Of a stretch of 64,000 bases of DNA, positions 1 through 64,000 are shown in pieces. The position numbers were made by a program, and so were the translations under genes. Source of the stretch: Treponemataceae bacterium (GTDB lineage Bacteria; Bacillota; Clostridia; Lachnospirales; Lachnospiraceae). Under the pieces are notes generated by a model. That model had not been told where the DNA came from. It made no database searches and worked only from the letters and a program-made list of their open reading frames with translations. How positions within the stretch are numbered: position 1 is the first letter of the stretch; the number at the start of each line of letters is the position of its first letter. The stretch covers positions 6,578 through 70,577 of the forward strand of contig CAVBWS010000002.1 in NCBI GenBank assembly GCA_963599255.1. Direction: 5' to 3'.

Positions 1-243
1 TATCTTATGCTGAAGTCTTCTTTTTTCCTTACCTTTGCATAAAACAAAATCAGTGTCATCGATCAGTATTCTGCCAGTATCCGGTTTAATTGCACCATTA
101 AGGGTGCGGAAAAGGGTTGTCTTTCCCGCACCCGATAATCCGATGACAGAGACGAATTCTCCCGCCTCTGTATCAAATGATACATCAGCCAATGCTGCTG
201 TATTTTCAAAATTCTTTTTTAAATGCTCTATTCTTAATTTCAT
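1..243 (-). CDS. ABC transporter ATP-binding protein, N-terminal part; the gene runs off the window edge (PhnC-like partner of the adjacent binding protein)
   Basis: Reverse translation from the ATG at 243..241 gives MKLRIEHLKKNFENTAALADVSFDTEAGEFVSVIGLSGAGKTTLFRTLNGAIKPDTGRILI, with Walker A GLSGAGKT. It is absent from the ORF track because it is open at the edge. Confidence 0.75.
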   Translation of the reverse strand, partial: MKLRIEHLKKNFENTAALADVSFDTEAGEFVSVIGLSGAGKTTLFRTLNGAIKPDTGRILIDDTDFVLCKGKEKRRLQHKI

Positions 244-306
244 TTACACATTGAAAATGTTATCATGCTGCTGTCCTTGACACGCGGAGCCTGCTGCAGA
301 CCGCAA

Positions 307-1353
307 TCATTCCATGGACTTAAGAAGTTCCTGTGCAGCCCTCTCGCCGTCATAATCAGAGTCCTGACCCCAGGTGTAGCCCACCTGGCTGAATACACTG
401 ATGATATCCTGACCCTCCTGCGTCTCACCTATCTCTATAAATGCCTCGCCTACTGCCTGACGGAAGTCTTCATCTTCCATGGTCTCGGAAGTCTTGCTAT
501 AGGCTATCATATCATTATATATACCCTCTGTCACACCGATAATGCCGGTCTGCTCCACCATAGGTGCGGTTCCGCCCAGCTCAGATTCCCAGATTGGCGC
601 GTTCTTGATACGGATATGTCCGTATGAAACCATTACATCCACCTGTCCGGCTGCCAGACGGGATACAGCCGTTGTATGTGATTCTGACTCAACAACATTT
701 TCAAGGTCACTGATGCTCTTACCATAATTTTCCTGCAGCCACAGGCATGGATAGATATATCCAGATGCCGATGTTGGGCTAAGTACTGTCCAAGAAGCAC
801 TATTCAGATCTTCCCAGATAAGCTCTTCCCCTGCATTTACCTTGGCTAGAAGCTCCTGACCCTTCTGTGTCGGGCCTGCCAGAATTATACATCTGTAGTA
901 TGTCGCATATTCATCTGTATACTCCTCTATAGTTCCGTCATTCCAGTCCTTAGGGTCGGTCGAGTCCTTATTGATAGCCTTCCTGAGCGCCGTAAGCAGA
1001 ACATCGCAGTCATCCGAAAACAGCACATAATTGCCGCCCGAGATAAATCCCAGATCCGCGCTGCCCGCTGACAGAGCCTCCCCGACCGCTGTGTAACTGG
1101 TGCCCACAGTCATATCAATGTCCTTGACATCATAACCCTTTTCCAGGAGTTTGTCCTTAAGAAGCTGCTCTAACGGCTCCGTGGCCGTTGTGATCTCGTC
1201 CGCATCTGCATAAGGCGAGAAAGCGATCTTAAGGCTCTCAACTTCCTTAACCTCTGTTGGCTGATCGCTTGCTGCATCCGACGCCATCACCGGTAAGGCT
1301 GCCATAGATACTGCCAATGTTGCTGCAGCAAATAGTTTAATAAGTTTCTTCAT
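307..1353 (-). CDS. PhnD-family (phosphonate/phosphite-type) ABC transporter substrate-binding protein with a signal peptide
   Basis: 348 aa. The N-terminal signal is MKKLIKLFAAATLAVSMAALPVMA. The pattern KIAFSPYAD...VGTSYTAVGEALSAGSADLGFISG is typical of PhnD-like binding proteins. An ABC ATPase gene follows. Confidence 0.7.
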   Translation of the reverse strand: MKKLIKLFAAATLAVSMAALPVMASDAASDQPTEVKEVESLKIAFSPYADADEITTATEPLEQLLKDKLLEKGYDVKDIDMTVGTSYTAVGEALSAGSADLGFISGGNYVLFSDDCDVLLTALRKAINKDSTDPKDWNDGTIEEYTDEYATYYRCIILAGPTQKGQELLAKVNAGEELIWEDLNSASWTVLSPTSASGYIYPCLWLQENYGKSISDLENVVESESHTTAVSRLAAGQVDVMVSYGHIRIKNAPIWESELGGTAPMVEQTGIIGVTEGIYNDMIAYSKTSETMEDEDFRQAVGEAFIEIGETQEGQDIISVFSQVGYTWGQDSDYDGERAAQELLKSME

Positions 1354-1665
1354 TTGTTCTTACCTCCAGATCCTTTTCTTCCGCCGGAAGCTGATCACTA
1401 CGCACCATCTCGGAGCATTGTATGTAACAGTCATAAAATCTCGTTACATAAAAATAGACATATGCGCCTCTGCACATATATCTATGTATGATCGACCTCG
1501 GCAGACGCTGTTTCTCCGCGCACCACGCGGATAGTGGTCGGTCGACTCTCTCTGGAATCCTCTCAACCCGGAACACGGGCTCCCTCGCAATCTGGTTTTG
1601 TCGTCTATATTCAGACCGCTGTCATTCGGGAGCTCCCCCGCTGCAGCATTTCCGAAAACCACGCT
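1354..1665 (-). promoter_or_regulatory. Long structured 5' leader of the binding-protein operon; candidate riboswitch or attenuator of unassigned class
   Basis: About 310 nt with no credible ORF. It contains GC-rich helices, for example AGGGAGCCCGtgttCCGGGTTGAGAGG and CCGCGtggtgCGCGGAGA on the minus strand, followed by an internal intrinsic terminator. Confidence 0.35.
1449..1484 (-). terminator. Intrinsic terminator inside the leader (attenuator)
   Basis: On the minus strand: tagatatatgtgc-agag-gcgcatatgtcta, a 13-bp stem with two G-U pairs, followed by TTTTTA. It lies about 100 nt upstream of the start codon. Confidence 0.45.
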
Positions 1666-1777
1666 GATTTTATATTAATTATAATATTATTTCAAGCAGT
1701 TTGACGGCAGTGGGCCGTGTGAGTTTATACTCGAATTAAATTTAGCTTCCTGGGTATAGGCACTTGCCTGCTTCTTA

Positions 1778-2746
1778 CTAACCCACATACTGAAAATGCT
1801 GGTAATCTGTATTATAGGTCCACCATCCGCCCCAGTCGAATCCGGCATCGGTAAACAGGGTATAACATAGATCACCCACCTCTATTTTATAAGGAAAGTC
1901 CGAATCTCTGTCCAGGTACTGCCAACCATCCTCAGGGAATATGTAATTCTCCGAGGCGATATAATATACGTTATAGTAAGGATTTATGTCTATCGCCAGT
2001 CCGTATGCATGGTTAGATATCTCGTCCGTGTTATCCACCGTTCTGAAATTAAATGCTGACGTATTATCTGCCATAATAGAGGTCTCATCATCCGCATCAA
2101 AATCATCCACCAGTATCATGCTCTCTATCGGATATTGGGCATCATACAGCTGCCTGAAAATATTGCATACCGTATCGGCTACGCTGACATTCATCACCAG
2201 CTCTCCTACCTTGATATTGCCGTCTATATCACAGTGAAGGCACCTGATATATCTCAGCTCATCTCTCGGCACGGTGCAGTTTTCCTTATAAGACTTAAGC
2301 CACATCCTGGCAAATGTCTTATCACTGATCTCTTCTACATAGAAGAAATAGTCGGCACCTATACTGTTCACCTGCGCTTCTGTAAGCACGGTTCCGGCCT
2401 TCAGGCGTGCAACCAATTCATGAGGATCAGACAGATTGATCGGCTTGTAAGTGGTTTTCTGCGAACTTGTCTTAGCTTCAGATGAAGTGTCTGCCTCGGA
2501 ACTGGCTGCTGCACTCGTCTCCTCTGTTATACCAGTTTCATCTGTTGTATCCGCTGCCTCGGTTTCAACAGCAGCTGTTGCCTCAGTTTCTTCTATTATG
2601 TTGGTTGCGTCGTTTGCAGCAGGTTCATATGCTGCAGCATCATCTGCCATAACAGTGCTCATCGCTAAACCGCTTGTAAAAATCATCACGCTCACAGTTA
2701 CGACCGCCCGTATAATCATTATTTTCTTCGCTAATTTTCTGTCCAT
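1778..2746 (-). CDS. Secreted M15-family zinc metallopeptidase (VanY/VanX-like D-Ala-D-Ala peptidase fold) with a low-complexity T/E/A-rich linker
   Basis: Signal/anchor sequence AVVTVSVMIFTSGLAMSTVMA. Motifs SNHAYGLAIDINP and GFDWGGWW..DYQHFQY are typical of peptidase M15. Confidence 0.7.
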   Translation of the reverse strand: MDRKLAKKIMIIRAVVTVSVMIFTSGLAMSTVMADDAAAYEPAANDATNIIEETEATAAVETEAADTTDETGITEETSAAASSEADTSSEAKTSSQKTTYKPINLSDPHELVARLKAGTVLTEAQVNSIGADYFFYVEEISDKTFARMWLKSYKENCTVPRDELRYIRCLHCDIDGNIKVGELVMNVSVADTVCNIFRQLYDAQYPIESMILVDDFDADDETSIMADNTSAFNFRTVDNTDEISNHAYGLAIDINPYYNVYYIASENYIFPEDGWQYLDRDSDFPYKIEVGDLCYTLFTDAGFDWGGWWTYNTDYQHFQYVG

Positions 2747-2993
2747 ATATTCTTTCCGCTGCAGCAGTATGTATTCTGCTGCTTTTTGAAGGTATTTTTT
2801 GTTCCGTTCTCAGTTATCCCGGCACGCAGGATAGCTTCTACATATGTCGAAGCAATGCATACTTAGGTACTCTACCACTATCCCGCTCCTCAAACAACCT
2901 TAGCCCGGCTGAATGCTTTCATGTTCATAGCATTACTGCGTTTTATCCGGCTGAATATTTTCGGATTCAGAACCTTTCCGGATTTTTATCCGG

Positions 2994-3022
2994 TTGACTT
3001 TTATGCAGCACATATCTACACT
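2994..3022 (+). promoter_or_regulatory. Sigma-A-type promoter candidate for the cobU-like genes
   Basis: TTGACT (2994..2999), a 17-nt spacer, then TACACT (3017..3022), about 95 nt upstream of the ATG at 3116. Confidence 0.3.
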
Positions 3023-3115
3023 TTATCCATGTGGTGTATGTGGTTCATGCAGCAGCAAAATGCAAATAACCACGGCACCTGCCTATATTTTTCATGGAAT
3101 GCGGGAATAAATTAT

Positions 3116-3640
3116 ATGATGATACTTATAACCGGCGGCTCTGGCTGCGGCAAGAGTTCTTATGCTGAAAAACTTGCGGTCAGCCTTCCTATGCCCCGCT
3201 ATTATATAGCAGCAATGAAGCCATATGATGACGAATGTCTGAGAAAAATTGACAGGCATAGACGTCTTCGTGCCAAAAAGGGTTTCGAGACAATCGAGCA
3301 GTATACCGACCTTGACAATATCACAGTCTCCGAGGGAACGGCGCTTCTTGAATGTATGTGCAACCTGACTGCTAATGAAATGTTTGACGATGAAGGAAAC
3401 TGCCACGATGTGTATGATAAGATTCTTCAGGAAATCCTGCACCTAAAGTCCCAATTTGACAATCTGATAATCGTAACTAATGATGTGGGAAACGACTGCC
3501 GTGAATACGGCCCCGGCACCATGAATTATATAACCACCCTCGGGCGGCTGAACTGCGCTCTGGCTCAGGAAGCTGATGTTGTAACTGAAGTCGTGTGCGG
3601 CATACCGATCACTATTAAGCAGTCAACTACTATCGAGTAA
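3116..3640 (+). CDS. cobU: Bifunctional adenosylcobinamide kinase / adenosylcobinamide-phosphate guanylyltransferase (CobU/CobP family)
   Basis: MMILITGGSGCGKSSYAEKLA carries the P-loop. DRHRRLR carries a candidate guanylyl-His. The C-terminal IVTNDVGNDC...VVCGIPITIK matches CobU NEVG...SGIGVKIK. The ORF-track start at 2921 is an unlikely N-terminal extension. Confidence 0.8.
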   Translation: MMILITGGSGCGKSSYAEKLAVSLPMPRYYIAAMKPYDDECLRKIDRHRRLRAKKGFETIEQYTDLDNITVSEGTALLECMCNLTANEMFDDEGNCHDVYDKILQEILHLKSQFDNLIIVTNDVGNDCREYGPGTMNYITTLGRLNCALAQEADVVTEVVCGIPITIKQSTTIE

Positions 3641-3718
3641 GAAATGGTCTTATAAAAGAATACAGCCCTTTAATGACTATTTATACTGTCAATTGAAAGG
3701 CTGCAGAATGGAGATAAA

Positions 3719-4237
3719 ATGATTCTTATAATAGGAAGTGAAGCCTCCGGCAAAAGAGAATATGTTAAAAGTCTCGGGTATACTGATGACATGATATCCG
3801 AGTGCATGGATGACAACAGGCCTGTTTTATACGGCCTTCACAAAATTGTTGCGGCTAACCCCGAGAAGATCCGTAACACTCTCAGCCGTATGGAAAATCT
3901 GGTTTCAGAAAATGTGCACAGCGCAGCAGTTCCAGGAGGTTCCGCTGGAGAATCAACAAAGCCTACTGCTGAATCCAGCTCCGCTCCTAAGAAATCTGCA
4001 GAGCCCTCAGCAAAAATCAATGAGGCAGCTGATAAAATAAATCCAGCAGATCAGTGGCTTACTAATCTGCTGGCTAAGGAAGTCATTGTATGTAATGAAG
4101 TGGGATCCGGCATCATTCCTATGCTGGCTTCAGAACGTATGTACCGGGAGCAAACCGGAAGGTTATGTACCCTGCTGGCAAGTCATGCTGATCATGTTAT
4201 CCGCCTGGTCTGCGGCATCGCTGTTAATCTAAAGTAG
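3719..4237 (+). CDS. Divergent CobU-like paralog with a degenerate P-loop and a low-complexity insertion
   Basis: MILIIGSEASGKREYV is a degenerate P-loop. The C-terminal VCNEVGSGIIPM...RLVCGIAVNLK matches the CobU C-terminus. The central segment AAVPGGSAGESTKPTAESSSAPKKSAEPSAK is low complexity. The His region of CobU was not recognisable. Confidence 0.55.
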   Translation: MILIIGSEASGKREYVKSLGYTDDMISECMDDNRPVLYGLHKIVAANPEKIRNTLSRMENLVSENVHSAAVPGGSAGESTKPTAESSSAPKKSAEPSAKINEAADKINPADQWLTNLLAKEVIVCNEVGSGIIPMLASERMYREQTGRLCTLLASHADHVIRLVCGIAVNLK

Positions 4238-4339
4238 CGATGTTCTTACCCAGATCATTTAATACATACCATCCTATAGAAAGCACCAGCTTGAACAAAA
4301 CCGTTGTTCACAATTCGTTATGAACAGTCCTTCTGTGAT

Positions 4340-5473
4340 TTAGAATGAACTACCATCAGCATCCGGCAGCACCTTAACTGCTGCCGTCCTGGCAAATACC
4401 AGCGGTTCATCCTGCTGGAAGAATATGATCCCATCTGCCGGGGAGATAAGCTCCTCTGTCTTTTCTCCATTGCAGGTGTCATATATCTCAGCGCATACAT
4501 CTCCTTTTTTGACTCTGTCTCCCGGCTTTACCTGTGGCTTGTAGAATCCTGCAGTTTTATTTCTGACCGGGATCATCTCTGTATCGTAGAAGATCCTAGG
4601 CTTAAATCCCTCTGTCTTGCAGCATTTTATCTCGTCATTCTGAGCACTAATGCCTGATTCTGCTTCGCCATTCTTCTGTTCATTACGAGCATTTGCACAT
4701 CCTGGCTTACATGTGTTCTTGTTTTCAATATTCGCCTGCGCCGTACCCGAGTGCTCGCTATTTTCGGGGCAATTACCGATACCGAGGGGATCTGCATCAG
4801 CAATTGCTGCCTCCCGCAATATATTATTCTTCACCATAAACCTCTTGGCGCCGTCCAAAACTATCTCCGCGCTCACAGGGTCTATGTTCCTAGTTGTGCT
4901 GGAGTAGAGGCTGTATGCATCAGTCTCCCATACCTGCCAATTATAATTAAGGGTCGTTGTGTCATACGGATGAGGCTTGCGCACCACCACATAAGGTATG
5001 CCGAAATCCGCTGCCTTATCCAGATTTTCATACCCTGTATGGGTGAGCCTTACATGAGGCATGAAGGAACCCGGCATATAGAAGGAGGAAAACTGGATCC
5101 CGTTCTCATATTTATTAACCACGTCGAATACTCCCGCCGCAATTCTCTGAGTAGTCTCTCCCTGGTCATATCCCGGGAACATCCTGTTAATGTCCGTATT
5201 ATCTATGGCCCAAAACTGCTTGGAGATATTCATGGAGCTGGGATTAAGCGTAGGAATGACCAATATCTGCTTGCCGGATTCTATCATCCCCGCATTTTCC
5301 ATGTCCTTGAGATATTTTACCAGCTGCGATGCCATATACAGCTGCTGATACTCGTGGCCTCTCAGGCTTCCGACTATGCACAGGCTCTTCTCACCCTGTC
5401 CGAACACATAGCCCTTCACTCTGAAATCATCTCTGTATAAGGAGGAAGTCTGATATACAATTATCTCTTTCAT
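4340..5473 (-). CDS. Succinylglutamate desuccinylase/aspartoacylase (AstE-AspA, M14-like) family protein with an internal low-complexity insertion
   Basis: 377 aa with SLCIVGSLRGHEYQQ (H-E metal motif region). The C-terminal barrel-like KPGDRVKKGDVCAEIYD...ADGIIFF is typical of the family. The start overlaps the upstream paralog by 4 nt. Confidence 0.7.
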   Translation of the reverse strand: MKEIIVYQTSSLYRDDFRVKGYVFGQGEKSLCIVGSLRGHEYQQLYMASQLVKYLKDMENAGMIESGKQILVIPTLNPSSMNISKQFWAIDNTDINRMFPGYDQGETTQRIAAGVFDVVNKYENGIQFSSFYMPGSFMPHVRLTHTGYENLDKAADFGIPYVVVRKPHPYDTTTLNYNWQVWETDAYSLYSSTTRNIDPVSAEIVLDGAKRFMVKNNILREAAIADADPLGIGNCPENSEHSGTAQANIENKNTCKPGCANARNEQKNGEAESGISAQNDEIKCCKTEGFKPRIFYDTEMIPVRNKTAGFYKPQVKPGDRVKKGDVCAEIYDTCNGEKTEELISPADGIIFFQQDEPLVFARTAAVKVLPDADGSSF

Positions 5474-6402
5474 CTGTTTCTCTCCTTCACCAATATTCTT
5501 CCCATCAGCGAGCCCTCATCCACCAGCGGATATTCCCTGACGGTAAACAGCAGTCCGCTCTTAGACGCATTGATATATTCCTTAATCTCGCCGGTAAGGG
5601 GATCGAATATATATCCTACAGTTTCACCCTTCCTTACCCAACTGCCGTGGGACTTAACCTTCATAAACATTCCCGAAGTCGGGGCATTTAGAAACACTAC
5701 CTCATCCGGATCATCCGATACTATCGGCTCTCTTACCGGCGCCGTATCGCCGTCCCACATACCCATTTCCTTCATTATATTAAATATACCGTCGCAGATC
5801 TGTCTTCCGTACTCTTCGGTAAGCCTCATGCCCACCCCCATCTCTACAACCAGACAAGGAGTTCCGGTGCTGTTTAATGAGTATGCAAATGTTGACTCCA
5901 GCACAGTGCTGGCTCCGTGCACCCAGATGAAATCCACATTGGCCCTTCTGGCCCATGGAAGCAATACATCTTCATGCAGCTGATTTATCCTGATCTGCGG
6001 CATCTCGGTCAGATATATATTGCTGGCATGAATATCCAAAACCATGTCAGCGCCCCTGATATCCTCTATGATCCTGGCCGCAGAAAACTCAACCATGCTG
6101 CCCTCCGGATCCCCCGGGAATGTCCTGTTCATATCCAGCTCGAAGACAGGTATGCTCCTGTTAATGGAATCGATTCCCAGAGGGTTGGTCGCCGGATATA
6201 TCTCCACAGTTCCGCGCAAATGCTCCATCTCATTTTTCAGTCTCTGCGCCACCAGGAAGCAGGCATACTGACCCTCCAGCTCATCTCCATGGGTTCCTGT
6301 TACAATGCATATTCGCTTACCTTCTTCGTTCGAGAAGGTATTTTTCTTAATATTAAATGTCTCATTTACCGGCAGCGGCAAAGAGACTATATTGCTTATC
6401 AT
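5470..6402 (-). CDS. Succinylglutamate desuccinylase/aspartoacylase (M14-like) family deacylase
   Basis: ICIVTGTHGDELEGQ, DIHAS and C-terminal VRKGETVGYIFDPLTGE motifs. The start was chosen at the ATG at 6402, preceded by AGGAGA. Confidence 0.75.
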   Translation of the reverse strand: MISNIVSLPLPVNETFNIKKNTFSNEEGKRICIVTGTHGDELEGQYACFLVAQRLKNEMEHLRGTVEIYPATNPLGIDSINRSIPVFELDMNRTFPGDPEGSMVEFSAARIIEDIRGADMVLDIHASNIYLTEMPQIRINQLHEDVLLPWARRANVDFIWVHGASTVLESTFAYSLNSTGTPCLVVEMGVGMRLTEEYGRQICDGIFNIMKEMGMWDGDTAPVREPIVSDDPDEVVFLNAPTSGMFMKVKSHGSWVRKGETVGYIFDPLTGEIKEYINASKSGLLFTVREYPLVDEGSLMGRILVKERNR

Positions 6403-6454
6403 CTGTTTTCTCCTATCGAACTGTGCCGCCCACATATGCGGGCAGCCTCAGCCT

Positions 6455-7258
6455 TCACTCTTCTGCGCCTTTAACGCTCACATATATGCTCTGATACTGC
6501 TGCGCCCTTCCAGCCAGGCAGCCTATATTGATCATGCAGTCCTTATAATCCCGGCCGTGAGACATCTTGATATGATGATCCGTAACCCGCACATTATTGG
6601 TCGGATCGAACCCATACCATCGCCCGTCAGACTTTACCTCTACCCAGGCATGACTTAAGCCCTCACCCGGGAGCATACCCACAACATATCTGGAGCATAT
6701 GCCCCGGGACCTTAACATGGACAGCATGATATGCGCATAATCCTGGCACACTCCCTGTTTCATGGCAAATGCTTCGGCAGCTGTCGTATCCACCGCCGTA
6801 CTGCCCGGTGTATATATCATATTTTCTGATAAATATGCCATGATGCCGGCCGCCATATCTATCGGATCCTCGCTGATCTTCTGTCCATTTGTTCTTATTA
6901 TCTCGGACACAGCATCAAGAACAGCCCTGTCCGGTTTAGTCAGAGCTGTCTGATATTTGAAAATATTCTCCCTGTATTTATTAACCTCAGCCGTACTGTC
7001 TGATAATCCGACTCTGGCTGTGCCCCTTACGTCCACCTCAAAATGACTGTGCTGTTTCTTAATGCTTCCGGCAGCATATCTGTTGCCGAAGTTATCCTCC
7101 ATGAACCACAGGGATTCCTGAGGAAGGAGGTTAAACTTCATGTCATCTATCTGCTGGCGCTCGTCTGTCTGAGGGCAGCATCTCAGGGCGAAATTATGAT
7201 TATGTACAGGCGCATCAAAATCTATGTTCAAGTGATAATTAAATGACAGTTCTGTCAA
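6455..7258 (-). CDS. Transglutaminase-like cysteine protease family protein
   Basis: GVCQDYAHIML...SHAWVEV...GFDPTNN gives the Cys-His-Asp transglutaminase core. A TTG start at 7258 behind GGAGGTG is preferred over the RBS-less ATG at 7291. Confidence 0.8.
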   Translation of the reverse strand: MTELSFNYHLNIDFDAPVHNHNFALRCCPQTDERQQIDDMKFNLLPQESLWFMEDNFGNRYAAGSIKKQHSHFEVDVRGTARVGLSDSTAEVNKYRENIFKYQTALTKPDRAVLDAVSEIIRTNGQKISEDPIDMAAGIMAYLSENMIYTPGSTAVDTTAAEAFAMKQGVCQDYAHIMLSMLRSRGICSRYVVGMLPGEGLSHAWVEVKSDGRWYGFDPTNNVRVTDHHIKMSHGRDYKDCMINIGCLAGRAQQYQSIYVSVKGAEE

Positions 7259-7262
7259 AAAG

Positions 7263-7931
7263 TTACACCTCCGTAAGGCTCTCAATCTCATTTACGATCT
7301 GATGATGATCAAGCACCTGCGCATCGCACAGCTTAATAAGGTGTTCTAACTTCTCCTCGCTGTACTTAAGACCGCTTTCCTTAAGCCTCGGAATGAGTCT
7401 GCTCATCTCGCGCCTTAAGGCCTCGTCATGGGTTCTTACCCGCGCATACAGGTCAACTCGCTCTATACGTTTGCCTACCTTAATAATATTCCTGGTAGTC
7501 TTATCATCTGTCTGATCATCCACTATACCCCAGAATGCCAGGATATCGTCCATGACCTTCTGCAGTTCAAGAAACGGAGCGCTTGACACCTTGGCCTTCT
7601 GTATGCTGTACACCGACAGCTGAATATAAGCCAGGGATTCACTTCCTATCTCTTCTCTTAATTCAATGGCATTGTCATAAGCTCTCATGAGATTAGACAT
7701 TATGGAATTAGGATCCTCCTGGTCAAATGCATACCTAGCGATGAAGTCATCCTTATCCTTATATATGTTAGGGATCTCAAGCTGATCACAAAACTCAGCA
7801 TACTCTCTATTATCCGCCTCAATAAGCTTATCGAAGCTGACCTCGAACATCTTAAGTGTTGTATAAACTCTGGCGGTATATCGTCCCAGCCAGTACAAAC
7901 GGTCTGTTGTTATTACTGATTTAGTATCCAT
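7263..7931 (-). CDS. Alpha-E domain-containing protein (short form)
   Basis: DRLYWLGRYTARVYTT is the hallmark alpha-E N-terminus. The gene sits between the ATP-grasp and transglutaminase genes and overlaps the ATP-grasp gene by 19 nt. Confidence 0.75.
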   Translation of the reverse strand: MDTKSVITTDRLYWLGRYTARVYTTLKMFEVSFDKLIEADNREYAEFCDQLEIPNIYKDKDDFIARYAFDQEDPNSIMSNLMRAYDNAIELREEIGSESLAYIQLSVYSIQKAKVSSAPFLELQKVMDDILAFWGIVDDQTDDKTTRNIIKVGKRIERVDLYARVRTHDEALRREMSRLIPRLKESGLKYSEEKLEHLIKLCDAQVLDHHQIVNEIESLTEV

Positions 7932-9232
7932 GTGTCCTTGAAACCTCCTCCCTGAGATGAATTAACAATAAATGAATCCGGATTTCTGGAGAAACGGGTA
8001 AGACCGCTCTTCCATACTATCTGGTCATCCGCGCTTAAAACAAATGCTCTTAAGTCTGCCTTCCTATCTACTAATTGGCCGTTATCCATGATCGGGATGT
8101 CGCAGAAATCCACAACCTCCTGAGCTATGAACCTTCTAGGCTCAGCCTTAACCATGGCCTTGAACTGTTCTCTTTCTTCAGAACTCATCTTACTGCCAAA
8201 TACAACGCCATAGCCTCCGGCCTCTGCCACATCCTTGATAACCAGGGTATCGAATCTGTCCATAACATACTTCATGTCCTCCTCATAGAACGGCAGATAT
8301 GTAGGCGCATTGTGAAGAATTGCTTCCTCTCCCAGGTAGTATTTGATCATCTTAGGAACGAAATAATATATGCCCTTATCATCAGCAATGCCATTGCCCG
8401 GCGCATTGATAAGCGCAACATTGCCCTTGCGGTAAACATCAAATATATGAGGTATTCCTATTACCGACTCATGGTTAAATGTAATAGGATCCAGATATTC
8501 ATCAGAAATCCTGCGATATACAGCTCCGACCTTCTCTCTCTTGCCTGCATATCCCTTCATATACAGATAATCGCCATCAACCTCCAGATCGTTATATGTA
8601 ACAAGAGGTACACCCATCTTCTCGGCAAAATATGAATGTTCAAAATACGCCGCATTGTAACGGCCAGGTGTCATAACAACATTCAGACCGCCGGTATTGG
8701 CATAATTCATGGTTGCCTTGAGAAGTTCAGCATAATTTCTGTTGTCTGCGATTGTTTGTTTACTAAAAGTTCTCGGGCTGGCCTTACGGCACAGATCTCT
8801 GGCGATCATAGGATATGATGCACCGGAAGGTACCCGGAGATTGTCTTCAAGAATGTACCATACTCCATCCTTACCTAATACCAAGTCAATTCCCGATATG
8901 TGAGAATAAACCTCCTTAGGTGGGATCACTCCCTCGCATGGTGCCAGGTATCCGCTGGCCGCATAAACAAAATCCTCAGGGACCACACCGTCTCTGATGA
9001 TCTTCTTGTCATTGTAAACATCCTTGATGAAAAGATTAAGAGCCTTAACTCTCTGTTTGAGTCCTCGCTCCAGATAATCGAATTCCGATTTGCCGATTAT
9101 CCTCGGAACTGCGTCGAAAGGGAACAACTGCTCTTTGAAGGTTCCATTCTTGTAGATTCCGAACTTGACACCATATCTTGCAAGCAATTCATTAATGGCG
9201 TCAGCGCTGCCCAGCAGATCATAATTTTCCAT
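7913..9232 (-). CDS. Circularly permuted type-2 ATP-grasp protein (DUF404/DUF407-like amidoligase)
   Basis: About 440 aa containing AVPRIIGKSEFDYLERGLKQRVKALNLF, VLEDNLRVPSGASY and RFSRNPDSFIVNSSQGGGFKDTW, typical of this family. The ATG at 9232 lies 8 nt after AGGAGG. Confidence 0.8.
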   Translation of the reverse strand: MENYDLLGSADAINELLARYGVKFGIYKNGTFKEQLFPFDAVPRIIGKSEFDYLERGLKQRVKALNLFIKDVYNDKKIIRDGVVPEDFVYAASGYLAPCEGVIPPKEVYSHISGIDLVLGKDGVWYILEDNLRVPSGASYPMIARDLCRKASPRTFSKQTIADNRNYAELLKATMNYANTGGLNVVMTPGRYNAAYFEHSYFAEKMGVPLVTYNDLEVDGDYLYMKGYAGKREKVGAVYRRISDEYLDPITFNHESVIGIPHIFDVYRKGNVALINAPGNGIADDKGIYYFVPKMIKYYLGEEAILHNAPTYLPFYEEDMKYVMDRFDTLVIKDVAEAGGYGVVFGSKMSSEEREQFKAMVKAEPRRFIAQEVVDFCDIPIMDNGQLVDRKADLRAFVLSADDQIVWKSGLTRFSRNPDSFIVNSSQGGGFKDTWILNQ

Positions 9233-9350
9233 CTGCATTTCCTCCTTCACTTATATCCCGCACAAGCAGGTTATTGTTATCCCCCTTAGATAATGAAAGT
9301 ATTATACACTTTTGTTTGAATTTTTAAATACCCAGTTTGTATACCAAAAT

Positions 9351-9381
9351 CCGGCAGATAAGCAATCCACCTATCTGCCGG
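9351..9381 (-). terminator. Intrinsic terminator downstream of dfx
   Basis: CCGGCAGATA-(11 nt)-TATCTGCCGG, a 10-bp perfect stem followed on the minus strand by ATTTTGG. Confidence 0.55.
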
Positions 9382-9437
9382 ATATTAAATCCTCTCAGCT
9401 ATCTTCCGCTGATAACATATATAATATTTCTGCTGCC

Positions 9438-9815
9438 TTATGCCTTCCACAAGCCATGCAGGTTGCAGTATGCATACACCGCCTCAACCTCGTCCCTCTC
9501 GCACAATGCGAAGCACGCCTGAGGCGCCTCCCCTACATTCAAGACCTTGCGTTGATTGCCCTGCTTAGTCTGCAGCGATATCCATTCAATATGATGCTCT
9601 GCTGCCATAGGATGCTCTGCTACCCCTACCTTTACGGTCACGGTGCTGCCCTCTACGGTATATACAGGGACATGCTTCTCATGAGATGCATCAACCGTTC
9701 CCGGGATCAGCTCCTTCATTGGTTCACCGCAGCAGATAACAGGAATACCGGATTCCTTAACATAAGCAATAATATTGCCGCATTTACTGCATCTGTAGAA
9801 ATGTTGTTCCATCAC
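9438..9815 (-). CDS. dfx: Desulfoferrodoxin (2Fe superoxide reductase)
   Basis: An N-terminal desulforedoxin CxxC...CC motif (YRCSKCGNI...VICCGEPM) plus the neelaredoxin-type centre (EKHVPV, HPM..EHHIEW, CNLHGLW). Confidence 0.85.
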   Translation of the reverse strand: MMEQHFYRCSKCGNIIAYVKESGIPVICCGEPMKELIPGTVDASHEKHVPVYTVEGSTVTVKVGVAEHPMAAEHHIEWISLQTKQGNQRKVLNVGEAPQACFALCERDEVEAVYAYCNLHGLWKA

Positions 9816-9934
9816 TTGCCTCCCTTCGAAAAATCATTAACTCAAACATAGCTCATTTATAACTATAATTTAAAATTCCAATTCGATAAGACAGACATTC
9901 GTCCCGGATAATTCTCAGTAGGATATTACAAATT

Positions 9935-12535
9935 TCAATGGCTTCTGTCAACCGCTATTATCCCTGACCCTGCGACGCTGCACACCAGCACGATAAGCAG
10001 GTATAAGGCAATTGCACTCACATTCTCAGCTTCAGCGATCAAATCCATGTTTCCGGTTACTATCAAGCCTAGTATGCACATTAATGCCATGGAAATTGCT
10101 ATTGTAATGATCATCTGAATAATGAATATCAGGATAATATCCCGGAAGCATAATCCATTCATCCTATACAGTATATAATTTTCACGATTGGTTTTTGTTT
10201 TCGTGATCATCTGCAGCAGGACACTGATGCATCCCAGTACAATAACAAGATATTTAAGCAGCGTGCATGCCATAGATACCAGCAGATTCAATTCATGATA
10301 ACTTACCAGTTGGGATGATATATCGCGTAATGTCATATTAGGATATTCTGATGCCAGATTATTAATTTCCGTTCTGAGGCTGTCCATATCCGCATCCTCT
10401 TCTGCAAATATCCTTACTCTCGTATATGTTGAATCTATATCCAGCGTATCGAAGGCTCCACATGATGTTATCAATGCATATGTCCTAGGCTGAAATTGCA
10501 CCTCATCCGTTCTATCAAACCAGCCGGCATGGCTTCTGATCATGGCGCCTATTCTGACAGTATGGTCATGTCGTTCGATCAGATTTCGCGCCTCCGCTTC
10601 ATTTATTCCCGAATTTATTTCAGTAAGAACTCTATACTCTGAGACAGTGATCTCATCTCCCACATGAAACAGTGTATCATTGATGGCATTCTCATCCGTA
10701 TAATTTACATAACCTATACCTCTGCTCGGCGGCTCTCCGTCCCTGCTAACACCATATTCTTCATATATGCAGGCAGGAACCACCATTATTATCTCTTCAC
10801 CGCTGTTAAGTTTTTCTATATCAATGGTCCCTTCTGTTACATATTCACTGAGAAATTGCATATCACTGGCCGGGTATCCCTTCATAACAGTTTGTATTAT
10901 CGTATTATTCTGATATCCTACTATCCGAAGCAGCTCATCATGGCCCGACACAAACCTCTGTCTGCCAAGTGTATTAATACTGTATTGGCCGTCAAGATAT
11001 GTATCAGAAATATCCAGATACTCATCGAAGCTGTCCGCATCTTTCAGAAGCAATATTTTATCCGTTATTTTATATGCATTGACCTGCCCTACGCCCTCCG
11101 TCTCTGCAAATTTCTGCAGATCATCTGCCGCAATTCCATTTTTCTCATATGTATATATATAACTGATATCTCCTTCCTCTGTACCATCATATGATTTGTT
11201 CTTCGCCAGTAATTCAAAATCATAATTCATAGGCATCTCACCGTCGTATCCGCCCGCATAGGCGGTCTGTGCGCTAAAATTCTTAATGTAATTATTAATA
11301 TAGATCACGAAGAATGCAGAAATAACAATAATAAGGATCGTAAGTATGAAGGCCTTGGGAACGGTTTTATATTCCAGAAATGCCAGCCTCATATACCCTG
11401 TCTTATGAGCCCTGTGGCGAATGCGATTTTCTTTTATTTTATTGTCCTTCAATCTGAAGATCAGATTGCCGACAACAAAAACTATAACGGCATTTGCAAG
11501 AATGATCATAAGTATATTGAGAATGTCAACCTGTATATCAATGCTTCGCTCCAGTCTGTCTCCCAGGCTCCTTACCGCCAAAACCGTGCCTGCCATACCT
11601 AGCATCAGTCCCACAGCATTACCGATGATGAGATATATTCCCAGCTCCAGATTATAATATTTTCTGGCCCGCCCCCATTCTATCCCCAGCATCCACATGA
11701 AGCGGTATCTTCTTATAATAGAACGACAACTAAATATCATGGTACCCAGCAGCAGGAATGCACATACAACCCCCGATATTGCAAGAAAGCTCTGCGGAGT
11801 ATCGAAGCTGCTATTTTGAAGCTGCGCATTTTTCCAATTATAGTTTTCATACATGCCATCTCCGTCAGATATACCAGCCGTCACGCCATCACTCGACAGC
11901 AAGAACAAACAGATGTTCACTCCTGTCTTAGCTCTTAAATCCTCCATATCAGAACTGTCTACGAACACATCTATATTGTCCAATGACATGTCATTTTGTT
12001 TCTTTCCTCTAGGCCACAATCTTCCATAGTCAGCCACCACACCTGCCACATCAATTTCATATCCCAGTGCATCTTCGATATCCTGGATGTATTCCATTGC
12101 CGATTCCGTAACCGCTATCTCTCCGGATTTCTCCGGCAAATGTCCTGAGACTAACCTGATTCCGCTTAATCTGACTCCTTCCTCGTCAGCATACCCGGCA
12201 TGGAATATATTCTCACCGCCGGATATTATACCCGCAATGTTCATTCTTCCAATGTCAGTGAATGAAGCTTCACTTTCTATCCGATTAATTTCATTCTGAA
12301 CATCCTCTGATGAAGAACTCAGGTCAGCATAAAATATATAATCAAACCCTCCATAAACCTCCGCCACTGATTCTGTCACCGACTGCAATATACTGCGAGA
12401 TGAATTAAGAAGGACAGATGGCATAATAACAAAAACCGCTATACACAAAATTATAAGCAGCGCCGAAGGATTATGTTGGAAGGTACTCTTTAGAACTGCC
12501 TTAAGCAGTCCCCATCTGTTTTCTTTCATTTTCAT
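9935..12535 (-). CDS. Large FtsX-family ABC transporter permease (BceB/MacB-like, two FtsX modules)
   Basis: About 866 aa with many TM segments and two large extracytoplasmic regions. The ATGA start overlaps the stop of the upstream ATPase (ATG at 12535). Confidence 0.75.
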   Translation of the reverse strand: MKMKENRWGLLKAVLKSTFQHNPSALLIILCIAVFVIMPSVLLNSSRSILQSVTESVAEVYGGFDYIFYADLSSSSEDVQNEINRIESEASFTDIGRMNIAGIISGGENIFHAGYADEEGVRLSGIRLVSGHLPEKSGEIAVTESAMEYIQDIEDALGYEIDVAGVVADYGRLWPRGKKQNDMSLDNIDVFVDSSDMEDLRAKTGVNICLFLLSSDGVTAGISDGDGMYENYNWKNAQLQNSSFDTPQSFLAISGVVCAFLLLGTMIFSCRSIIRRYRFMWMLGIEWGRARKYYNLELGIYLIIGNAVGLMLGMAGTVLAVRSLGDRLERSIDIQVDILNILMIILANAVIVFVVGNLIFRLKDNKIKENRIRHRAHKTGYMRLAFLEYKTVPKAFILTILIIVISAFFVIYINNYIKNFSAQTAYAGGYDGEMPMNYDFELLAKNKSYDGTEEGDISYIYTYEKNGIAADDLQKFAETEGVGQVNAYKITDKILLLKDADSFDEYLDISDTYLDGQYSINTLGRQRFVSGHDELLRIVGYQNNTIIQTVMKGYPASDMQFLSEYVTEGTIDIEKLNSGEEIIMVVPACIYEEYGVSRDGEPPSRGIGYVNYTDENAINDTLFHVGDEITVSEYRVLTEINSGINEAEARNLIERHDHTVRIGAMIRSHAGWFDRTDEVQFQPRTYALITSCGAFDTLDIDSTYTRVRIFAEEDADMDSLRTEINNLASEYPNMTLRDISSQLVSYHELNLLVSMACTLLKYLVIVLGCISVLLQMITKTKTNRENYILYRMNGLCFRDIILIFIIQMIITIAISMALMCILGLIVTGNMDLIAEAENVSAIALYLLIVLVCSVAGSGIIAVDRSH

Positions 12536-13233
12536 ATTTCCTCTAATCTTCCGTCGCACATTTCATATGTCCGACTTGCATACTCAAGCCATGCCATGTC
12601 GTGCGTTACTATCAGATACGTCTGCCCGAAGTCCTGATTAGTCTTTTTAATATATTTCATCAGTTCCTTGCTCATCTTAGAGTCGATATTTCCATTAGGC
12701 TCATCAGCAAGTATGATCGAAGGCCGCTTAATAAGTGCCCTGGCGATCGCCGTCCTCTGCCTCTCTCCGCCTGACAGCTGAGATGGAAAAAAATTCAGCC
12801 TGTCCTTGAGCAGCAACAGCTGAATAATCTGTTTTTCATATTCTAAATCGTATTTTCTGCCTGCAATATCGAAGGGGAGCCTGATATTTTCAAGTACGTT
12901 CAGCTCTTTTATAAGATTAAATTCCTGATATACATAACCGATTTTATTGTTGCGGATCTTAGCACGCCTGCTGTCACTTATTCCCAGGAGTCCTATCGCG
13001 CCCTGATTATCTGAATACATTGTCTCCCCATCTATTATCACGCTGCCGCTGTCAGGCTTCAGTAAGCCGCCTATAACATTCATAAGAGTGCTCTTTCCGG
13101 ATCCGCTTCGTCCTATCAGCACGCATATATCTCCTTGATTGATATTCAGATTTATATTGTCCAGTGCGCGGACCGTATAATTTTTAGTTTTGAATTCTTT
13201 CGATAGATTTTCCACTGTTATTATCGGTCTCAT
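12532..13233 (-). CDS. ABC transporter ATP-binding protein
   Basis: Walker A GRSGSGKST, signature LSGGERQR, Walker B IILADEPNGNID. Confidence 0.9.
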   Translation of the reverse strand: MRPIITVENLSKEFKTKNYTVRALDNINLNINQGDICVLIGRSGSGKSTLMNVIGGLLKPDSGSVIIDGETMYSDNQGAIGLLGISDSRRAKIRNNKIGYVYQEFNLIKELNVLENIRLPFDIAGRKYDLEYEKQIIQLLLLKDRLNFFPSQLSGGERQRTAIARALIKRPSIILADEPNGNIDSKMSKELMKYIKKTNQDFGQTYLIVTHDMAWLEYASRTYEMCDGRLEEI

Positions 13234-13277
13234 CCCGTCCCCCCTCTCGTGTAAAGTTGATGTTTGTAATTTTCAAA

Positions 13278-13304
13278 ATGGGCGGCAGCATAGCTGCCAC
13301 CCAT
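13278..13304 (-). terminator. Hairpin between the small secreted-protein gene and the ABC genes (partial terminator or attenuator)
   Basis: On the minus strand: ATGGGTGGCAGC-tat-GCTGCCGCCCAT followed by TTTGAAAATT. Confidence 0.5.
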
Positions 13305-13317
13305 TTATTCAGACTAT

Positions 13318-13680
13318 TTAATAGTAAACTGTTTTGGTCGACTGTTTTGACCAATTTGCATAATTAATAATCGATGCGTAGCCATGGCTGTTCGTCCTAC
13401 CAATGTAAACATATTGACCTAACGCTTGTCCGGCACTTACGCCAGTAATATAATCATAGTATCCATATTTCCAGCCATAGGTATAGTCAAAATTACTAGG
13501 ATCTATTCCCAGCATATTTTCATAGGCACTAGACCATACGTAATCCACAGCGTAGTTTCCAGTTGTAGATACAGAATTACTCAAAGTGCCATATGAAGAC
13601 GTTGCTAGCGCAGTAAATGAAAATCCAGCTATTACCGCCATACACACAATACATAAAATAATGCTTTTTGACTTTTTCAT
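13318..13680 (-). CDS. Small secreted Tyr/Gly/Ser-rich protein; candidate bacteriocin-like or signalling peptide
   Basis: 120 aa with a strong RBS (GGAGGAGG). The Sec signal MKKSKSIILCIVCMAVIAGFSFTALA precedes a mature part of about 92-94 aa with 16 Tyr. It is followed by a dedicated ABC ATPase and permease and is divergent from a LytTR two-component system. Confidence 0.6.
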   Translation of the reverse strand: MKKSKSIILCIVCMAVIAGFSFTALATSSYGTLSNSVSTTGNYAVDYVWSSAYENMLGIDPSNFDYTYGWKYGYYDYITGVSAGQALGQYVYIGRTNSHGYASIINYANWSKQSTKTVYY

Positions 13681-13738
13681 GTCTTACCTCCTCCTGTCTA
13701 CTAAATTCTTAACTATGTTACCACCTCGAGGCATTTTG

Positions 13739-13767
13739 AATATATCAGGTCCATATTTAGCGTGCAA
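13739..13767 (-). promoter_or_regulatory. Promoter candidate for the small secreted-protein operon
   Basis: On the minus strand: TTGCAC (13767..13762), a 17-nt spacer, then TATATT (13744..13739). Confidence 0.4.
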
Positions 13768-13778
13768 CCAGATTTGAC

Positions 13779-13809
13779 TGAGCGTTAAAAAATAGGCTAT
13801 GAGCGTTGA
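13779..13809. promoter_or_regulatory. Pair of direct repeats TGAGCGTT(A/G)A with 21-bp phasing; candidate LytTR response-regulator site
   Basis: GAGCGTTAA lies at 13780..13788 and GAGCGTTGA at 13801..13809, giving 9-bp repeats with a 12-bp spacer. The pair sits 12 bp upstream of the -35 of the minus-strand promoter. Confidence 0.45.
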
Positions 13810-13930
13810 GTTTTATGATGAAAAAGGTGATTTTGCAGATATTGCACAGATTATTCTTGTATATTTCATGTTTCTTTGTTAACATTTTCACATTGGATTG
13901 AATGACTTGATTTTTTGAAAGGATTAAACC

Positions 13931-14671
13931 ATGCTCTCAATTGTAGTTTGTGATGACGATGTCAACTTTATCAACTATGTTTTAAAGCCAGCTTTTGACG
14001 AACTACTGGAGCATAATTCAGCCCGATTCACTGTTCAATATTTCAACAATCCGCTGCAAGTTCTTGAGTTTTTTAAAGCAGGCAGCAGCCCTGACATTCT
14101 ATTTCTTGATATAGAAATGCCTGACATGAACGGTAAGGTTCTGGCCGGAAAACTGCGTGCAATTGACAGATCATTCTCACTGGTATTCATTTCATCATAT
14201 GAAAAAGAGGTATTCGATTCCTTTAAATACCAGACAACGGATTTTATTCCCAAGAACCTGATTGAAGAGCCCTACAGTTTAAGGTTGCTGCAGATCATGC
14301 AGCGGCATTCTTCAATGCAGCTGCCTGCTGAACCAATTGAAATCATTGATAAATCAGGTCAGCTTATGCAGCAGAAATTTTTGGTGAATAATATCCTGGG
14401 GTTCTATATGAAAAATCGTTCCATATACCTAATGACATATTCCGAGGAATTCGAACTGGTTGAAAAGACATTTAAAAAAATAGAAGACTCTTATCTTCCT
14501 CGAGGATTTGCAGTGTCTCACAGAAATTATCTCATTAATGTAAGCCATATCAAGGCATTTAGATGTGACGAGTTATTGCTTGATAATGGAAAAAACGTCC
14601 CAGTAAGTGTGCGGTGTTTAAAGCCGCTGCGCGATGCATTCAACAAATACCTGGCAAATGGAGCTATATAA
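13931..14671 (+). CDS. LytTR-family two-component response regulator
   Basis: Receiver motifs VVCDDD and LFLDIEMPDMNG. The C-terminal LytTR domain contains HRNYLINVSHIKAF. Confidence 0.9.
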   Translation: MLSIVVCDDDVNFINYVLKPAFDELLEHNSARFTVQYFNNPLQVLEFFKAGSSPDILFLDIEMPDMNGKVLAGKLRAIDRSFSLVFISSYEKEVFDSFKYQTTDFIPKNLIEEPYSLRLLQIMQRHSSMQLPAEPIEIIDKSGQLMQQKFLVNNILGFYMKNRSIYLMTYSEEFELVEKTFKKIEDSYLPRGFAVSHRNYLINVSHIKAFRCDELLLDNGKNVPVSVRCLKPLRDAFNKYLANGAI

Positions 14672-14672
14672 T

Positions 14673-16007
14673 ATGACTCTTAATCTGATCATCGAAGTCG
14701 CTTCTTATCTGATTGAAAATGCATTCTTCTTTTTCATCTTAGATAGATTATTTCAAAGACGCTATAATGTTATTACCACAATAGCTGCCATACTCACAAA
14801 AACTATTGCAGACACCTTGGCTTTTAATCTGCCAATCTGGCTGAGAGCGCCTATTTCTGTTATTGTATGCATACTATTATGCATTGCTGTGTATACTATG
14901 AAGCCATACATTGCCAGTGCCCTGTGCATTATGTTCGGCTATATTGTGTGTATTGTAAATCTTCTTGTCGGAATTTTGCTTTCTGTGTGTTTTAACAAGT
15001 ATATTCTTGTTATTCTCCGCGGCAACTCTTCGCAGCATATTATTTCACATATTTTAATAGAGGTTGCAGTTATAGGAATACTATTCTATTTTGCCGGTAT
15101 CTCGAAGAAGTTTTCATTAGAATATGGTCTTCAGTTTTGGAAAATATTCAACTTTCTGATGTTCACATTCTTTATTATTTCTGTAATGTTTTTGACTGCA
15201 TATCCAGTCACATCTCCTTCGTCCATTGCAGCACGCATATATATTTTCACCACTGTGATATTTTTTGTTCTTACAATGGTAATCATACAGCTTTCTATTG
15301 TGATATCAGACAAACTTCGGCAGGCTGACAAACTGCGTACAATAAGAGATACTTTTGAAAATCTTGAAGAGGCCTATTATGTCCAACTTGATGCCATCAC
15401 TGCAACGAGGAAGATGCGTCATGATATGAAGGCTCACCTATCAGCAGTCACAGCACTCCTACGGCAAAACGAAATTGAAGAAGCTATATCCATGATGGAT
15501 GAGCTCAATACCCATCTGGAACTGCCGTCAGCTAAAATTGAAAAATTGACAGGAAATATCTATATTGACATTATACTGACCAATAAGCTGGCCATGTTCA
15601 GGCAGCATGACATTAACTTCGAATACGAACTGGATTCTCTCAATGATGTTCACATAGAAAATATAGATATCACATCCGTTGTTTCAAATCTATTGGACAA
15701 TGCTTATGAAGCTGCTTCTGTTTCCAAAAAGAAGTATATCAGATTTCAGCTCATGGACTACGATTCACATGTCTTCATCCGCACTCTTAACAGTTATGCT
15801 ACAGAACCTATCGCAAGTTCTGTCCGTGGTCATATATTAAACTCTACGAAAAAGGATTCTGGTGTCCACGGTCTCGGAATGGAGATTATCCGCGATCTGG
15901 CTGATAAATATAACGGCAGTTTTATCTGGGAGATACACGACGGTTTGTTCGATGCCTATGTCACTATGGCCAAGGATGTTTATTATCCCGATGAGTCAGC
16001 TAAATAG
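14673..16007 (+). CDS. Polytopic GHKL sensor histidine kinase (AgrC/ComD-like partner of LytTR regulators)
   Basis: About 6 N-terminal TM helices, H-box RKMRHDMKAHL, ATPase motifs NLLDNAYEA and GVHGLGMEII. The ATG at 14673 lies 2 nt after the response-regulator stop. Confidence 0.8.
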   Translation: MTLNLIIEVASYLIENAFFFFILDRLFQRRYNVITTIAAILTKTIADTLAFNLPIWLRAPISVIVCILLCIAVYTMKPYIASALCIMFGYIVCIVNLLVGILLSVCFNKYILVILRGNSSQHIISHILIEVAVIGILFYFAGISKKFSLEYGLQFWKIFNFLMFTFFIISVMFLTAYPVTSPSSIAARIYIFTTVIFFVLTMVIIQLSIVISDKLRQADKLRTIRDTFENLEEAYYVQLDAITATRKMRHDMKAHLSAVTALLRQNEIEEAISMMDELNTHLELPSAKIEKLTGNIYIDIILTNKLAMFRQHDINFEYELDSLNDVHIENIDITSVVSNLLDNAYEAASVSKKKYIRFQLMDYDSHVFIRTLNSYATEPIASSVRGHILNSTKKDSGVHGLGMEIIRDLADKYNGSFIWEIHDGLFDAYVTMAKDVYYPDESAK

Positions 16008-16034
16008 GTATTACAGGAAAACAGATTCTGAATC

Positions 16035-16630
16035 TGTAGGAGGAAGTAGCGAATGAAACAATCCGCATTACAAAGGATCCTTATTATCTTTGGCATTCTG
16101 ATTGCAATATTTGCAATAATCAATCTGGCATGGCTGTTCATGATCAAGCTGCCGTATGAGCACTATTGTGAGCGAAGTGAACAATTCTGCACAAGCAGCA
16201 AATTCACTGCCATGAAAGAAGTTGAGATGTATTTTCATACGTATTATGACGACGAATTGGGATACGGCTATAAAATATATCAACCCGCTTATCTTAGATT
16301 CATTCCCCTAACATTGGCAATCGGGGATAATCGCCATGTTACTGCTACAATCAATACGGAAACTGGCGAGATAACAAATCTGGATGAACCGCTTCTAAGG
16401 ATAAGCATAATTAGAAATGCATGGGGACAGTGCAGCTATTCCATATCTTCCTTGAATGGAGATGGCAGTGGATATTCGGTAGAAATCAACAAAGACTTTG
16501 AAATTATTTCAGCATGGACTGATAAGGCGCATGATGAAATTCAAAAATTGATTGATAAAAATTATGAACATATTAATGAAATCATGGACTATGCAGCTGA
16601 GATGTGGAAACTGCCATGAAAATAGTGAAA
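16035..16630 (+). repeat. Copy 1 of a diverged ~0.6-kb direct duplication (period 1735 bp)
   Basis: It aligns with 17770..18365. The block 16109..16210 differs at only 3 of 102 positions from 17844..17945, while the flanks are much more diverged. Similarity ends a few codons after the ATGA junction at 16616. Confidence 0.8.
16053..16619 (+). CDS. Membrane-anchored protein of unknown function, paralog 1
   Basis: 188 aa with RBS GGAGGAAG. It has an N-terminal TM anchor ILIIFGILIAIFAIINLAWLFMI and a conserved C..C pair (YEHYCERSEQFC). Confidence 0.6.
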   Translation: MKQSALQRILIIFGILIAIFAIINLAWLFMIKLPYEHYCERSEQFCTSSKFTAMKEVEMYFHTYYDDELGYGYKIYQPAYLRFIPLTLAIGDNRHVTATINTETGEITNLDEPLLRISIIRNAWGQCSYSISSLNGDGSGYSVEINKDFEIISAWTDKAHDEIQKLIDKNYEHINEIMDYAAEMWKLP

Positions 16631-16725
16631 CACAACTTCCGTCGTTTCTCTCAAAATCCCGTACATAGTCATTAATAAGTGTGGTGAACGCAGAGATATT
16701 TTCAGTCCCGCAACGTTATTGTATA

Positions 16726-17007
16726 TTACTTTTCTCCAAAAAAATCTCCGCCGCCGAATTCTTTCCACACGCGATACATATCCAAATAATTTTCCTTTAT
16801 GAATTTAGATATGGCGTTGATCTCGATATTGGTTAGATCGCCTTTATTCTGGAGAACCGAACTACCATCAGCCTTAACGAAAAATTTAGCTGAGTTTGAC
16901 TCAGTTAGTTTTCTATCACTAGCATGGACATGCATTGCTTCAACGATACACTGTGAAGTAAAATAAAGATAGTGATCTGCAATCTTAAACGGATAATATT
17001 TAGGCAT
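16726..17007 (-). CDS. Small protein, possibly DUF4160-like
   Basis: 93 aa with RBS GGAGGT 6 nt upstream. The layout MPKYYPF...EAMHVHAS...ISKFIKENYLDMYRVWKEF resembles DUF4160 (MP start, H-x-H, C-terminal W). It overlaps the upstream gene by 8 nt. Confidence 0.45.
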   Translation of the reverse strand: MPKYYPFKIADHYLYFTSQCIVEAMHVHASDRKLTESNSAKFFVKADGSSVLQNKGDLTNIEINAISKFIKENYLDMYRVWKEFGGGDFFGEK

Positions 17008-17242
17008 TTTCTACCTCCATGAACTGGAGATTTTTACGGCAGATGCCTAAAACTATCTGCTGTTCAATTGGATCCATGTTTGTCTCAATGACATCACAAT
17101 CCCAATTGATGACCATTGCGCAGTCAGGATGATTTAGGTTAAGAATACTGACAAATCCATCCTCACGTTGTAAGAACGCATATCCACACACTATCAGCTT
17201 CGCTTTATCCGCAATACTGTCAACAACATTTTTATTGAGCAT
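17000..17242 (-). CDS. Small hypothetical protein (middle gene of the three-gene cassette)
   Basis: 80 aa from the ATG at 17242 (TGAGGA 7 nt upstream). I recognise no family. It overlaps both neighbours. Confidence 0.45.
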   Translation of the reverse strand: MLNKNVVDSIADKAKLIVCGYAFLQREDGFVSILNLNHPDCAMVINWDCDVIETNMDPIEQQIVLGICRKNLQFMEVENA

Positions 17243-17507
17243 ATTCAATCCTCACATTCTTTATAGGAGCAAGAAATGCGTCCTTGTCCATATATAAATC
17301 ATCTAGCACTGGTTCCAGGTCTATATATTCCTCAATCTCATGTTCTCTCTGGCGGTATTTTGCCATAACTTCGATATACCCCTTATCCCATGTCAGCACC
17401 TTAACATATCGTTCCAAACCGGCGCAGGTGCGGAAGGTGAGTGTTTTACCACCAAAGGAGAATGTCGTGTAATTTTTAAAACTACTCAAAACAGCTGTAT
17501 CTTCCAT
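17232..17507 (-). CDS. Small hypothetical protein (first gene of the three-gene cassette)
   Basis: 91 aa from the ATG at 17507, about 8 nt after AAAGGAG. I recognise no family. Confidence 0.45.
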   Translation of the reverse strand: MEDTAVLSSFKNYTTFSFGGKTLTFRTCAGLERYVKVLTWDKGYIEVMAKYRQREHEIEEYIDLEPVLDDLYMDKDAFLAPIKNVRIEYAQ

Positions 17508-17769
17508 AGTAAGCATCTCCTTTCAAACGATCCTTGCTCAGATGGATACAACAAACCCATCATATTTATATCGTAGGCTAAAACTCGTTTTTGTCAATAC
17601 CCGACCTATTATATATTTAGCAGAATTCTCCGGATCCTCATGTGACATTTTTAACACTCACAACCTATTTTTTACCGATCAGCAAAAAGTAATTGCAGCA
17701 GTGACATGACAATTGATATATTAAAAGTATTTCAGTAAAAAAGTTCAAGTTGTAGGAGATGGGTTTATC

Positions 17770-18365
17770 TTACAGGAGGGCAAAGGCGTGAAGAGATCTG
17801 CATTAAAGAGGATACTTCTTATTATTGGCATACCGCTTGCAGCATTTGCAATAATCAATCTGGCATGGCTGTTCATGATCAAGCTACCGTATGAGCACTA
17901 TTGTGAGCGAAGTGAACAATTCTGCACAAGTAGTAAATTCACTGCGAAGGAAGAGGTCAAAATGTATTATCATACATATTTTGAAGATGAATTAGAATAT
18001 GGATATAAAATATACCAACCACGATATCTGAGTTTTCGAGGGATTTCACTTGCTATAGGAGATAACAGGCACACACGGTCAGCAATAAATGCAGAGACAG
18101 GAGAAGTAACAAACCTGGATGACCCATTGCTAATAATACATATAGGTAGAAATGCATGGGGACAATACCGCTATATTTTGTCCTCGTGGGGCGGTGATGG
18201 TGCAGGATATGCAGCTTACATAAACAGGAACCTTGAAATTGTTTCCGCAGCAAATCAAGAAGCGAATGAAAGGCTTCAAGAACTCATTGATAAAAATTAT
18301 AACCATCTTCTGGAAATCCTGGACTATGCAGCTGAGATGTGGGAATTGCCATGAAAATAATAAAA
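17770..18365 (+). repeat. Copy 2 of the diverged direct duplication
   Basis: See copy 1. The near-identical core is 17844..17945. Confidence 0.8.
17788..18354 (+). CDS. Membrane-anchored protein of unknown function, paralog 2 (translationally coupled to the downstream membrane protein)
   Basis: 188 aa with a GTG start 7 nt after GGAGGG. The architecture matches 16053..16619. Its stop overlaps the next ATG (ATGA). Confidence 0.65.
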   Translation: MKRSALKRILLIIGIPLAAFAIINLAWLFMIKLPYEHYCERSEQFCTSSKFTAKEEVKMYYHTYFEDELEYGYKIYQPRYLSFRGISLAIGDNRHTRSAINAETGEVTNLDDPLLIIHIGRNAWGQYRYILSSWGGDGAGYAAYINRNLEIVSAANQEANERLQELIDKNYNHLLEILDYAAEMWELP

Positions 18366-20327
18366 TGGGTTATAAGTCTGATATTATTTGCCGCATGTCT
18401 GATTCTTACAGCGGAGACATACCAGAATTATCTGAATACATTCAATGATGGAATGTACTATTTTTATGATGATAAACGTATGTCTGCCGAAGAGACAGAA
18501 AAATTCTGCAGATCATTGCAGAAGGCTGCCCAAGAGGAAGATGTGTACGTGTTTACCGTAAGCCGTATCATTACTGCTGCCGATAACTGTACCTGCGAGA
18601 TATTTGCAGCGGAAGGCTGCAAGGAGATACTGGAAGAAGTCTACGGTATCTCAGAAGGTGTTTTTGAAAGTCTTCTGTCCGGGGTTACAACTGTTAAAAT
18701 TTCAGATTTTTCAGAGTGGACAGAGAAATCCAAAACCATTAGAGAGTATCCGAGGTACTTCATCATAGGAACGGAAGAACAGGTCAAAAGCGTGGATGAT
18801 AAACTGCATGCGGAAGAGACAACAATCTCACATATTAAGAGAGATAATCGTGCGAATCTATACATTATTGTTGCAGGCGTCTGGGGTGTCGCATTTTTAT
18901 TCTTGCTGCTGCTTACATGGTTCAGCATCCAGTTTGATAAGAAGAAAAACTTCCTAAAAATCTCGCTAGGATGTTCAACTGCGCAGATCATTACGAGAGC
19001 TATTATTCAAAACATCATAGCATTTTCTGTGGGATTTATTGCCATGTATTTAGTGTTCAGACAGCTGGCATATGTAGGATATGGCATGAGAACACAGCTG
19101 ATTGCCTTTTCTGTCTTTCTTGTTTTAAACTCGATCCTGCATTTCTCACTTCTCAGACCTGACTACAAGGCGATCTTGTATGGCGCCAATCTTAACCAGA
19201 ACCTGCTGGTTAATTGCTATGCCTTGAAAACCATCACATCCTTAGTCGTTATATTTTCCCTGTCAGCTATTTTTGTATTTATATCTCAAAATACAGATTA
19301 TATCTTTTTAGAAGACAAGGTCATGGCAATGAGCTCATATCAATTCCTGGATTTTCAGCAGAGCTCCATAGAATCTGATGACGATGGCAGGGAACATCAG
19401 CAAAACATATTGGAGGCCCTGCAAAGAGATAACAGGATAAAAAATTGCAGTGCAACAGCATTGCGTTTGGTAAAACTCGAAGCAGAAAATGGTGAGGAAA
19501 TCGAGTTTCTGAAGTTTAACCAGAAATGCAGGCAGTTTATTACCATAAGTGGTTTCGAGGATATTATCAATGGAACGGATGTTGATTATTATATCTTTGT
19601 TCCCCGAAATAAACAGAGCCTTATTGATTACGAGAGTCTGGCTTATGATTATATATATAGAAGGAACTCGGTGGCTGACGGCAGTTTTACTGTATCTTTC
19701 CATGTTTATGAAGGAAATGAAAAAATATTCTATTTTGAGCCGCAGGAAGAATACGGCTTCAGCCTGTCAGAGAATCCGTTTATCATCTACTGTGCGCTGA
19801 CGGATGAGGAACTGCAGCAGTCAGGATCGGCCATTGCTAATATAGAACGGAGCATTTTCAACATTTCGTCAGAGACCATGGAAGAATTGCGGGAGACTTA
19901 CGGTTTGGATTATCTTACCGGAACTTCTGTGGGTCAGGTCTGTGAGAGGAGCTATCATATTATAAAGCGTATCATGCTGATGAACTGTGTCCTCAGCCTG
20001 CTTCTTCTGCTTCTGGAATTCTTCGTTATCTCTGTTATTGTACGGCTGGAGTATATGGTGAATGCGAAGCTCCTTACGATTCAGAAGATATTGGGATATT
20101 CCCTGCTGCAGAAACACAATATGACGTTGATTTTGAATTTTGTGACCGTAATCGGCGGGATAGGAATCAACGCACTTTTCTCTGTATTTCATGAGTGGTT
20201 TCCTTGGTGGTATCCGCTTCTGTGCGGTACAGCACTTCTGATTTTTGAAGTGGTACTTATGATTGTGATTATTCAAAGATATGAACAAGTAAACGCTGCA
20301 AAGATTCTTAAAGGAGGCAGCCTATGA
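18351..20327 (+). CDS. Large polytopic membrane protein, bacteriocin-associated (lactococcin-972-type immunity/export) permease-like
   Basis: About 658 aa. It has an N-terminal TM, an extracytoplasmic domain of about 150 aa, a TM cluster, a second soluble domain of about 200 aa and C-terminal TMs. A short ABC ATPase follows with a 4-nt overlap. Confidence 0.65.
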   Translation: MKIIKWVISLILFAACLILTAETYQNYLNTFNDGMYYFYDDKRMSAEETEKFCRSLQKAAQEEDVYVFTVSRIITAADNCTCEIFAAEGCKEILEEVYGISEGVFESLLSGVTTVKISDFSEWTEKSKTIREYPRYFIIGTEEQVKSVDDKLHAEETTISHIKRDNRANLYIIVAGVWGVAFLFLLLLTWFSIQFDKKKNFLKISLGCSTAQIITRAIIQNIIAFSVGFIAMYLVFRQLAYVGYGMRTQLIAFSVFLVLNSILHFSLLRPDYKAILYGANLNQNLLVNCYALKTITSLVVIFSLSAIFVFISQNTDYIFLEDKVMAMSSYQFLDFQQSSIESDDDGREHQQNILEALQRDNRIKNCSATALRLVKLEAENGEEIEFLKFNQKCRQFITISGFEDIINGTDVDYYIFVPRNKQSLIDYESLAYDYIYRRNSVADGSFTVSFHVYEGNEKIFYFEPQEEYGFSLSENPFIIYCALTDEELQQSGSAIANIERSIFNISSETMEELRETYGLDYLTGTSVGQVCERSYHIIKRIMLMNCVLSLLLLLLEFFVISVIVRLEYMVNAKLLTIQKILGYSLLQKHNMTLILNFVTVIGGIGINALFSVFHEWFPWWYPLLCGTALLIFEVVLMIVIIQRYEQVNAAKILKGGSL

Positions 20328-20932
20328 TCGAATTCGTAAATGTATCCAAAGCATTTGGAGACAAGACGCTTCTGAGCAATTTTAATTTAAGTATACCGGA
20401 TGGGGAATTTGTCGTTTTTGCCGGCAAGAGCGGCTGCGGGAAGACTACTCTTCTTAACATGATAGGCGGTCTGGAAAAGCCGGATAGCGGTCAGCTTATT
20501 GTTGACGGCGTCGATTTATATAAGAGAAGAAATAAGACCGATTATTTTACCTACAAGGTGGGGTTCCTATTCCAGAATTTCGCATTAATTGAGGACAGAA
20601 CCGTAGCGCAAAACCTGAATCTGGTACAGAAAAAGGCCCGCTCCGGTATGGAGTTGACAGAGATTCTGGCCACTCTGGGCATTCAGGATAAGCTTAAAGA
20701 AAAAGTATATAAACTGTCCGGTGGTGAGCAGCAGCGTGTGGCATTGGCCCGTCTGATGTTCAAACAATGCGACATTATACTGGCTGACGAACCTACAGGA
20801 TCACTTGATAATGAGAATGCGAAAATGGTCATCGATATCCTGCATAAGATGAATGATATGGGCAAGACAATAATCCTGGTAACCCACAGCGAGGCAATAA
20901 TACGGGCAGAGAAGAACATTATTATGCTGTAA
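20324..20932 (+). CDS. Short (~200 aa) ABC transporter ATP-binding protein of the bacteriocin-export/immunity type
   Basis: Walker A GKSGCGKTT, signature LSGGEQQR, Walker B IILADEPTGSLD. Confidence 0.9.
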   Translation: MIEFVNVSKAFGDKTLLSNFNLSIPDGEFVVFAGKSGCGKTTLLNMIGGLEKPDSGQLIVDGVDLYKRRNKTDYFTYKVGFLFQNFALIEDRTVAQNLNLVQKKARSGMELTEILATLGIQDKLKEKVYKLSGGEQQRVALARLMFKQCDIILADEPTGSLDNENAKMVIDILHKMNDMGKTIILVTHSEAIIRAEKNIIML

Positions 20933-20970
20933 AAATATAAAGTCAATGTCAATTTTCTTGTATCCATCCT

Positions 20971-20991
20971 TATGACACTTTTATGACACTT
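20971..20991. repeat. Tandem 11-bp direct repeat TATGACACTT(T) x2 upstream of the acidic secreted-protein gene
   Basis: TATGACACTT occurs at 20971..20980 and 20982..20991. On the opposite strand this reads GTGTCATAAAAGTGTCATAAGG, an OmpR/PhoB-box-like geometry. An adjacent GTCAATGTCAAT lies at 20942..20953. Confidence 0.4.
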
Positions 20992-21189
20992 TTAACGCAG
21001 TTTTTCGGAGAAGTTTATCTTGAGTCCTTATATAATGACCAGCGTAAGAGATAAACAACACCGAAACAATCAACAAGATGTTCTAAGCACTCTTGCAAAT
21101 GCCCAAAATAAACTTTGAGCAGGAACTGGCAACAAAAGAGATTAAATTAATACACAATCAACTACCAAAGAAAAGTAAGGAGAAAAAAC

Positions 21190-22272
21190 ATGAAAAAGAC
21201 ATTAAAAAAAGCATCAGTAGCAACTCTCGCCGGAATTATGGCGGCAGCAGTACCATTTACAGCAATGGCATCTGAGCCGGCAGCAATTATGCCGGACTCA
21301 TCTGAGCAGACAGAGATCTCAGTTGAGATTACAGACGAAGACGTTGACGCATTCTTAAATGAATTGGCAGCTTTATTCGCTGAAGACACGGAATCAGATT
21401 ACAGCTACGATGATGATTACAATTTCGGAGCTGACGTAACCACATTTGAAGAAGACTTACTGGACATCCTTGATCAGATCGGTACAGAGATCCAGAATGC
21501 ACTCACTGAGGAACAGATTCAGGAGATCAATGATGCATTTGACACGCTCTTAATCGGAGTTACAGATCATGCAGAAGTATTTCTGAACAAATTGATTGAG
21601 ATATTCGGTGAAGTAGACTCAGACATCAGCCTGGACGAGGACGATGCAAGCTTTTTCGAAATGTCACCTGAAGAAGAAGCTGTTTACGGCCAGATGTGCG
21701 ATGTATATGACGCACTCGACATTCTCGAATATTTAAACATTGATACATGGAAGAAGCTGTATCAGAATACTACAGCTGCAGACATCACCGCTGACTTCGA
21801 CGAATCATCATTTATCATCAAATCTAAGAATCTGACAACAGATGAGAAGAACGTTCTCCTTCAGCAGATTGAACAGGAAGATACATACCAGGCACAGCTT
21901 AGTGAATTACAGGATGAACTCTCTGCTATCAATAACACAGACTACTCAGGCGGCATGAGTGACGATGAGCAGGCCGCTTGGAACAAGATCTTAACATTCT
22001 ATAACCGTGCATATGCAGTTCGTCAGGCAAATGCTGACCTGTGGGAAGTAATTGACAACGCACTTAACGAATCTGACGACTACTTCACAGTTATTGAAGA
22101 CCTTGATTCATTCATAAACAGCCTTGATGCTCTTACAAATGAAGAGAAGGTTGATGCAATTGCTGACAATAACTTAATCGAAATCTTCAATGCTCAGGCT
22201 GACTCTCTCCTGGATGAATACTATGACATCTCTGCAGATGAGACAGTTGACAGTTCAGAAGCAGTAGGCTGA
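21190..22272 (+). CDS. Secreted, extremely acidic (D/E-rich) helical protein of unknown function
   Basis: 360 aa with RBS AAGGAGAAA and signal peptide MKKTLKKASVATLAGIMAAAVPFTAMA. I recognise no catalytic motif. Confidence 0.65.
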   Translation: MKKTLKKASVATLAGIMAAAVPFTAMASEPAAIMPDSSEQTEISVEITDEDVDAFLNELAALFAEDTESDYSYDDDYNFGADVTTFEEDLLDILDQIGTEIQNALTEEQIQEINDAFDTLLIGVTDHAEVFLNKLIEIFGEVDSDISLDEDDASFFEMSPEEEAVYGQMCDVYDALDILEYLNIDTWKKLYQNTTAADITADFDESSFIIKSKNLTTDEKNVLLQQIEQEDTYQAQLSELQDELSAINNTDYSGGMSDDEQAAWNKILTFYNRAYAVRQANADLWEVIDNALNESDDYFTVIEDLDSFINSLDALTNEEKVDAIADNNLIEIFNAQADSLLDEYYDISADETVDSSEAVG

Positions 22273-22405
22273 TTGCCGGTCACTGTGTACCAGGTGTACA
22301 AACACCATTGAGATTTTAATTAATCTGCAATTTTAGGTCCTCCGTTAACCTATAAGAACATTGCAATCATATGCCGCTAACCCCGGCACACATTATCCAC
22401 AAAAA

Positions 22406-22452
22406 CGAACTTCCCATTGCCAAGATCTATGGCGGTGGGAAGTTCGCTTTTA
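22406..22452 (+). terminator. Possible terminator of the acidic-protein gene
   Basis: CGAACTTCCCA-(19 nt)-TGGGAAGTTCG followed by CTTTTA. The large loop lowers confidence. Confidence 0.35.
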
Positions 22453-22582
22453 TCGCCTTATTCGGTTCAGGTCGAAAATCCGGGGATTGTTCCATTCTGG
22501 CGAAATTTTTTCTTAAAACCCTGCCTGTTCATATATCGCGGAGCATATGCTGAAACTCTATACATAAGAATATTTGATTCAT

Positions 22583-22783
22583 TCATGACTTTTTTGTCTC
22601 CTTCTTACAGATTTTTTCACTTCGAATATAATATTCCAGAAGGCGCAATACATATTCCGGTGCATGACGGTTTCCAAGTTCCCAGTCCGTCACAGTCCGA
22701 TACGGGATATCAAAACGCTCACAGAATTCCCTACGATTCATTCCGGTTTCTTCTCGTATTGCACGCATTTTATTGTCATCCAT
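22583..22783 (-). CDS. Small XRE-family helix-turn-helix transcriptional regulator
   Basis: 66 aa. IREETGMNRREFCERFDIPYRTVTDWELG is a classic Cro/C1-type HTH. Confidence 0.75.
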   Translation of the reverse strand: MDDNKMRAIREETGMNRREFCERFDIPYRTVTDWELGNRHAPEYVLRLLEYYIRSEKICKKETKKS

Positions 22784-22804
22784 TTATCTTCCTCCGATTT
22801 TTAT

Positions 22805-22855
22805 TACGCATTGCGTATCAATTATATCACCATTCGTAAGAATACGCAACGCGTA
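22805..22855. promoter_or_regulatory. Two TACGC-N3-GCGTA palindromes upstream of the XRE gene (candidate autoregulatory operators)
   Basis: TACGCATTGCGTA at 22805..22817 and TACGCAACGCGTA at 22843..22855. Confidence 0.4.
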
Positions 22856-23138
22856 TAGTAACATTATCAATTTTCTTTTTATGCCGTTATTTTTCCTTCG
22901 TTCGCACATCCAACTCGATGATTTTATTGTTCTCAACTGACTCTTGTGATTCCAAAACCTGTTTCCGGCTCTGTGTGTCCTGATACAAAATTATTTCTAT
23001 GACATTACCGCAAATGGCATCATGTCACAAAATGCTATTATTGATCTGGCTATTGAGCCTTTGCTTGCATTAAAAGAATCCAATCCACCAAACAAATCTG
23101 CACTTACAGAACAGATCAATGCCCTAAAGGCAAGTAAA

Positions 23139-23184
23139 ATAAAAAAAAGAAGCAGACATTGAAAAGATCAAAAATCTGCTTCTT
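23139..23184 (-). terminator. Intrinsic terminator (minus strand) downstream of the rlmD-family gene and the relic
   Basis: AAGAAGCAGA-(18 nt)-TCTGCTTCTT followed on the minus strand by a run of 8 T. Confidence 0.45.
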
Positions 23185-23308
23185 ACCCGAAAAATAGGGC
23201 TAATAATGAAAGATAAAAACGACCATGCAAAAGCAATTCCGTTCTTGCATTGTCGCTGTATCAGTCTGCCAGCCTGCGCTCGTACGAGCTGCTGACATAC
23301 GCCCCCCA

Positions 23309-23491
23309 TCAGATCATCTTGAAGCATTTCAGTGCCTTGGTAATGGCAGCTTCCTTTTCGGGAGGGCATTGAGGCTGTTTGTTGTCCTCGGATTTCGGCT
23401 TGTTATAATTCTCCCGCTCTATAATTCCATATTCCTGCTTCACCTGTGCAATATAGAGACTGCTCACCTTTAAACCGCTATTTTCTCTTCT
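23309..23491 (-). pseudogene. Start-less C-terminal gene relic (..SSLYIAQVKQEYGIIERENYNKPKSEDNKQPQCPPEKEAAITKALKCFKMI*)
   Basis: The open frame is bounded by an upstream stop, with no ATG and only a GTG at 23467. The motif resembles small proteins I associate with Firmicute mobile elements, but I cannot name the family. Confidence 0.3.
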
Positions 23492-23567
23492 TTATAAGTA
23501 TCCCACGAAATACTATTAAGGAAGTTCCGCTCTCGCTGCGCTCGACAGAACGGCTGCTTCTCTAGAC

Positions 23568-24905
23568 TCAAGCTTCGCTATCGCTTGCTTTCGTCAAGAG
23601 ACAGCATGCTTCAACATGAGAGGTATACGGAAACATATCCACAGGCTGGATTTTCTTAACCTTGTATCCCCTGGACGTCAGAAAAGCCAGATCTCTGGCC
23701 TGTGTCTCTGGGTTGCAGGATATGTAAATGATCCTGGACGGCGCCAATTTTATAAGTGAATTTAAGAACTTCTTATCACTTCCGGCTCTCGGCGGATCCA
23801 TAAATACCACATCCGCCCGCTGCCCTGCCGATGCTGTCCTTGCCATATACTCGCCTGCATCGCCGGCATAAAACCGTGCATTTGTCACCTTGTTAAGTTT
23901 GGCATTGGATATGGCATCCCTCACAGCATTCGAGTTAAGTTCAATTCCCGTAAGCTGCAGTTCTCTTTTCTTCTCAGTGGCCACTATATCAGCTCCGGCG
24001 CCGGATATCGTGGATGCCTTTATCGAAACATCTTCTTCAGCAGCATTTGCTGCAAATTTTTCTCGCATAATGCCAACAGCACTCAACCCTATGGTACCTA
24101 TACCGCAGTAGGCATCAATGATGCTCTCGCCGCCTTGCAGCTCGGCCATATTAATTGCTGCCCTGTAGAGTTTCTCCGTCTGTATAGGGTTTATCTGGTA
24201 AAATGCGTCCGGCGATATCCGAAATCTCATGCCGCACAGCACATCTTCAATATACCCGGCTCCGTACAGTATTATATTTTTAGTGCCTAATACCATACTA
24301 TCGCTTCTGTTATTTACGTTAAGAATAATGGTCGTGATCTCAGGATGCTCCTTCAGCAGAGCCTTGACGAAATTGTTCTTAGAAGGGATTATCGCAGATG
24401 CTGCAACAAGCACCACCATAATCTGCCCGGTGTTGAAGCCTTTTCTTATAAGCACGTGACGCAGAAGGCCATAGCGCGTATCTTCATCATATATTTTGAG
24501 CTTAAACGAGCCTGCCAGCCTGCGTATGGTTCTTATGATCTTCTGGCAGTCCCGATCCTCCAGCATGCATTCATCTGTAGGCACAACCCTGTGTGTGCCC
24601 TCCTCGTAGCTGCCTGATATTATGTTTTTCTGTCTGTCAAGGCTCAGCACATGATGAACCTTATTTCTGTAGTATGCAGCTTCCTGCAAATGCAGATTAC
24701 ATCCGGACTTACTCGGCACACAATCTGCTGCTCCCGATGTCCGATTATCATCAACTGTCATTCCTATGATAGGAGATACCTTGCCATATTTTCCCAACAG
24801 TTTAGCCGCAAATGCCTGTTTTTTCTTAAGCTGTTCACAATATTCCACGCCTTGATACCGGCAGCCGCCGCATTTTTTATATGCCTTACATATTTTCATG
24901 TGCAT
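23568..24905 (-). CDS. SAM-dependent RNA (uracil-5-)-methyltransferase, RlmD/RumA family, with an N-terminal Cys cluster
   Basis: KKCGGCRYQG carries Fe-S cluster cysteines. SAM motifs are IDAYCGIGTIG and VVFMDPPRAGS. The catalytic region is YISCNPETQARD. Confidence 0.8.
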   Translation of the reverse strand: MHMKICKAYKKCGGCRYQGVEYCEQLKKKQAFAAKLLGKYGKVSPIIGMTVDDNRTSGAADCVPSKSGCNLHLQEAAYYRNKVHHVLSLDRQKNIISGSYEEGTHRVVPTDECMLEDRDCQKIIRTIRRLAGSFKLKIYDEDTRYGLLRHVLIRKGFNTGQIMVVLVAASAIIPSKNNFVKALLKEHPEITTIILNVNNRSDSMVLGTKNIILYGAGYIEDVLCGMRFRISPDAFYQINPIQTEKLYRAAINMAELQGGESIIDAYCGIGTIGLSAVGIMREKFAANAAEEDVSIKASTISGAGADIVATEKKRELQLTGIELNSNAVRDAISNAKLNKVTNARFYAGDAGEYMARTASAGQRADVVFMDPPRAGSDKKFLNSLIKLAPSRIIYISCNPETQARDLAFLTSRGYKVKKIQPVDMFPYTSHVEACCLLTKASDSEA

Positions 24906-25100
24906 TTCCCTTCAGATGATCACAATAATTTATTTTTATTATAGCATATACAAACCGCCTATTCATCTCATGAATCCTTGTAATCAGCATTTAACAAATG
25001 CTGTCCTCTGTGATATTCTATTTGCAGAAAGGAGATGTGCCATTTTGAAAATGTCGCATAAAACTCTGCGAATCAGACAAGTGTGGCACTAGTACGATCG

Positions 25101-25472
25101 ATGAAAATTATACATACACCGGAGGCTCCTGCAGCTATCGGACCTTACTCACAAGCTTATACAACAGGCAATCTCATTTATACCTCAGGTCAGTTAGGAG
25201 TAAATCCACAGACAGGTGCTTTCGATTCAGAAACTATTGAAGGTCAGACTCAGCAGTCTATCAAAAATATCGAGGCAATTTTGACAGCAGCAGGCACAGA
25301 CCTTACTAAGGTCATCAAGACCACCTGCTTCTTGCAGAACATTTCAGACTTTGCCGCATTCAATGCAGAATACGAAAAATATTTTACAGGCAAGCCAGCC
25401 AGAAGCTGCGTAGAAGTCGCTGCACTCCCTAAAAATGCATTAGTTGAGATTGAAGTTATCGCTGAATTATAG
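25101..25472 (+). CDS. ridA: RidA/YjgF-family reactive enamine/imine deaminase
   Basis: MKIIHTPEAPAAIGPYSQA...ARSCVEVAALPKNALVEIEVIA is the canonical RidA sequence pattern. Confidence 0.85.
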   Translation: MKIIHTPEAPAAIGPYSQAYTTGNLIYTSGQLGVNPQTGAFDSETIEGQTQQSIKNIEAILTAAGTDLTKVIKTTCFLQNISDFAAFNAEYEKYFTGKPARSCVEVAALPKNALVEIEVIAEL

Positions 25473-25492
25473 AACACTCGCCCGAATGTAAG

Positions 25493-25534
25493 AAAAGGTC
25501 CACCGTAATTTGATAAAACTACGGTGGACCTTTT
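25493..25534. terminator. Bidirectional intrinsic terminator between ridA and the HEPN gene
   Basis: AAAAGGTCCACCGTA-(12 nt)-TACGGTGGACCTTTT. Confidence 0.65.
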
Positions 25535-25556
25535 AGCAAGCTACAGATGAGTTAGC

Positions 25557-25925
25557 TCATGTTTTCTTCTTTATTGAAGTCGTTGTACCCTCTTCCAACC
25601 ACTGCACTACAATATTGAGAACTTTCTTTATGCTGTCCTTACGTACAACTTTAATCGGATAATATCTACATTCCGACTCCCAATGAGTGTACATATCAGC
25701 TTTCTCTCTTATAATCCTAGGAATCGCAATATCAACACCGGCATCATCGCAACGTTTTATCAGAACATCTATATCATGTCCCCATAAATTAAGACCAGCA
25801 ATCTCTGCTTTTAATTTAATAGTTTTTTCTATCGCCTGCTGCATATGGTATGCTGCCTGCAATCTCAATGCTTTGTCATCGGAGTTCCAGTTTTGAGAAA
25901 CAAGATGCAGATCGGCAAGAATCAT
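25557..25925 (-). CDS. HEPN-domain protein (toxin of a HEPN/MNT type VII TA pair)
   Basis: 122 aa. AYHMQQAIEKTIK is helical and HEPN-like. It overlaps the upstream nucleotidyltransferase gene by 4 nt. Confidence 0.7.
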   Translation of the reverse strand: MILADLHLVSQNWNSDDKALRLQAAYHMQQAIEKTIKLKAEIAGLNLWGHDIDVLIKRCDDAGVDIAIPRIIREKADMYTHWESECRYYPIKVVRKDSIKKVLNIVVQWLEEGTTTSIKKKT

Positions 25926-26284
25926 AGCCTTATATTGTTTTTTGTTCTCTGGTCATATATTATTACTCCGTCTTTTTCAATCTGTTTCCACAGTGGGCTT
26001 TTTTTCATGTTGTTGAGATCTCTCTTCCCACCATATGCTAAAAGATTAAATTCTGCTGGGAAAGAATCATATAAATCATATTTAAATGCTTTATATCGTT
26101 TATCGGCGCCAAACCTTGCTGTTGTCATATCCGGATTTTTGGGTTCAATATAAAGGTCAATATCAGATTTTCCATTTGCCTCATCTCTGGAATAAGAGCC
26201 AAACAAAATCACCCTGCCAAGTATATCGGCGTGGGAATCACAGACATTTTTCAATTTTTTTACTAACTGATCTCTCGAATCCAT
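25922..26284 (-). CDS. Minimal nucleotidyltransferase (MNT) domain protein (antitoxin partner)
   Basis: VILFGSYSRDEANGKSDIDLYIEP matches the GS-x10-DxD nucleotidyltransferase motif. Confidence 0.8.
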   Translation of the reverse strand: MDSRDQLVKKLKNVCDSHADILGRVILFGSYSRDEANGKSDIDLYIEPKNPDMTTARFGADKRYKAFKYDLYDSFPAEFNLLAYGGKRDLNNMKKSPLWKQIEKDGVIIYDQRTKNNIRL

Positions 26285-26420
26285 AACATTTCTATCCTGT
26301 TCTTCTTTTCCTTCGTTTTTATTGTAAATGATATTTGTTTTGAATACAATCCAACATTAGATTTCTTTAACAATCCATTTGCCGGCTTTGGTTGAACCCT
26401 CTCGTACAATGATTCCCCCT

Positions 26421-26576
26421 TTACGAAGCTGATTTTTCTTTTTGCCTTCTTGGGCAAATATCCTTCCAGAAATTAAAACATTGAGGAGAATACCCGGCTT
26501 CGCCTGTTTCTTTCTCAAATCTTTTTGCATAAACATCTAACCTGCCTTGAAATCTAGCAAAAAACAGATCCACCAT
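26421..26576 (-). pseudogene. 51-codon relic resembling the N-terminal motif of primase(AEP)-helicase conflict-system proteins
   Basis: MVDLFFARFQGRLDVYAKRFEKETGEAGYSPQCFNFWKDIC... resembles the LFxGRxDVYxxRWExxxGKxGYSPxCxNEW signature recalled from DEAD-box/AEP defence proteins. It is truncated by a stop after 51 aa. Confidence 0.25.
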
Positions 26577-26878
26577 ATACAGATATGACTGTCATTGAAA
26601 TCGTTTTTCTTCTTACATTGACAAGTAGAGCCTAGATAACACGAAATACGCAGCCAATTGCAGAGACTGAAATACTTTTATATCAAGAATGGTCATCCCC
26701 ACATAACATGCCTGTTCTTCGTTCGGTCTTGCATTTTTTCGTTTTTTCTTATATTCTGACAGGGTTGGATATTTGTCATCCTAAACGATATGCGCCATAT
26801 TTCATGTCCTGAAAAAAACACATAAAACATGCCAAACGAATAACCTGTGCCAGCAGAAAAACTGTCGGAGGAAGCCAT

Positions 26879-27589
26879 ATGGAAACCTTTACTGATTGTT
26901 CCAAATTAGATTTTTATATTGAAAAATACAATATCCAGTCCTTTTTCTCCCCGAAATTATGGGAACATTATAGAGAATGTATGGTACTTACACGTTTTCA
27001 TGTAGATGAATACATTCAGAACCATAGAGGTGGAACACACTATTTATATATTTTTTTGAATGGCAAAATAAAGGTCTGTTCCCTCACCAGCAATGGAAAT
27101 GAAGCACTTTTAAACATGATCACAGGTATGTGCGTGATGGGAGATCTAGAAATATTCGATTTGGAAGCTTCCAATATTACCATCGAAGCCATGAAGGATT
27201 CGTATGCCATTGAGCTTCCTCTGGATAAAGTTAAATCATACATCGACCAGGATCCTGTATTTCTGAAATATTTGGGTCAGCTGCTGGCGCAAAAGATCAA
27301 TAATTTTTCCAACAACGTAGCGGTTAATACCAGCTTTCCGCTTATAAATCGACTTAGCGCCTACATTAGCTTTGCAGCGCAGTCGGTGACCTTTTCCGGG
27401 GAAACCTATCTGTATTTTCACGAAGACCTCACCACCTTATCCCAACTGCTTTTTACCAGTTACCGTCATTTACTACGTACCTTAAAGGAGCTGCGGGAGC
27501 TGCAGATCATAGAACCACATAAGCGAGGGTATTTCATCACGGATGAAACCGCACTCCATGCCCTCGCCTCTGATAAGTATCTAAAATAA
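26879..27589 (+). CDS. Crp/Fnr-family transcriptional regulator (cNMP-binding-like domain plus C-terminal HTH; no FNR Cys cluster)
   Basis: 236 aa with beta-roll region YLYIFLNGKIKVCSL...GDLEIF and C-terminal HTH SQLLFTSYRHLLRTLKELRELQII. It is convergent with the 3' end of the GRE operon. Confidence 0.8.
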   Translation: METFTDCSKLDFYIEKYNIQSFFSPKLWEHYRECMVLTRFHVDEYIQNHRGGTHYLYIFLNGKIKVCSLTSNGNEALLNMITGMCVMGDLEIFDLEASNITIEAMKDSYAIELPLDKVKSYIDQDPVFLKYLGQLLAQKINNFSNNVAVNTSFPLINRLSAYISFAAQSVTFSGETYLYFHEDLTTLSQLLFTSYRHLLRTLKELRELQIIEPHKRGYFITDETALHALASDKYLK

Positions 27590-27620
27590 TAAACACTTGG
27601 AAGATTTTTCTGAAAACTGA

Positions 27621-27944
27621 TCACTTCTGTTCAAACAGTTCAATGATGGTATCATCCTTGATGATGAATGCCAACCGTGTTTTTTCGTCAAAACTCAATG
27701 GTGGAAAGATTATCTGATCTGCATCTTCCAGATATGGTGTCATATCATCTACTTTGTATGCCACGTGCGGATTTTTGTGCATAATTTCCGGAAATGGCGT
27801 TCCTTCTTCAAATTTCAAGTATTCAATCTTATAATCATAGTCATCCACATCAGTATTAACCCAGAATTTCAGTGTCTCATTGTATACCATATTTGGTTTT
27901 TTATTTGTTACCGGAATTCCTACATGCATATATTCTGCTGCCAT
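27621..27944 (-). CDS. Small VOC (glyoxalase/dioxygenase fold) family protein
   Basis: 107 aa with MHVGIPV and HVAYKVDD metal-ligand-like motifs. It is the last gene of the GRE operon. Confidence 0.55.
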   Translation of the reverse strand: MAAEYMHVGIPVTNKKPNMVYNETLKFWVNTDVDDYDYKIEYLKFEEGTPFPEIMHKNPHVAYKVDDMTPYLEDADQIIFPPLSFDEKTRLAFIIKDDTIIELFEQK

Positions 27945-27962
27945 GTTATACCCTCCATACCA

Positions 27963-28841
27963 TCATTGCTTCGTATCCAAAAAAAATTCGTAAGCTTCCT
28001 TATCCGTGAAGTGCTCGTGTACTACTTTTGCGATTGCCTGTGCCATAGCTCTAGGATTCTCGCTCTGGAAAATATTTCTTCCCATATCAACGCCGTGTGC
28101 TCCCTCACTGATAGCTCGATAAGCCATGGTAAGAGCTTCCTGTTCAGGCAGTTTCTTACCTCCGGCAATGATGATAGGAACCGGACATGCTGCCACAATC
28201 TTTTCAAAATCCTCGCAGTAATATGTCTTAATAAAATGCGCACCATGCTCTGCCAGCATCCTAGTTGCCAGAAGGAAAAACTTCGGTGTCCGTTCCATCT
28301 GCTTTCCTACCGCTACAACACCAAGCACAGGCATGCCATATCGATTACCTGCATCTACGTATCGGCACAATGTTTCCAGAGATCTTGCCTCCCCCGGTGC
28401 ACCAATGAAAGTCTGCACCGCCACTGCCTGGGCATTCATTCGGACAGCATCTTCCATCTCCACACCAATACCATTTCCAACGGACATATCGTCATAAAGA
28501 ACAGATGCGTCATAGGTTGCCCGCAAGCAAACAGACGGGTGCATGGTCGGAGAAAAGCTGGAACGGATCGCCCCTCGTGTACCCATAAATACATCCACAT
28601 ACTCTCCTAACGGTGCAATCGTTACGTCGAGTCTCTCCAATCCTGCCGTAGATCCCATGATATAGCCATGGTCAAAGGCCAGCACTACAGCATTGCCGGA
28701 CACCGGGTTAAAAATATGCGAAAGACGATTTTTCAGTCCAAAGTCATTATTATTAAGTCCCTTCAGATAAAATGCCTCCGATACGACCGGCACATCCAGA
28801 TAATATTCTTTGCTTTCTCTATTTCCAATGTTATCAGCCAC
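27963..28841 (-). CDS. LsrF-like class I aldolase/thiolase (DhnA/FbaB-LsrF family)
   Basis: 292 aa. RLSHIFNPVSGNAVVLAFDHGY..GLERLD..IAPL, FIKTYY (Schiff-base Lys region), IIAGGKKLPE and GVDMGRNIFQS align almost block for block with E. coli LsrF as I recall it. Confidence 0.8.
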   Translation of the reverse strand: MADNIGNRESKEYYLDVPVVSEAFYLKGLNNNDFGLKNRLSHIFNPVSGNAVVLAFDHGYIMGSTAGLERLDVTIAPLGEYVDVFMGTRGAIRSSFSPTMHPSVCLRATYDASVLYDDMSVGNGIGVEMEDAVRMNAQAVAVQTFIGAPGEARSLETLCRYVDAGNRYGMPVLGVVAVGKQMERTPKFFLLATRMLAEHGAHFIKTYYCEDFEKIVAACPVPIIIAGGKKLPEQEALTMAYRAISEGAHGVDMGRNIFQSENPRAMAQAIAKVVHEHFTDKEAYEFFLDTKQ

Positions 28842-28913
28842 AATAAACCTCCTGTTATTTAAATCGCTACGGCGTTTTACCTGTTTTCACATCGGTTACC
28901 GCAGCAGTGTATG

Positions 28914-29909
28914 TTATCGGGAAAATGCAAATGTTCTCGCTGGCGTATTCCATAGTTTCAGGAATTCCTCGTCCCATTTTGAAATGTTGAGTTGAAAACC
29001 TGCCTGTTCCTGAACAGTCAATACCTCTCCTACCATATTGGCAACAACCTCAATTCCCTGAGATTCCAGATACTTTACACAGTCCTTATAAAGTATGAAC
29101 ATTTCCATTAATGTGGTAGCCCCGGATCCATTGACCATCACAAAGCATTTGTCTCCTCTCTTAAGTGGAATATCCTTTATCAGGGCATTTGCCATGATCT
29201 CAATAGTTTCTTTTGCGCTCTTCATTGATTGGCGTCCGCCACCACCTTCACCATGCTGACCCATGCCGATTTCCATATCATCATCACCGAGATCCCCGAA
29301 GGATTCTCCATTAGCCGGATGTGTAGCGCAGCGTACCGCAACAGAAATGGTAGCCATTGAATCCGCATAACGCTGTGCCAGATTAGCAACTTCATCAAGA
29401 TTTCTGCCCTCCCTGGCAGCGGCTGCGGCGATATGGTACAGTGGAACCGCACCGGCAAGACCTCTTCTATCATCAGAATTTTCTCTTGGTGCATTTGCGA
29501 TGTCTTCCTGGGTAACTACTTTACGAACATTCAGTCCCTCTCGCTGTGCCATCTTCATTACCATGTTGCCGCACAACATATCGCCTGCATGATTCAGTAC
29601 CAAAAGCAATGTCCCGTGTCCTTTATCGGCCAGCTTCAACGCTTCAAATACATCTTGTGGACTCGGAGCCGCAAATACATCTCCAACTACCTGAATATCC
29701 AGCATGCCGGATCCCACGAATCCCATCTGTGCCGGCTCATGTCCGGAACCGCCCATGGTAACAATTGTTACCCTGTCCGCTTTTTCCAGATCCCTGCTGA
29801 TTACCAGATGTCCCTTTACCTCTACAAGATCTGCCGCACATAAGCTGTATCCCTCCAGCAGCTCATCCGTTAATGTTTCTGCACTATTTAAAAACTTTTT
29901 CATCTTCAT
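28914..29909 (-). CDS. dhaK: Dihydroxyacetone kinase, DhaK subunit
   Basis: MKMKKFLNS...LEGY, VTMGGSGHEPA and GDVFAAPS are canonical DhaK motifs. The ATG at 29909 lies about 6 nt after GGAGGA. Confidence 0.85.
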   Translation of the reverse strand: MKMKKFLNSAETLTDELLEGYSLCAADLVEVKGHLVISRDLEKADRVTIVTMGGSGHEPAQMGFVGSGMLDIQVVGDVFAAPSPQDVFEALKLADKGHGTLLLVLNHAGDMLCGNMVMKMAQREGLNVRKVVTQEDIANAPRENSDDRRGLAGAVPLYHIAAAAAREGRNLDEVANLAQRYADSMATISVAVRCATHPANGESFGDLGDDDMEIGMGQHGEGGGGRQSMKSAKETIEIMANALIKDIPLKRGDKCFVMVNGSGATTLMEMFILYKDCVKYLESQGIEVVANMVGEVLTVQEQAGFQLNISKWDEEFLKLWNTPARTFAFSR

Positions 29910-29927
29910 GGTATGTTCCTCCATTTG

Positions 29928-30527
29928 CTATGCCTGATAGCCTTTCTGAAATCCCTCAAATATCAACGCCATAGAGCAGGCACCCGCATCCTTTACGCCA
30001 ATGGATCGTTCGCCATAGTTTTTCGCCCGTCCAAATTTTGCTATATAATCGCTTGTTCTCTCTGCCCCTTTTCTGGCCGCCTCTGCTGCCAGTGCAAATG
30101 CCTCTTCATCTGTTTTCGCACCCTTCATCGCTTCCACTGCCGGAATCAGCGCATCCATCATGGTCTTTTCTCCTACCTTCGCGGTACTTAATGTCTGTAA
30201 CTCCTTAAGGGCACATTCTGCGTACTCCGCAGCACTGGCATCCGGCGACGCATTCTGGAAACCGGAGAAAAATGTACCAAACAATGGACCAGCACTTCCG
30301 CCCTGCACATTGATGGCATCCCATCCCAGATCATCGAAAAGCTTTGCAGTAGATTCGTGATCATATTGCACTTTTTCCTTCATTAAATGTGCTATCTTGG
30401 CAATAGTAATACCATGGTCTCCATCCCCGATCACCGCATCAATCTTCGATAGCTCATTTGCATTCTCAAGCAGCAGATCAGCTGTCACATCCAGCATATG
30501 TTTCCACTGTCCTAATGTAATCGCCAT
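29928..30527 (-). CDS. dhaL: Dihydroxyacetone kinase, DhaL (ADP-binding) subunit
   Basis: LSKIDAVIGDGDHGITIAKI and GGSAGPLFGTFF are canonical DhaL motifs. The ATG at 30527 sits at the RpiB stop. The longer ORF-track start lies inside rpiB. Confidence 0.85.
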   Translation of the reverse strand: MAITLGQWKHMLDVTADLLLENANELSKIDAVIGDGDHGITIAKIAHLMKEKVQYDHESTAKLFDDLGWDAINVQGGSAGPLFGTFFSGFQNASPDASAAEYAECALKELQTLSTAKVGEKTMMDALIPAVEAMKGAKTDEEAFALAAEAARKGAERTSDYIAKFGRAKNYGERSIGVKDAGACSMALIFEGFQKGYQA

Positions 30528-30528
30528 A

Positions 30529-30993
30529 TCATACCTCCTGATAAATCTTTTTTTCGATTGCCTTGATCTTCTCCTGTGCATCCAGAAGAAAGTCATGAAA
30601 ATCGTCGAGACCATCCGTAATCTGTGTTTCCAGGAAGGTATCAACAATCTGGCATCCCAAGAACGGAGCAATAATAAACCCTCCCATAGCTAATACATTG
30701 GAATTGTTAATTGCCCGAGACATCTTCGCTGCGAAAGTGCTTTCAACCACAGCCGCACGGATTCCCTGGTAGCTATTTGCCATCTGAGCCATACCCATAC
30801 CAGTGCCGCAGCACAGGATCGCATAGTCAAATTCTCCCTTTTGAAGTGCCGGTGCTATCTCTGGAACAATATCATAGTATTCTCGTGCCTGTGGCGCATA
30901 ATCGATACAGATTATGCCTTTTGCTTCCAAATGTTCCTTTACTGCTTCCTTTAATGCAAAACCGGAAGCATCCGCTCCTATCGCTATCTTCAT
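30529..30993 (-). CDS. RpiB/LacA/LacB-family sugar-phosphate isomerase
   Basis: MKIAIGADASGFALKEAVKEHL and CCGTGMGMAQMANS (catalytic Cys region). Confidence 0.85.
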   Translation of the reverse strand: MKIAIGADASGFALKEAVKEHLEAKGIICIDYAPQAREYYDIVPEIAPALQKGEFDYAILCCGTGMGMAQMANSYQGIRAAVVESTFAAKMSRAINNSNVLAMGGFIIAPFLGCQIVDTFLETQITDGLDDFHDFLLDAQEKIKAIEKKIYQEV

Positions 30994-31081
30994 ATTCCTT
31001 CTTCTCCTTTATCTGTTTACCATTGATCTGAACAATGGTTTTATCTTTTCTTTCACTGCATGCAGCCTTGTGCTATCCAAT

Positions 31082-33556
31082 TTATACTGATAGTTCTTCC
31101 CTCTCCATAATGGATTCCTGCAATTCCTTTGTAAGATCCACGAACACAGCACTATAGCCTCCTACCCGTACCAGCAAATCCCGGTAACTATCCGGATCCT
31201 TCTGTGCACGTGACAGATCCTTTGCATCCAGCACCAAATACTGAATCTGTTGTCCGCCGGCATCCATATAGGTTTTCACCAGATCCATCCATTTTTGAAT
31301 ATCACGTTCGCCTGTCACGGCACTGATCGGAATCCGTTGATTGAAGGTAACGCCATTCGTAGTATGGTATGTATCGATCGCCCTAGCTGCTGAACGATGT
31401 CTCTCTGTGATACTTCCCTCCTGTGCATACCGAGAAGGAGCAACGGAATCTGACAGAGGTTCTTCGTTTCTTCTTCCGTCCGGGGTTGCTCCCGTCCAGC
31501 TTCCAAGCGTAAGGTAGCTTTCCATGCTAATGAGGCCTCCGATAAAATGCCCGCCATGGGCAGTTCGATGCGATTCCAAATTTTCAAACCAATAGTCCAG
31601 AACCTTTTTGCAGAAAAGATCCGCATATGGGTTATCCTTTCCATATTTCGGCGCTTCAATGCATTTCCTGCGAAGCTCCTCGTATCCTTCCCAATTCCTG
31701 GACAGAGCTGTTTTCAATTCTTTCCAATCAGTCACCCTCTCCCGATAAATCAGAGTATCAATAGCGCTCAGACAGTCTCCCGCGGTTCCAAGCCCAATTC
31801 CCAAAGGACCAGTCCAACTGTATCGTGAACCGCCATTTACAAAATCAATACCGCTTTTTCGCGAGGTTGGATGCATCAGATTGTGCCATACTGATGGGTA
31901 AAATGTGGTAAATACATAGTCATTTACATTGTTGGTCACCACGTTCATTTCTACGGCATACCTCATCTGCGCTTCTACCGCAGCCAGAAATTCCTGCATA
32001 GTCGCAAAGCTTTCCGGTTCTCCGGTTACAGGTCCTACCTGTCTTCCATTGCACGGATTAACTCCATTCCAGATGGCAAGCTCAACGGGCTTTACCAGAC
32101 TGAAAAATCCACCATTTTGTCTTCCGGATGTATCCGCTCCCGTCATATTAGGATCCGTTACATTTTCCTGACATCCCACATCCCCATAATTGCGGGCATC
32201 TCCCAGTGACACACCACAATTACTTACCATACCGGGGATTATGGCGTTATCATTAAGAAGCAGCGGCAAGCCACCGCCTAACCTTAATACATCCAATGCT
32301 GCATGAAGCAGCGCGTCCGGCGTTTCATGGTTTATACGAACCGACAGTGCCGGATCTGTCAGATGCACATGGGCATGAGCTTCCAACAACATATATGAAA
32401 GCTCATTGGTTGCGTCATACCCCTGCGTATCGATACCCCCGAGATTGATCTTGTCATTGTTTCCTCTTGGACACCCAATGCCCATAGTAAATGCCGTACT
32501 CTCATTCCATTTCAGGAACAAGCATTCCAGCAGTTCCTGTGCCTGTTTTCTATTGATTTCCCCTGTCTCCAGATCTCGCTTAAGGATAGGCAGCATGTAC
32601 TGATCAAAACGTCCCAAAGAATGAGAGTCCATTCCCTCGATCAGGGAAGTGCCTGCGCGTAGAAAGTGGATGCACTGCAACGCTTCCCACCAGGTCCTGG
32701 CAGGATATTCTGGTACCTGCCGACAATTTTTAGCCATCTGCGAAAGTTCCGCCTTGCGTTTCACATCTGTTTCCTTTTCCGCAAGCTGCTGTGCATAATC
32801 AGCATTTCGATGTGCATAAGTAATCATCGCCTCAGCTGCGATAAGCATCCCCTTCATCTGATCTCGCCGTTCCAGTGTCGTCATTCCCTCCGGGTTTCGG
32901 ATATCCAGCTGTTCCATTTCCTGCCTAATCTCCTGCATCAAACCCGATAGTCCTTTTTCAATAACAGAACGGTAATCCTGGATCGTATGTGCCAACGGAC
33001 CTCCTACCGTCGGAATATAACACTGACTGTCATTCATAAATTGATATGCTTCCGGATAATTCAGCGCCATTTCCTTCAGCAAATAGTCCATACGTCCCTT
33101 GTTTTTCCAATATGGAAGGATCTGCTCCTGAAATTCCCGCAGTTCCTCGGGATCGTAGACATAAATTCGATCCAGCTCCGCACAGGTTCCTTTTTCTGGA
33201 AAATCCAGTGCCGGGAAATGCGGATTAAAATCCACATAATGCGGTCCCGCACTTGCACCTCCCATCAGAAGCTGTCCTTCGGTAAGTCCTAGCGGGATTT
33301 CCTCTAATCCCCGCTTGATGGATAATGCTCTGCGTATCGCCGGATGCAGCCCTTCAGTTTCCATGTAGGAACGAGTCACACTGACTGCCCAATGAAATGA
33401 AAGCCTTCGCTTCCCTTTATAATATCGAGGAAGCATGCCTCGTCGAATTTTCTGAATCCGCTGTTCTTCCGGATCATCCTCTCGCAATATCATTTGGTCA
33501 AAAAACTCTCCGGTAAAGGGCATATTCTTTTCTCTCCACCACGCACTTCCTGCCAT
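31082..33556 (-). CDS. Glycyl radical enzyme of the PFL2/eliminase class; substrate unknown
   Basis: 824 aa with C-terminal glycyl motif LVRVGGYSAVF. The Cys loop is VGCQE, a single Cys followed by Glu as in GRE dehydratases/lyases, not the CC of pyruvate formate-lyase. The ATG at 33556 lies 8 nt after AAGGAG. Confidence 0.9.
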   Translation of the reverse strand: MAGSAWWREKNMPFTGEFFDQMILREDDPEEQRIQKIRRGMLPRYYKGKRRLSFHWAVSVTRSYMETEGLHPAIRRALSIKRGLEEIPLGLTEGQLLMGGASAGPHYVDFNPHFPALDFPEKGTCAELDRIYVYDPEELREFQEQILPYWKNKGRMDYLLKEMALNYPEAYQFMNDSQCYIPTVGGPLAHTIQDYRSVIEKGLSGLMQEIRQEMEQLDIRNPEGMTTLERRDQMKGMLIAAEAMITYAHRNADYAQQLAEKETDVKRKAELSQMAKNCRQVPEYPARTWWEALQCIHFLRAGTSLIEGMDSHSLGRFDQYMLPILKRDLETGEINRKQAQELLECLFLKWNESTAFTMGIGCPRGNNDKINLGGIDTQGYDATNELSYMLLEAHAHVHLTDPALSVRINHETPDALLHAALDVLRLGGGLPLLLNDNAIIPGMVSNCGVSLGDARNYGDVGCQENVTDPNMTGADTSGRQNGGFFSLVKPVELAIWNGVNPCNGRQVGPVTGEPESFATMQEFLAAVEAQMRYAVEMNVVTNNVNDYVFTTFYPSVWHNLMHPTSRKSGIDFVNGGSRYSWTGPLGIGLGTAGDCLSAIDTLIYRERVTDWKELKTALSRNWEGYEELRRKCIEAPKYGKDNPYADLFCKKVLDYWFENLESHRTAHGGHFIGGLISMESYLTLGSWTGATPDGRRNEEPLSDSVAPSRYAQEGSITERHRSAARAIDTYHTTNGVTFNQRIPISAVTGERDIQKWMDLVKTYMDAGGQQIQYLVLDAKDLSRAQKDPDSYRDLLVRVGGYSAVFVDLTKELQESIMEREELSV

Positions 33557-33586
33557 AGTCCAATCTCCTTCATTCATGCAGTCTCT

Positions 33587-34609
33587 CTAAAACAAGAAAA
33601 CCACCTTCGTCGCTTTATGATTTTTTACCAGATTGAATCCATACACACAGTCTTCTGGCTGCAATACATGACTAATATATTCATAAGGATTAATCTTTCC
33701 TTCTAATACAAGCTGCGCCATTTCTTCATTGGCATCTTCTTCATCCGGCCAGCGCACCCACACACGAGGGTCATTACGCAGTTCAGGTGCCCAGGAAAGT
33801 CCCGGAGCTGCGCCATAGAGCTGTACGGTTCCCTTTTCCCCTACAACATCCAGACAAGTCTTAAGTGCACTGTCGCTTCCAACAGCTTCGATTACCTTTA
33901 ACAGGCCTCCGTCATCAAGTATCTTTTTTAGTTCATCCGGATATTTATCACCAACGACATACAGGTCTGCTCCCGCCGCAGTGAATTTCTCTCGATGATC
34001 CTCTTTTCTGCCAAATACCACTATAGGACTTGCTCCCATTACCTTAGCAAACTTGGTAAAGCAATATGCCACAGGGCCGGTACCTACTATGCCCAGTGGT
34101 TCGCCTGCCTTGACATCAAAGTTTCTGAGAGTAGTCCATGTCTCTTTCAGCGTGATCATGATCGCTCCCTGTACGCTGTCGATTCCCTTCGGCAGGATCT
34201 GATGCTTAGTCGCCTGATAATTTAACGGAATATCAGCTCCATCTTCTTTTATCGCTGCCAGATCCTGTACAACACCATATTCACTCATGCCGCCTTCTGA
34301 ACCAATCCCTCCAGGATAATGACCCCAAGTATGGGCACGAAGCACCCTGTCACCGATCTTAAAATTTCGGCATTTCTCGCCCAATTCAATGACCACACCA
34401 CAGGATTCATGTCCCAAATTAATAGGCAGTCCTTCCGGGAATCCACCGCCTTCAGGTCCTCCAAATACGCGGTTAACAAACATCATGTCTGTATTGTTGC
34501 AGATAGCGCAGGCCTCAATCTTTACCAACGCTTCATAAGGTCCAGGCTTTGGTACAGGGATCTCCCCCAGCATAACTTTTCCCGGTTCCGATGAAATGAT
34601 TGTCTTCAT
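33587..34609 (-). CDS. Zinc-dependent medium-chain alcohol/polyol dehydrogenase
   Basis: CAICNNTD and GHESCGVV are the Zn ligands. GIVGTGPVA is the Rossmann motif. Confidence 0.8.
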   Translation of the reverse strand: MKTIISSEPGKVMLGEIPVPKPGPYEALVKIEACAICNNTDMMFVNRVFGGPEGGGFPEGLPINLGHESCGVVIELGEKCRNFKIGDRVLRAHTWGHYPGGIGSEGGMSEYGVVQDLAAIKEDGADIPLNYQATKHQILPKGIDSVQGAIMITLKETWTTLRNFDVKAGEPLGIVGTGPVAYCFTKFAKVMGASPIVVFGRKEDHREKFTAAGADLYVVGDKYPDELKKILDDGGLLKVIEAVGSDSALKTCLDVVGEKGTVQLYGAAPGLSWAPELRNDPRVWVRWPDEEDANEEMAQLVLEGKINPYEYISHVLQPEDCVYGFNLVKNHKATKVVFLF

Positions 34610-34637
34610 ATGTAATACCTCCATTTTTTTGATAACT

Positions 34638-35558
34638 TTATCCGCCTGTTTCTACGCGGAATCCCTTCTGTTCCAGATAGCGTTTCCACTGCTCCAACTC
34701 TGTTGTATCTTCTGCAGATTGCCGAAGTGCTTTTTTCTCCGGCAGCGCATAATCTCTTCCCAACCTTTTGTATTTATCTTTCCCCAATTGATGAAAAGGC
34801 ATCAGATGAATTTCCCGAACAGCGGTATCCTGTAAAAATGCTGCCAGCATCCTCAGATTTTCCTTTTGAAAATTAAGTCCAGGGATTACCGGTATCCGGA
34901 TAATGATCCTGCTTCCGTGTTTTATAAGACGCCGCAGATTTTCCAATATCAGGTCATTCGATACACCCGTTAACGTTTTATGAATCTGCGGATCCATATG
35001 CTTCAGATCATACAGAAAAAGATTTGTATACTCTGCTGCCTGCTCCAAGATTCTCCATTTCGTATTACCCGTGGTTTCCACTGCCGTATTGATATTTCGT
35101 TTGTAACAGTTCTCAAGGATCCCAATTGCAAATTCCTCTTGCAAAAAGGGTTCTCCTCCGGAAAGGGTGATGCCGCCTCCAGATTTTCGATAATAATCCC
35201 TGTCCCTTTGTACCTGTGCCACAACCTCCTCAACAGACATTTGTTTTCCCACCATGCGAAGCGCTCCGACAAAACAATGTTCCGTACAGATACCGCAGTT
35301 GTCACATACAGTCCTGTCAATCTGATTGCACCGCTGACCCTCGAAAATCGTAATAGCATGCCGCGGGCATACAATAATGCATTTGCCGCATTTGATACAT
35401 TTCTGATACCTATATTCCAGTTCTGGAAAAGTATGCTGGGATTCCGGATTGCAGCACCAAAGGCATCGCAAGGGACAGCCCTTTAAAAATACCACCGTCC
35501 GAATTCCAGGTCCGTCATGAGTTGAATATTTCTGGATATCAAATACTGTTCCTTTCAT
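34638..35558 (-). CDS. Glycyl-radical enzyme activating enzyme (radical SAM, with two auxiliary ferredoxin-like clusters)
   Basis: CPLRCLWCCN is the CxxxCxxC motif. CIKCGKCIIVCP and CDNCGICTEHC are the auxiliary clusters. GGGITLSGGEP is the SAM motif. Confidence 0.9.
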   Translation of the reverse strand: MKGTVFDIQKYSTHDGPGIRTVVFLKGCPLRCLWCCNPESQHTFPELEYRYQKCIKCGKCIIVCPRHAITIFEGQRCNQIDRTVCDNCGICTEHCFVGALRMVGKQMSVEEVVAQVQRDRDYYRKSGGGITLSGGEPFLQEEFAIGILENCYKRNINTAVETTGNTKWRILEQAAEYTNLFLYDLKHMDPQIHKTLTGVSNDLILENLRRLIKHGSRIIIRIPVIPGLNFQKENLRMLAAFLQDTAVREIHLMPFHQLGKDKYKRLGRDYALPEKKALRQSAEDTTELEQWKRYLEQKGFRVETGG

Positions 35559-36352
35559 CAGGTGTTAAATTCCGGATTTTCTTCCGGCTTATAAATGTAC
35601 GGAATCATAACTTTGCCACCATCAATTAAAATATTTTCTGCAGTGATCCAGCCAGAATATTCATCACTTGCCAGTACCACGCACATGCGCCCATGGTCCT
35701 TATAGCAATCACCACAACGTCCCAGTGGAATAGTTTCCGCAATTTTATCTGCTACCTCATGCATAAAAGTATTCATACCGGTAGGGGTTGGTCCCGGAGC
35801 AATAGAATTGACACGGATATGATGAGGAGCCAGTACCCCAGCCAGTGCCAATGTTATCGCTTGTACACCGCCTTTTGATGCGCTGTAACCCACGCCCTCC
35901 GGAAAGCAGGAAGAAACGGCCTCTGAAGAAAAATTCACTATAGAACCGTGCACCTTATTTTCAATCATGGTTTTTGCAACAATCTGTGTCACGATGAATA
36001 CACTCTCCAGATTTATCTTCACTTCCCTTTCAAATTCCTCCACCGTCTGCTCAAAGAAATCCTTCCAGTAAATTACACCGGCATTGTTGATCAAGGTTGT
36101 AACCGGTCCAAAAGTGTCGATAGTAAGCTGTACCATCGCCTTTACGCTTTCCGGATCCGTTACATCTACTCTGGTCGCAATCGCTCTGCCGCCCGCATCT
36201 GTGATCTCTTTCGCAACGTTTTTTGCATTTTCCTCATTAAGGTCACATACCATAACTGCTGCACCGTGATCTGCCAAGGCCATAGCAACGCCTCTGCCGT
36301 TTCCGCGCCCACTTCCTGTAACGATAGCCACCTTGTCATTTAACTGTAACAT
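35558..36352 (-). CDS. SDR-family oxidoreductase
   Basis: VTGSGRGNGRG (TGxxxGxG variant), NNAG and YSASKGG (YxxxK) motifs. The stop shares 1 nt with the activase start. Confidence 0.9.
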   Translation of the reverse strand: MLQLNDKVAIVTGSGRGNGRGVAMALADHGAAVMVCDLNEENAKNVAKEITDAGGRAIATRVDVTDPESVKAMVQLTIDTFGPVTTLINNAGVIYWKDFFEQTVEEFEREVKINLESVFIVTQIVAKTMIENKVHGSIVNFSSEAVSSCFPEGVGYSASKGGVQAITLALAGVLAPHHIRVNSIAPGPTPTGMNTFMHEVADKIAETIPLGRCGDCYKDHGRMCVVLASDEYSGWITAENILIDGGKVMIPYIYKPEENPEFNT

Positions 36353-36406
36353 CTGTTTCTCCTCCTATTTTTATGTTCTCTATCGTGTTTTCTTTTTTGT
36401 ATCTCA

Positions 36407-36479
36407 ATTATAAAATCCTGTTCCTTTTTCTTCGCTGACACATGTCACATAAAGTCGATTATTTATATGACAAATGTCA
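36407..36479 (-). promoter_or_regulatory. Promoter/operator region of the GRE operon: -10 TATAAT plus two TGACA-NN-TGTCA palindromes
   Basis: On the minus strand TATAAT lies at 36412..36407. Palindromes TGACACATGTCA (36436..36447) and TGACAAATGTCA (36468..36479) are 32 bp apart. The proximal site ends 23 nt upstream of the -10. Confidence 0.5.
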
Positions 36480-36576
36480 CAGCAATATCAGAGTTAAAAA
36501 AACGGGATCCTGATAAATATCAGAATCCCGAAAAAAAGGTAGGGCATAAAAGCAACCTCGCTTTTACCACAATATA

Positions 36577-37779
36577 TTATTTCCATGTACCTGCTCCTGC
36601 CACCAGGATCTCCTGAGGTACATGGCTTAACCGAACCGCTCCATTTATTCCTGTCAGGAAGTTGTCGCAGCAGAATATGTATGCATCCTCAGTAATTCCG
36701 AAAGGATGAATAGCAATATTCATGTTTTCTTCTATCCGCATTGTCTCCGCCTCATAGATTACCGGACGTTCTGCCAACTCATAACCCTGTCCATGAGAGA
36801 AGATCATTCCACGGTTCGGATAATCCCGCTCTCGCATAAACCTTTCGTTGAAGGCTGCTATCTCCTTCGGCGACGCACCTTTTTTCATAAGAGCGGCCGC
36901 TTGCTGCTGTGCTTCTCTGGCGATTTCCCAGCCCCTTAGCAGCCGTTTGGAAGGTTCACCGATACAGATAGTTCTTCCTACCTCTTGATACATGCCGCCC
37001 GGTCCGCTGACCTCCAGCATCACCAGTACCTGATCTCCCGGCTGCAATATCCGTTTCATCAGATAGTCCATTTTATGAGACGCCGGCATTCCCATGGGAG
37101 CTGAACCTACCACGATCATCTGCTCCTCGCTTCCAAGTTCCACCAGAAGATGCCTGATATCATTTGCCACCTCATACTCACGTCTTCCGGGACGCACAAA
37201 GGCAGGAACTGCTGCAAATGCAGCATCTACAATATCAGCTGTCTTTTTTATCAGTGCAATTTCTTCTTCACTCTTAACGCACTTGATGCTGTCAGTTTCT
37301 TCTGTAAAATCCACAAATTCCGCATCCGGAAGCGACTCTTTCAGACAACGCCAGGTAGCCGCAGACATGGCAGCAGGTGCTATCAGACCAATTTTCTGAT
37401 ATCCTCCATTTTTCAACACAGCAACAGCTGCATCACCATCTTCCCGATTGGTATAATGTATCCCACGATAATAAGGAAGCACAATATCCTCACGAATGCC
37501 GCGCATCATCCATGACGGCAGGGTCAGAGAAGGGATATTGCCCTCGGTAATAATGGTCATCTCTTCCTCCAACGGAAAGATTACCGTAATAGGGGTTCCG
37601 AATTTTGTGGGTATATCCGTAAACCAACGAACATAGCCACACATGAAGGATTCACTGTTTTGCAGTACCAGACAATCCAACCCAGCATCTTTCATTTTTC
37701 TTCTGACAGCTCTCCAGCGTCTATTTAACTCCTGATCCGATATCGGATATAATGCATTTTCTAATAATTCCCTATCCAT
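36577..37779 (-). CDS. M24-family (Xaa-Pro peptidase/creatinase-fold) hydrolase
   Basis: 400 aa with an N-terminal creatinase-like domain (DAGLDCLVLQNSE) and a C-terminal pita-bread region (FSHGQGYELAERPVIYE, MNIAIHPF). Confidence 0.7.
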   Translation of the reverse strand: MDRELLENALYPISDQELNRRWRAVRRKMKDAGLDCLVLQNSESFMCGYVRWFTDIPTKFGTPITVIFPLEEEMTIITEGNIPSLTLPSWMMRGIREDIVLPYYRGIHYTNREDGDAAVAVLKNGGYQKIGLIAPAAMSAATWRCLKESLPDAEFVDFTEETDSIKCVKSEEEIALIKKTADIVDAAFAAVPAFVRPGRREYEVANDIRHLLVELGSEEQMIVVGSAPMGMPASHKMDYLMKRILQPGDQVLVMLEVSGPGGMYQEVGRTICIGEPSKRLLRGWEIAREAQQQAAALMKKGASPKEIAAFNERFMRERDYPNRGMIFSHGQGYELAERPVIYEAETMRIEENMNIAIHPFGITEDAYIFCCDNFLTGINGAVRLSHVPQEILVAGAGTWK

Positions 37780-37792
37780 ATCTTGTCTCCAT

Positions 37793-38761
37793 CTATTCTG
37801 TTTTGGACTCTGCCAACTTCTTTTTATCCGACCTGAGGTTTATCCCCTCTGTACGAATGGTGATAAATAAGATCACCATCAGCAGTATTCCCTCAATCAG
37901 TTCTGAGTATTCGCTGGACGCAATTCCCATCAGCTTTAAACCATTTTCAATAATAACAAATACCAGACATCCAATGATCATCTTATAGGTTGAAGCGGTA
38001 GAACCACCTTTTACAAGGATACCTCCTACATAGATCGCGATCAGAGAACGCATTTCAAACATAGTACCCATGGAAGTTGTCGTACCTCCGCTTCTTGCAA
38101 TGATAAACATTCCTGCAATCGCGGCAGTCAGTCCAGAGATCATAAAGCAGATTATTTTCAAACTGATCACTGGCTTTCCAACGCTGACAGCCAGCACTTC
38201 ATTTTCACCGATTGCCTTGATATCCCTTCCGAATGAGGTACGTTCCAGAAAGTACCATGAAAACGCAAGCACCAAAAGCAGGAATGGAAGTTTAATACAA
38301 ACCTTATCAATAGCCTTGATAAATGTGCCGGCATATGTAAGTCCCGTAAAGCTTTGAATATAATTTATAATACCCCTAACCCCGATCAGCATAGCAAGAG
38401 TTACCATGAAAGATGGTACCTTGAATTTTGCGTTGATGATGCCATTTAAAGCACCTAGTCCAATGCCTATCGCAAATGCAGTAAGCAGCATCAGCAGTAC
38501 ACTCCCCGTTGCTGTAAATACAACATCTCCTACTACAGCGCTTAGTCCTGCGTTAACGCCTACAGAAAGATCACTGCATCCAAGTGCTACCACAAAAATT
38601 GCCCCACTGCACAAAACCAGCAGCACCACGACCTGATTCAACAAAGAATTCAAGTTAAATGGTGTAAACATTTTCCCTTTAGTCAGAATCCCAAAGAGCA
38701 GCAGGATCACCACCAAAGTGATAAAAGGAACCAGTTTTCGTATATCGATTCTATTCTTCAT
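37793..38761 (-). CDS. Ribose/monosaccharide-type (CUT2) ABC transporter permease
   Basis: 322 aa, RbsC-like polytopic protein. Its ATG shares 1 nt with the ATPase stop. Confidence 0.85.
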   Translation of the reverse strand: MKNRIDIRKLVPFITLVVILLLFGILTKGKMFTPFNLNSLLNQVVVLLVLCSGAIFVVALGCSDLSVGVNAGLSAVVGDVVFTATGSVLLMLLTAFAIGIGLGALNGIINAKFKVPSFMVTLAMLIGVRGIINYIQSFTGLTYAGTFIKAIDKVCIKLPFLLLVLAFSWYFLERTSFGRDIKAIGENEVLAVSVGKPVISLKIICFMISGLTAAIAGMFIIARSGGTTTSMGTMFEMRSLIAIYVGGILVKGGSTASTYKMIIGCLVFVIIENGLKLMGIASSEYSELIEGILLMVILFITIRTEGINLRSDKKKLAESKTE

Positions 38762-40266
38762 CAGACCATCACCTCGATCAATGCTTCCTGGGTAAAATTC
38801 TCTCCCCGTATAAATTCTCCTGTAATTTTTCCGTCCTTCATCACCAATAATCTATCCGACATGCCCAACAGTTCCGGAAGTTCATCCGAGATCAAAATCA
38901 TGGAAAGTCCTTTTTTCTTTGCTTCTGCCATAACATGGTAGATATACGCCTTGACACTGACATCCACTCCTCGGGTCGGGCAGTCCAGTACCAACACATT
39001 CAGATCTTTTAAAAGCCACCTTCCCAGGTTGACCTTCTGCTTATTGCCGCCTGAAAGGTCCGACATACGCTGTCCCGGTCCGACGCATTTGACATTAAAT
39101 TCCTCGATTCCCTTCTGCGCAAATGCTTTCAGTTTGCCTGGCCGCAGATACATTGCCTTTCCCTGCAATTCCTGTGTTGATGGAAGGACGAAATTGCTTA
39201 GTATCGTATCTGAGATCATGAGAGCTGCTCCATCTCTGTCCTTTGGTACATATGCCATACCATGTTTTTGTGCCGTAACAGCATTGTTGATTTCGACATT
39301 CTCCTGCATGCACAGGCGAACTTCTCCCTTTCGTCCTTCAGAAAGTCCAAAAATCGCCATACCTACATCATGGATACCAGAGTCACTCAGTCCGCCAAAT
39401 CCCAGGATTTCTCCCTTGTGAAGTTCAAAAGAAACCCCTTCCAATGCATGCGGGACCTCCACATTTTCTACCTTCAGCACAACCTCATCCTCATAGTTTG
39501 CTTCCAAATCTTCCCGATAGTATGCAGAATTAACCTCTCGGCCTACCATCAGACGTTTAATCTCATCTACCGTCAGTTCGCTGCTTTTTCGATCTGCTAT
39601 GATCTTGCCATCCCGCAGCACAGTAATGTTATCGCACAGCTCCAACATTTCCTCTAGGTCATGGGTAATGATCACAATGGTCTTACCTTCACTTTTCAGA
39701 CGATGGATCAACCGATAGAGCATTTCCCTGTTATTTTGAGACAATGACTGGGTCAGCTCATCCAGAATCAAAATGTCCGGATCTTCAGACAGCGCCCTGG
39801 CAAGTTCCAGCATTTTCCGGGATTCGATATGCATTTCCGAGCAGTCTCCGTTCAGAGGGATTTTCATCAGCCCATATTCCTCAAATATTTCCTCTGCCTT
39901 CCGATACATCTTCTTGATGTTCACGAAGCCATATTTGGCAAAACGATCCCAGCTTCCCGCAAAAACATTCATGCCTGCAGGCAGCGTGTTCAGTACGCCC
40001 AGCTCCTGCACTACAATGCCGATCTTATTCTTTTTTGCATCTAATGGACTTTTGGGATCATAAGATTTTCCATGTAATGTAATGGTTCCCTCATCCTTTA
40101 GATAAATACCGGCTATCTGCTGCAAAAGCGTGGATTTTCCAGATCCGTTTTCTCCCGCCAGTCCTCGTACTTCACCCTTTTGCAGTGAAAAATCAATATG
40201 GTCATTGGCGATAGTCGGTCCAAAATATTTGCAAAGTCCTTTTACCTCTAAAATTGTTTCCATCAT
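38761..40266 (-). CDS. Sugar ABC transporter ATP-binding protein with two fused ABC domains (RbsA/LsrA-like)
   Basis: 501 aa with GENGSGKST and a second ABC half containing LSGGNKQK. Confidence 0.9.
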   Translation of the reverse strand: MMETILEVKGLCKYFGPTIANDHIDFSLQKGEVRGLAGENGSGKSTLLQQIAGIYLKDEGTITLHGKSYDPKSPLDAKKNKIGIVVQELGVLNTLPAGMNVFAGSWDRFAKYGFVNIKKMYRKAEEIFEEYGLMKIPLNGDCSEMHIESRKMLELARALSEDPDILILDELTQSLSQNNREMLYRLIHRLKSEGKTIVIITHDLEEMLELCDNITVLRDGKIIADRKSSELTVDEIKRLMVGREVNSAYYREDLEANYEDEVVLKVENVEVPHALEGVSFELHKGEILGFGGLSDSGIHDVGMAIFGLSEGRKGEVRLCMQENVEINNAVTAQKHGMAYVPKDRDGAALMISDTILSNFVLPSTQELQGKAMYLRPGKLKAFAQKGIEEFNVKCVGPGQRMSDLSGGNKQKVNLGRWLLKDLNVLVLDCPTRGVDVSVKAYIYHVMAEAKKKGLSMILISDELPELLGMSDRLLVMKDGKITGEFIRGENFTQEALIEVMV

Positions 40267-41222
40267 TTCACCACCTTCTTTACGCCTCGCTGTGCCATGA
40301 TACCAAATACAATTACGATCAAGCCCAGCACAGCTTCCTGCAGAGTTCCGGATGGAACACCTGCAATGGTCAGCATATTAAAAAGCGCATAAACAAAAAG
40401 CGAACATATAGGAACACCAATTATGATATTAATACGAGATTTTAAGACTTGTGCCAGCATAACAGCCGCAATAGGCTGAAAGATCATAGTCATGCCGGTA
40501 AGTCCACTCTTAATATTCATACGTGAATTATAGCTTTCATTCAGGAACGCAGAACAACCCACAAATATTCCCACAATGATACCCACGAGTAAAATTGTTT
40601 TTACAATGTTAATACCCATGGCTTCGGAGATGCGCTGTCCGCTTCCCAGGGAGCGGACCTTCAGTCCAATCGTTGTGTAATTATAAAGAACATACGCAAG
40701 AATAAAACCAACGAAAAATACAACATAGATCATAGGTGCCCTTGCAAGTTCCCGCATATCCTCACTCAACTGGGCGATAGATCCTCCATGGGAGAACTGA
40801 TAATTGGAGTAAAAAACTCCGACCGCCTCATAGACCATTACCATGCCGATGCTGACAATCCACGACGGAATCCTTGATTTGGCAAACAGCAGAAAATTGA
40901 TCATGACACAGATAATAGATACCACCATGGCTCCCAGAATGATCCCAAAATATCCCAGTGATGTTGAGCCCAGAATGCCGGCTGCATTTGCAGCAAGGAT
41001 TACAATTGGGCCTAACGACATATCAGTAAAATCACAGGCAAATACAAAGCACAGTGCCCACCCCAAAAAACACGGAATGATCGCATGTGGAAAAAGCGCA
41101 AGAATGTTATTGCTTGTCAGGAATATCCGTCCGGTAAGAAAATGAAAAACGATACATACCACAGCAACCAATGCAAGAACGATCACAAGACGGACGATAC
41201 TTTTCTTCTTTTTTGTCTCCAT
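40263..41222 (-). CDS. Ribose/monosaccharide-type (CUT2) ABC transporter permease
   Basis: 319 aa, polytopic and RbsC-like, with a 4-nt overlap with the ATPase gene. Confidence 0.85.
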   Translation of the reverse strand: METKKKKSIVRLVIVLALVAVVCIVFHFLTGRIFLTSNNILALFPHAIIPCFLGWALCFVFACDFTDMSLGPIVILAANAAGILGSTSLGYFGIILGAMVVSIICVMINFLLFAKSRIPSWIVSIGMVMVYEAVGVFYSNYQFSHGGSIAQLSEDMRELARAPMIYVVFFVGFILAYVLYNYTTIGLKVRSLGSGQRISEAMGINIVKTILLVGIIVGIFVGCSAFLNESYNSRMNIKSGLTGMTMIFQPIAAVMLAQVLKSRINIIIGVPICSLFVYALFNMLTIAGVPSGTLQEAVLGLIVIVFGIMAQRGVKKVVK

Positions 41223-41285
41223 AAAAATCCACCCTTCTCCTTAACGAGGTCGGTACTGACTCGCACCGGCCTCGTTTTTCTATAG

Positions 41286-42383
41286 TCAGTCTGTGCTTGT
41301 CTCTATACCGTAGTTCTCGATAAATTCCACGAAGGTCTCATATGTTGCATCGTCTGCAATAAGCTCTGCGAAATGCTCCGCCGTAAGAGGATGTCCTTCC
41401 AGATAATATTTAGAAAAATCGTCTGCATTATCTGCTGTAATAACAAACGGAACCACATTGTTGAAATGCGGAGCATTTCCGTCTTTGTCAGTTATGCGGT
41501 TGCCTTTTGCATTATTGATAAGCAGTGCAGAAGCGATAGGGATAACGATCTTAGAACCGCTGTCCGCGTAAGCGATCGTTCCATCTTTAATATATTGGAT
41601 ATTTTCTGCTGTTGCACCGGATACATATATCTTTAAATCCAGATCACTGTGATTATTCAGTGCCGCAATAGCTGCTACTGCATAGTCACCTGAAAGAGCA
41701 TAAATTGCTTGTGCCTGTGTGTTAGCGATCAGAAGATCATCACATTTCTGAGTTCCTTCAGAAGGATCCGTACATCTGGCAGCTGCCATCAGGGTTCCTC
41801 CTCCTTCGGTAAACGCATCTGTAAATCCTGCCACGCGCTTGTCATGAATTGTATCTCCTACTGAACCGCCCAAAACCAGAGCCTGTGTATAACCATCTGC
41901 CAGCATATTCTGTGCTGCCTGTACACCTTCTGCATAGCTATCTGTACCTACACAACCCAAATAGTATTCATTTTCATTGAGCATTGCGAGCACTGCTTCA
42001 TCATTAGGGATCTGATCAAACATGGTAAAATACGTACCGGCCGATTTCAGGATGGATGAAATCTGCTCATACGCAGCCGTATTCCATCCATATATCAAAA
42101 GCCCGTCATAGCCTCGGCCCGCCATTGTTTCCACATTAGACATCTGCATATCTGCAGTAAAGTTGTCATTGTAAATCTGGAAGGTATAACCAGCGTTTTC
42201 AAAATTGTACTGCATCTCACTGACGAACAGATCCAGTGCAGCACCTCCCTGTCCTACAATGTCTCCCGCAAAGCTGTAGTCTGCCGCCTTTGTAATCTGT
42301 GCATTTAGACCACTTGCAGATACCAAAATTACCCCCATAGCAACCGCAAGAATCTTTACCGAATTTTTTCTTGAAATTGTCAT
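41286..42383 (-). CDS. Periplasmic-binding-protein type I (RbsB/LsrB-like) sugar-binding protein
   Basis: About 365 aa from the ATG at 42383, about 6 nt after GGAGGA. It has a signal/anchor sequence but no lipobox Cys. Confidence 0.8.
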   Translation of the reverse strand: MTISRKNSVKILAVAMGVILVSASGLNAQITKAADYSFAGDIVGQGGAALDLFVSEMQYNFENAGYTFQIYNDNFTADMQMSNVETMAGRGYDGLLIYGWNTAAYEQISSILKSAGTYFTMFDQIPNDEAVLAMLNENEYYLGCVGTDSYAEGVQAAQNMLADGYTQALVLGGSVGDTIHDKRVAGFTDAFTEGGGTLMAAARCTDPSEGTQKCDDLLIANTQAQAIYALSGDYAVAAIAALNNHSDLDLKIYVSGATAENIQYIKDGTIAYADSGSKIVIPIASALLINNAKGNRITDKDGNAPHFNNVVPFVITADNADDFSKYYLEGHPLTAEHFAELIADDATYETFVEFIENYGIETSTD

Positions 42384-42452
42384 CTCTGTTTCCTCCATTT
42401 CATCCATAAAATAATTTTTCCAGCCTTCTCTGGTTCCCTTCCTTACAGCATT

Positions 42453-42526
42453 ATTCTACTGCAGCGGATAATGTCACAGCTATGACATATGTCATAGCAT
42501 TAATAAAAAAATTATGACACATGTCA
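42453..42526 (-). promoter_or_regulatory. Promoter/operator region of the ABC-M24 operon: -10 TAGAAT plus two TGACA-NN-TGTCA palindromes
   Basis: On the minus strand TAGAAT lies at 42458..42453. TGACATATGTCA (42483..42494) sits inside the perfect 16-bp palindrome TATGACATATGTCATA (42481..42496). TGACACATGTCA lies at 42515..42526. The spacing is again 32 bp. Confidence 0.5.
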
Positions 42527-42681
42527 CATTGTTAAGCGATATTTACAGTCAGCTATACTTGCATCTATCAGTCGGATCTGCGACTTGTACTCATTAAAAT
42601 GTTTGCCGACTGATGCACAAAAAAAGACTTTTGCATTATTGATATACAAAAGCCTTTTTATACTATATTTATATGCTATTT

Positions 42682-43539
42682 TCAGAATCTGATGTTTTTT
42701 CGGTCTTCCCAAAAGAGTTGAACATTTCGAAATTCCGTCTGCAGTTCCCGCATACTATGCTGCACTTGACCTCTTGCATCTGCTTCCGGCACCGCTTCGT
42801 TTTCCGGAATCATACGTACGCTTTTTCCATTCTTCCAATGAACTCCATGCCATACAGTAAAAATCGTTTCCTGCCCATCCGGAAGATCTCTGATATAACG
42901 TACTGCCGTGGCATAACGAGGGAACCGCGAAATGTGATACAGCGGATAGGATATCCCGTTTCCTCCGCTGATCCCGATACAGGCCGCATCCCTTTCAGAA
43001 AGACTGTTGTCTATCCCCAGAATTTGCGCATTAAGCGGTGCGACAAACTCCACTGCCTCCAGGCCGCATCCCACATCTTCAATTGCCATATTGATATAAT
43101 GTCGCAGGTGTGCTCCAGGAAACCAGATTTTATAAAACAGATCTTGTTCTTCAGGTCTGAAATGATCTTGAAAAAACCGCATTTTCTCCTCAGTGATCCC
43201 CTCGCCCTTCACCCTGATAAGAGAAAACCCTATTCCATTTTTCATGACCCTATATCCCGTACGGAGCCTATTGATCTCCGATGTATTCATGATTTTGGCA
43301 TAATCCTCAGGCATAAAGCATTCTTCTTCTGCCAACAAGGTGCCTCTTTGTGCTGCAAGTTCATTTTCCGGTGTTGCGTTCGCCGCTCCCAAATAGAAAT
43401 ATTTGGCATAAGGAGATTTCTGTTCTTCTTCTGTAAGTTGTAGCGACATGGTTTTAATTTCCGAATCCCAGTCACTTATTTCCCAAGATCCTCGTCCGCA
43501 ATTCTGTACCTGCCAGATGGTTCGTTCTTTATCTGCCAT
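42682..43539 (-). CDS. Hypothetical protein, possibly of the DAPG/phloretin hydrolase (PhlG-like C-C hydrolase) family
   Basis: About 285 aa. The size and a C-terminal HxxxE (VQHSMRELQ) preceded by WHGVHW resemble the PhlG/Phy zinc site as I recall it. The assignment is weak. Confidence 0.4.
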   Translation of the reverse strand: MADKERTIWQVQNCGRGSWEISDWDSEIKTMSLQLTEEEQKSPYAKYFYLGAANATPENELAAQRGTLLAEEECFMPEDYAKIMNTSEINRLRTGYRVMKNGIGFSLIRVKGEGITEEKMRFFQDHFRPEEQDLFYKIWFPGAHLRHYINMAIEDVGCGLEAVEFVAPLNAQILGIDNSLSERDAACIGISGGNGISYPLYHISRFPRYATAVRYIRDLPDGQETIFTVWHGVHWKNGKSVRMIPENEAVPEADARGQVQHSMRELQTEFRNVQLFWEDRKNIRF

Positions 43540-43760
43540 TGCCATTTCCCTCCTCTGAATTTATGTTCCCTTCGGCTGTTTTAATCGCCACTATAAAGAA
43601 TGGGTCGCAACCTGTCAAGAAACTGGCCCTATATTTATCTTCAGAAGAAACATTGACAAAACTCTTTCGGAAGTATGATAATGTCCCTGTGATTGCTGCG
43701 CTTGATTATATATTGCGAATGAAATTATGAGATTGAGAGTACTTTATCCTAATGTCCTGA

Positions 43761-43802
43761 ACAACAAAACACCGGGATCACTCGTAATCCAAGTGATCCC
43801 GG
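43761..43802 (-). terminator. Intrinsic terminator downstream of tRNA-Ser
   Basis: CCGGGATCACT-(9 nt)-AGTGATCCCGG followed on the minus strand by TGTTTTGTTGTT. Confidence 0.6.
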
Positions 43803-43814
43803 CATTCCATCCAG

Positions 43815-43902
43815 CGGAGAAGGAGGGATTTGAACCCTCGCGCCGCGTTAACGACCTACACCCTTAGCAGGGGCGCCTCTTCGGCCTCTTGAGTACTTCT
43901 CC
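43815..43902 (-). tRNA. tRNA-Ser (anticodon GCT)
   Basis: On the minus strand: GGAGAAG...CTTCTCC acceptor stem, anticodon stem CGCCC/GGGTG with loop CTGCTAA, a long variable arm and a T-loop GGTTCAAATCC. CCA is not encoded. Confidence 0.9.
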
Positions 43903-44019
43903 TCATTAGTCCAAAGTCTGTAAGACTTCTGTTAAATTATGCACTGCCAAGTCACAGTGCAAGATGTATTTTACAGGAGTCTCTGCATTTTGTCAAGAAC
44001 AACGAAGGAAGGAAATCTT

Positions 44020-44934
44020 ATGAATACTATGCAAATCGACTGCTTTCTGGAAGCTGCCAAATGCAAGTCTTTTTCTACCGCTGCTTCCAGATTATTTGTT
44101 TCCCAGCCTACTTTAAGCAGGAACATTGCTCTTCTTGAAAAGGAATTAGGCCTGACCCTGTTCCTTCGCAATTCATTTCGGGGAATAGATCTGACAGAGT
44201 CAGGCAAAATAATGATGGAAGCCTTCTCCAGTGCCAAAAGAACAACCGCAGCCGCCCTGACACATGCGCTGGAGATTGAAAATTCCAAAACCATACACAT
44301 GACCCTGGGTTTACTGGAAGGACAGCTGCTGGATGACAAGCTGGGAGCACTGTTAGACTCCTTTAAGCAAAGTTATCCGAACATAAAGATCAATATCCGA
44401 AGGGCATCCTATCAGGTGCTGATGCAGGAACTGCGAAGCGACGAGATCGCTCTGGTTTTCATGCCTGCATGGCAGTTTGCCGAAAGCTCCGGCCTATCTA
44501 TATATCACGTATGCGACATTGAAACAGTACTTGTCATACCTAAGCGCCTTATTCCCCATATTGATGATGGAGTCCATTCTCTTCGGGAATTTGAGAAATA
44601 TCCCATTGTATCTGCAGACGAGAACGAGAGCCGTATTTCCTGTGAGATGCTGCAGCACCTCTGTCAGGAATCAGGGATCAACCCGCCTATTCAATATGTG
44701 AACAACCTTCATGAACAGATTCAGGCGGTGGAAATGGGAGAGGCCATGACCCTCATCAACCCGTACAATTCCATCTGCTACAGCCCTAACGTAAACTGCG
44801 TAAAGGTCAAGGAACTTATTCCGCAGCCATTCGCCATCGCATGGAGCAATGACAATTACTCTGAAGGAACCGAATATTTTCATTCGTTTCTCGCCAATAC
44901 AGGTATTACATGTTTGTCAGATTATGACGAATGA
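44020..44934 (+). CDS. LysR-family transcriptional regulator
   Basis: MNTMQIDCFLEAAKCKSFSTAASRLFVSQPTLSRNIALLEKELG is the canonical LysR HTH. The RBS is AAGGAAGG. Confidence 0.9.
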   Translation: MNTMQIDCFLEAAKCKSFSTAASRLFVSQPTLSRNIALLEKELGLTLFLRNSFRGIDLTESGKIMMEAFSSAKRTTAAALTHALEIENSKTIHMTLGLLEGQLLDDKLGALLDSFKQSYPNIKINIRRASYQVLMQELRSDEIALVFMPAWQFAESSGLSIYHVCDIETVLVIPKRLIPHIDDGVHSLREFEKYPIVSADENESRISCEMLQHLCQESGINPPIQYVNNLHEQIQAVEMGEAMTLINPYNSICYSPNVNCVKVKELIPQPFAIAWSNDNYSEGTEYFHSFLANTGITCLSDYDE

Positions 44935-44944
44935 GTTCCTGAAT

Positions 44945-45358
44945 TCATATATCGGCGCTGGCTTTACAGCAATAATCATAAATGGAATCCGTTATACTGC
45001 CGATTCCTGCGATTCGTGCGCCCGAAAAATACCGCACAATCCCGCACTCCTTCAGAAAGTCAATCTTTCTTTCTGTGATCTGTGCAGGTGTAAGTCCATT
45101 ATATAACTGCATTATGACATAGAGGACACCCCGGATAAGCATCGTATCCGAGGTCGCCTCCATCTGAAACGTCTTATCCTGCATATGATATTTTATCCAT
45201 ACCTTCGATTGACATCCTCTCTGCAAATATTCATCCTTCATCAGCTCTGGCTGGTCAGGCGGCACATATGCAGATAATTCCACGAGAAATGAATATCCCA
45301 GCAGTTCATCTTCAAATGCATTTAATTCTTCTTTTATTTCCTTGATTCTTTCTTCCAT
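44945..45358 (-). CDS. SufE-like sulfur-acceptor protein
   Basis: 137 aa. RGCQSKVWI contains the conserved persulfide-accepting Cys context of SufE/CsdE. Confidence 0.8.
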   Translation of the reverse strand: MEERIKEIKEELNAFEDELLGYSFLVELSAYVPPDQPELMKDEYLQRGCQSKVWIKYHMQDKTFQMEATSDTMLIRGVLYVIMQLYNGLTPAQITERKIDFLKECGIVRYFSGARIAGIGSITDSIYDYCCKASADI

Positions 45359-45771
45359 TTTATTTTTTCCAGAATGATCCGGGCAAGTTCATCTGTGGTC
45401 CCAATGTCAGCAGTATTATACGGAGGATAACTGAAATCAAACTCCTCCGAAAGCGACATGAACAGCAGCACCTTCTTAGTCATGAATGAGCTTGTAGCCC
45501 CGCAATGCTTAGATACGTCCAGAAGAGCCGCCTCATTAGGATTCAATCTGGAGGCCTTAGCCACGCTTAGCTGTGCCAGTTCATTCAGGTTGTGAGTCGG
45601 CGGCAGCTCCTTCTCGTCATCCAGCAAGAATTTATATATGACATAACGATAAATATGTTCAGAAAATTCTGAAGGAGTCGGATCTGCCAGCTCCTTCAGA
45701 ATATGTATTTCTTTTTCTGCCTGAACATTTGCAATGGTCAATCTTTTGATAATTCCATTTTTGTCAAGCAT
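45334..45771 (-). CDS. Hypothetical protein
   Basis: 145 aa. It overlaps the SufE-like gene by 25 nt. I recognise no motif. Confidence 0.5.
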   Translation of the reverse strand: MLDKNGIIKRLTIANVQAEKEIHILKELADPTPSEFSEHIYRYVIYKFLLDDEKELPPTHNLNELAQLSVAKASRLNPNEAALLDVSKHCGATSSFMTKKVLLFMSLSEEFDFSYPPYNTADIGTTDELARIILEKIKWKKESRK

Positions 45772-45826
45772 AATGCCCTCTTTCCTTTTTTAGCCAAATT
45801 TTTCTGATCTTCCCTGCGATCAGCGT

Positions 45827-47386
45827 CTAACAGACAAGTACCTCCAAACCTAAAATTCTGCCCAATTCTTTCATTTCTTCGTAGTAATCGCCATATACAA
45901 ATGGTACGTGATTGCCTACCTGAATCTGAGCATCATAGAATTTCTGAGTATCTGCTATTTGGAATAATGTGCCATGTGTGCAGTTATCCATGTCATATCC
46001 GAATCCGCCCTTCAAGGTGCCCCTGGATACCAGCAGCTTGTCGCAGTTCGGGCTGAAACGGCACATGGTGATTACCTGTCCCTGATCCGCATCGAAATCT
46101 CTTCTCATGGTTACGCCGAATCCGCTATATGCAAATGGTCTGATAGAGAATCTTGCGCCTTCTTCGTCGAATCCCTTCATCTTACGATTTCCTACAGAAT
46201 GCTGGGTCATAACCATGTTAGGTACGCCGCGCAGAGCATTCCATTTCTCTGTTCCTATATGATCCTTAGAGAAATGCTGAACATATCCGTCTTCTGTTAG
46301 TGTTCCGTCCGGTAATGTAAGTACTGCTGTATTGCCCATATATGAAGCCTTGCCTGCCACAGCCTGAAGTGCTGCCTGAGCGATTACCGCACCTATATCG
46401 TATTCACATGCAGATGGTACGCCATTTTCATTATTCAGAGAATGAGCGATGCAGAAGGTGAAACGTTCCTTGTTGATACGGCATGTAGAACATGCATCCG
46501 GGCAGTTTGCCGTAAATGCATTGCACTCATTTACCTTCAGAAGCTTTTGTACCAGCTGGTACATCTTAACAGAAGGAACCATGTTTTCTCTGTCCATTGC
46601 GCACGGATCAGCATCCTTCATAAGTTCATCTATTATCTCATTTACATGAACCATGTCCTCGGCATTGATATTTTCCTGATGTCTTCCCGGCGTAGTATAA
46701 TTCGTGGTAGGATCGATCTCATGAATCTGGTCAATAACTTCATGCAGATTAGCAAATCTGAACTTCGTTCCCAGAACCTCTGTAACCTTATCAAGACTTA
46801 TAAACGAATCATTTGAATCGTGTAATGAGTAATCATGTCCGAATCTTGATACGCATAAAACTCTGGTATTGGCCAATGCTTTTCTTGCTCTTAATACACG
46901 CAGCTGTCTTTTGAACTGATCCCAGTTGAGAAGCGAATACGTTTCAACACCTCTTGCCAGCATGGCTGATGTATTGATGGTTGCGCCGTAATCATTGCCT
47001 ACAAATATAACCGGCTTTTTCACCATCTGGGCAAATTCAACTATCATCTCTCCTGTTCTGCCTGTGGTGGATACGAAATATACGTCCGTGTCCTCTGAAC
47101 CTACACAGAGTTTTCTCATTTCTTCCTCAGAAACACGCCAGTTTTCCGTATGATTCATATACCTCTTAGGCTCAAGAAGTTCTACGCCCTCCGGCAGATT
47201 ATAACGGATGCCCATCTGAACGCCCTTGTAAGCCTCATTATTGATCATCTCGTCAAACTCACGCTCTAATTCCTTACCCTTGCCGAATCGACAAGGTCCC
47301 TCATACGGCAGTTCGTGAACTATGTCGAAAAATACCAGACGACATTTTAATACTGTATCATGAATTGTTTCAAAATCAGTGCCCAT
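45827..47386 (-). CDS. L-fucose/L-arabinose isomerase superfamily-like protein with a Cys-rich insert
   Basis: 519 aa from the ATG at 47386 (RBS AGAGGAGG). VPSACEYDIGAV and C-terminal GNHVPFVYGDY..LGRILGLEV resemble FucI/AraA-family blocks. An unusual CPDACSTC segment is present. Confidence 0.5.
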   Translation of the reverse strand: MGTDFETIHDTVLKCRLVFFDIVHELPYEGPCRFGKGKELEREFDEMINNEAYKGVQMGIRYNLPEGVELLEPKRYMNHTENWRVSEEEMRKLCVGSEDTDVYFVSTTGRTGEMIVEFAQMVKKPVIFVGNDYGATINTSAMLARGVETYSLLNWDQFKRQLRVLRARKALANTRVLCVSRFGHDYSLHDSNDSFISLDKVTEVLGTKFRFANLHEVIDQIHEIDPTTNYTTPGRHQENINAEDMVHVNEIIDELMKDADPCAMDRENMVPSVKMYQLVQKLLKVNECNAFTANCPDACSTCRINKERFTFCIAHSLNNENGVPSACEYDIGAVIAQAALQAVAGKASYMGNTAVLTLPDGTLTEDGYVQHFSKDHIGTEKWNALRGVPNMVMTQHSVGNRKMKGFDEEGARFSIRPFAYSGFGVTMRRDFDADQGQVITMCRFSPNCDKLLVSRGTLKGGFGYDMDNCTHGTLFQIADTQKFYDAQIQVGNHVPFVYGDYYEEMKELGRILGLEVLVC

Positions 47387-47563
47387 AAAAAACCTCCTCT
47401 TTGCAGTGTTTTTGGTAACAAGGTTATCGTAGCACAACAAAAAGAAGGTTCTCTAATTGATTCTAAGCATAACTGATTTAATTATTAAATACACATATTC
47501 CAGACTTCGCCCGCAGCCTGATTTTTTAATGCTAACTTGCTTTGGATGCTGACTTCACCCCCT

Positions 47564-48217
47564 TCATGCAGAGTGTACAGCACTCGCTCTGTTAAGAAGA
47601 GCCTCTCCGTTAGCCTTAAGCCAGTCATGCCACTTGTAATATTCCGGATAGACCTTCAGGACCTCTTCGTAGAATCTGCCGGAATGGTTCATTTCCTTCC
47701 TGTGGCACAGTTCATGTACGACCACACTGTCTAATACCTCCGGCGGCGCCAGCATGAGAAGACAATTAAAATTAAGATTGCCCTTACTGCTGCAGCTCCC
47801 CCATCTTGTTTTCTGGCATCTTATGGTAATCCGGCCATATGTAACACCTATCAGCGGCGCATAATATCTTACTCGTTCAGGGATCACTTGCACCGCCCTT
47901 TGACCTAACTCATTTATCTGTTCTAATGTAAGTGCGCCCTGTACTGCTGCCTTATCTTTCTGATCATTTGCCATGGCAAGATGTTTTTCTATCCAATTCC
48001 TGTGTTTCTGGACGAATTGCCTAATCTCTGAATCAGAACAAATAAGAGGTGCCCTGACTACCAGAGCACCATTTTTTATTTCTGCAGATATAGTCCTTCG
48101 CCTGCTTCGTATGACCCTCACATCAAGACCATCTATCTCAATCAATTTTATATCCTCACAATATACCTTTCCCGTGGCAATCTCATATATCAGGCACGGA
48201 TGTACAACAAATTTCAT
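47564..48217 (-). CDS. YgjP-like (DUF45/M48-type) zinc metallopeptidase
   Basis: HELCHRKEMNHS is the HExxH motif. RRRTISAEIKNGALVVRAPL is typical of the family. The start is uncertain: ATG at 48217 or TTG at 48250. Confidence 0.7.
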   Translation of the reverse strand: MKFVVHPCLIYEIATGKVYCEDIKLIEIDGLDVRVIRSRRRTISAEIKNGALVVRAPLICSDSEIRQFVQKHRNWIEKHLAMANDQKDKAAVQGALTLEQINELGQRAVQVIPERVRYYAPLIGVTYGRITIRCQKTRWGSCSSKGNLNFNCLLMLAPPEVLDSVVVHELCHRKEMNHSGRFYEEVLKVYPEYYKWHDWLKANGEALLNRASAVHSA

Positions 48218-48348
48218 TAAATGATATCCTGCGTACCGGAACTGTGTCAATATTGCTCGCCCTTATCTTCCCCTCTGATCATTTTATGACGCATCTTCCT
48301 GCACTTTACATATTCAACACTCACTCCGAACCGGATCTATTGATATAT

Positions 48349-49410
48349 TTAATATAATATCTTCCTGTATCCGGGATATTTTGAAAACCACTTCTTCGCA
48401 CATTCATCATATGAGGCATAATCGGGATCCCCTCTATGATCCGTCAGATCATACATTTCCTTCAGGTCCTCACCCAAGGCTCTTGTGAATTTGACGCTGC
48501 CTGATATATTCAGATGCTGCCAGTCTGCACACTGTGTCTGATAGTCTATACCCACAGAATTCTCTGGCAGATTATAATTGATGCCGGTTATGCCATATTT
48601 TTCAGCAATTTCAAATGCCGCACAATAATACAGATGATCATGCTTATAGTCAGCATTAGGATATCCTATCAGCTGAACCGTGATATCATTATCTACGCAC
48701 AGCTGTAATATCTTCTCAAAATATTCTATCTCATGCTCATTTACATAGCTGGCTGTTTTAAAGGAATAATCAATATTCGGCTCATCGTGTGCCGCTGTTT
48801 CATCCTTCTCGATATATCCCTTCCAGCTGCTGCCTCTCTTGCCGTATGACGGCGGGATGTCGAAATCAGACCAGGTCCTGCTCACATAGTTTGTATGGAT
48901 CTGCGGAAATGCCAGTGCATACCCCAGGAATTCCTCCGGCTCCACACATTCATATATGCACTGCAGTCTGCTGATCGGATTAAGCAGACCAAATGAACAC
49001 AGTACGGTCCTCGTTCTGTCCACCTTATCATCAAGGTATGTTATCGCCTTAAGGTCCAGCAACACCACCTTCGGCTTTTGATATTTCAAGGCTTCCTTAA
49101 GATAAAAATATGTACTCCAATACGGCTGCTCAGCCGTAGCCAGATCATAACATGCGATTCCGTATTCATCCCACAGGATGTTGGTATTAAGATCCGTATA
49201 TGTAAGGCTGGTTCCGATTGCCAGCACGTCTATGTTCCCCTCAGGTATACTGTAATAATTATATAAGGCGCATATTCCGTATGGATATTTCGGGGTCAGA
49301 ACATAGATAACATAGGTAAGCAGCATCAGCATAACCGCCACAAATGCTATAAGTCTCACCCAGAATAGTTTCTTTCTTCGATTTTCCTTAATCTCTTTTT
49401 TATCTTCCAT
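48349..49410 (-). CDS. Membrane-anchored DltD-like/SGNH-fold protein of the carrier-protein acylation operon
   Basis: 353 aa with an N-terminal TM. AIGTSLT is Ser-block-like and ADWQHLN is DxxH-block-like. It is positioned after the MBOAT gene. Confidence 0.5.
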   Translation of the reverse strand: MEDKKEIKENRRKKLFWVRLIAFVAVMLMLLTYVIYVLTPKYPYGICALYNYYSIPEGNIDVLAIGTSLTYTDLNTNILWDEYGIACYDLATAEQPYWSTYFYLKEALKYQKPKVVLLDLKAITYLDDKVDRTRTVLCSFGLLNPISRLQCIYECVEPEEFLGYALAFPQIHTNYVSRTWSDFDIPPSYGKRGSSWKGYIEKDETAAHDEPNIDYSFKTASYVNEHEIEYFEKILQLCVDNDITVQLIGYPNADYKHDHLYYCAAFEIAEKYGITGINYNLPENSVGIDYQTQCADWQHLNISGSVKFTRALGEDLKEMYDLTDHRGDPDYASYDECAKKWFSKYPGYRKILY

Positions 49411-49553
49411 ATCAGTATTATCTATTATGTAAAATTCATTGCAAAAATTTGCTCTCAGCTCTCTCAGGTTGTCTGATCATTTATACATACCCACAGCAGT
49501 TCTTTTGATCAAGCGTCCCTATTGCACAAGAAGCATTTCTCCCTTTGCGGCTT

Positions 49554-51152
49554 CTAAAAATGTGTATACAGGAAGGCTGACGCATCAAATCCTGTTCCGT
49601 AGCAGCCGTAAACCAGCACGATCAGTATAAGTACGATAATGATCGGCCATCTGATGAAGAACGGCCCCTTGGCCAGCTTCATATTAAGGTCAGGCTTCTT
49701 CTCACAAATGATATCGACCACCAGAAGGATAACACACGCCCCTGCTGCTATATACCATTCAAGAGCCGTCATCGCTGAAGTAAACTGAACCGCCGGATTA
49801 TGGAAGTTCCAGTTCTTAAAGGAATTGACTAACATCTGCCAGCCCACCGAAGGACCTGAGGTAAATGCAAAATATTGCGGAATAAGTATCAATATCCAGG
49901 TCCGGACCATGGTAAATGTCTTCCAGCCCAGACTCTTTTCATTTACATGAAGTTTCTTCTTCAACTTCTTAAATGCCGGATCCAGCAGCAGCTCGATTCC
50001 CATGGTAAGGCCGTAGTAAAGTCCGAATATAAGAGCGTTGCCATTGGCCGTATGCCATATTCCGATGAGGAAGAATATAATGATTGTGGAAACTGTTGCC
50101 GGAAGTGCACGGCCTGCCTTCTTACCGAAGAGCTTTCGGCCTATCTTGCTCAGCACAAGACCAAATCCGCTGGTTGTGATGGGATAAAACAGATAACTTC
50201 TGAACCAGGTGCCCAGTGTTATATGCCATCTGCGCCAATATTCAGCCACACTGTGGGAGAAGAACGGCCTTCTGAAATTCTCTGCCATATCTATGCCCAT
50301 CATCTTAGCCGCACCTCTTATGACATCCATGCCGCCGGAGAAGTCAGCATATAATCTGACCGAATAAATAATAACTGCCAGAACAATAAACCAGCCCTTA
50401 TAGTCAGGATTTATAACATCTGTAACCAGTGCCAGTCGGTCGGCTATTACCATTTTTTTGAAGAATCCCCACAAGGCCAGTTGTACACCCATGACAAAAT
50501 TGTCCGGATCGAATCTGTTGCCGTTAATAAGCTGAGGCATTAACTGCGGATATGTGGATATAGGTCCCTGGGTCATCTGCGGGAAGAAGGATACAAACAG
50601 GAGGTACTTAAACGGATTTTTTTCAGCTGGGTATTTGCCTCTGTAAATATCTACCATATATCCTACGCTCTGGAACGTAAAATACGATAATCCCAGCGGG
50701 ACTATCAGGCTTAACTGCGGAATTGAAGTGATCCACGCCCGCAGACAGTCATAATATTTCGTAAATGCCATTGCCGCAAAGGGCAGGATAATAGAGACTG
50801 CCAGTACGATTTTCCTGAGCTTTTTGGTATTGCGGCTGGAGGAAAACCAACCCTTGTCAGGAAGGCGGGAAATATAATGACCGTCCCCATTTTCATTAGC
50901 AGCCTCCCTTAAGGCTTCCTCTATTCTGGAGATTTCCTTTTCCTTACCGATCAGCCGTTCCTGCAGAATTGACGACAGGAAGGTAACGCCCGCCACAAGC
51001 ACCAGCCATACGCAGCCCTGCCAACCGGACAATGCATAGAAAACACAGCTGGCTGCAAGTAAGACCAGCCACCTGTGTTTCAGAGGTATGATGTAATAAA
51101 GAATAACTGTAGCTAAAACAAATGCTACGAATTCAATTGAGAGTATGCTCAT
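49554..51152 (-). CDS. MBOAT-family membrane-bound O-acyltransferase (DltB/AlgI-like)
   Basis: 532 aa and polytopic, with the conserved His context in IGIWHTANGN. Confidence 0.85.
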   Translation of the reverse strand: MSILSIEFVAFVLATVILYYIIPLKHRWLVLLAASCVFYALSGWQGCVWLVLVAGVTFLSSILQERLIGKEKEISRIEEALREAANENGDGHYISRLPDKGWFSSSRNTKKLRKIVLAVSIILPFAAMAFTKYYDCLRAWITSIPQLSLIVPLGLSYFTFQSVGYMVDIYRGKYPAEKNPFKYLLFVSFFPQMTQGPISTYPQLMPQLINGNRFDPDNFVMGVQLALWGFFKKMVIADRLALVTDVINPDYKGWFIVLAVIIYSVRLYADFSGGMDVIRGAAKMMGIDMAENFRRPFFSHSVAEYWRRWHITLGTWFRSYLFYPITTSGFGLVLSKIGRKLFGKKAGRALPATVSTIIIFFLIGIWHTANGNALIFGLYYGLTMGIELLLDPAFKKLKKKLHVNEKSLGWKTFTMVRTWILILIPQYFAFTSGPSVGWQMLVNSFKNWNFHNPAVQFTSAMTALEWYIAAGACVILLVVDIICEKKPDLNMKLAKGPFFIRWPIIIVLILIVLVYGCYGTGFDASAFLYTHF

Positions 51153-52614
51153 TTTCCCACTCCTGTCTTATTCGGACACGGTCCATTTTACCGTTGCCGG
51201 TTTCGGGGAGAGAATCTTTATGAACATATATATCGGGTAACATATATTTAGGAAGCTTTTTCTTGAGGGCTCTTGTGATTTCCTTCTCATCAGGCTCCCC
51301 CGTATAAAAGCTTATGATGTCTTCTGTCTTACTGTCGAACAGACAGCATCCCTTCTTAATGCCCGGAATGCTGCTCAATGCCGTCTCTATCTCGCCGAGT
51401 TCAATCCTGTATCCGTGGCGTTTGATCTGAGAATCCTTGCGTCCTAAGAACATCAATTCACCACGATCATTATACTCGCCCAGGTCTCCTGTTTTGTAGA
51501 TGATCTCTCTTATCTGAGGCCTTAACGGATTCTGGACAAATACTTCTGATGTCTTCTGCGGAGCATTATAATATCCCGGTGACAGACACGTTCCGCCTAC
51601 GCAGATCTCACCGTCTATCAGTCCCACCCAAGTGTTCGCACAGGCCTTGCCTATAGGAAGCGAATCCGTATCAGCAAATTCTCGATCGATTATATAATAC
51701 GCACACACATCTGTTATTTCCGTAGGACCGTACATATTAACATATGATGCCTTCGGAAGATATTTTTTCCAGATATTCAGCGTACTGCAATGCATAACTT
51801 CACCGCAGAAGAATATATTTTTGATCGCCGGTACGGTCTGCTCCAGTGCTCCGCTTGATGCAACATTTGCCAGTGCGGACGGAACCCAGAACAGCGTATT
51901 GATGCCCCGTTCTTCTATATATTTTAATAATTTGCCCGGAAATGAAAACAGTGATGCCGGAATGAAATCCACGCATGCACCAACTCTGATGGACGTGTAT
52001 ATATCAAGCACGGAATTGTCGAAATAAAGCGGCGCCTGATTGCCGAAAATGCAGCTCTCGTCCACCGGAAGTGTTGATGATGTCCAGTCTATAAAATCAA
52101 CAACGCTTCTGTGTGTGATCGCTACGCCCTTAGGAAGTCCTGTTGAGCCGCTGGTAAAGAGTACATACAGAAGGTCGTTGTCCAGATGCTGTTCCCTGAC
52201 TTCTGCCAATGCATCCTCATCGATTTCAGCCGGAATGTCTTCCTCTGCAAATACTTCCACATCAGCCAGTTCTCTGGCCGTGTCTGTATGCTTGCTGCTG
52301 CAGACAATGCAGGAAGGCTGAAGCACTGAAACTATGAGCTTCATTCTCTCCTTCGGCATAGCCGGATCTATTGGTGTGTAAAAGCATCCCGCCCTTACTA
52401 TTCCCTGCATGGCGCACAAACACAAAGGTCCCTTATCCATAAATAAAAGAACCCCTGTCTGCCTGTCAACCTTATGTGCCAGGAAACTTCCGATCTGCTT
52501 AGATCTTAAATTCAGCTGTGAATATGTGACTTCGGTGTCTTTGCCTTTAAATGCCGGAGCATTCGGCCTGCGCTGTGCAGATGCTTCCAGCCAGTCTAAA
52601 ACATTGCGTGTCAT
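51133..52614 (-). CDS. DltA-like carrier-protein ligase (adenylate-forming enzyme)
   Basis: Core AMP-binding motifs FTSGSTGLPKGV, YGPTE, YKTGD and GRKDSQIKRHGYRIELGEIE. Confidence 0.85.
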   Translation of the reverse strand: MTRNVLDWLEASAQRRPNAPAFKGKDTEVTYSQLNLRSKQIGSFLAHKVDRQTGVLLFMDKGPLCLCAMQGIVRAGCFYTPIDPAMPKERMKLIVSVLQPSCIVCSSKHTDTARELADVEVFAEEDIPAEIDEDALAEVREQHLDNDLLYVLFTSGSTGLPKGVAITHRSVVDFIDWTSSTLPVDESCIFGNQAPLYFDNSVLDIYTSIRVGACVDFIPASLFSFPGKLLKYIEERGINTLFWVPSALANVASSGALEQTVPAIKNIFFCGEVMHCSTLNIWKKYLPKASYVNMYGPTEITDVCAYYIIDREFADTDSLPIGKACANTWVGLIDGEICVGGTCLSPGYYNAPQKTSEVFVQNPLRPQIREIIYKTGDLGEYNDRGELMFLGRKDSQIKRHGYRIELGEIETALSSIPGIKKGCCLFDSKTEDIISFYTGEPDEKEITRALKKKLPKYMLPDIYVHKDSLPETGNGKMDRVRIRQEWENEHTLN

Positions 52615-52853
52615 CTCTTAGCCTGATAGCGCTTAACAGTCTCAAGTATTGACTCAACACTGTTGAAGTTCTCCGGTTCGATCTCAGATGCTTCTATACG
52701 AATGTTAAATTCTTCATCCAGCGCAGTGATGATAGATGTAATATCGAAAGAATCTATTAGACCATCGTCTACTAATGCTTTCTCGTGTTCGAAATCCACG
52801 TCTTCATTAATGTCGACTAAAATTTCAATCAGTTTTTTAATTTCTTCGTTCAT
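52611..52853 (-). CDS. Acyl/D-alanyl carrier protein
   Basis: 80 aa. DGLIDSFDITSII contains the phosphopantetheine-attachment Ser context. Confidence 0.85.
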   Translation of the reverse strand: MNEEIKKLIEILVDINEDVDFEHEKALVDDGLIDSFDITSIITALDEEFNIRIEASEIEPENFNSVESILETVKRYQAKR

Positions 52854-52982
52854 ATTTTCCTCTCTCTTAAGCGCAGGCCGCTATATTATTGCATAACCAA
52901 TGCCGCCTGCCCGTGGGATAGTATATCCATTCTCACCAAAAATTACAACATTTACTAATTTTAAAATTTATCAAAAATATAG

Positions 52983-53011
52983 TTGACATATTGTAACATT
53001 GAATGTACAAT
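52983..53011 (+). promoter_or_regulatory. Near-consensus sigma-A promoter with no downstream ORF
   Basis: TTGACA (52983..52988), a 17-nt spacer, then TACAAT (53006..53011). Confidence 0.45.
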
Positions 53012-53017
53012 ACATTC

Positions 53018-53241
53018 GAAGTTAGCCAATGCTAACCGCGCAGAGACGATTTAATGACATAGGGACTTGTCTCAAGAAGTCTCAGCCGATATGATTTTAG
53101 TTGCTATCAGCTAACTGATGTCGGTCAATTTGTTAAAAGCATTCCGGTTTTTTCCTTGCTCCGGAACCTCACAAATTGCAATCTGCACTTTTTCCTTTAT
53201 TATTGTTGTAACGATAAAACCCGCACATAGGTGCGGGTTTT
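53018..53241 (+). ncRNA. Candidate ~220-nt small RNA of unknown class
   Basis: It is bounded by the promoter above and a strong terminator. It contains several hairpins: GTTAGCcaatGCTAAC, CCGATAT...ATGTCGG enclosing AGTTGCTatcAGCTAACT, and TTCCGG..TCCGGAA. No RBS-preceded ORF is present. Confidence 0.3.
53216..53241. terminator. Bidirectional intrinsic terminator
   Basis: AAAACCCGCAC-atag-GTGCGGGTTTT. Confidence 0.65.
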
Positions 53242-53423
53242 ACGTTATGCAGCCAATATTCTTTTTCAATACAGCCGATTAAATAAATTTCAATTTCCCG
53301 GTTAAATGAGTCGCGCCTTCATCGGCATCAACTTGTTGTACCATTCCAACGCCATACCTTTATCAGTTTTTAGTGCTGTTTATAAAGCTCATGTGATCTG
53401 CAGCATTGCAGCTTCTGGATTTT

Positions 53424-53906
53424 TTATCCCACGGTGACATCAGCGTATTGAAATCTTATCACCTTGCTTATGTCCGCAGGATTAACCTCAACCTGATATC
53501 CCACCTTACCCGCGCTGAATATGATCGTGTCAAATCCCTCGGCACTCTTATCTATGGTGGTCGTAAAAAACTTCTTCATACCTATAGGCGAGCATCCGCC
53601 ATGTACATATCCCGTTAACGGCAGAAGTTCCTTCTGAGGGATCATCTCTATGTTCTTCTCTCCTACTGCTGCCGCAGCCTTCTTAAGATCCAGCTCACAG
53701 CCTACCGGAATCACAAAAACATAGTGATTCTTGGTTTTGCCCACCGTCACAAGTGTTTTAAATACCTGGTCAGGATTCTGCCCATTCATTTGTGCGACCT
53801 GCACTCCGGTAAGGGCAGCATCCAGCTCCTTATGAAAGGATTTATACTCCACCTTTTTCTGATCCAATACTCTCATTACATTTGTTTTATCGTCATTCTT
53901 AGCCAT
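53424..53906 (-). CDS. ybaK: Cys-tRNA(Pro)/Cys-tRNA(Cys) deacylase YbaK/EbsC
   Basis: 160 aa. VFKTLV, GYVHGGCSPIG and IIFSAGKVGYQVEV are YbaK-family blocks. Confidence 0.85.
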   Translation of the reverse strand: MAKNDDKTNVMRVLDQKKVEYKSFHKELDAALTGVQVAQMNGQNPDQVFKTLVTVGKTKNHYVFVIPVGCELDLKKAAAAVGEKNIEMIPQKELLPLTGYVHGGCSPIGMKKFFTTTIDKSAEGFDTIIFSAGKVGYQVEVNPADISKVIRFQYADVTVG

Positions 53907-54203
53907 TTAAATTTCCTCTGATATATTTTTATAGTACCTGTACGATGCGTAACTGTATAATGTGTGAATCATACAATGCACGTAAAATTTCCGTTTACAA
54001 GTTCTGCAAATGCGGCTGCTGATATAATGCAGCCCGCCGCCGAACAAAAAGTCCGTGCAATCATCTGACAGGTTTCAGAGACATTTTACTACATTAATTT
54101 TTTCATTACATTAAAAACATGTTTCATTACATCATTCAACATTTCAACTCAATTATGTGCTATATTGTCATCGTCGGATCATCGACAGAGAGGTGGTGAT
54201 AGA

Positions 54204-54365
54204 TTGATCATTACAATTAGAGTATCTGATCTGGATGGTGCTCTAATCAAGCGTTATGCAGCTTTCAATAAGGAAACCGTAAGTTCTATCCTTAAACGTC
54301 TCATAATGGAGCAGATTGAAAGTGACTATATTAAGCTGCTAGGTGATCGAAAGCCCGCTGATTAA
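54204..54365 (+). CDS. Small ribbon-helix-helix (RelB/ParD/DUF6290-like) antitoxin-like protein, no partner visible
   Basis: The TTG start lies a few nt after GAGGTGGTGA. (M)IITIRVSDLDGALIKRYAAFNKETVSSILKRLIMEQIESDY fits an RHH antitoxin pattern. Confidence 0.5.
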   Translation: MIITIRVSDLDGALIKRYAAFNKETVSSILKRLIMEQIESDYIKLLGDRKPAD

Positions 54366-54496
54366 CACTTGATCAGAAAAGCCACGCCTCGATCATGTCA
54401 TTGATGTGATAAAAAAGTCCCGGACAGCGGCTGCGCGGATGGGCAAGCTTGCTTGCACAGCCGTGCAGACATTGGACGGGCTAGACGACATTCCTC

Positions 54497-54727
54497 TCAA
54501 TCTTTCCTATCCTTGTTCCTCTGATCACAATAAGCGTAGTACGCACAAATCCCTATCCCCACCAGGACCCATATTATTGCACCTTCGCAGAAGTCGTGAA
54601 AGCCCCCGCCAACAATAATGCTTATCCCATAGACAACGAGAACCATCGCGACTATTATTGCAAATAATATTATCAGGTATTTATTTGCCTTCGCGTCCTT
54701 CAGATCATTTTTAGACTTTTCTTTCAT
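54497..54727 (-). CDS. Small two-TM membrane protein, unknown function
   Basis: 76 aa from the ATG at 54727 (GAAGGGA 7 nt upstream), with two hydrophobic helices. Confidence 0.45.
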   Translation of the reverse strand: MKEKSKNDLKDAKANKYLIILFAIIVAMVLVVYGISIIVGGGFHDFCEGAIIWVLVGIGICAYYAYCDQRNKDRKD

Positions 54728-55044
54728 TTCAAAATCCCTTCTCACTGCTCATTATTCGGCTTACCAGATACTATGTTATATACGTAACAAAAGTAAAAAG
54801 CACTAGCTGCCCATTGTAAAATCGAAGGCAAATGCCTTGACTTATAACTTGATGTTGATAATATAGCTTTGAAATTTAATTTTATTCATTTTATAAATTA
54901 GATTTACTCATTTTATTTATGGAATGAAGACATATTAGATCTGCATGAACGCCATGCCAGCGTACCCGGCGCAGGCATATTAAAGTTAATGTCTGCCAAA
55001 GCGCCAAAACTCAGTTGCCAAACATAAAGAGACGAGGAAATATT

Positions 55045-55935
55045 ATGATCTACACAGACGATAAATATGTATCCGAAACAATTTTCAAGAGACTACCCGA
55101 TGCCCATAAGGGAGATTTCGGTAAATTATTAATATTTGCAGGCTCCGAAGGCATGGCCGGCGCAGCCACCTTAGCAGGACGTTCTGCTCTTAAGAGCGGT
55201 GTGGGTCTCGTAAGATTTCTGCTGCCTGACTTCACCTCAAGTCTTCTTCCCATCTTACAGATAAATGTTCCCGAAGCAACATGTATATGCTGGCATGAGC
55301 ATCTGGATTTATCCGAATATTCTGCAATCGCTGCCGGAAGCGGGCTGGGTAAAAGTCATAAAGTTCTGAAAATACTTACATATATAATTGACAATTACAC
55401 GGGCATCCTGGTACTTGACGCCGATGCCCTTAATCTGATATCGGAAAATACTGTTCTCGCAGATAAAGTCCGCGGATCCGGGGCCACTATTATCATCACC
55501 CCTCATGTGGGCGAAGCCAAAAGGCTGCTTCATACCTGCGAGGGGATCGCAGGCATAGGCTCAAGGAAGAACGCGGTCTGTGCCTTATCAGAGCAGTATA
55601 ACTGCATCGCCGTATTAAAGGGCTCCGGCACCCTGGTAGCTCAGCAAAATCATAATTCCGTCAGCAATATATCCCACGCTCCCGCATTTGACATTTATCA
55701 AAATACTACAGGCAATCCGGGCATGGCAACGGGAGGCTCCGGCGACTGTCTCACCGGTATAATATCCTCTCTTGCAGCGCAAAGGTATACCCCCATCGAT
55801 GCTGCCCGGATCGGCGTTTTTATTCACGGCAAGGCGGGCGACCTGGCCAGCGACCAGCTAGGTGAGATGGGCATAACGGCGGGTGATATTGTTGCATATA
55901 CACCATATGCCTTGAAACTTTCATCAGATAAATGA
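55045..55935 (+). CDS. nnrD: ADP-dependent NAD(P)H-hydrate dehydratase (YjeF C-terminal domain type)
   Basis: HKGDFGKLLIFAGS, LDADAL, ITPHVGE, LKGS and GNPGMATGGSGDCL motifs. Confidence 0.85.
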   Translation: MIYTDDKYVSETIFKRLPDAHKGDFGKLLIFAGSEGMAGAATLAGRSALKSGVGLVRFLLPDFTSSLLPILQINVPEATCICWHEHLDLSEYSAIAAGSGLGKSHKVLKILTYIIDNYTGILVLDADALNLISENTVLADKVRGSGATIIITPHVGEAKRLLHTCEGIAGIGSRKNAVCALSEQYNCIAVLKGSGTLVAQQNHNSVSNISHAPAFDIYQNTTGNPGMATGGSGDCLTGIISSLAAQRYTPIDAARIGVFIHGKAGDLASDQLGEMGITAGDIVAYTPYALKLSSDK

Positions 55936-56012
55936 ACAAATGGCAGCTGACATTCTGCTGCTAAGCGTTACTATATGGCGCACACCTAGACAAATCAAAG
56001 AGAGGTTTCATC

Positions 56013-56891
56013 ATGACAATATTATCATATCAGGTTTTTAAGGCTGTCGTAGAGCAAGGCAGTTTCATCAAGGCAGCAAATGTCCTGGACATTACGCCTT
56101 CTGCCGTAAGCCACGCCATCGCCTCCATGGAGGATGAGCTGGGAACATCACTTTTTATCCGCAGCAGATCCGGCAACAGCCTCACTAATTTCGGCAAGGA
56201 ACTGCTTCCTTATGTAAACGCGGTATTAAACAGTGAATCCGCCCTGCGCCAGGCGGTATCTCAATTGGGAGGTCTCAAGCACGGCCATGTTAAACTGGGA
56301 ACCTTTTCTTCCGTCTGCACCAACTGGATTCCCGATATCCTGCACTCATTTTCAAGAGAAAATCCCAATGTGATCATCGATGTCTACCAGGGTTCCTATG
56401 GCGATATCCGCAGCTGGCTGCGTTCCGGCATTATCGATTTCAGTTTTATCTCTCAGAGCTCAGCGGAGGATCTTACATTTGAGCCGCTGTATAATGATCC
56501 CCTTGTGTGTGTCACCCCCAGGTCTTTCACGAAACGCGACTCCTCCAAATATATAGACATCGATGAGATCCGCGATATGCCATTTATCATGCTGCAGGAA
56601 TCCGTAGATACCGACATTAAAAATTTTCTGAAGGATCACAATATCGTATATCGGTCAAATGGCCATATCGAAGACGACCTGTCCGCCCTTGTTATGGTGG
56701 AAAACGGATTCGGATTTGCCATTATGCCGGAGATGGTGCTTAAAGGCATCACCTGCAATGTAAATATTTATCCATTTGAGCATCCGGGATACCGCGTCGT
56801 GGGGCTTGCCACCATAGAACGCTCAGTTATGTCTCCGGCTGCACAAGTTTTGTACAATCATATCGTAAAAACATATAAAACAATGCCGTAA
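56013..56891 (+). CDS. LysR-family transcriptional regulator
   Basis: The N-terminal HTH is FKAVVEQGSFIKAANVLDITPSAVSHAIASMEDELG. Confidence 0.9.
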   Translation: MTILSYQVFKAVVEQGSFIKAANVLDITPSAVSHAIASMEDELGTSLFIRSRSGNSLTNFGKELLPYVNAVLNSESALRQAVSQLGGLKHGHVKLGTFSSVCTNWIPDILHSFSRENPNVIIDVYQGSYGDIRSWLRSGIIDFSFISQSSAEDLTFEPLYNDPLVCVTPRSFTKRDSSKYIDIDEIRDMPFIMLQESVDTDIKNFLKDHNIVYRSNGHIEDDLSALVMVENGFGFAIMPEMVLKGITCNVNIYPFEHPGYRVVGLATIERSVMSPAAQVLYNHIVKTYKTMP

Positions 56892-57028
56892 TTTTGCGCA
56901 AATATGCAGAGTTAACTTCCGTTGTAATTTTATACAAATATGATAGAATGGACTTAAGTTTATACTATTTGCTAAAATAAGCAGGGCATTTTAATGTCAA
57001 ATTGCACAAAAAACAGAGGACTTTATTG

Positions 57029-59458
57029 ATGATTGACACAAGCAGATTTACAGAAATTTATACTCAGGTGCTTAAATCTCTCTACGGCAAGCCTGTAGAA
57101 GAGTGTTCAACCCTCGAACAGTACGCTGCACTCGTTAATACCATTACCAGAACTGCTGCCTACAAAAGGGCAACAACTGAAGAAAGTATTATCAAAGACA
57201 AACAAAAAAAGGTATTTTATTTCTCCATGGAGTTTCTTATCGGCAAGCTCCTTGAGAATTATCTGTATACAGTAGGAATATATGATGAAGCTAAGGCAGG
57301 TCTTGCCATTCTGGGCATAGAACTGCAGGATCTTCTGGATATGGAACCTGAACCGGGTCTCGGAAATGGCGGTCTCGGAAGACTTGCCGCATGTTTCCTG
57401 GACTCAATGGCTTCTCTTGATATCGCAGGTGAAGGCATAGGTCTCAGATACAAATTTGGTCTGTTCAGGCAGAAGATCATAGACGACAGACAGGTAGAGC
57501 TGCCGGATCCGTGGCTTGAGAATGGCTATCCGTGGGAAAATGCCAGACATGAAGGCGAGGTCGTCGTCCGTTACGGCGGATACGTAGACAGACGTTTTGA
57601 AAATGGCAGAATGATATATGAGCACAAGAACTATCAGGCAGTAAGTGCCCTTCCTTATGATGTTCCGATCATCGGGGAAGGGGGCGATCACATCAGTGTT
57701 CTGCACCTTTTTGCTGCCCGCCCGGTTCATGAAACCATTGATATGGATGCATTCAACCGGGGAGACTATGCTGCTTCCATGAGAGAATATTGCGATATTT
57801 CAGCCATGACAAGCATTCTCTACCCTGATGATTCCAACGGCATGGGTAAGAAGCTGCGTTTGAGACAGGAATATCTGCTGGTAGCTGCAGGCCTGGGCAA
57901 TATCGTTCGCGAATACGTGAGGCAGTATGGCCATGATGACTGGGCTGCATTTCCTGACAGAATCAGTATTCATATTAATGATACTCACCCGACACTATGC
58001 ATTCCGGAGCTCTTAAGGATTCTGATCGACGACGAACATCTGGAATGGGATGATGCATGGGAGATCACAAGGAATACCATCTCCTTCACTAACCACACGG
58101 TACTTCCGGAGGCTCTTGAGACCTGGCCTATCGATATGTTCCAGTCTCTGCTTCCTAGAGTGTATATGATGGTAGAAGAGATCGATCGACGTTTCCGTGA
58201 ATTTATGAGCAAACGCGGCACCGATACCTCAGTTCTTAAGAATACCTGCATCTTATGGGATGGCGTTGTCAGAATGGCTAACTTAAGCATCATTGGTTCC
58301 CATTCTACCAATGGCGTTGCAGAACTCCATACACAGATTCTCAAAAATGATGTATTTAAGGATTTCTACAATATCTTCCCGGAGCGCTTCAACAATAAGA
58401 CTAACGGCGTCAGTCATCGCCGCTTCCTTATGCAGGCCAATCCGGGGCTCAGCGACCTTCTTACTGATGTGCTGGGCAATGAATGGAAATACGATATTCG
58501 TAAGCTCGACCAGCTGGAAAATCATCAGGACGACGCCAAACTGCTTGCCGAGCTGCACCGGATAAAACGGGAAAATAAGATCCGTTTGTCCAATTTCCTG
58601 CTTAAGACTCAAGGCGTCGAACTTGACCCTGACTCTGTATTTGATGTTCAGGTTAAACGTATTCATGCTTATAAGCGTCAGCTTCTGTTTGCGCTTAAGA
58701 TCTTAGACATTTACAATCGTCTGATTGATGATCCGAAGCTGCCGATTCATTCTTATACATTTATATTTGCAGGCAAAGCAGCCCAAGGTTATGCATTTGC
58801 GAAGGACGTTATCTATCTTATCAATACTATTGCCAGACTGGTCAATACAGATAAGCGTGTAAATAAGAAGATCAAGGTTATATTTATTGAAAACTTCTGC
58901 ACATCCAATGCGCAGCTCATATACCCCGCAGCCGATATCTCTGAGCAGATCTCCACTGCAGGCAAGGAGGCCAGCGGAACAGGAAATATGAAATTCATGA
59001 TGAACGGTGCCATTACTCTGGGTACACTTGACGGCGCAAATGTGGAGATCAAGGAACACGTAGGCGATGATAATATTACTATATTCGGACTTACCGCCGA
59101 TGAAGCCATGAATTATTATACTAAGGGCGGCTACGATTCAAGACAGCTTATTTCATCTAATCCGCGCATAAGCAGGCTGGTAAATCAGCTTGTTGACGGC
59201 ACCCTGAAGGATGCTTACGGCAAACCGATAAGCTTCTGGTCTATCTACGATGCGCTCATGGATCGCGGAGATGAATATTTTGTAATAAAAGACTTCTTGT
59301 CTTATGTCGAGGCTTGGGAGAAGCTGGGCAATATATATAGTGACACTGAAAAATGGGGTCGGATGTCTCTTATGAATATTGCGAGATCCGCTTACTTCTC
59401 CAGCGACAGAACTATAAAAGAATATGCGGAGGATATCTGGCATACGTATCATAAATAA
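57029..59458 (+). CDS. glgP: Glycogen/maltodextrin phosphorylase
   Basis: [16 protein letters not shown] and [14 protein letters not shown] (PLP Lys) motifs. The ATG at 57029 is preferred over the TTG at 57002. Confidence 0.9.
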
Positions 59459-59472
59459 TGGAGGGTATTTAT

Positions 59473-60606
59473 ATGAACGGCAAAGAATGTATTGCGATGC
59501 TGCTTGCAGGCGGTCAGGGAAGCCGTCTGGGGGTTTTAACAAAAAAGATTGCCAAGCCTGCTGTGTCATTCGGCGGCAAATACAGGATCATTGATTTTTG
59601 CTTATCCAACTGCGTCAACTCCGGTATCGACACTGTCGGAGTTTTGACTCAGTATAAGCCCCTTGCGCTCAACCGATATATCGGCACCGGCGAATCATGG
59701 GATCTGGATTCTGCCACCGGCGGCACATCTATGCTTCCGCCTTATGCAACAGAACACGGAGGCAACTGGTATGACGGCACGGCCGACGCCATCTACAGAA
59801 ATATCGACTTTATCGACTCTTATGATCCGGAATATGTCCTGATCTTATCAGGTGACCACCTGTATAAGATGGACTATAATGAGATGCTTGCAACCCACAA
59901 GAATTCAGAAGCGGCTCTTACTATTGCTGTATATGAAGTCTCATGGGAGGAGGCCAGCCGTTTCGGCATAATGAGTGTTGACGGAAATCATACTATCTGC
60001 AAATTCTCAGAAAAGCCTAAGAATCCTGACAGTAATCTGGCTTCTATGGGTATCTATATCTTCACCTGGGATGTACTGCGTGCAGCCCTCATCGAGGATC
60101 ATAAAGATAAAAAATCCGAACACGATTTCGGCAAAAATATCATTCCTATGTTGTTAGGTCAGGGCAAAAAACTGGTCCCTTATCGTTTTAACGGATATTG
60201 GAAGGATGTGGGAACCATTGACAGCTATTACGAAGCTAATATGGATCTGCTTGATAAGAACCTGGGACTTCGTCTCTTTGTCGAGGGAACTCCGGTATTT
60301 TCCAATTCCAATCTCTATACTCCGCAGTACATAGGCAAGAAGGGCTCCGTTACCAACTCTATTGTCAGCAACGGCTGCTATATCATCGGCAATGTAGAGC
60401 ATACAATCCTAAGTTCCGGCGTCAGCGTCGGCGAGAACAGTGAGATCAGGGATTCTGTCATCCTGCCTGACGTTAAGATCGGTGCGGACTGCAGAATAAC
60501 TAAGGCTATTATTAATGAAGGTGTCAGCATAAAGGCCGGCTCTGTTATAGAAGATCCGGAAGGCAAAATCCTGGTTATCGGTGCTGACAGCGAATATGCG
60601 GGGTGA
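59473..60606 (+). CDS. glgC: Glucose-1-phosphate adenylyltransferase
   Basis: [24 protein letters not shown] and [15 protein letters not shown] motifs, plus a C-terminal left-handed beta-helix. Confidence 0.9.
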
Positions 60607-60611
60607 GTGAA

Positions 60612-61622
60612 ATGAACAAAACAATCGGACTTATTACAGCAAATTATTATTCGGATGCATTAAGTGATGCAACCATCACACGTCCGTTGTCGGCTCTTCC
60701 ATTTGCCGGCAGATACAGACTTATTGATTTCCCGTTATCCAACATGGTTAACTCCAACATTTCCACTGTGGGACTCATTATGCCTTTCAACAATCGTTCG
60801 TTAATTGACCATGTGGGAACCGGTAAATCCTGGGGTTTCGGACGCAAAACCCATTCCCTGTTCATGCTGCCGGGCAGTTTATACGGAAGGCGGAGCAAAT
60901 CAAGCATTTTCCTGCTTCGCGATATTAAGGACAACTTCAGATTTTTCACTTATGATAACGCGGATTATATGCTTATAACCGCGTCAAACAGAGTATACAG
61001 CATGGATTATCGGCCTATGATCGAAGCCCATGCCAACTCCTCCAGCCCTGTTACCATGCTGTATAAAGGCAATGAATTCATGGACTGTATGGTTGCGGAC
61101 ATCTCATTTCTCCGGGACATGGTAGACTGGTTCTCTAATATTGATTTCATGGGAATACCTGAACTCCTGGAAAAATACATGCCGGAATGCCCTGTTCAGC
61201 GTTATGAATTCATAGGTTATGAACATATTATTTATACCCAGCATGACTACTACGAAGCCAGCATGGATCTTCTGAAAGAAACCACCAATCATATGATATT
61301 TAATTCCAACGGAACGATCTTCACTAATATCCAGGACAGATGTCCTACCTTCTTCGCACCGACAGCCAAGGTTAAGAATTCCATTATTGCAGCCGGCTGT
61401 ACCATCGAAGGCGATGTGGAAGACAGTATCATATTCAGAAGTTCTCATATTGCTGCGGGGGCTTCGGTAAAAAAGAGCGTCCTCATGCAGCATGCAGAAG
61501 TAGAAAGCGGCGCAGACCTTAAGTATTTCATCTGCGATAAACGTGTAACCATCACCAGCGGAAGCAAGATTCACGGAACTAAGGAGTCTCCATTTTTTGC
61601 CAAGAAAGGAACGATTATCTGA
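60612..61622 (+). CDS. glgD: Glucose-1-phosphate adenylyltransferase regulatory subunit GlgD
   Basis: It is a GlgC paralog lacking the GGxGxRL motif (LPFAGRYRLIDFPLSNM) and sits in the typical Firmicute position after glgC. Confidence 0.85.
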   Translation: MNKTIGLITANYYSDALSDATITRPLSALPFAGRYRLIDFPLSNMVNSNISTVGLIMPFNNRSLIDHVGTGKSWGFGRKTHSLFMLPGSLYGRRSKSSIFLLRDIKDNFRFFTYDNADYMLITASNRVYSMDYRPMIEAHANSSSPVTMLYKGNEFMDCMVADISFLRDMVDWFSNIDFMGIPELLEKYMPECPVQRYEFIGYEHIIYTQHDYYEASMDLLKETTNHMIFNSNGTIFTNIQDRCPTFFAPTAKVKNSIIAAGCTIEGDVEDSIIFRSSHIAAGASVKKSVLMQHAEVESGADLKYFICDKRVTITSGSKIHGTKESPFFAKKGTII

Positions 61623-63082
61623 TGCAGGTATTATTTACAGCTTATGAAGCAGATCCCTTTATGAAAACCGGCGGACTGGCAGATGTGGCCGGATCTATGC
61701 CGGCAGCCGTTAAGGCCCTGGGCGGTCCCGATCCTGTAGATATTCGTGTTATGCTGCCTAAGGCGTCTGTTATCCCGCAGAAATATGTGGAAAATATGCA
61801 GTATCTGGGATATTTCTATGTGGATCTGGCGTGGCGTCATGAATATTGCGGATTATTTTCTCTGGAACACAAGGGTGTAACCTTCTATTTTCTGGACAGC
61901 GAGAGATATTTTTACCGTGACCAGTTGTACGGAGGGGATGACGAAGCTGAGAGAATGGCATTTTTCTCCAAGGCATGCCTTGAAGCATGTCTTCATATAG
62001 ATGATTTTGAGCCGGATATTCTTCATTGCAATGACTGGCATACAGCACTTACTCCGGTATTTATGCGCGAATTCTATATGCAGACCAAATTCAGCAAAAC
62101 CAAGTCTGTATATACGATCCACAATCTTAAGTTTCAGGGCTTATTTGATCCGTTTATCATCGGTGATATCTGCGGTCTTAACAATACTAACGCTGATAAC
62201 CAGCTGCGCCAGAGAAGATTCAACAGCGTATGCGCCAACTTCATGCTAGGGGCCTGTCTGTATGCAGACAGGATCACCACCGTAAGCCCGACATATGCCC
62301 AGGAGATCTGCACGCCTTATTTCGGCGAGGGATTGGACTGGCTCTTTAATGCCCGCAGACCGATTCTGAGCGGTATATTAAACGGCATCGACTATGACAC
62401 ATGGAATCCGGAGACTGATCAATTCCTTGAAGATAATAATGACGGCGAATACCATTTCACCAATTATAATCTCGAAAACTGCAGAGAGAAGAAGGCTCAG
62501 AACAAGATGCGGCTTCAGTCCATGCTGGGTCTTAAGGTTGATCCGGATATCCCGATGTATGCCATCATCAGCCGTCTGACAGAACAAAAAGGTCTGGACC
62601 TGGTAACCTATAACCTGCCGCATATCGCCGAGTCCAACATGCAGCTGGTGGTACTGGGTACCGGCGAACATAAATTTGAAGAAGCCTTCAGTTGGTACGC
62701 CTCTATGTATCCTGACAGGATCTCTGCCCAGATTAAATTCGACAATGCGCTGTCACATAATATATATGCTGCAGCTGATGTCATTATGGTTCCGTCAAGA
62801 TTTGAACCATGCGGACTGACTCAGCTTATTGCCATGCGCTACGGCGTACTGCCTCTGGTTCGCGAAACCGGCGGACTTAAGGACACTGTTAATAACAGTA
62901 ACGGTTTCTCATTCATGACATTTAATGCAGATGATATGAAATACGCATTAGACTGCTCGCTGGATGTCTGGTTCAACAAACCTGACGAGTGGCGAACTAA
63001 ACAGATCTGTGCCATGACTGCCGATTATTCATGGACTGCGTCAGCTAAAATCTACAAGGAACTCTACGAACATATGCTATGA
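61622..63082 (+). CDS. glgA: Glycogen synthase (ADP-glucose type)
   Basis: EADPFMKTGGLADVAGS (KTGGL motif), HCNDWHTAL and PSRFEPCGLTQL. Confidence 0.9.
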   Translation: MQVLFTAYEADPFMKTGGLADVAGSMPAAVKALGGPDPVDIRVMLPKASVIPQKYVENMQYLGYFYVDLAWRHEYCGLFSLEHKGVTFYFLDSERYFYRDQLYGGDDEAERMAFFSKACLEACLHIDDFEPDILHCNDWHTALTPVFMREFYMQTKFSKTKSVYTIHNLKFQGLFDPFIIGDICGLNNTNADNQLRQRRFNSVCANFMLGACLYADRITTVSPTYAQEICTPYFGEGLDWLFNARRPILSGILNGIDYDTWNPETDQFLEDNNDGEYHFTNYNLENCREKKAQNKMRLQSMLGLKVDPDIPMYAIISRLTEQKGLDLVTYNLPHIAESNMQLVVLGTGEHKFEEAFSWYASMYPDRISAQIKFDNALSHNIYAAADVIMVPSRFEPCGLTQLIAMRYGVLPLVRETGGLKDTVNNSNGFSFMTFNADDMKYALDCSLDVWFNKPDEWRTKQICAMTADYSWTASAKIYKELYEHML

Positions 63083-64000
63083 ATATAATTCACGATTCTC
63101 AGGATATTCGCTACAGAAGCCGATTCGGCGCATGCCGCACAGGCGATGAAATAACACTTTCGATATATGCCCCTGAGGCAGACAGTGTACAGTTAAGATT
63201 ATGGAGAGATGGACACGGAGAAGACCTGGTTAATATGGATCAGGTCTTGTCTGTATTTACGACAACCATAACCCTGCCTTCTGCTCCGTGCGCCTTATTT
63301 TATTACTTTATAGTGGCAAATGCCTCTAAAACCGTGTTCTACGGCAATAATCCCGACAGTCTCGGAGGACTGGGTCAGGTATATGACCACCCTCCTGTTT
63401 CTTTTCAGATTACGGTCTATAAGGAGACTCCCGTGCCGGAATGGTTTAAAAATGCCATAGTTTATCAGATATTTCCGGATAGATTTGCCAGAAGTTCGGC
63501 ATTCGATCCGGATAATTTCGGTACCCTTCCGGACGTAAGGGGCGGCGTACAACGTGTTGTAGAAACTGACTGGAACCAACCGCCCGTAAATGAATTTGAC
63601 AAAAACGGTGAGATCAGCCGCTGGAGATTCTATGGCGGTTCCCTCGACGGAATCCGAGAGAAACTGGATTATCTGGAAGGCCTCGGCGTAACCGTGATCT
63701 ATCTGAATCCTATATTTCTGGCCAGATCCACCCACAGATACGATACTGCAGATTATAATATGATAGATCCGGGCTTAGGAGATGAAGAATCCTTCAAAAA
63801 GCTGACAGACGAGGCTCTTAAGCACGGTATTCGCATCATACTTGACGGCGTGTTTAACCACTGCGGAGCTGACAGCAAATATTTCGACCTCTATGATCAA
63901 TATTACCAGGAGGGCGGCGAGAAGGGTGCCATGAACCATATGGATTCACCTTATCGCTCATGGTTTACCTTCCAGCCAGACGGTCACGGCTACAGATGCT
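63079..64000 (+). CDS. GH13 alpha-amylase-family enzyme (neopullulanase/debranching-like), 5' part; runs off the window
   Basis: The ATG at 63079 overlaps the glgA stop. An N-terminal E-set-like domain is followed by YQIFPDRFA, GGSLDGIREKLDYLEGLGVTVIYLNPIF, YDT.DY and ILDGVFNHCG. It is absent from the ORF track because no stop lies in the window. Confidence 0.8.
   Translation, partial: MNIIHDSQDIRYRSRFGACRTGDEITLSIYAPEADSVQLRLWRDGHGEDLVNMDQVLSVFTTTITLPSAPCALFYYFIVANASKTVFYGNNPDSLGGLGQVYDHPPVSFQITVYKETPVPEWFKNAIVYQIFPDRFARSSAFDPDNFGTLPDVRGGVQRVVETDWNQPPVNEFDKNGEISRWRFYGGSLDGIREKLDYLEGLGVTVIYLNPIFLARSTHRYDTADYNMIDPGLGDEESFKKLTDEALKHGIRIILDGVFNHCGADSKYFDLYDQYYQEGGEKGAMNHMDSPYRSWFTFQPDGHGYRC

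Follow-up and report, generated by a model that had tools for sequence, protein, structure and literature searches.

We tentatively read the locus described here, from a gut anaerobe, as a two-operon, co-regulated catabolic locus, which may import a neutral sugar or sugar alcohol, likely with five carbons (C5), and convert it to DHAP and acetyl-CoA; we regard this as a serious possibility and would not yet call it probable. Gene content, family assignments, conserved residues, synteny, shared operators and modularity were established directly, and the substrate, the regiochemistry of the glycyl radical enzyme (GRE), the order of the steps and the role of an M24 hydrolase are inferences for which there are no experimental data. 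If the reading is true, the locus would hold a route from a C5 sugar or sugar alcohol to DHAP and acetyl-CoA of which targeted literature searches found no published description.

Gene content and transcription units

ORF and domain analysis of the window (the whole stretch of 64,000 nucleotides) identified nine tightly packed genes at 27621-36352, all on the minus strand, and the following features in and around them.

26879..27589, plus strand: Crp/Fnr-family regulator, transcribed towards the end of the operon (Pfam cNMP_binding and HTH_Crp_2)
27621..27944, minus strand: VOC-fold metalloprotein, 107 aa (predicted structure and Foldseek; no Pfam match)
27963..28841, minus strand: LsrF orthologue (NF006081 match above cut-off, end-to-end alignment)
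28914..29924, minus strand: DhaK-family kinase subunit, substrate-binding (Pfam Dak1, 325 bits)
29928..30527, minus strand: DhaL-family kinase subunit, nucleotide-binding (Pfam Dak2, 133 bits)
30529..30993, minus strand: divergent RpiB/LacAB-family isomerase (Pfam LacAB_rpiB, 128 bits)
31082..33577, minus strand: GRE of the CxE eliminase/isomerase type (831 aa, PFL-like and Gly_radical domains)
33587..34624, minus strand: Zn-ADH/MDR, polyol/threonine-DH-like (Pfam ADH_N and ADH_zinc_N)
34638..35558, minus strand: GRE-activating radical SAM enzyme (TIGR02494, Radical_SAM and Fer4 domains)
35558..36352, minus strand: SDR, first gene of the enzyme operon (Pfam adh_short, 175 bits)
36436-36448 and 36468-36480, no strand: pair of operator-like palindromes upstream of the SDR gene (GTGACA-NN-TGTCA)
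36503..36530, minus strand: intrinsic-terminator-like hairpin at the end of the transporter/M24 unit (12-bp stem and T run)
36577..37779, minus strand: atypical M24 (pita-bread fold) hydrolase (Pfam Peptidase_M24 and Creatinase_N)
37793..42407, minus strand: four-gene CUT2-type monosaccharide/polyol ABC importer (Pfam Peripla_BP_4, ATPase similarity), with permease 37793-38761, fused ATPase 38761-40266, permease 40263-41222 and SBP 41286-42407
42483-42495 and 42515-42527, no strand: pair of operator-like palindromes upstream of the SBP gene (GTGACA-NN-TGTCA)

The SDR and activase genes have one base in common, and the other gaps measure 13 nt (activase-ADH), 9 nt (ADH-GRE), 88 nt (GRE-RpiB), 1 nt (RpiB-DhaL, the DhaL ATG beginning 1 nt past the RpiB stop codon), 3 nt (DhaL-DhaK), 72 nt (DhaK-LsrF) and 18 nt (LsrF-VOC). 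Terminator-like consensus matches inside the nine-gene operon are weak and short-stem only. ORFs, domains and junction distances bear out the nine co-directional, close-packed genes in the order given by a preliminary description of this DNA. That description had also noted a lack of microcompartment shell genes, and none were detected by tblastn or among the window's Pfam-annotated ORFs. Its nine-gene extent stands as a gene set and fails as the size of the unit, since the upstream operon carries the same operator-like palindromes. The functional unit exceeds nine genes and reaches upstream to about position 42530, taking in the M24 hydrolase, the ABC transporter and the common operators.

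The hairpin at 36503-36530, a predicted terminator, divides the locus into two transcription units, and a simple scan found no sigma-70 promoter between it and the SDR gene. GTGACA-NN-TGTCA sites number four in the 64 kb window and lie only in the two promoter regions, against a chance expectation of 0.75; the observed count was reached in 0 of 100 shuffles. Within each pair the sites are 32 bp apart, and the arrangement is the same in L004. A palindrome, TGACATATGTCA, lies upstream of the Crp/Fnr-family gene in L001, and an orthologue of this regulator takes the same position in L001, L004, L005 and L006 (48-92% identity). Judging from the common palindromes, the nine-gene operon and the transporter/M24 operon are predicted to be co-regulated.

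Allowing for rearrangements, synteny of the full set extends to four further lineages of Bacillota (an Anaerotignum sp., a Eubacterium MAG, Brotonthovivens ammoniilytica and a 3.2 Mb genome), a recurrence that marks more than a chance grouping. Transporter, M24 gene and regulators are shuffled among these lineages, with the importer adjoining the enzyme genes, upstream or downstream, in all of them and the M24 gene likewise always present at varying positions. The 3.2 Mb genome has pta-ackA immediately downstream of the set, an arrangement to be expected of a route that yields acetyl-CoA. Conservation of the DhaKL/LsrF neighbourhood, which the earlier description had left to be checked, was confirmed, as DhaKL, RpiB, LsrF and VOC genes are kept beside every GRE relative of at least 64% identity with sufficient flanks. 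GRE relatives at 43-57% identity have wholly different neighbours, and family-level inference is therefore weak; Chloroflexi relatives adjoin a Gfo/Idh/MocA dehydrogenase.

Enzymes and transporter

The activase scores 379 against a TIGR02494 cut-off of 174 and carries a CX3CX2C motif plus ferredoxin-like clusters. Its partner GRE has a PFL-like domain (500 bits) and a Gly_radical domain; the glycyl motif RVGGYSA spans residues 804-810, and Cys469 lies in the Cys loop GCQE. The GRE is below every curated NCBIfam equivalog cut-off for characterised GREs and about equidistant from each, the best being HypD (467 bits against a cut-off of 1100); among solved structures GD, PD and HypD score best (372-416 bits). 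On these scores it is placed in an uncharacterised clade outside any characterised isofunctional group, an outcome in favour of the preliminary description, which had named membership of such a group as one of the findings that would refute its proposal. No GRE with a comparable gene context was found in a June 2026 review of GREs.

Aligned with GD (1r8w), the GRE keeps counterparts of H164, H281/S282 and C433/E435 but has N374, N488 and I683 in place of Y339, D447 and Y640, and four residues are inserted after CQE. The pocket otherwise holds invariant Asn, Asp and Lys and no Arg pair, residues that would fit a neutral polyhydroxy substrate larger than glycerol. Whether the enzyme forms an aldehyde or a methyl ketone is not readable from sequence.

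The SDR is 70-98% identical across the other lineages, and the Zn-ADH gene is directly upstream of the GRE gene in all lineages without exception. The RpiB-like enzyme retains the CGTG cysteine but has Ala in place of the canonical His10, Ile in place of His99 and a different sequence where the C-terminal GGRHxxR phosphate motif would stand, substitutions that are conserved in five of five lineages. By this alignment the ring-opening and phosphate-binding residues are lost.

The importer ATPase is closest to xylose, ribose and arabinose ATPases, with all matches below cut-off, and the SBP has no match to any characterised binding protein. In the M24 protein the canonical ligand positions D, D, H, E, E hold invariant E256, E266, H329, E337 and H358; distant homologues occur in unrelated contexts.

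Both kinase subunits fall below the DHA-kinase equivalog cut-offs (DhaK 289 against 406; DhaL 129 against 138, TIGR02365). The LsrF homologue matches NF006081 over its full length (385 bits, cut-off 297) and E. coli LsrF (3gkf) with 298 bits, and it preserves the motifs that contain D57/H58, K203, G226/G227 and D251-R254. It is a close orthologue and is proposed to act as a 3-hydroxy-2,4-pentadione-5-phosphate thiolase giving DHAP and acetyl-CoA. The 107-aa protein has no Pfam or NCBIfam match, and its AF2 model (pLDDT 91) gave as best Foldseek matches BH1468, Ni-glyoxalase I and methylmalonyl-CoA epimerase, with glyoxalase I (3hdp, 2qh0), MCEE (3rmu) and 3oa4 at probability 1.0; its earlier assignment as a VOC protein was thus right despite the missing family match. 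H7, E41, H60 and E102 are invariant, and an enediol-type isomerase or epimerase of a diketopentose is proposed.

Proposed pathway and competing readings

In the favoured C5 scheme the compound would be imported by the CUT2 ABC transporter and prepared by the M24 hydrolase, SDR and Zn-ADH, either by release or opening or by conversion of a polyol to a ketose. The GRE, activated by its radical SAM partner, would then eliminate water (a radical 1,2-elimination) and leave a methyl-ketone (1-deoxy) end, that is, a 1-deoxy-diketopentose of the DPD/HPD type, for example 3-hydroxy-2,4-pentanedione from a 2-pentulose. The VOC metalloprotein and the divergent RpiB-like enzyme may interconvert keto-hydroxy isomers by enediol chemistry so as to set a carbonyl adjacent to a terminal CH2OH, as a DhaK-type kinase needs. 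DhaKL would phosphorylate the terminal hydroxyl to P-HPD, from which the LsrF orthologue would move the acetyl group onto CoA, giving DHAP and acetyl-CoA.

These products, and hence a C5 skeleton, are likeliest because the LsrF orthologue keeps the residues named in the LsrF structure paper. The DhaK and DhaL scores, the residues lost from the RpiB-like enzyme, the GRE pocket, the precedents for methyl-ketone-forming GREs and an ATPase nearest to pentose importers were counted in favour of the scheme. Two dehydrogenases and two isomerases exceed its minimal form, because a pentose or pentulose needs no dehydrogenase and a pentitol one, and the scheme leaves the part of the M24 hydrolase unexplained. 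The general scheme of the preliminary description (dehydration, redox, DhaKL phosphorylation, isomerisation and LsrF-type cleavage) is supported and is the same as our best reading, its order and substrate being inferred.

Both dehydrogenases would be employed in a C6 deoxy-diketo route, in which the GRE makes a 1-deoxyhexulose from a hexitol or 1,5-anhydrohexitol, a dehydrogenase gives 6-deoxy-5-ketofructose, DhaKL gives DKFP, and the LsrF-like protein, as a class I aldolase, ends the route at DHAP and methylglyoxal, the latter cleared by a glyoxalase-like VOC protein and the second dehydrogenase. Formation of a 1-deoxyketose from anhydrohexitols by a GRE has a precedent in YbiW and PflD, the Gfo/Idh/MocA dehydrogenase beside the Chloroflexi relatives also points this way, and the structural matches of the modelled VOC protein, Ni-glyoxalase I among the best, would suit a part in methylglyoxal removal no less than one in isomerisation. 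MJ0400, of the DKFP-using ADH synthase family, is the second-best solved relative of the LsrF homologue, but with only 99 bits, and the ADH synthase model NF005556 is missed (168 against 241) whereas the LsrF cut-off is passed. D251 is conserved, whereas according to the LsrF structure paper this position is Ala or Ser in related aldolases. The GRE is less similar to YbiW and PflD (260-283 bits) than it is to GD and PD, pta-ackA is adjacent in one lineage, the standalone form of the back-end module carries SorC/LsrR-type regulators, and the RpiB-like enzyme and M24 hydrolase are left unexplained here too, so we consider this route unlikely.

That standalone form, DhaL-DhaK-LsrF-VOC, occurs in many anaerobes with orthologous proteins (41-77% identical) and stands beside a SorC/LsrR-family regulator in four of the six contexts examined, which ties it to DPD-type chemistry; in many phyla the VOC protein accompanies DhaL-DhaK whether LsrF is present or not. 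The locus is a GRE front end fused onto this pre-existing, widespread module. The module's independence in many genomes with a regulator of its own, its absence beside GRE relatives of at most 57% identity, and the rank of glycerol and propanediol dehydratases as closest solved structures would also suit two independent neighbours, namely a diol-type dehydratase system (SDR-activase-ADH-GRE) whose aldehyde product is reduced or oxidised, and a DPD/AI-2 or dihydroxyacetone-like salvage pathway (RpiB-DhaL-DhaK-LsrF-VOC). We hold this to be improbable, as every genome that has a GRE of at least 64% identity with sufficient flanks carries the module immediately downstream even though transporter, M24 gene and regulators are relocated, the genes stand close together (junctions of 88, 1 and 3 nt) with only weak terminator-like matches in the operon, no regulator dedicated to the module lies in the window, the RpiB-like gene is confined to the fused version among the contexts compared, and the GRE pocket differs from GD/PD at three of the positions compared.

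A tetritol/tetrulose route (threitol to erythrulose, erythrulose-4-P and erythrose-4-P by SDR, DhaKL and RpiB-like enzyme, with GRE and LsrF-like protein making the tetrulose from a larger precursor, e.g., thiolytically from 1-deoxy-2,4-hexodiulose to acetyl-CoA and erythrulose) has in its favour the SDR-DhaKL-RpiB triad, which Huang et al. in 2015 reportedly found in the Mycobacterium smegmatis D-threitol pathway, and matches of the SDR to the GolD/DthD subfamily and of the RpiB-like enzyme to the D-erythrulose-4-P isomerase model. It is nevertheless very unlikely, since both matches miss their cut-offs widely (159 against 286 and 93 against 240), a tetrulose-phosphate isomerase would be expected to have the phosphate-binding motif that is missing from the RpiB-like enzyme, and DhaKL has its orthologue in the kinase that always accompanies LsrF and VOC and does so without RpiB.

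Comparison with known systems

The tetritol pathways of M. smegmatis use the SDR DthD, the DhaK-type kinases DerK and LerK and the RpiB-type isomerase DerI on short acyclic ketoses. SDR, DhaK-family kinase and RpiB-family isomerase also co-occur in our locus, but with equivalog scores far below cut-off and an RpiB-like enzyme without phosphate-binding residues, and the tetritol pathways have no GRE, LsrF or VOC protein.

Precedents for methyl-ketone-forming GRE chemistry are HpsG and the YbiW/PflD "anhydroglycolysis", in which the enzyme abstracts H at a carbinol carbon and the leaving group on the adjacent C1 then departs. The products are hydroxyacetone (HpsG) and 1-deoxyfructose-6-P (YbiW/PflD), the latter route going on to split the 1-deoxyketose into triose phosphate and a small carbonyl fragment. 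Their sequence relationship to the locus GRE is weaker (260-283 bits), and their substrates are phosphorylated or sulfonated ahead of the GRE step, whereas in the locus the kinase is proposed to act after the GRE, and cleavage falls to an enzyme of the CoA-dependent thiolase type.

The B12-independent dehydratases of glycerol (GD, 1r8w) and 1,2-propanediol (PD, 5i2a and 9rco) are the best-scoring solved relatives of the GRE (394-416 bits). The CxE Cys loop, His164, the H281/S282 equivalents and the glycyl motif of GD are conserved, as is an activase with ferredoxin-like clusters. However, the GRE scores 451 against a TIGR01774 cut-off of 678, and the locus has downstream enzymes of sugar type in place of microcompartment genes, Fe-ADH and aldehyde dehydrogenase partners.

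Compared with the Lsr AI-2 system of E. coli and Salmonella (kinase LsrK, isomerase LsrG, thiolase LsrF, importer LsrACDB and SorC-family repressor LsrR), the locus adds upstream the GRE, two dehydrogenases, the RpiB-like enzyme and the M24 hydrolase, and its SBP is not LsrB-like. An FGGY kinase (LsrK) and ABM-fold LsrG are absent from the cluster and from the scanned window ORFs, and DhaKL and the VOC protein are used instead, probably with a reversal of the Lsr order, so that isomerisation comes first and phosphorylation second. The terminal enzyme LsrF is orthologous with conserved catalytic residues, the importer has equal CUT2 architecture, and SorC-family regulators accompany the back-end module in other genomes, the common logic being to isomerise, phosphorylate and cleave to DHAP and acetyl-CoA.

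Composition of the operon and its glycyl radical enzyme

The preliminary description of this locus claimed nine co-directional genes, and this was borne out: Pfam and NCBIfam searches assigned families to minus-strand ORFs with tight spacing, from a one-base overlap up to 88 nt.

Genes of the nine-gene operon
35558-36352, minus strand, SDR (adh_short)
34638-35558, minus strand, glycyl radical enzyme (GRE) activase (TIGR02494, 379 against a cut-off of 174)
33587-34624, minus strand, Zn-dependent MDR dehydrogenase (ADH_N and ADH_zinc_N)
31082-33577, minus strand, GRE of 831 aa (PFL-like and Gly_radical domains; RVGGYSA and GCQE motifs)
30529-30993, minus strand, RpiB/LacAB-family protein (LacAB_rpiB)
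29928-30527, minus strand, DhaL (Dak2)
28914-29924, minus strand, DhaK (Dak1)
27963-28841, minus strand, LsrF-like protein (NF006081, 385 bits against a cut-off of 297)
27621-27944, minus strand, 107-aa protein without a family match

Microcompartment shell genes had been reported as absent, which the window-wide survey upheld: tblastn with PduA and EutN gave nothing significant for BMC-H or BMC-P genes, and no Pfam-annotated ORF of the window carries a BMC domain. A GRE-associated microcompartment locus was rejected, as these searches detected no shell genes.

GRE membership is supported by PF02901 (500 bits) and PF01228 (69 bits), with RVGGYSA at residues 804-810 as the RVxG[FWY] motif and C469 and E471 of the Cys loop invariant. 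The cognate radical SAM activase is encoded one gene (the Zn-dependent dehydrogenase) upstream. The preliminary description had asked whether the cluster of this GRE is uncharacterised; the enzyme reached the NCBIfam cut-off of no characterised isofunctional group, missing every curated equivalog (score/cut-off: HypD, 467/1100; TIGR01774, the GD/PFL2 subfamily, 451/678; HpfG, 423/1000; HpsG, 411/1000; CutC, 398/1050; PRK09983, 333/1109; IAD, 268/1100; HPAD, 240/1150; PFL, 84/994). It is roughly equidistant from the solved eliminases, with 416 bits for glycerol dehydratase (GD), 407 for 1,2-propanediol dehydratase (PD), 394 for GRM3-PD, 372 for HypD, 367 for HpzG, and 354 for CutC.

Equivalents of GD residues His164, His281/Ser282, and Cys433-x-Glu435 are retained, whereas Y339-Q-N of GD reads N374-D-K, D447 reads N488, Y640-P reads I683-S684, and four residues are inserted after CQE. 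The pocket residues are invariant or nearly so within the clade (44-96% identity). A canonical glycerol or propanediol dehydratase is ruled out by the sub-cut-off score, the differing pocket residues, and the wrong partner genes. PDB entry 9RCO was examined as a possible relative with a novel activity but is a GRM3 propanediol dehydratase.

The DhaL-DhaK-LsrF-VOC module

Residues 1-292 of the 292-residue LsrF-like protein cover positions 1-291 of the NF006081 profile, and the alignment with Escherichia coli LsrF (3gkf, 298 bits) is end-to-end. In LsrF, Lys203 forms the Schiff base, Asp57/His58 and Asp251 have assigned roles, and G226/G227/G253/R254 make up the phosphate site; the position of D251 is occupied by Ala or Ser in related aldolases (PMC2728841). 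The window protein keeps D57/H58, K203, G226/G227, and D251-M-G-R254 in the motifs AFDHGY, IKTYY, IAGGKK, and GVDMGRN.

DhaK matches PF02733 (Dak1) with 325 bits and DhaL matches PF02734 (Dak2) with 133 bits, and both miss the cut-offs for true dihydroxyacetone kinase equivalogs (289 vs 406 for DhaK and 129 vs 138 for DhaL). No gene for the phosphoryl donor DhaM was found among the scanned window ORFs. LsrK (FGGY kinase) and LsrG (ABM fold) are absent from the cluster genes and the other scanned window ORFs, LuxS was not found among the other window ORFs scanned, and the SBP of the neighboring transporter gave no match to LsrB. A canonical lsr operon is ruled out, as LsrK, LsrG, and LsrB are missing.

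The RpiB-like protein matches PF02502 (128 bits) and TIGR00689 (103.5 against a cut-off of 88.3), falls below the cut-off of equivalog TIGR01120 (107 vs 139), and conserves the catalytic Cys (CGTG). Against solved RpiBs, the two ring-opening His are replaced by Ala and Ile, and the alignments stop short of the C-terminal motif. In all five lineages that carry the cluster, the Cys is kept and both His and the RHxxR phosphate site are lost relative to an E. coli RpiB reference sequence, on which the H10 and H99 numbering and the GGRHxxR comparison depend. Canonical RpiB activity on ribose-5-P was rejected in view of the loss of phosphate and ring-opening residues.

The 107-aa protein had been called a small VOC protein, and this stood up on fold and metal-site residues despite the lack of a Pfam match. 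Its AlphaFold model (pLDDT 91) has the VOC fold, and the best Foldseek matches are BH1468, Ni-glyoxalase I, and methylmalonyl-CoA epimerase (probability 1.0, TM 0.6-0.66). H7, E41, H60, and E102 are invariant in a 26-sequence alignment and fit an H/E-E-H-E metal site, and a profile of the protein matches glyoxalase I at E = 0.002.

VOC-protein homologues of approximately 70% identity are spread over Clostridia, Fusobacteria, Spirochaetes, Synergistetes, and Desulfovibrio. Six were placed in their contexts, of which five were distinct and fell into three types: SorC-family regulator, DhaL, DhaK, LsrF-like, and VOC genes (Bacilliculturomica and three other contigs); DUF386 and DUF89 followed by the DhaL-DhaK-LsrF-VOC genes (one gut MAG); and DhaL-DhaK-VOC alone (a Fusobacteriaceae contig). 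These standalone loci (L083:5796-10321; L091:5252-9321; L093:5239-9321; L084:7401-10324; L086:8291-10333; VOC of 106 aa) have no adjoining transporter, and their proteins are 41-77% identical to the window counterparts. LsrR, the AI-2 repressor, is itself a SorC-family protein. The standalone module, on which no literature was found, may be an Lsr-independent route of DPD (AI-2) salvage or quenching. The back end of the window cluster is a module of known type in a new combination.

Transport genes, regulation, and conservation

Directly upstream of the operon and on the same strand lie the genes of a CUT2 ABC importer and an M24-family protein.

Transporter genes, operator-like sites, and regulator
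41286-42407, minus strand, SBP of the CUT2 importer
40263-41222, minus strand, permease of the CUT2 importer
38761-40266, minus strand, fused ATPase of the CUT2 importer
37793-38761, minus strand, permease of the CUT2 importer
36577-37779, minus strand, M24-family protein (PF00557)
36436-36448 and 36468-36480, operator-like palindromes on the SDR side
42483-42495 and 42515-42527, operator-like palindromes on the SBP side
26879-27589, plus strand, Crp/Fnr-family regulator, convergent with the operon end and conserved in four lineages

A terminator-like hairpin (36503-36530; 12-bp stem and T run) follows the M24 gene, and on that ground the locus is probably transcribed as two units. The palindrome GTGACA-NN-TGTCA occurs twice in each upstream region, with the copies 32 bp apart. 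The whole 64-kb window contains no site beyond these four, against 0.75 expected by chance, and none of 100 shuffles reached the observed number. As judged from this arrangement, the functional unit is larger than nine genes and co-regulated. Anaerotignum has the same palindrome arrangement and is the sole other lineage with exact copies; each of the two Brotonthovivens promoters has a related GGACATATGTCC, with TGACATATGTCA 5' of the Crp-family gene of that lineage, and no operator palindrome was found in the L090 lineage. In the stretch from the terminator to the SDR gene, a simple scan gave no convincing sigma-70 promoter.

The SBP has only weak matches in PDB (E about 1e-5) and NCBIfam, so its ligand cannot be inferred. 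The M24 protein matches PF00557 (92 bits) and the pita-bread fold. Where canonical members have the D,D,H,E,E dinuclear ligands it reads E256, E266, H329, E337, and H358, which do not vary across 41-96% identity, and with this altered ligand set an ordinary prolidase was rejected. Three distant homologues (44-47% identity) occur in unrelated, uninformative contexts. Just upstream of the transporter promoter, a 287-aa ORF (42682-43545, minus strand) has a weak partial match to the domain of DAPG hydrolase (PhlG, a C-C hydrolase), a strong promoter-like site of its own (43590-43618), and a divergent LysR gene (43939-44934); it is conserved solely in Anaerotignum (91% identity).

Across 185,579 scanned species genomes, supplemented by contig look-ups, four further sources carry the complete gene set: Anaerotignum sp. 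(GRE identity of 93%), a Eubacterium sp. MAG (74%), Brotonthovivens ammoniilytica (71%), and the L090 lineage with a 3.2-Mb genome (64%). The core order activase-ADH-GRE-RpiB-DhaL-DhaK-LsrF-VOC is fixed. The M24 gene follows the transporter in some lineages and separates the SDR and activase genes in others, the transporter is upstream or downstream depending on the lineage, and the regulators are LysR/Crp or SorC. That the gene set is kept despite rearrangement argues, on gene order alone, for a functional link and not for recent common descent of one block. In the L090 lineage, pta and ackA come after the cluster. This adjacency is the sole support, and an indirect one, for the inference that the LsrF homologue performs the CoA-dependent conversion of phosphorylated HPD (P-HPD) to DHAP and acetyl-CoA.

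The activase is the least conserved cluster protein, with 48-54% identity against 58-85% for its neighbors (window 34638-35558 vs L001:8120-8899 of Brotonthovivens and L090:7820-8437), and has 259 and 205 aa in these two lineages vs 306 aa in the window. The shorter, divergent sequences suggest loss of a ferredoxin-like insert or non-orthologous replacement. The GRE of L090 has 697 aa and, like the activase of that lineage, looks truncated, possibly through assembly frameshifts.

The module-fused GRE clade is rare, with eight 90%-identity clusters at at least 64% identity, and in lower-identity relatives the activase is the only component in common with the window cluster. Chloroflexi GREs (L007-L014 and L023; e.g., L010:8925-13400) of 52-57% identity stand without the DhaKL/LsrF module and in three loci have an IolG-like Gfo/Idh/MocA dehydrogenase divergently adjacent. 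A sister clade in Clostridia MAGs (L016:9037-22489; also L017, L018, and L022), at 43-48% identity, has a different conserved cluster: activase, GRE, PDH-like E1alpha/E1beta/E2/E3, dihydropyrimidinase (above its own equivalog cut-off), hydantoinase/carbamoylase-family amidase, lipoate-protein ligase (LplA), MBL-fold protein, and sigma-54 activator. It may represent another undescribed GRE pathway, with a cyclic ureide or pyrimidine-like substrate.

Elsewhere in the window, four sizeable ORFs lack a Pfam match: 45827-47440 (minus strand, 537 aa, also without an NCBIfam match), 9935-12559 (minus, 874 aa), 48349-49410 (minus, 353 aa), and 21190-22272 (plus, 360 aa). Genes for circularly permuted ATP-grasp, Alpha-E domain, transglutaminase-like, and AstE/AspA-like proteins are clustered at 5470-9250 (minus), an association that is conserved yet poorly understood. 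Glycogen genes at 57002-63082 (plus) encode glucan phosphorylase, two GlgC/GlgD-type nucleotidyltransferases, and glycogen synthase, preceded by a LysR regulator and NAD(P)HX dehydratase.

Proposed pathway and relation to known systems

We are confident, with some reserve, that the locus encodes a real, uncharacterised, and functionally coupled GRE pathway. The mechanism as a whole is inferred. DhaK-type kinases require a carbonyl beside the CH2OH to be phosphorylated, and LsrF requires 3-hydroxy-2,4-pentanedione-5-phosphate. In the simplest way of linking these, the GRE would dehydrate a C5 ketose or polyol to a methyl ketone, for which HpsG, YbiW, and PflD serve as models. Enediol chemistry by the VOC protein, the RpiB-like protein, or both would then place the carbonyl of the resulting DPD or HPD (1-deoxy-diketopentoses with the AI-2 carbon skeleton) at C4; DhaKL would yield P-HPD, and LsrF would release DHAP and acetyl-CoA. 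The dehydrogenases could provide entry for pentitols or oxidize a 1-deoxypentulose. A polar, Arg-poor GRE pocket and a pentose-like ATPase are consistent with a predicted neutral, sugar-like substrate. The specific scheme from C5 through P-HPD to DHAP and acetyl-CoA remains tentative, with doubt slightly outweighing belief.

A C6 route via 6-deoxy-5-ketofructose-1-P to DHAP and methylglyoxal would give a role to the glyoxalase-like VOC protein and to each of the two dehydrogenases, but it is at odds with the LsrF-specific features and the pta-ackA adjacency. The conserved fusion, the close gene spacing, and the operators common to both units speak against two pathways merely being juxtaposed. 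Sub-threshold model scores and an RpiB-like enzyme without a phosphate site speak against a tetritol route.

Should the C5 scheme hold, glycyl radical eliminases would gain free sugars or polyols as a substrate class, gut Bacillota would have a route to DHAP and acetyl-CoA that avoids pentose phosphate and phosphoketolase reactions, and LsrF-type thiolases would be ordinary catabolic enzymes beyond quorum sensing. DhaKL-LsrF-VOC would become a candidate AI-2/DPD consumer where Lsr is thought absent, which bears on interspecies signaling in the gut. A more far-reaching joint reading seems unlikely to us: that the GRE makes DPD/HPD directly from free pentulose, pentitol, or ketopentitol, as a LuxS-independent source of AI-2-type diketone in gut anaerobes and a radical, phosphoketolase-like pathway from C5 to C3 and C2, and that SorC-DhaL-DhaK-LsrF-VOC is an unrecognised Lsr-independent DPD/AI-2 salvage or quenching system in many anaerobes. 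The existence of a cultured carrier, B. ammoniilytica, opens the hypothesis to direct testing.

Targeted full-text searches combining glycyl radical with LsrF, DhaK, polyol, sugar, and AI-2 themes found no description of the cluster. The GREs covered by a June 2026 review (GD, PD, HpfG, HypD, HpyG, HpzG, CutC, IslA/IseG, HpsG, HplG, YbiW, and PflD) include none with the context of this cluster, and most GRE clades remain unannotated according to the same review. All the protein families involved are already known; the GRE clade, its coupling to the LsrF/DhaKL/VOC module, and the module itself as a widespread unit are new.

Follow-up and report, generated by a model that had tools for sequence, protein, structure and literature searches.

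Paired palindromes in front of two operons of a glycyl-radical-enzyme locus as probable sites of an adjacent YeiL-like regulator of the Crp/Fnr family

The window (the whole stretch of 64,000 nucleotides that was analysed) contains two operons read from the minus strand, each preceded by a pair of short palindromes, and a regulator gene on the opposite strand that converges with the 3′ end of the first operon. The features are listed by position, and the palindromes are given without strand.

26879..27589, plus strand: gene for a YeiL-like Crp/Fnr-family regulator of 236 aa that converges with operon 1 at its 3′ end
27621..36352, minus strand: target operon 1
36407..36412, minus strand (the plus strand reads ATTATA): predicted −10 hexamer TATAAT of promoter P1, its offset conserved in orthologues
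36436..36447: P1 proximal predicted regulator site, TGACACATGTCA, predicted centre −41.5
36468..36479: P1 distal predicted regulator site, TGACAAATGTCA, predicted centre −73.5
36503..36530, minus strand: intrinsic terminator at the end of the upstream ABC/M24 operon, just upstream of P1
36577..42407, minus strand: target operon 2, a CUT2-type ABC importer with an M24 creatinase-fold hydrolase
42453..42458, minus strand: predicted −10 hexamer TAGAAT of promoter P2, conserved in the close relative G401
42483..42494: P2 proximal predicted site, TGACATATGTCA inside TATGACATATGTCATA, predicted centre −42.5
42515..42526: P2 distal predicted site, TGACACATGTCA, 32 bp from the proximal site

Operon 1 begins with an SDR, a glycyl radical enzyme (GRE) activase, a Zn-ADH and the GRE itself, and later encodes DhaL, DhaK, an LsrF-like aldolase/thiolase and a 107-aa protein. 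The GRE (831 aa) comes nowhere near any NCBIfam equivalog cut-off; the aldolase (27963–28841, minus strand) reaches 385 bits vs. a curated cut-off of 297 with the LsrF model, which describes 3-hydroxy-5-phosphonooxypentane-2,4-dione thiolase. Operon 2 runs from a Peripla_BP_4 binding protein through a permease, a double ATPase and another permease to the M24 hydrolase. The literature that we searched gave nothing useful on a GRE/LsrF/DhaK pathway.

Orthologous loci were compared from a genome labelled Anaerotignum sp. (G401, with a regulator 92% identical to that of the window), from Brotonthovivens ammoniilytica (G402, 49%), from a Eubacterium sp. MAG (G379, 48%) and from two metagenomic lineages (L122 and L123–127); the window genome itself is G000. 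The M24 hydrolase (36577–37779, minus strand) is the last gene of the transporter operon in the window genome; in G379 and G402 it is part of the GRE operon, where it separates the SDR from the activase, and this links it to the pathway. Neither a regulator homologue nor paired sites turned up in G278 (98% complete), the only further genome of the genus that was searched, and the locus thus appears to be accessory within the genus.

In front of the SDR-GRE operon, direct reading of the sequence reproduced the two P1 palindromes at the coordinates given in the preliminary description, with the same 32 bp from start to start (about three helical turns), as well as a minus-strand TATAAT 23 nt downstream of the proximal 12-mer. 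The same description had found no convincing −35, and we agree: P1 lacks one because GCGAAG occupies the spot 17 nt upstream of TATAAT, and a consensus promoter scan returned no complete sigma-70 promoter on the minus strand at P1. Nor does this TATAAT carry a TG extension. A weak alternative promoter (CTGATA, 18 nt, TATAAA) that spans the distal site can be drawn by eye. Because the terminator at 36530–36503 closes the upstream operon, P1 is an independent promoter. Its transcription start is predicted near 36400, in which case the leader would be about 48 nt long.

The second pair of palindromes, starting at 42483 and 42515 and also 32 bp apart, bears out the earlier report of two matching promoter architectures. 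Its proximal 12-mer lies 24 nt upstream of the minus-strand TAGAAT, before the binding-protein gene, so that the offset from core to hexamer is 25 nt, vs. 24 at P1. The likeness between P1 and P2 is confined to the boxes of 12–16 bp, and the 20 bp between the boxes differ; the locus has just two intergenic regions that bear promoters, and each contains one of the pairs. A half-site, GTGACA (42472–42477), was considered as a −35 for P2 and rejected because it is not conserved in G401. A search for RNA elements in the leaders with Rfam over 26000–44000 gave only a tRNA (43815–43902).

Sites of this kind are far more frequent in the window than chance predicts. Four perfect copies of TGACANNTGTCA occur in it, vs. 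0.05 on average and at most 1 in dinucleotide shuffles, with none of 100 reaching four. The genome (2.04 Mb in 83 contigs, 97.8% complete) holds eight perfect sites vs. about 2.3 expected from its base composition. The four outside P1 and P2, three of them in or at the edge of ORFs and one an isolated site of the TTGACA type, look like chance occurrences; further regulon members in the genome were rejected because these other perfect sites are intragenic or isolated. With P1 and P2 set aside, the genome is thus left with no more sites than chance predicts, which speaks for a role at these two promoters.

The product of the convergent gene had been assigned to the Crp/Fnr family, which stands, but it is more precisely YeiL-like than an orthologue of CRP or FNR. 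It has a cNMP-binding-type beta-barrel domain (PF00027, E = 5.4e-9, 36.4 bits vs. a cut-off of 27.5), and a C-terminal winged helix-turn-helix matches HTH_Crp_2 at 21.8 bits, below the cut-off of 27. Positions 33–225 of the family profile align with solved CRP-family structures (E = 2e-12), and an AlphaFold model of moderate confidence (mean pLDDT 70.5) places helices at 184–191 and 195–207, followed by a beta-hairpin; despite the sub-cut-off Pfam score, the protein is thus predicted to carry a winged helix-turn-helix of the Crp type. Its best NCBIfam match is NF007707 (YeiL; 117.5 bits, E = 6.3e-34), and because the cut-off of that model is 180 we call the protein YeiL-like rather than a YeiL equivalog. 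It is 28% identical to E. coli YeiL (BLASTP E = 9e-26), and the two have the recognition helix SYRHLL in common (TSYRHLLRTL vs. VSYRHLLYVL), in which S194, Y195, R196, H197, L198 and R200 are invariant across six aligned homologues with 31–48% identity to the window protein. The arginine that contacts cAMP (the equivalent of E. coli R82) is absent: the RTSS segment of Mycobacterium tuberculosis CRP aligns with non-basic residues, and the segment at the position of the cAMP pocket, DLEASNITIEAM, contains no Arg. We found no conserved Fe-S cysteine cluster of the FNR type, since none of the columns invariant in the six homologues is a cysteine. A gene pair encoding a HEPN protein and an MNT-type nucleotidyltransferase (25557–26284, minus strand) lies just before the regulator gene.

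The case for this protein as the binder comes from other genomes. Searching 400 genera of the same family by whole-protein similarity, we found five regulator homologues (32–48% identity), and a perfect or near-perfect site accompanies all five, next to either the gene or the orthologous operon: G148, G222 and G217 carry a perfect TGACATATGTCA ahead of the regulator gene, G356 a perfect TGACAAATGTCA between the regulator gene and an orthologous ABC transporter, and G379 near-perfect sites before the syntenic operons. A pattern-and-tblastn scan of a public genome collection yielded 456 relatives in Clostridia and the Bacillus cereus group. Among the best 80 loci of these 456, picked by a helix peptide pattern, 66 have a single perfect TGACANNTGTCA located 29–270 bp upstream of the regulator gene; this upstream site is TGACATATGTCA in 63 loci, usually extended to TATGACATATGTCATA. 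Perfect sites number 68 in the 907,592 bp covered, with 66 in the 29–270 bp interval and 2 in the remaining roughly 867 kb. Because the loci were selected by the helix pattern, conservation of the helix among the best 80 is not independent evidence, but the enrichment of the site is. Moreover, operon and regulator gene stay together in all the orthologous loci that we examined (G401, G379 and G402, and G356 for the transporter). At the level of comparative genomics we consider the association of regulator and motif established, and the 5 of 5 homologues, the 66 of 80 loci and the synteny support the earlier proposal that the adjacent Crp/Fnr gene encodes the cognate regulator. No canonical site lies upstream of the window's own regulator gene, and autoregulation of that gene was rejected since only a split TGACA-N12-TGTCA and the 11-bp ATGACTGTCAT are found there. 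The literature searched gave no description of the motif or of a YeiL operator; the mechanism is of a known kind.

The arrangement of sites in front of the SDR gene is the same in five diverged lineages (G000/G401, G379, G402, L122 and L123–127): a core GACAnnTGTC with at most one mismatch, 22–23 nt, a second core, exactly 24 nt, and TATAAT, TATAGT or TATCAT. The intergenic background has diverged to the point that about 50–60% of aligned columns agree. Read from the sequences, a −35 is absent from the SDR promoter of every lineage, the hexamers at its position being, for example, TTTCTG in G379 and ATATGA in G402, and a TGn precedes the −10 in three of the orthologous SDR promoters (G379, G402 and L122). 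The distal site lies 32–33 bp upstream of the proximal one in 6 of 6 SDR promoters and 4 of 5 transporter promoters. With the hexamer set at −12 to −7, the proximal site is centred at −41.5 and the distal one at −73.5 or −74.5, and the 24-nt spacing from core to hexamer across the five lineages thus fits, relative to a predicted start, the class II position proposed in the preliminary description. The transporter promoters agree with this, their proximal site lying 24–25 nt from a TAnnnT hexamer (offset from core to hexamer, hexamer, sites):

G000 and G401: 25 nt, TAGAAT, paired sites
G379: 24 nt, TAGATT, five 17-bp tandem near-sites upstream
G402: 24 nt, TAAATT, a degenerate proximal site and a distal site 33 bp upstream
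G356: 25 nt, TATAAT, a single site

The wider YeiL-like family is large: its members in Clostridia and Bacillus run to hundreds, and E. coli has a distant relative. In its autoregulatory promoters, a TAnnnT at the 24-nt offset occurs in 12 of 72, with TATAAT in the inspected examples from a Bacillus paralogue (L045) and from Brotonthovivens (L032). In about 31 of 72, TTGA stands 14 nt upstream of the core, so that the box falls between this −35 and a CATAnT −10, a placement that predicts autorepression.

Taken together, these observations make it likely that the four palindromes are dimer sites of the adjacent YeiL-like regulator, which would activate P1 and P2 from tandem sites in the class II manner. 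Class II activation with a second upstream dimer fits the constant 24 nt to the hexamer, the lack of a −35 and the position of the distal site on the same face of the DNA. A regulator dimer at about −41.5 or −42.5 would take the place of the missing −35 and recruit RNA polymerase; a second dimer at about −73.5, three helical turns upstream on the same DNA face, would strengthen activation through either cooperative binding or a contact to the alpha C-terminal domain, in the manner of tandem-site (class III) promoters. The sequence bound would be the core GACAnnTGTC, with TATGACATATGTCATA as the family consensus, and the regulon in the window genome would be local, comprising the operon of the sugar-type ABC importer and M24 hydrolase and the operon of the SDR, GRE, DhaKL and LsrF-like proteins. 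The effector is probably a substrate or intermediate of the pathway and not cAMP. Binding, the transcription start, and activation rather than repression are points that we infer from sequence. Details that weigh against this reading are the weak promoter that can be drawn across the distal site of P1, the 25-nt offset at P2 and the lack of a canonical site before the window's own regulator gene. With less assurance, we lean towards a broader reading in which the YeiL-like family shares the operator TATGAC-N4-GTCATA and acts from it as an autorepressor where the box lies between −35 and −10 and as a class II activator where it lies 24 nt upstream of −10, the regulator serving here as a substrate sensor.

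The main rival, which we judge unlikely, is that the same protein is a repressor, whose dimers at about −41.5 and −73.5 would block sigma region 4 and the alpha-CTD until the substrate released them. Catabolic operons are often controlled by substrate-released repressors. Because extended −10 promoters may not need a −35, a protein at −47 to −36 could repress instead, and such a TGn extension is present in G379, G402 and L122; in addition, the autoregulatory sites with TTGA 14 nt upstream of the core, which overlap promoter elements, indicate that repression is also within the range of the family. However, the proximal site is in every case clear of the −10 and of the predicted start, no lineage has a −35, the TATAAT of the window is without the TG extension, and a distance of 24 (or 25) nt to the −10 that is fixed in all lineages is what contacts by an activator would lead one to expect, rather than a steric block. 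We thus continue to prefer tandem-site activation by the YeiL-like protein.

It is considerably less probable that a different protein binds the palindromes and that the Crp/Fnr neighbour is unrelated to them. One such candidate is the product of a LysR-type gene (43939–44934) located 1.4 kb from P2, but this gene is not conserved with the locus: it has no match in G379 at E 1e-8, and the LysR protein found in G402 is 23% identical. Another is suggested by the paired pattern itself, which a search of the 400 genera mentioned above found in eight other genera/genomes (loci L011–L018), in all eight cases before a DUF134 gene that mostly carries a fused NifX-like domain, and with neither the operon nor the regulator of the window near any of the eight pairs. 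These pairs consist of two perfect copies of TGACATATGTCA at a distance of 32–34 bp (e.g., L012 4991–5036 and L017 8969–9013). The distal box provides a TTGACA −35, the proximal box extends over the predicted +1, and a TATAnT −10 is found in the interval, a layout that looks like the operator pair of an autorepressor. The DUF134 protein has a helix-turn-helix resembling sigma-70 region 4, and we found nothing useful on it in the literature searched. Because four of the five such genomes tested have no regulator homologue (the fifth has a weak 23% match), another protein family can evidently use this sequence. A DUF134 protein was nevertheless rejected as the binder at P1 and P2, since the window genome, at 97.8% completeness, contains no DUF134 gene, and the association of regulator and motif in 66 of the best 80 loci and in all five homologues likewise speaks against any other binder. 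We take the DUF134 sites to be a separate regulon with a convergent motif, which would leave the assignment in the window no weaker. That two unrelated families, YeiL-like and DUF134, apparently use the same palindrome means that motif scans alone could mis-assign regulons.

Finally, the view that the palindromes reflect chance, or duplicated promoter DNA with no regulatory role (P1 and P2 are only 6 kb apart, and an origin by duplication is possible), is effectively refuted by the family association, by the shuffles, by the restriction of what P1 and P2 have in common to boxes of 12–16 bp, and by a layout of sites and spacing kept in diverged genomes, and we give it almost no weight.

Class II and tandem-site promoters of CRP and FNR are well known from E. 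coli, such as galP1 and the FNR promoters with a site at −41.5. P1 as predicted here resembles the class II/III promoters in that a TGA-N6-TCA palindrome at −41.5 replaces the −35, and the tandem-site promoters in having a second site on the same helical face some three turns upstream; the Crp/Fnr fold is common to the E. coli proteins and the window regulator. The differences are in the motif (TATGAC-N4-GTCATA vs. TGTGA-N6-TCACA for CRP and TTGAT-N4-ATCAA for FNR), in the absence of both the cAMP-contacting arginine and the conserved FNR cysteine cluster, and in reach, since the window regulator would be local and pathway-specific with two targets, whereas CRP and FNR of E. coli are global. 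The box of Listeria PrfA, TTAACA-N2-TGTTAA, is closer in form, being like the window sites a 14-bp palindrome of the type xTxACA-N2-TGTxAx, with the half-site TAACA rather than TGACA. PrfA is likewise a cyclic-nucleotide-independent activator of the Crp/Fnr family whose site is often at −41.5; we found no specific relationship between the proteins, and the listed solved-structure matches do not include PrfA. The DUF134 (UPF0251) operators share identical TGACATATGTCA pairs and, at 32–34 bp, nearly the spacing of the window, but differ in their repressor layout and in belonging to a different DNA-binding family.

The closest named relative, YeiL (b2163), is the third Crp/Fnr member of E. coli and is poorly characterised, with one known target and one binding site (PMC9308461). 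It lies among nucleoside genes in E. coli, in contrast to the GRE sugar pathway of the window. We found a perfect 16-bp palindrome, TATGAGAAATCTCATA, 53–68 bp upstream of E. coli yeiL (L121 7288–7303, corresponding to about 2255287–2255302 of E. coli K-12 NC_000913.3), and no other perfect copy occurs in the 16 kb examined. The palindrome shares its outer arms with the Firmicute consensus TATGACATATGTCATA and differs in the inner bases (GAG/CTC vs. GAC/GTC), and this TATGAG-N4-CTCATA variant is a candidate YeiL operator.

An uncharacterised glycyl-radical-enzyme pathway in a Clostridia bacterium of the gut type thus gains a probable specific regulator with a defined operator, and the regulator could be used to find the inducing substrate by ligand screening or with a reporter biosensor. 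If the protein is indeed a substrate sensor, its ligand would reveal the substrate of the pathway. A motif for the YeiL branch would also make the regulons of hundreds of Firmicute homologues predictable, with hardly any regulon described for the E. coli founder.

Two smaller features of the comparative set deserve mention. Upstream of the binding-protein gene in G379 (L026, about 11040–11175) there are five head-to-tail 17-bp units, each a site or near-site of the form CGACATCTGTCA(C/T)AAT(A/G), with the promoter-proximal site 33 bp later; this is an expanded array of putative regulator boxes. In 39 of 66 regions of the wider family (loci L032–L110), a second conserved block, TAATTTAnCAT, lies at a constant 28 nt upstream of the autoregulatory box and is followed by TTGA, and it could be an alternative promoter element or the site of a second factor.
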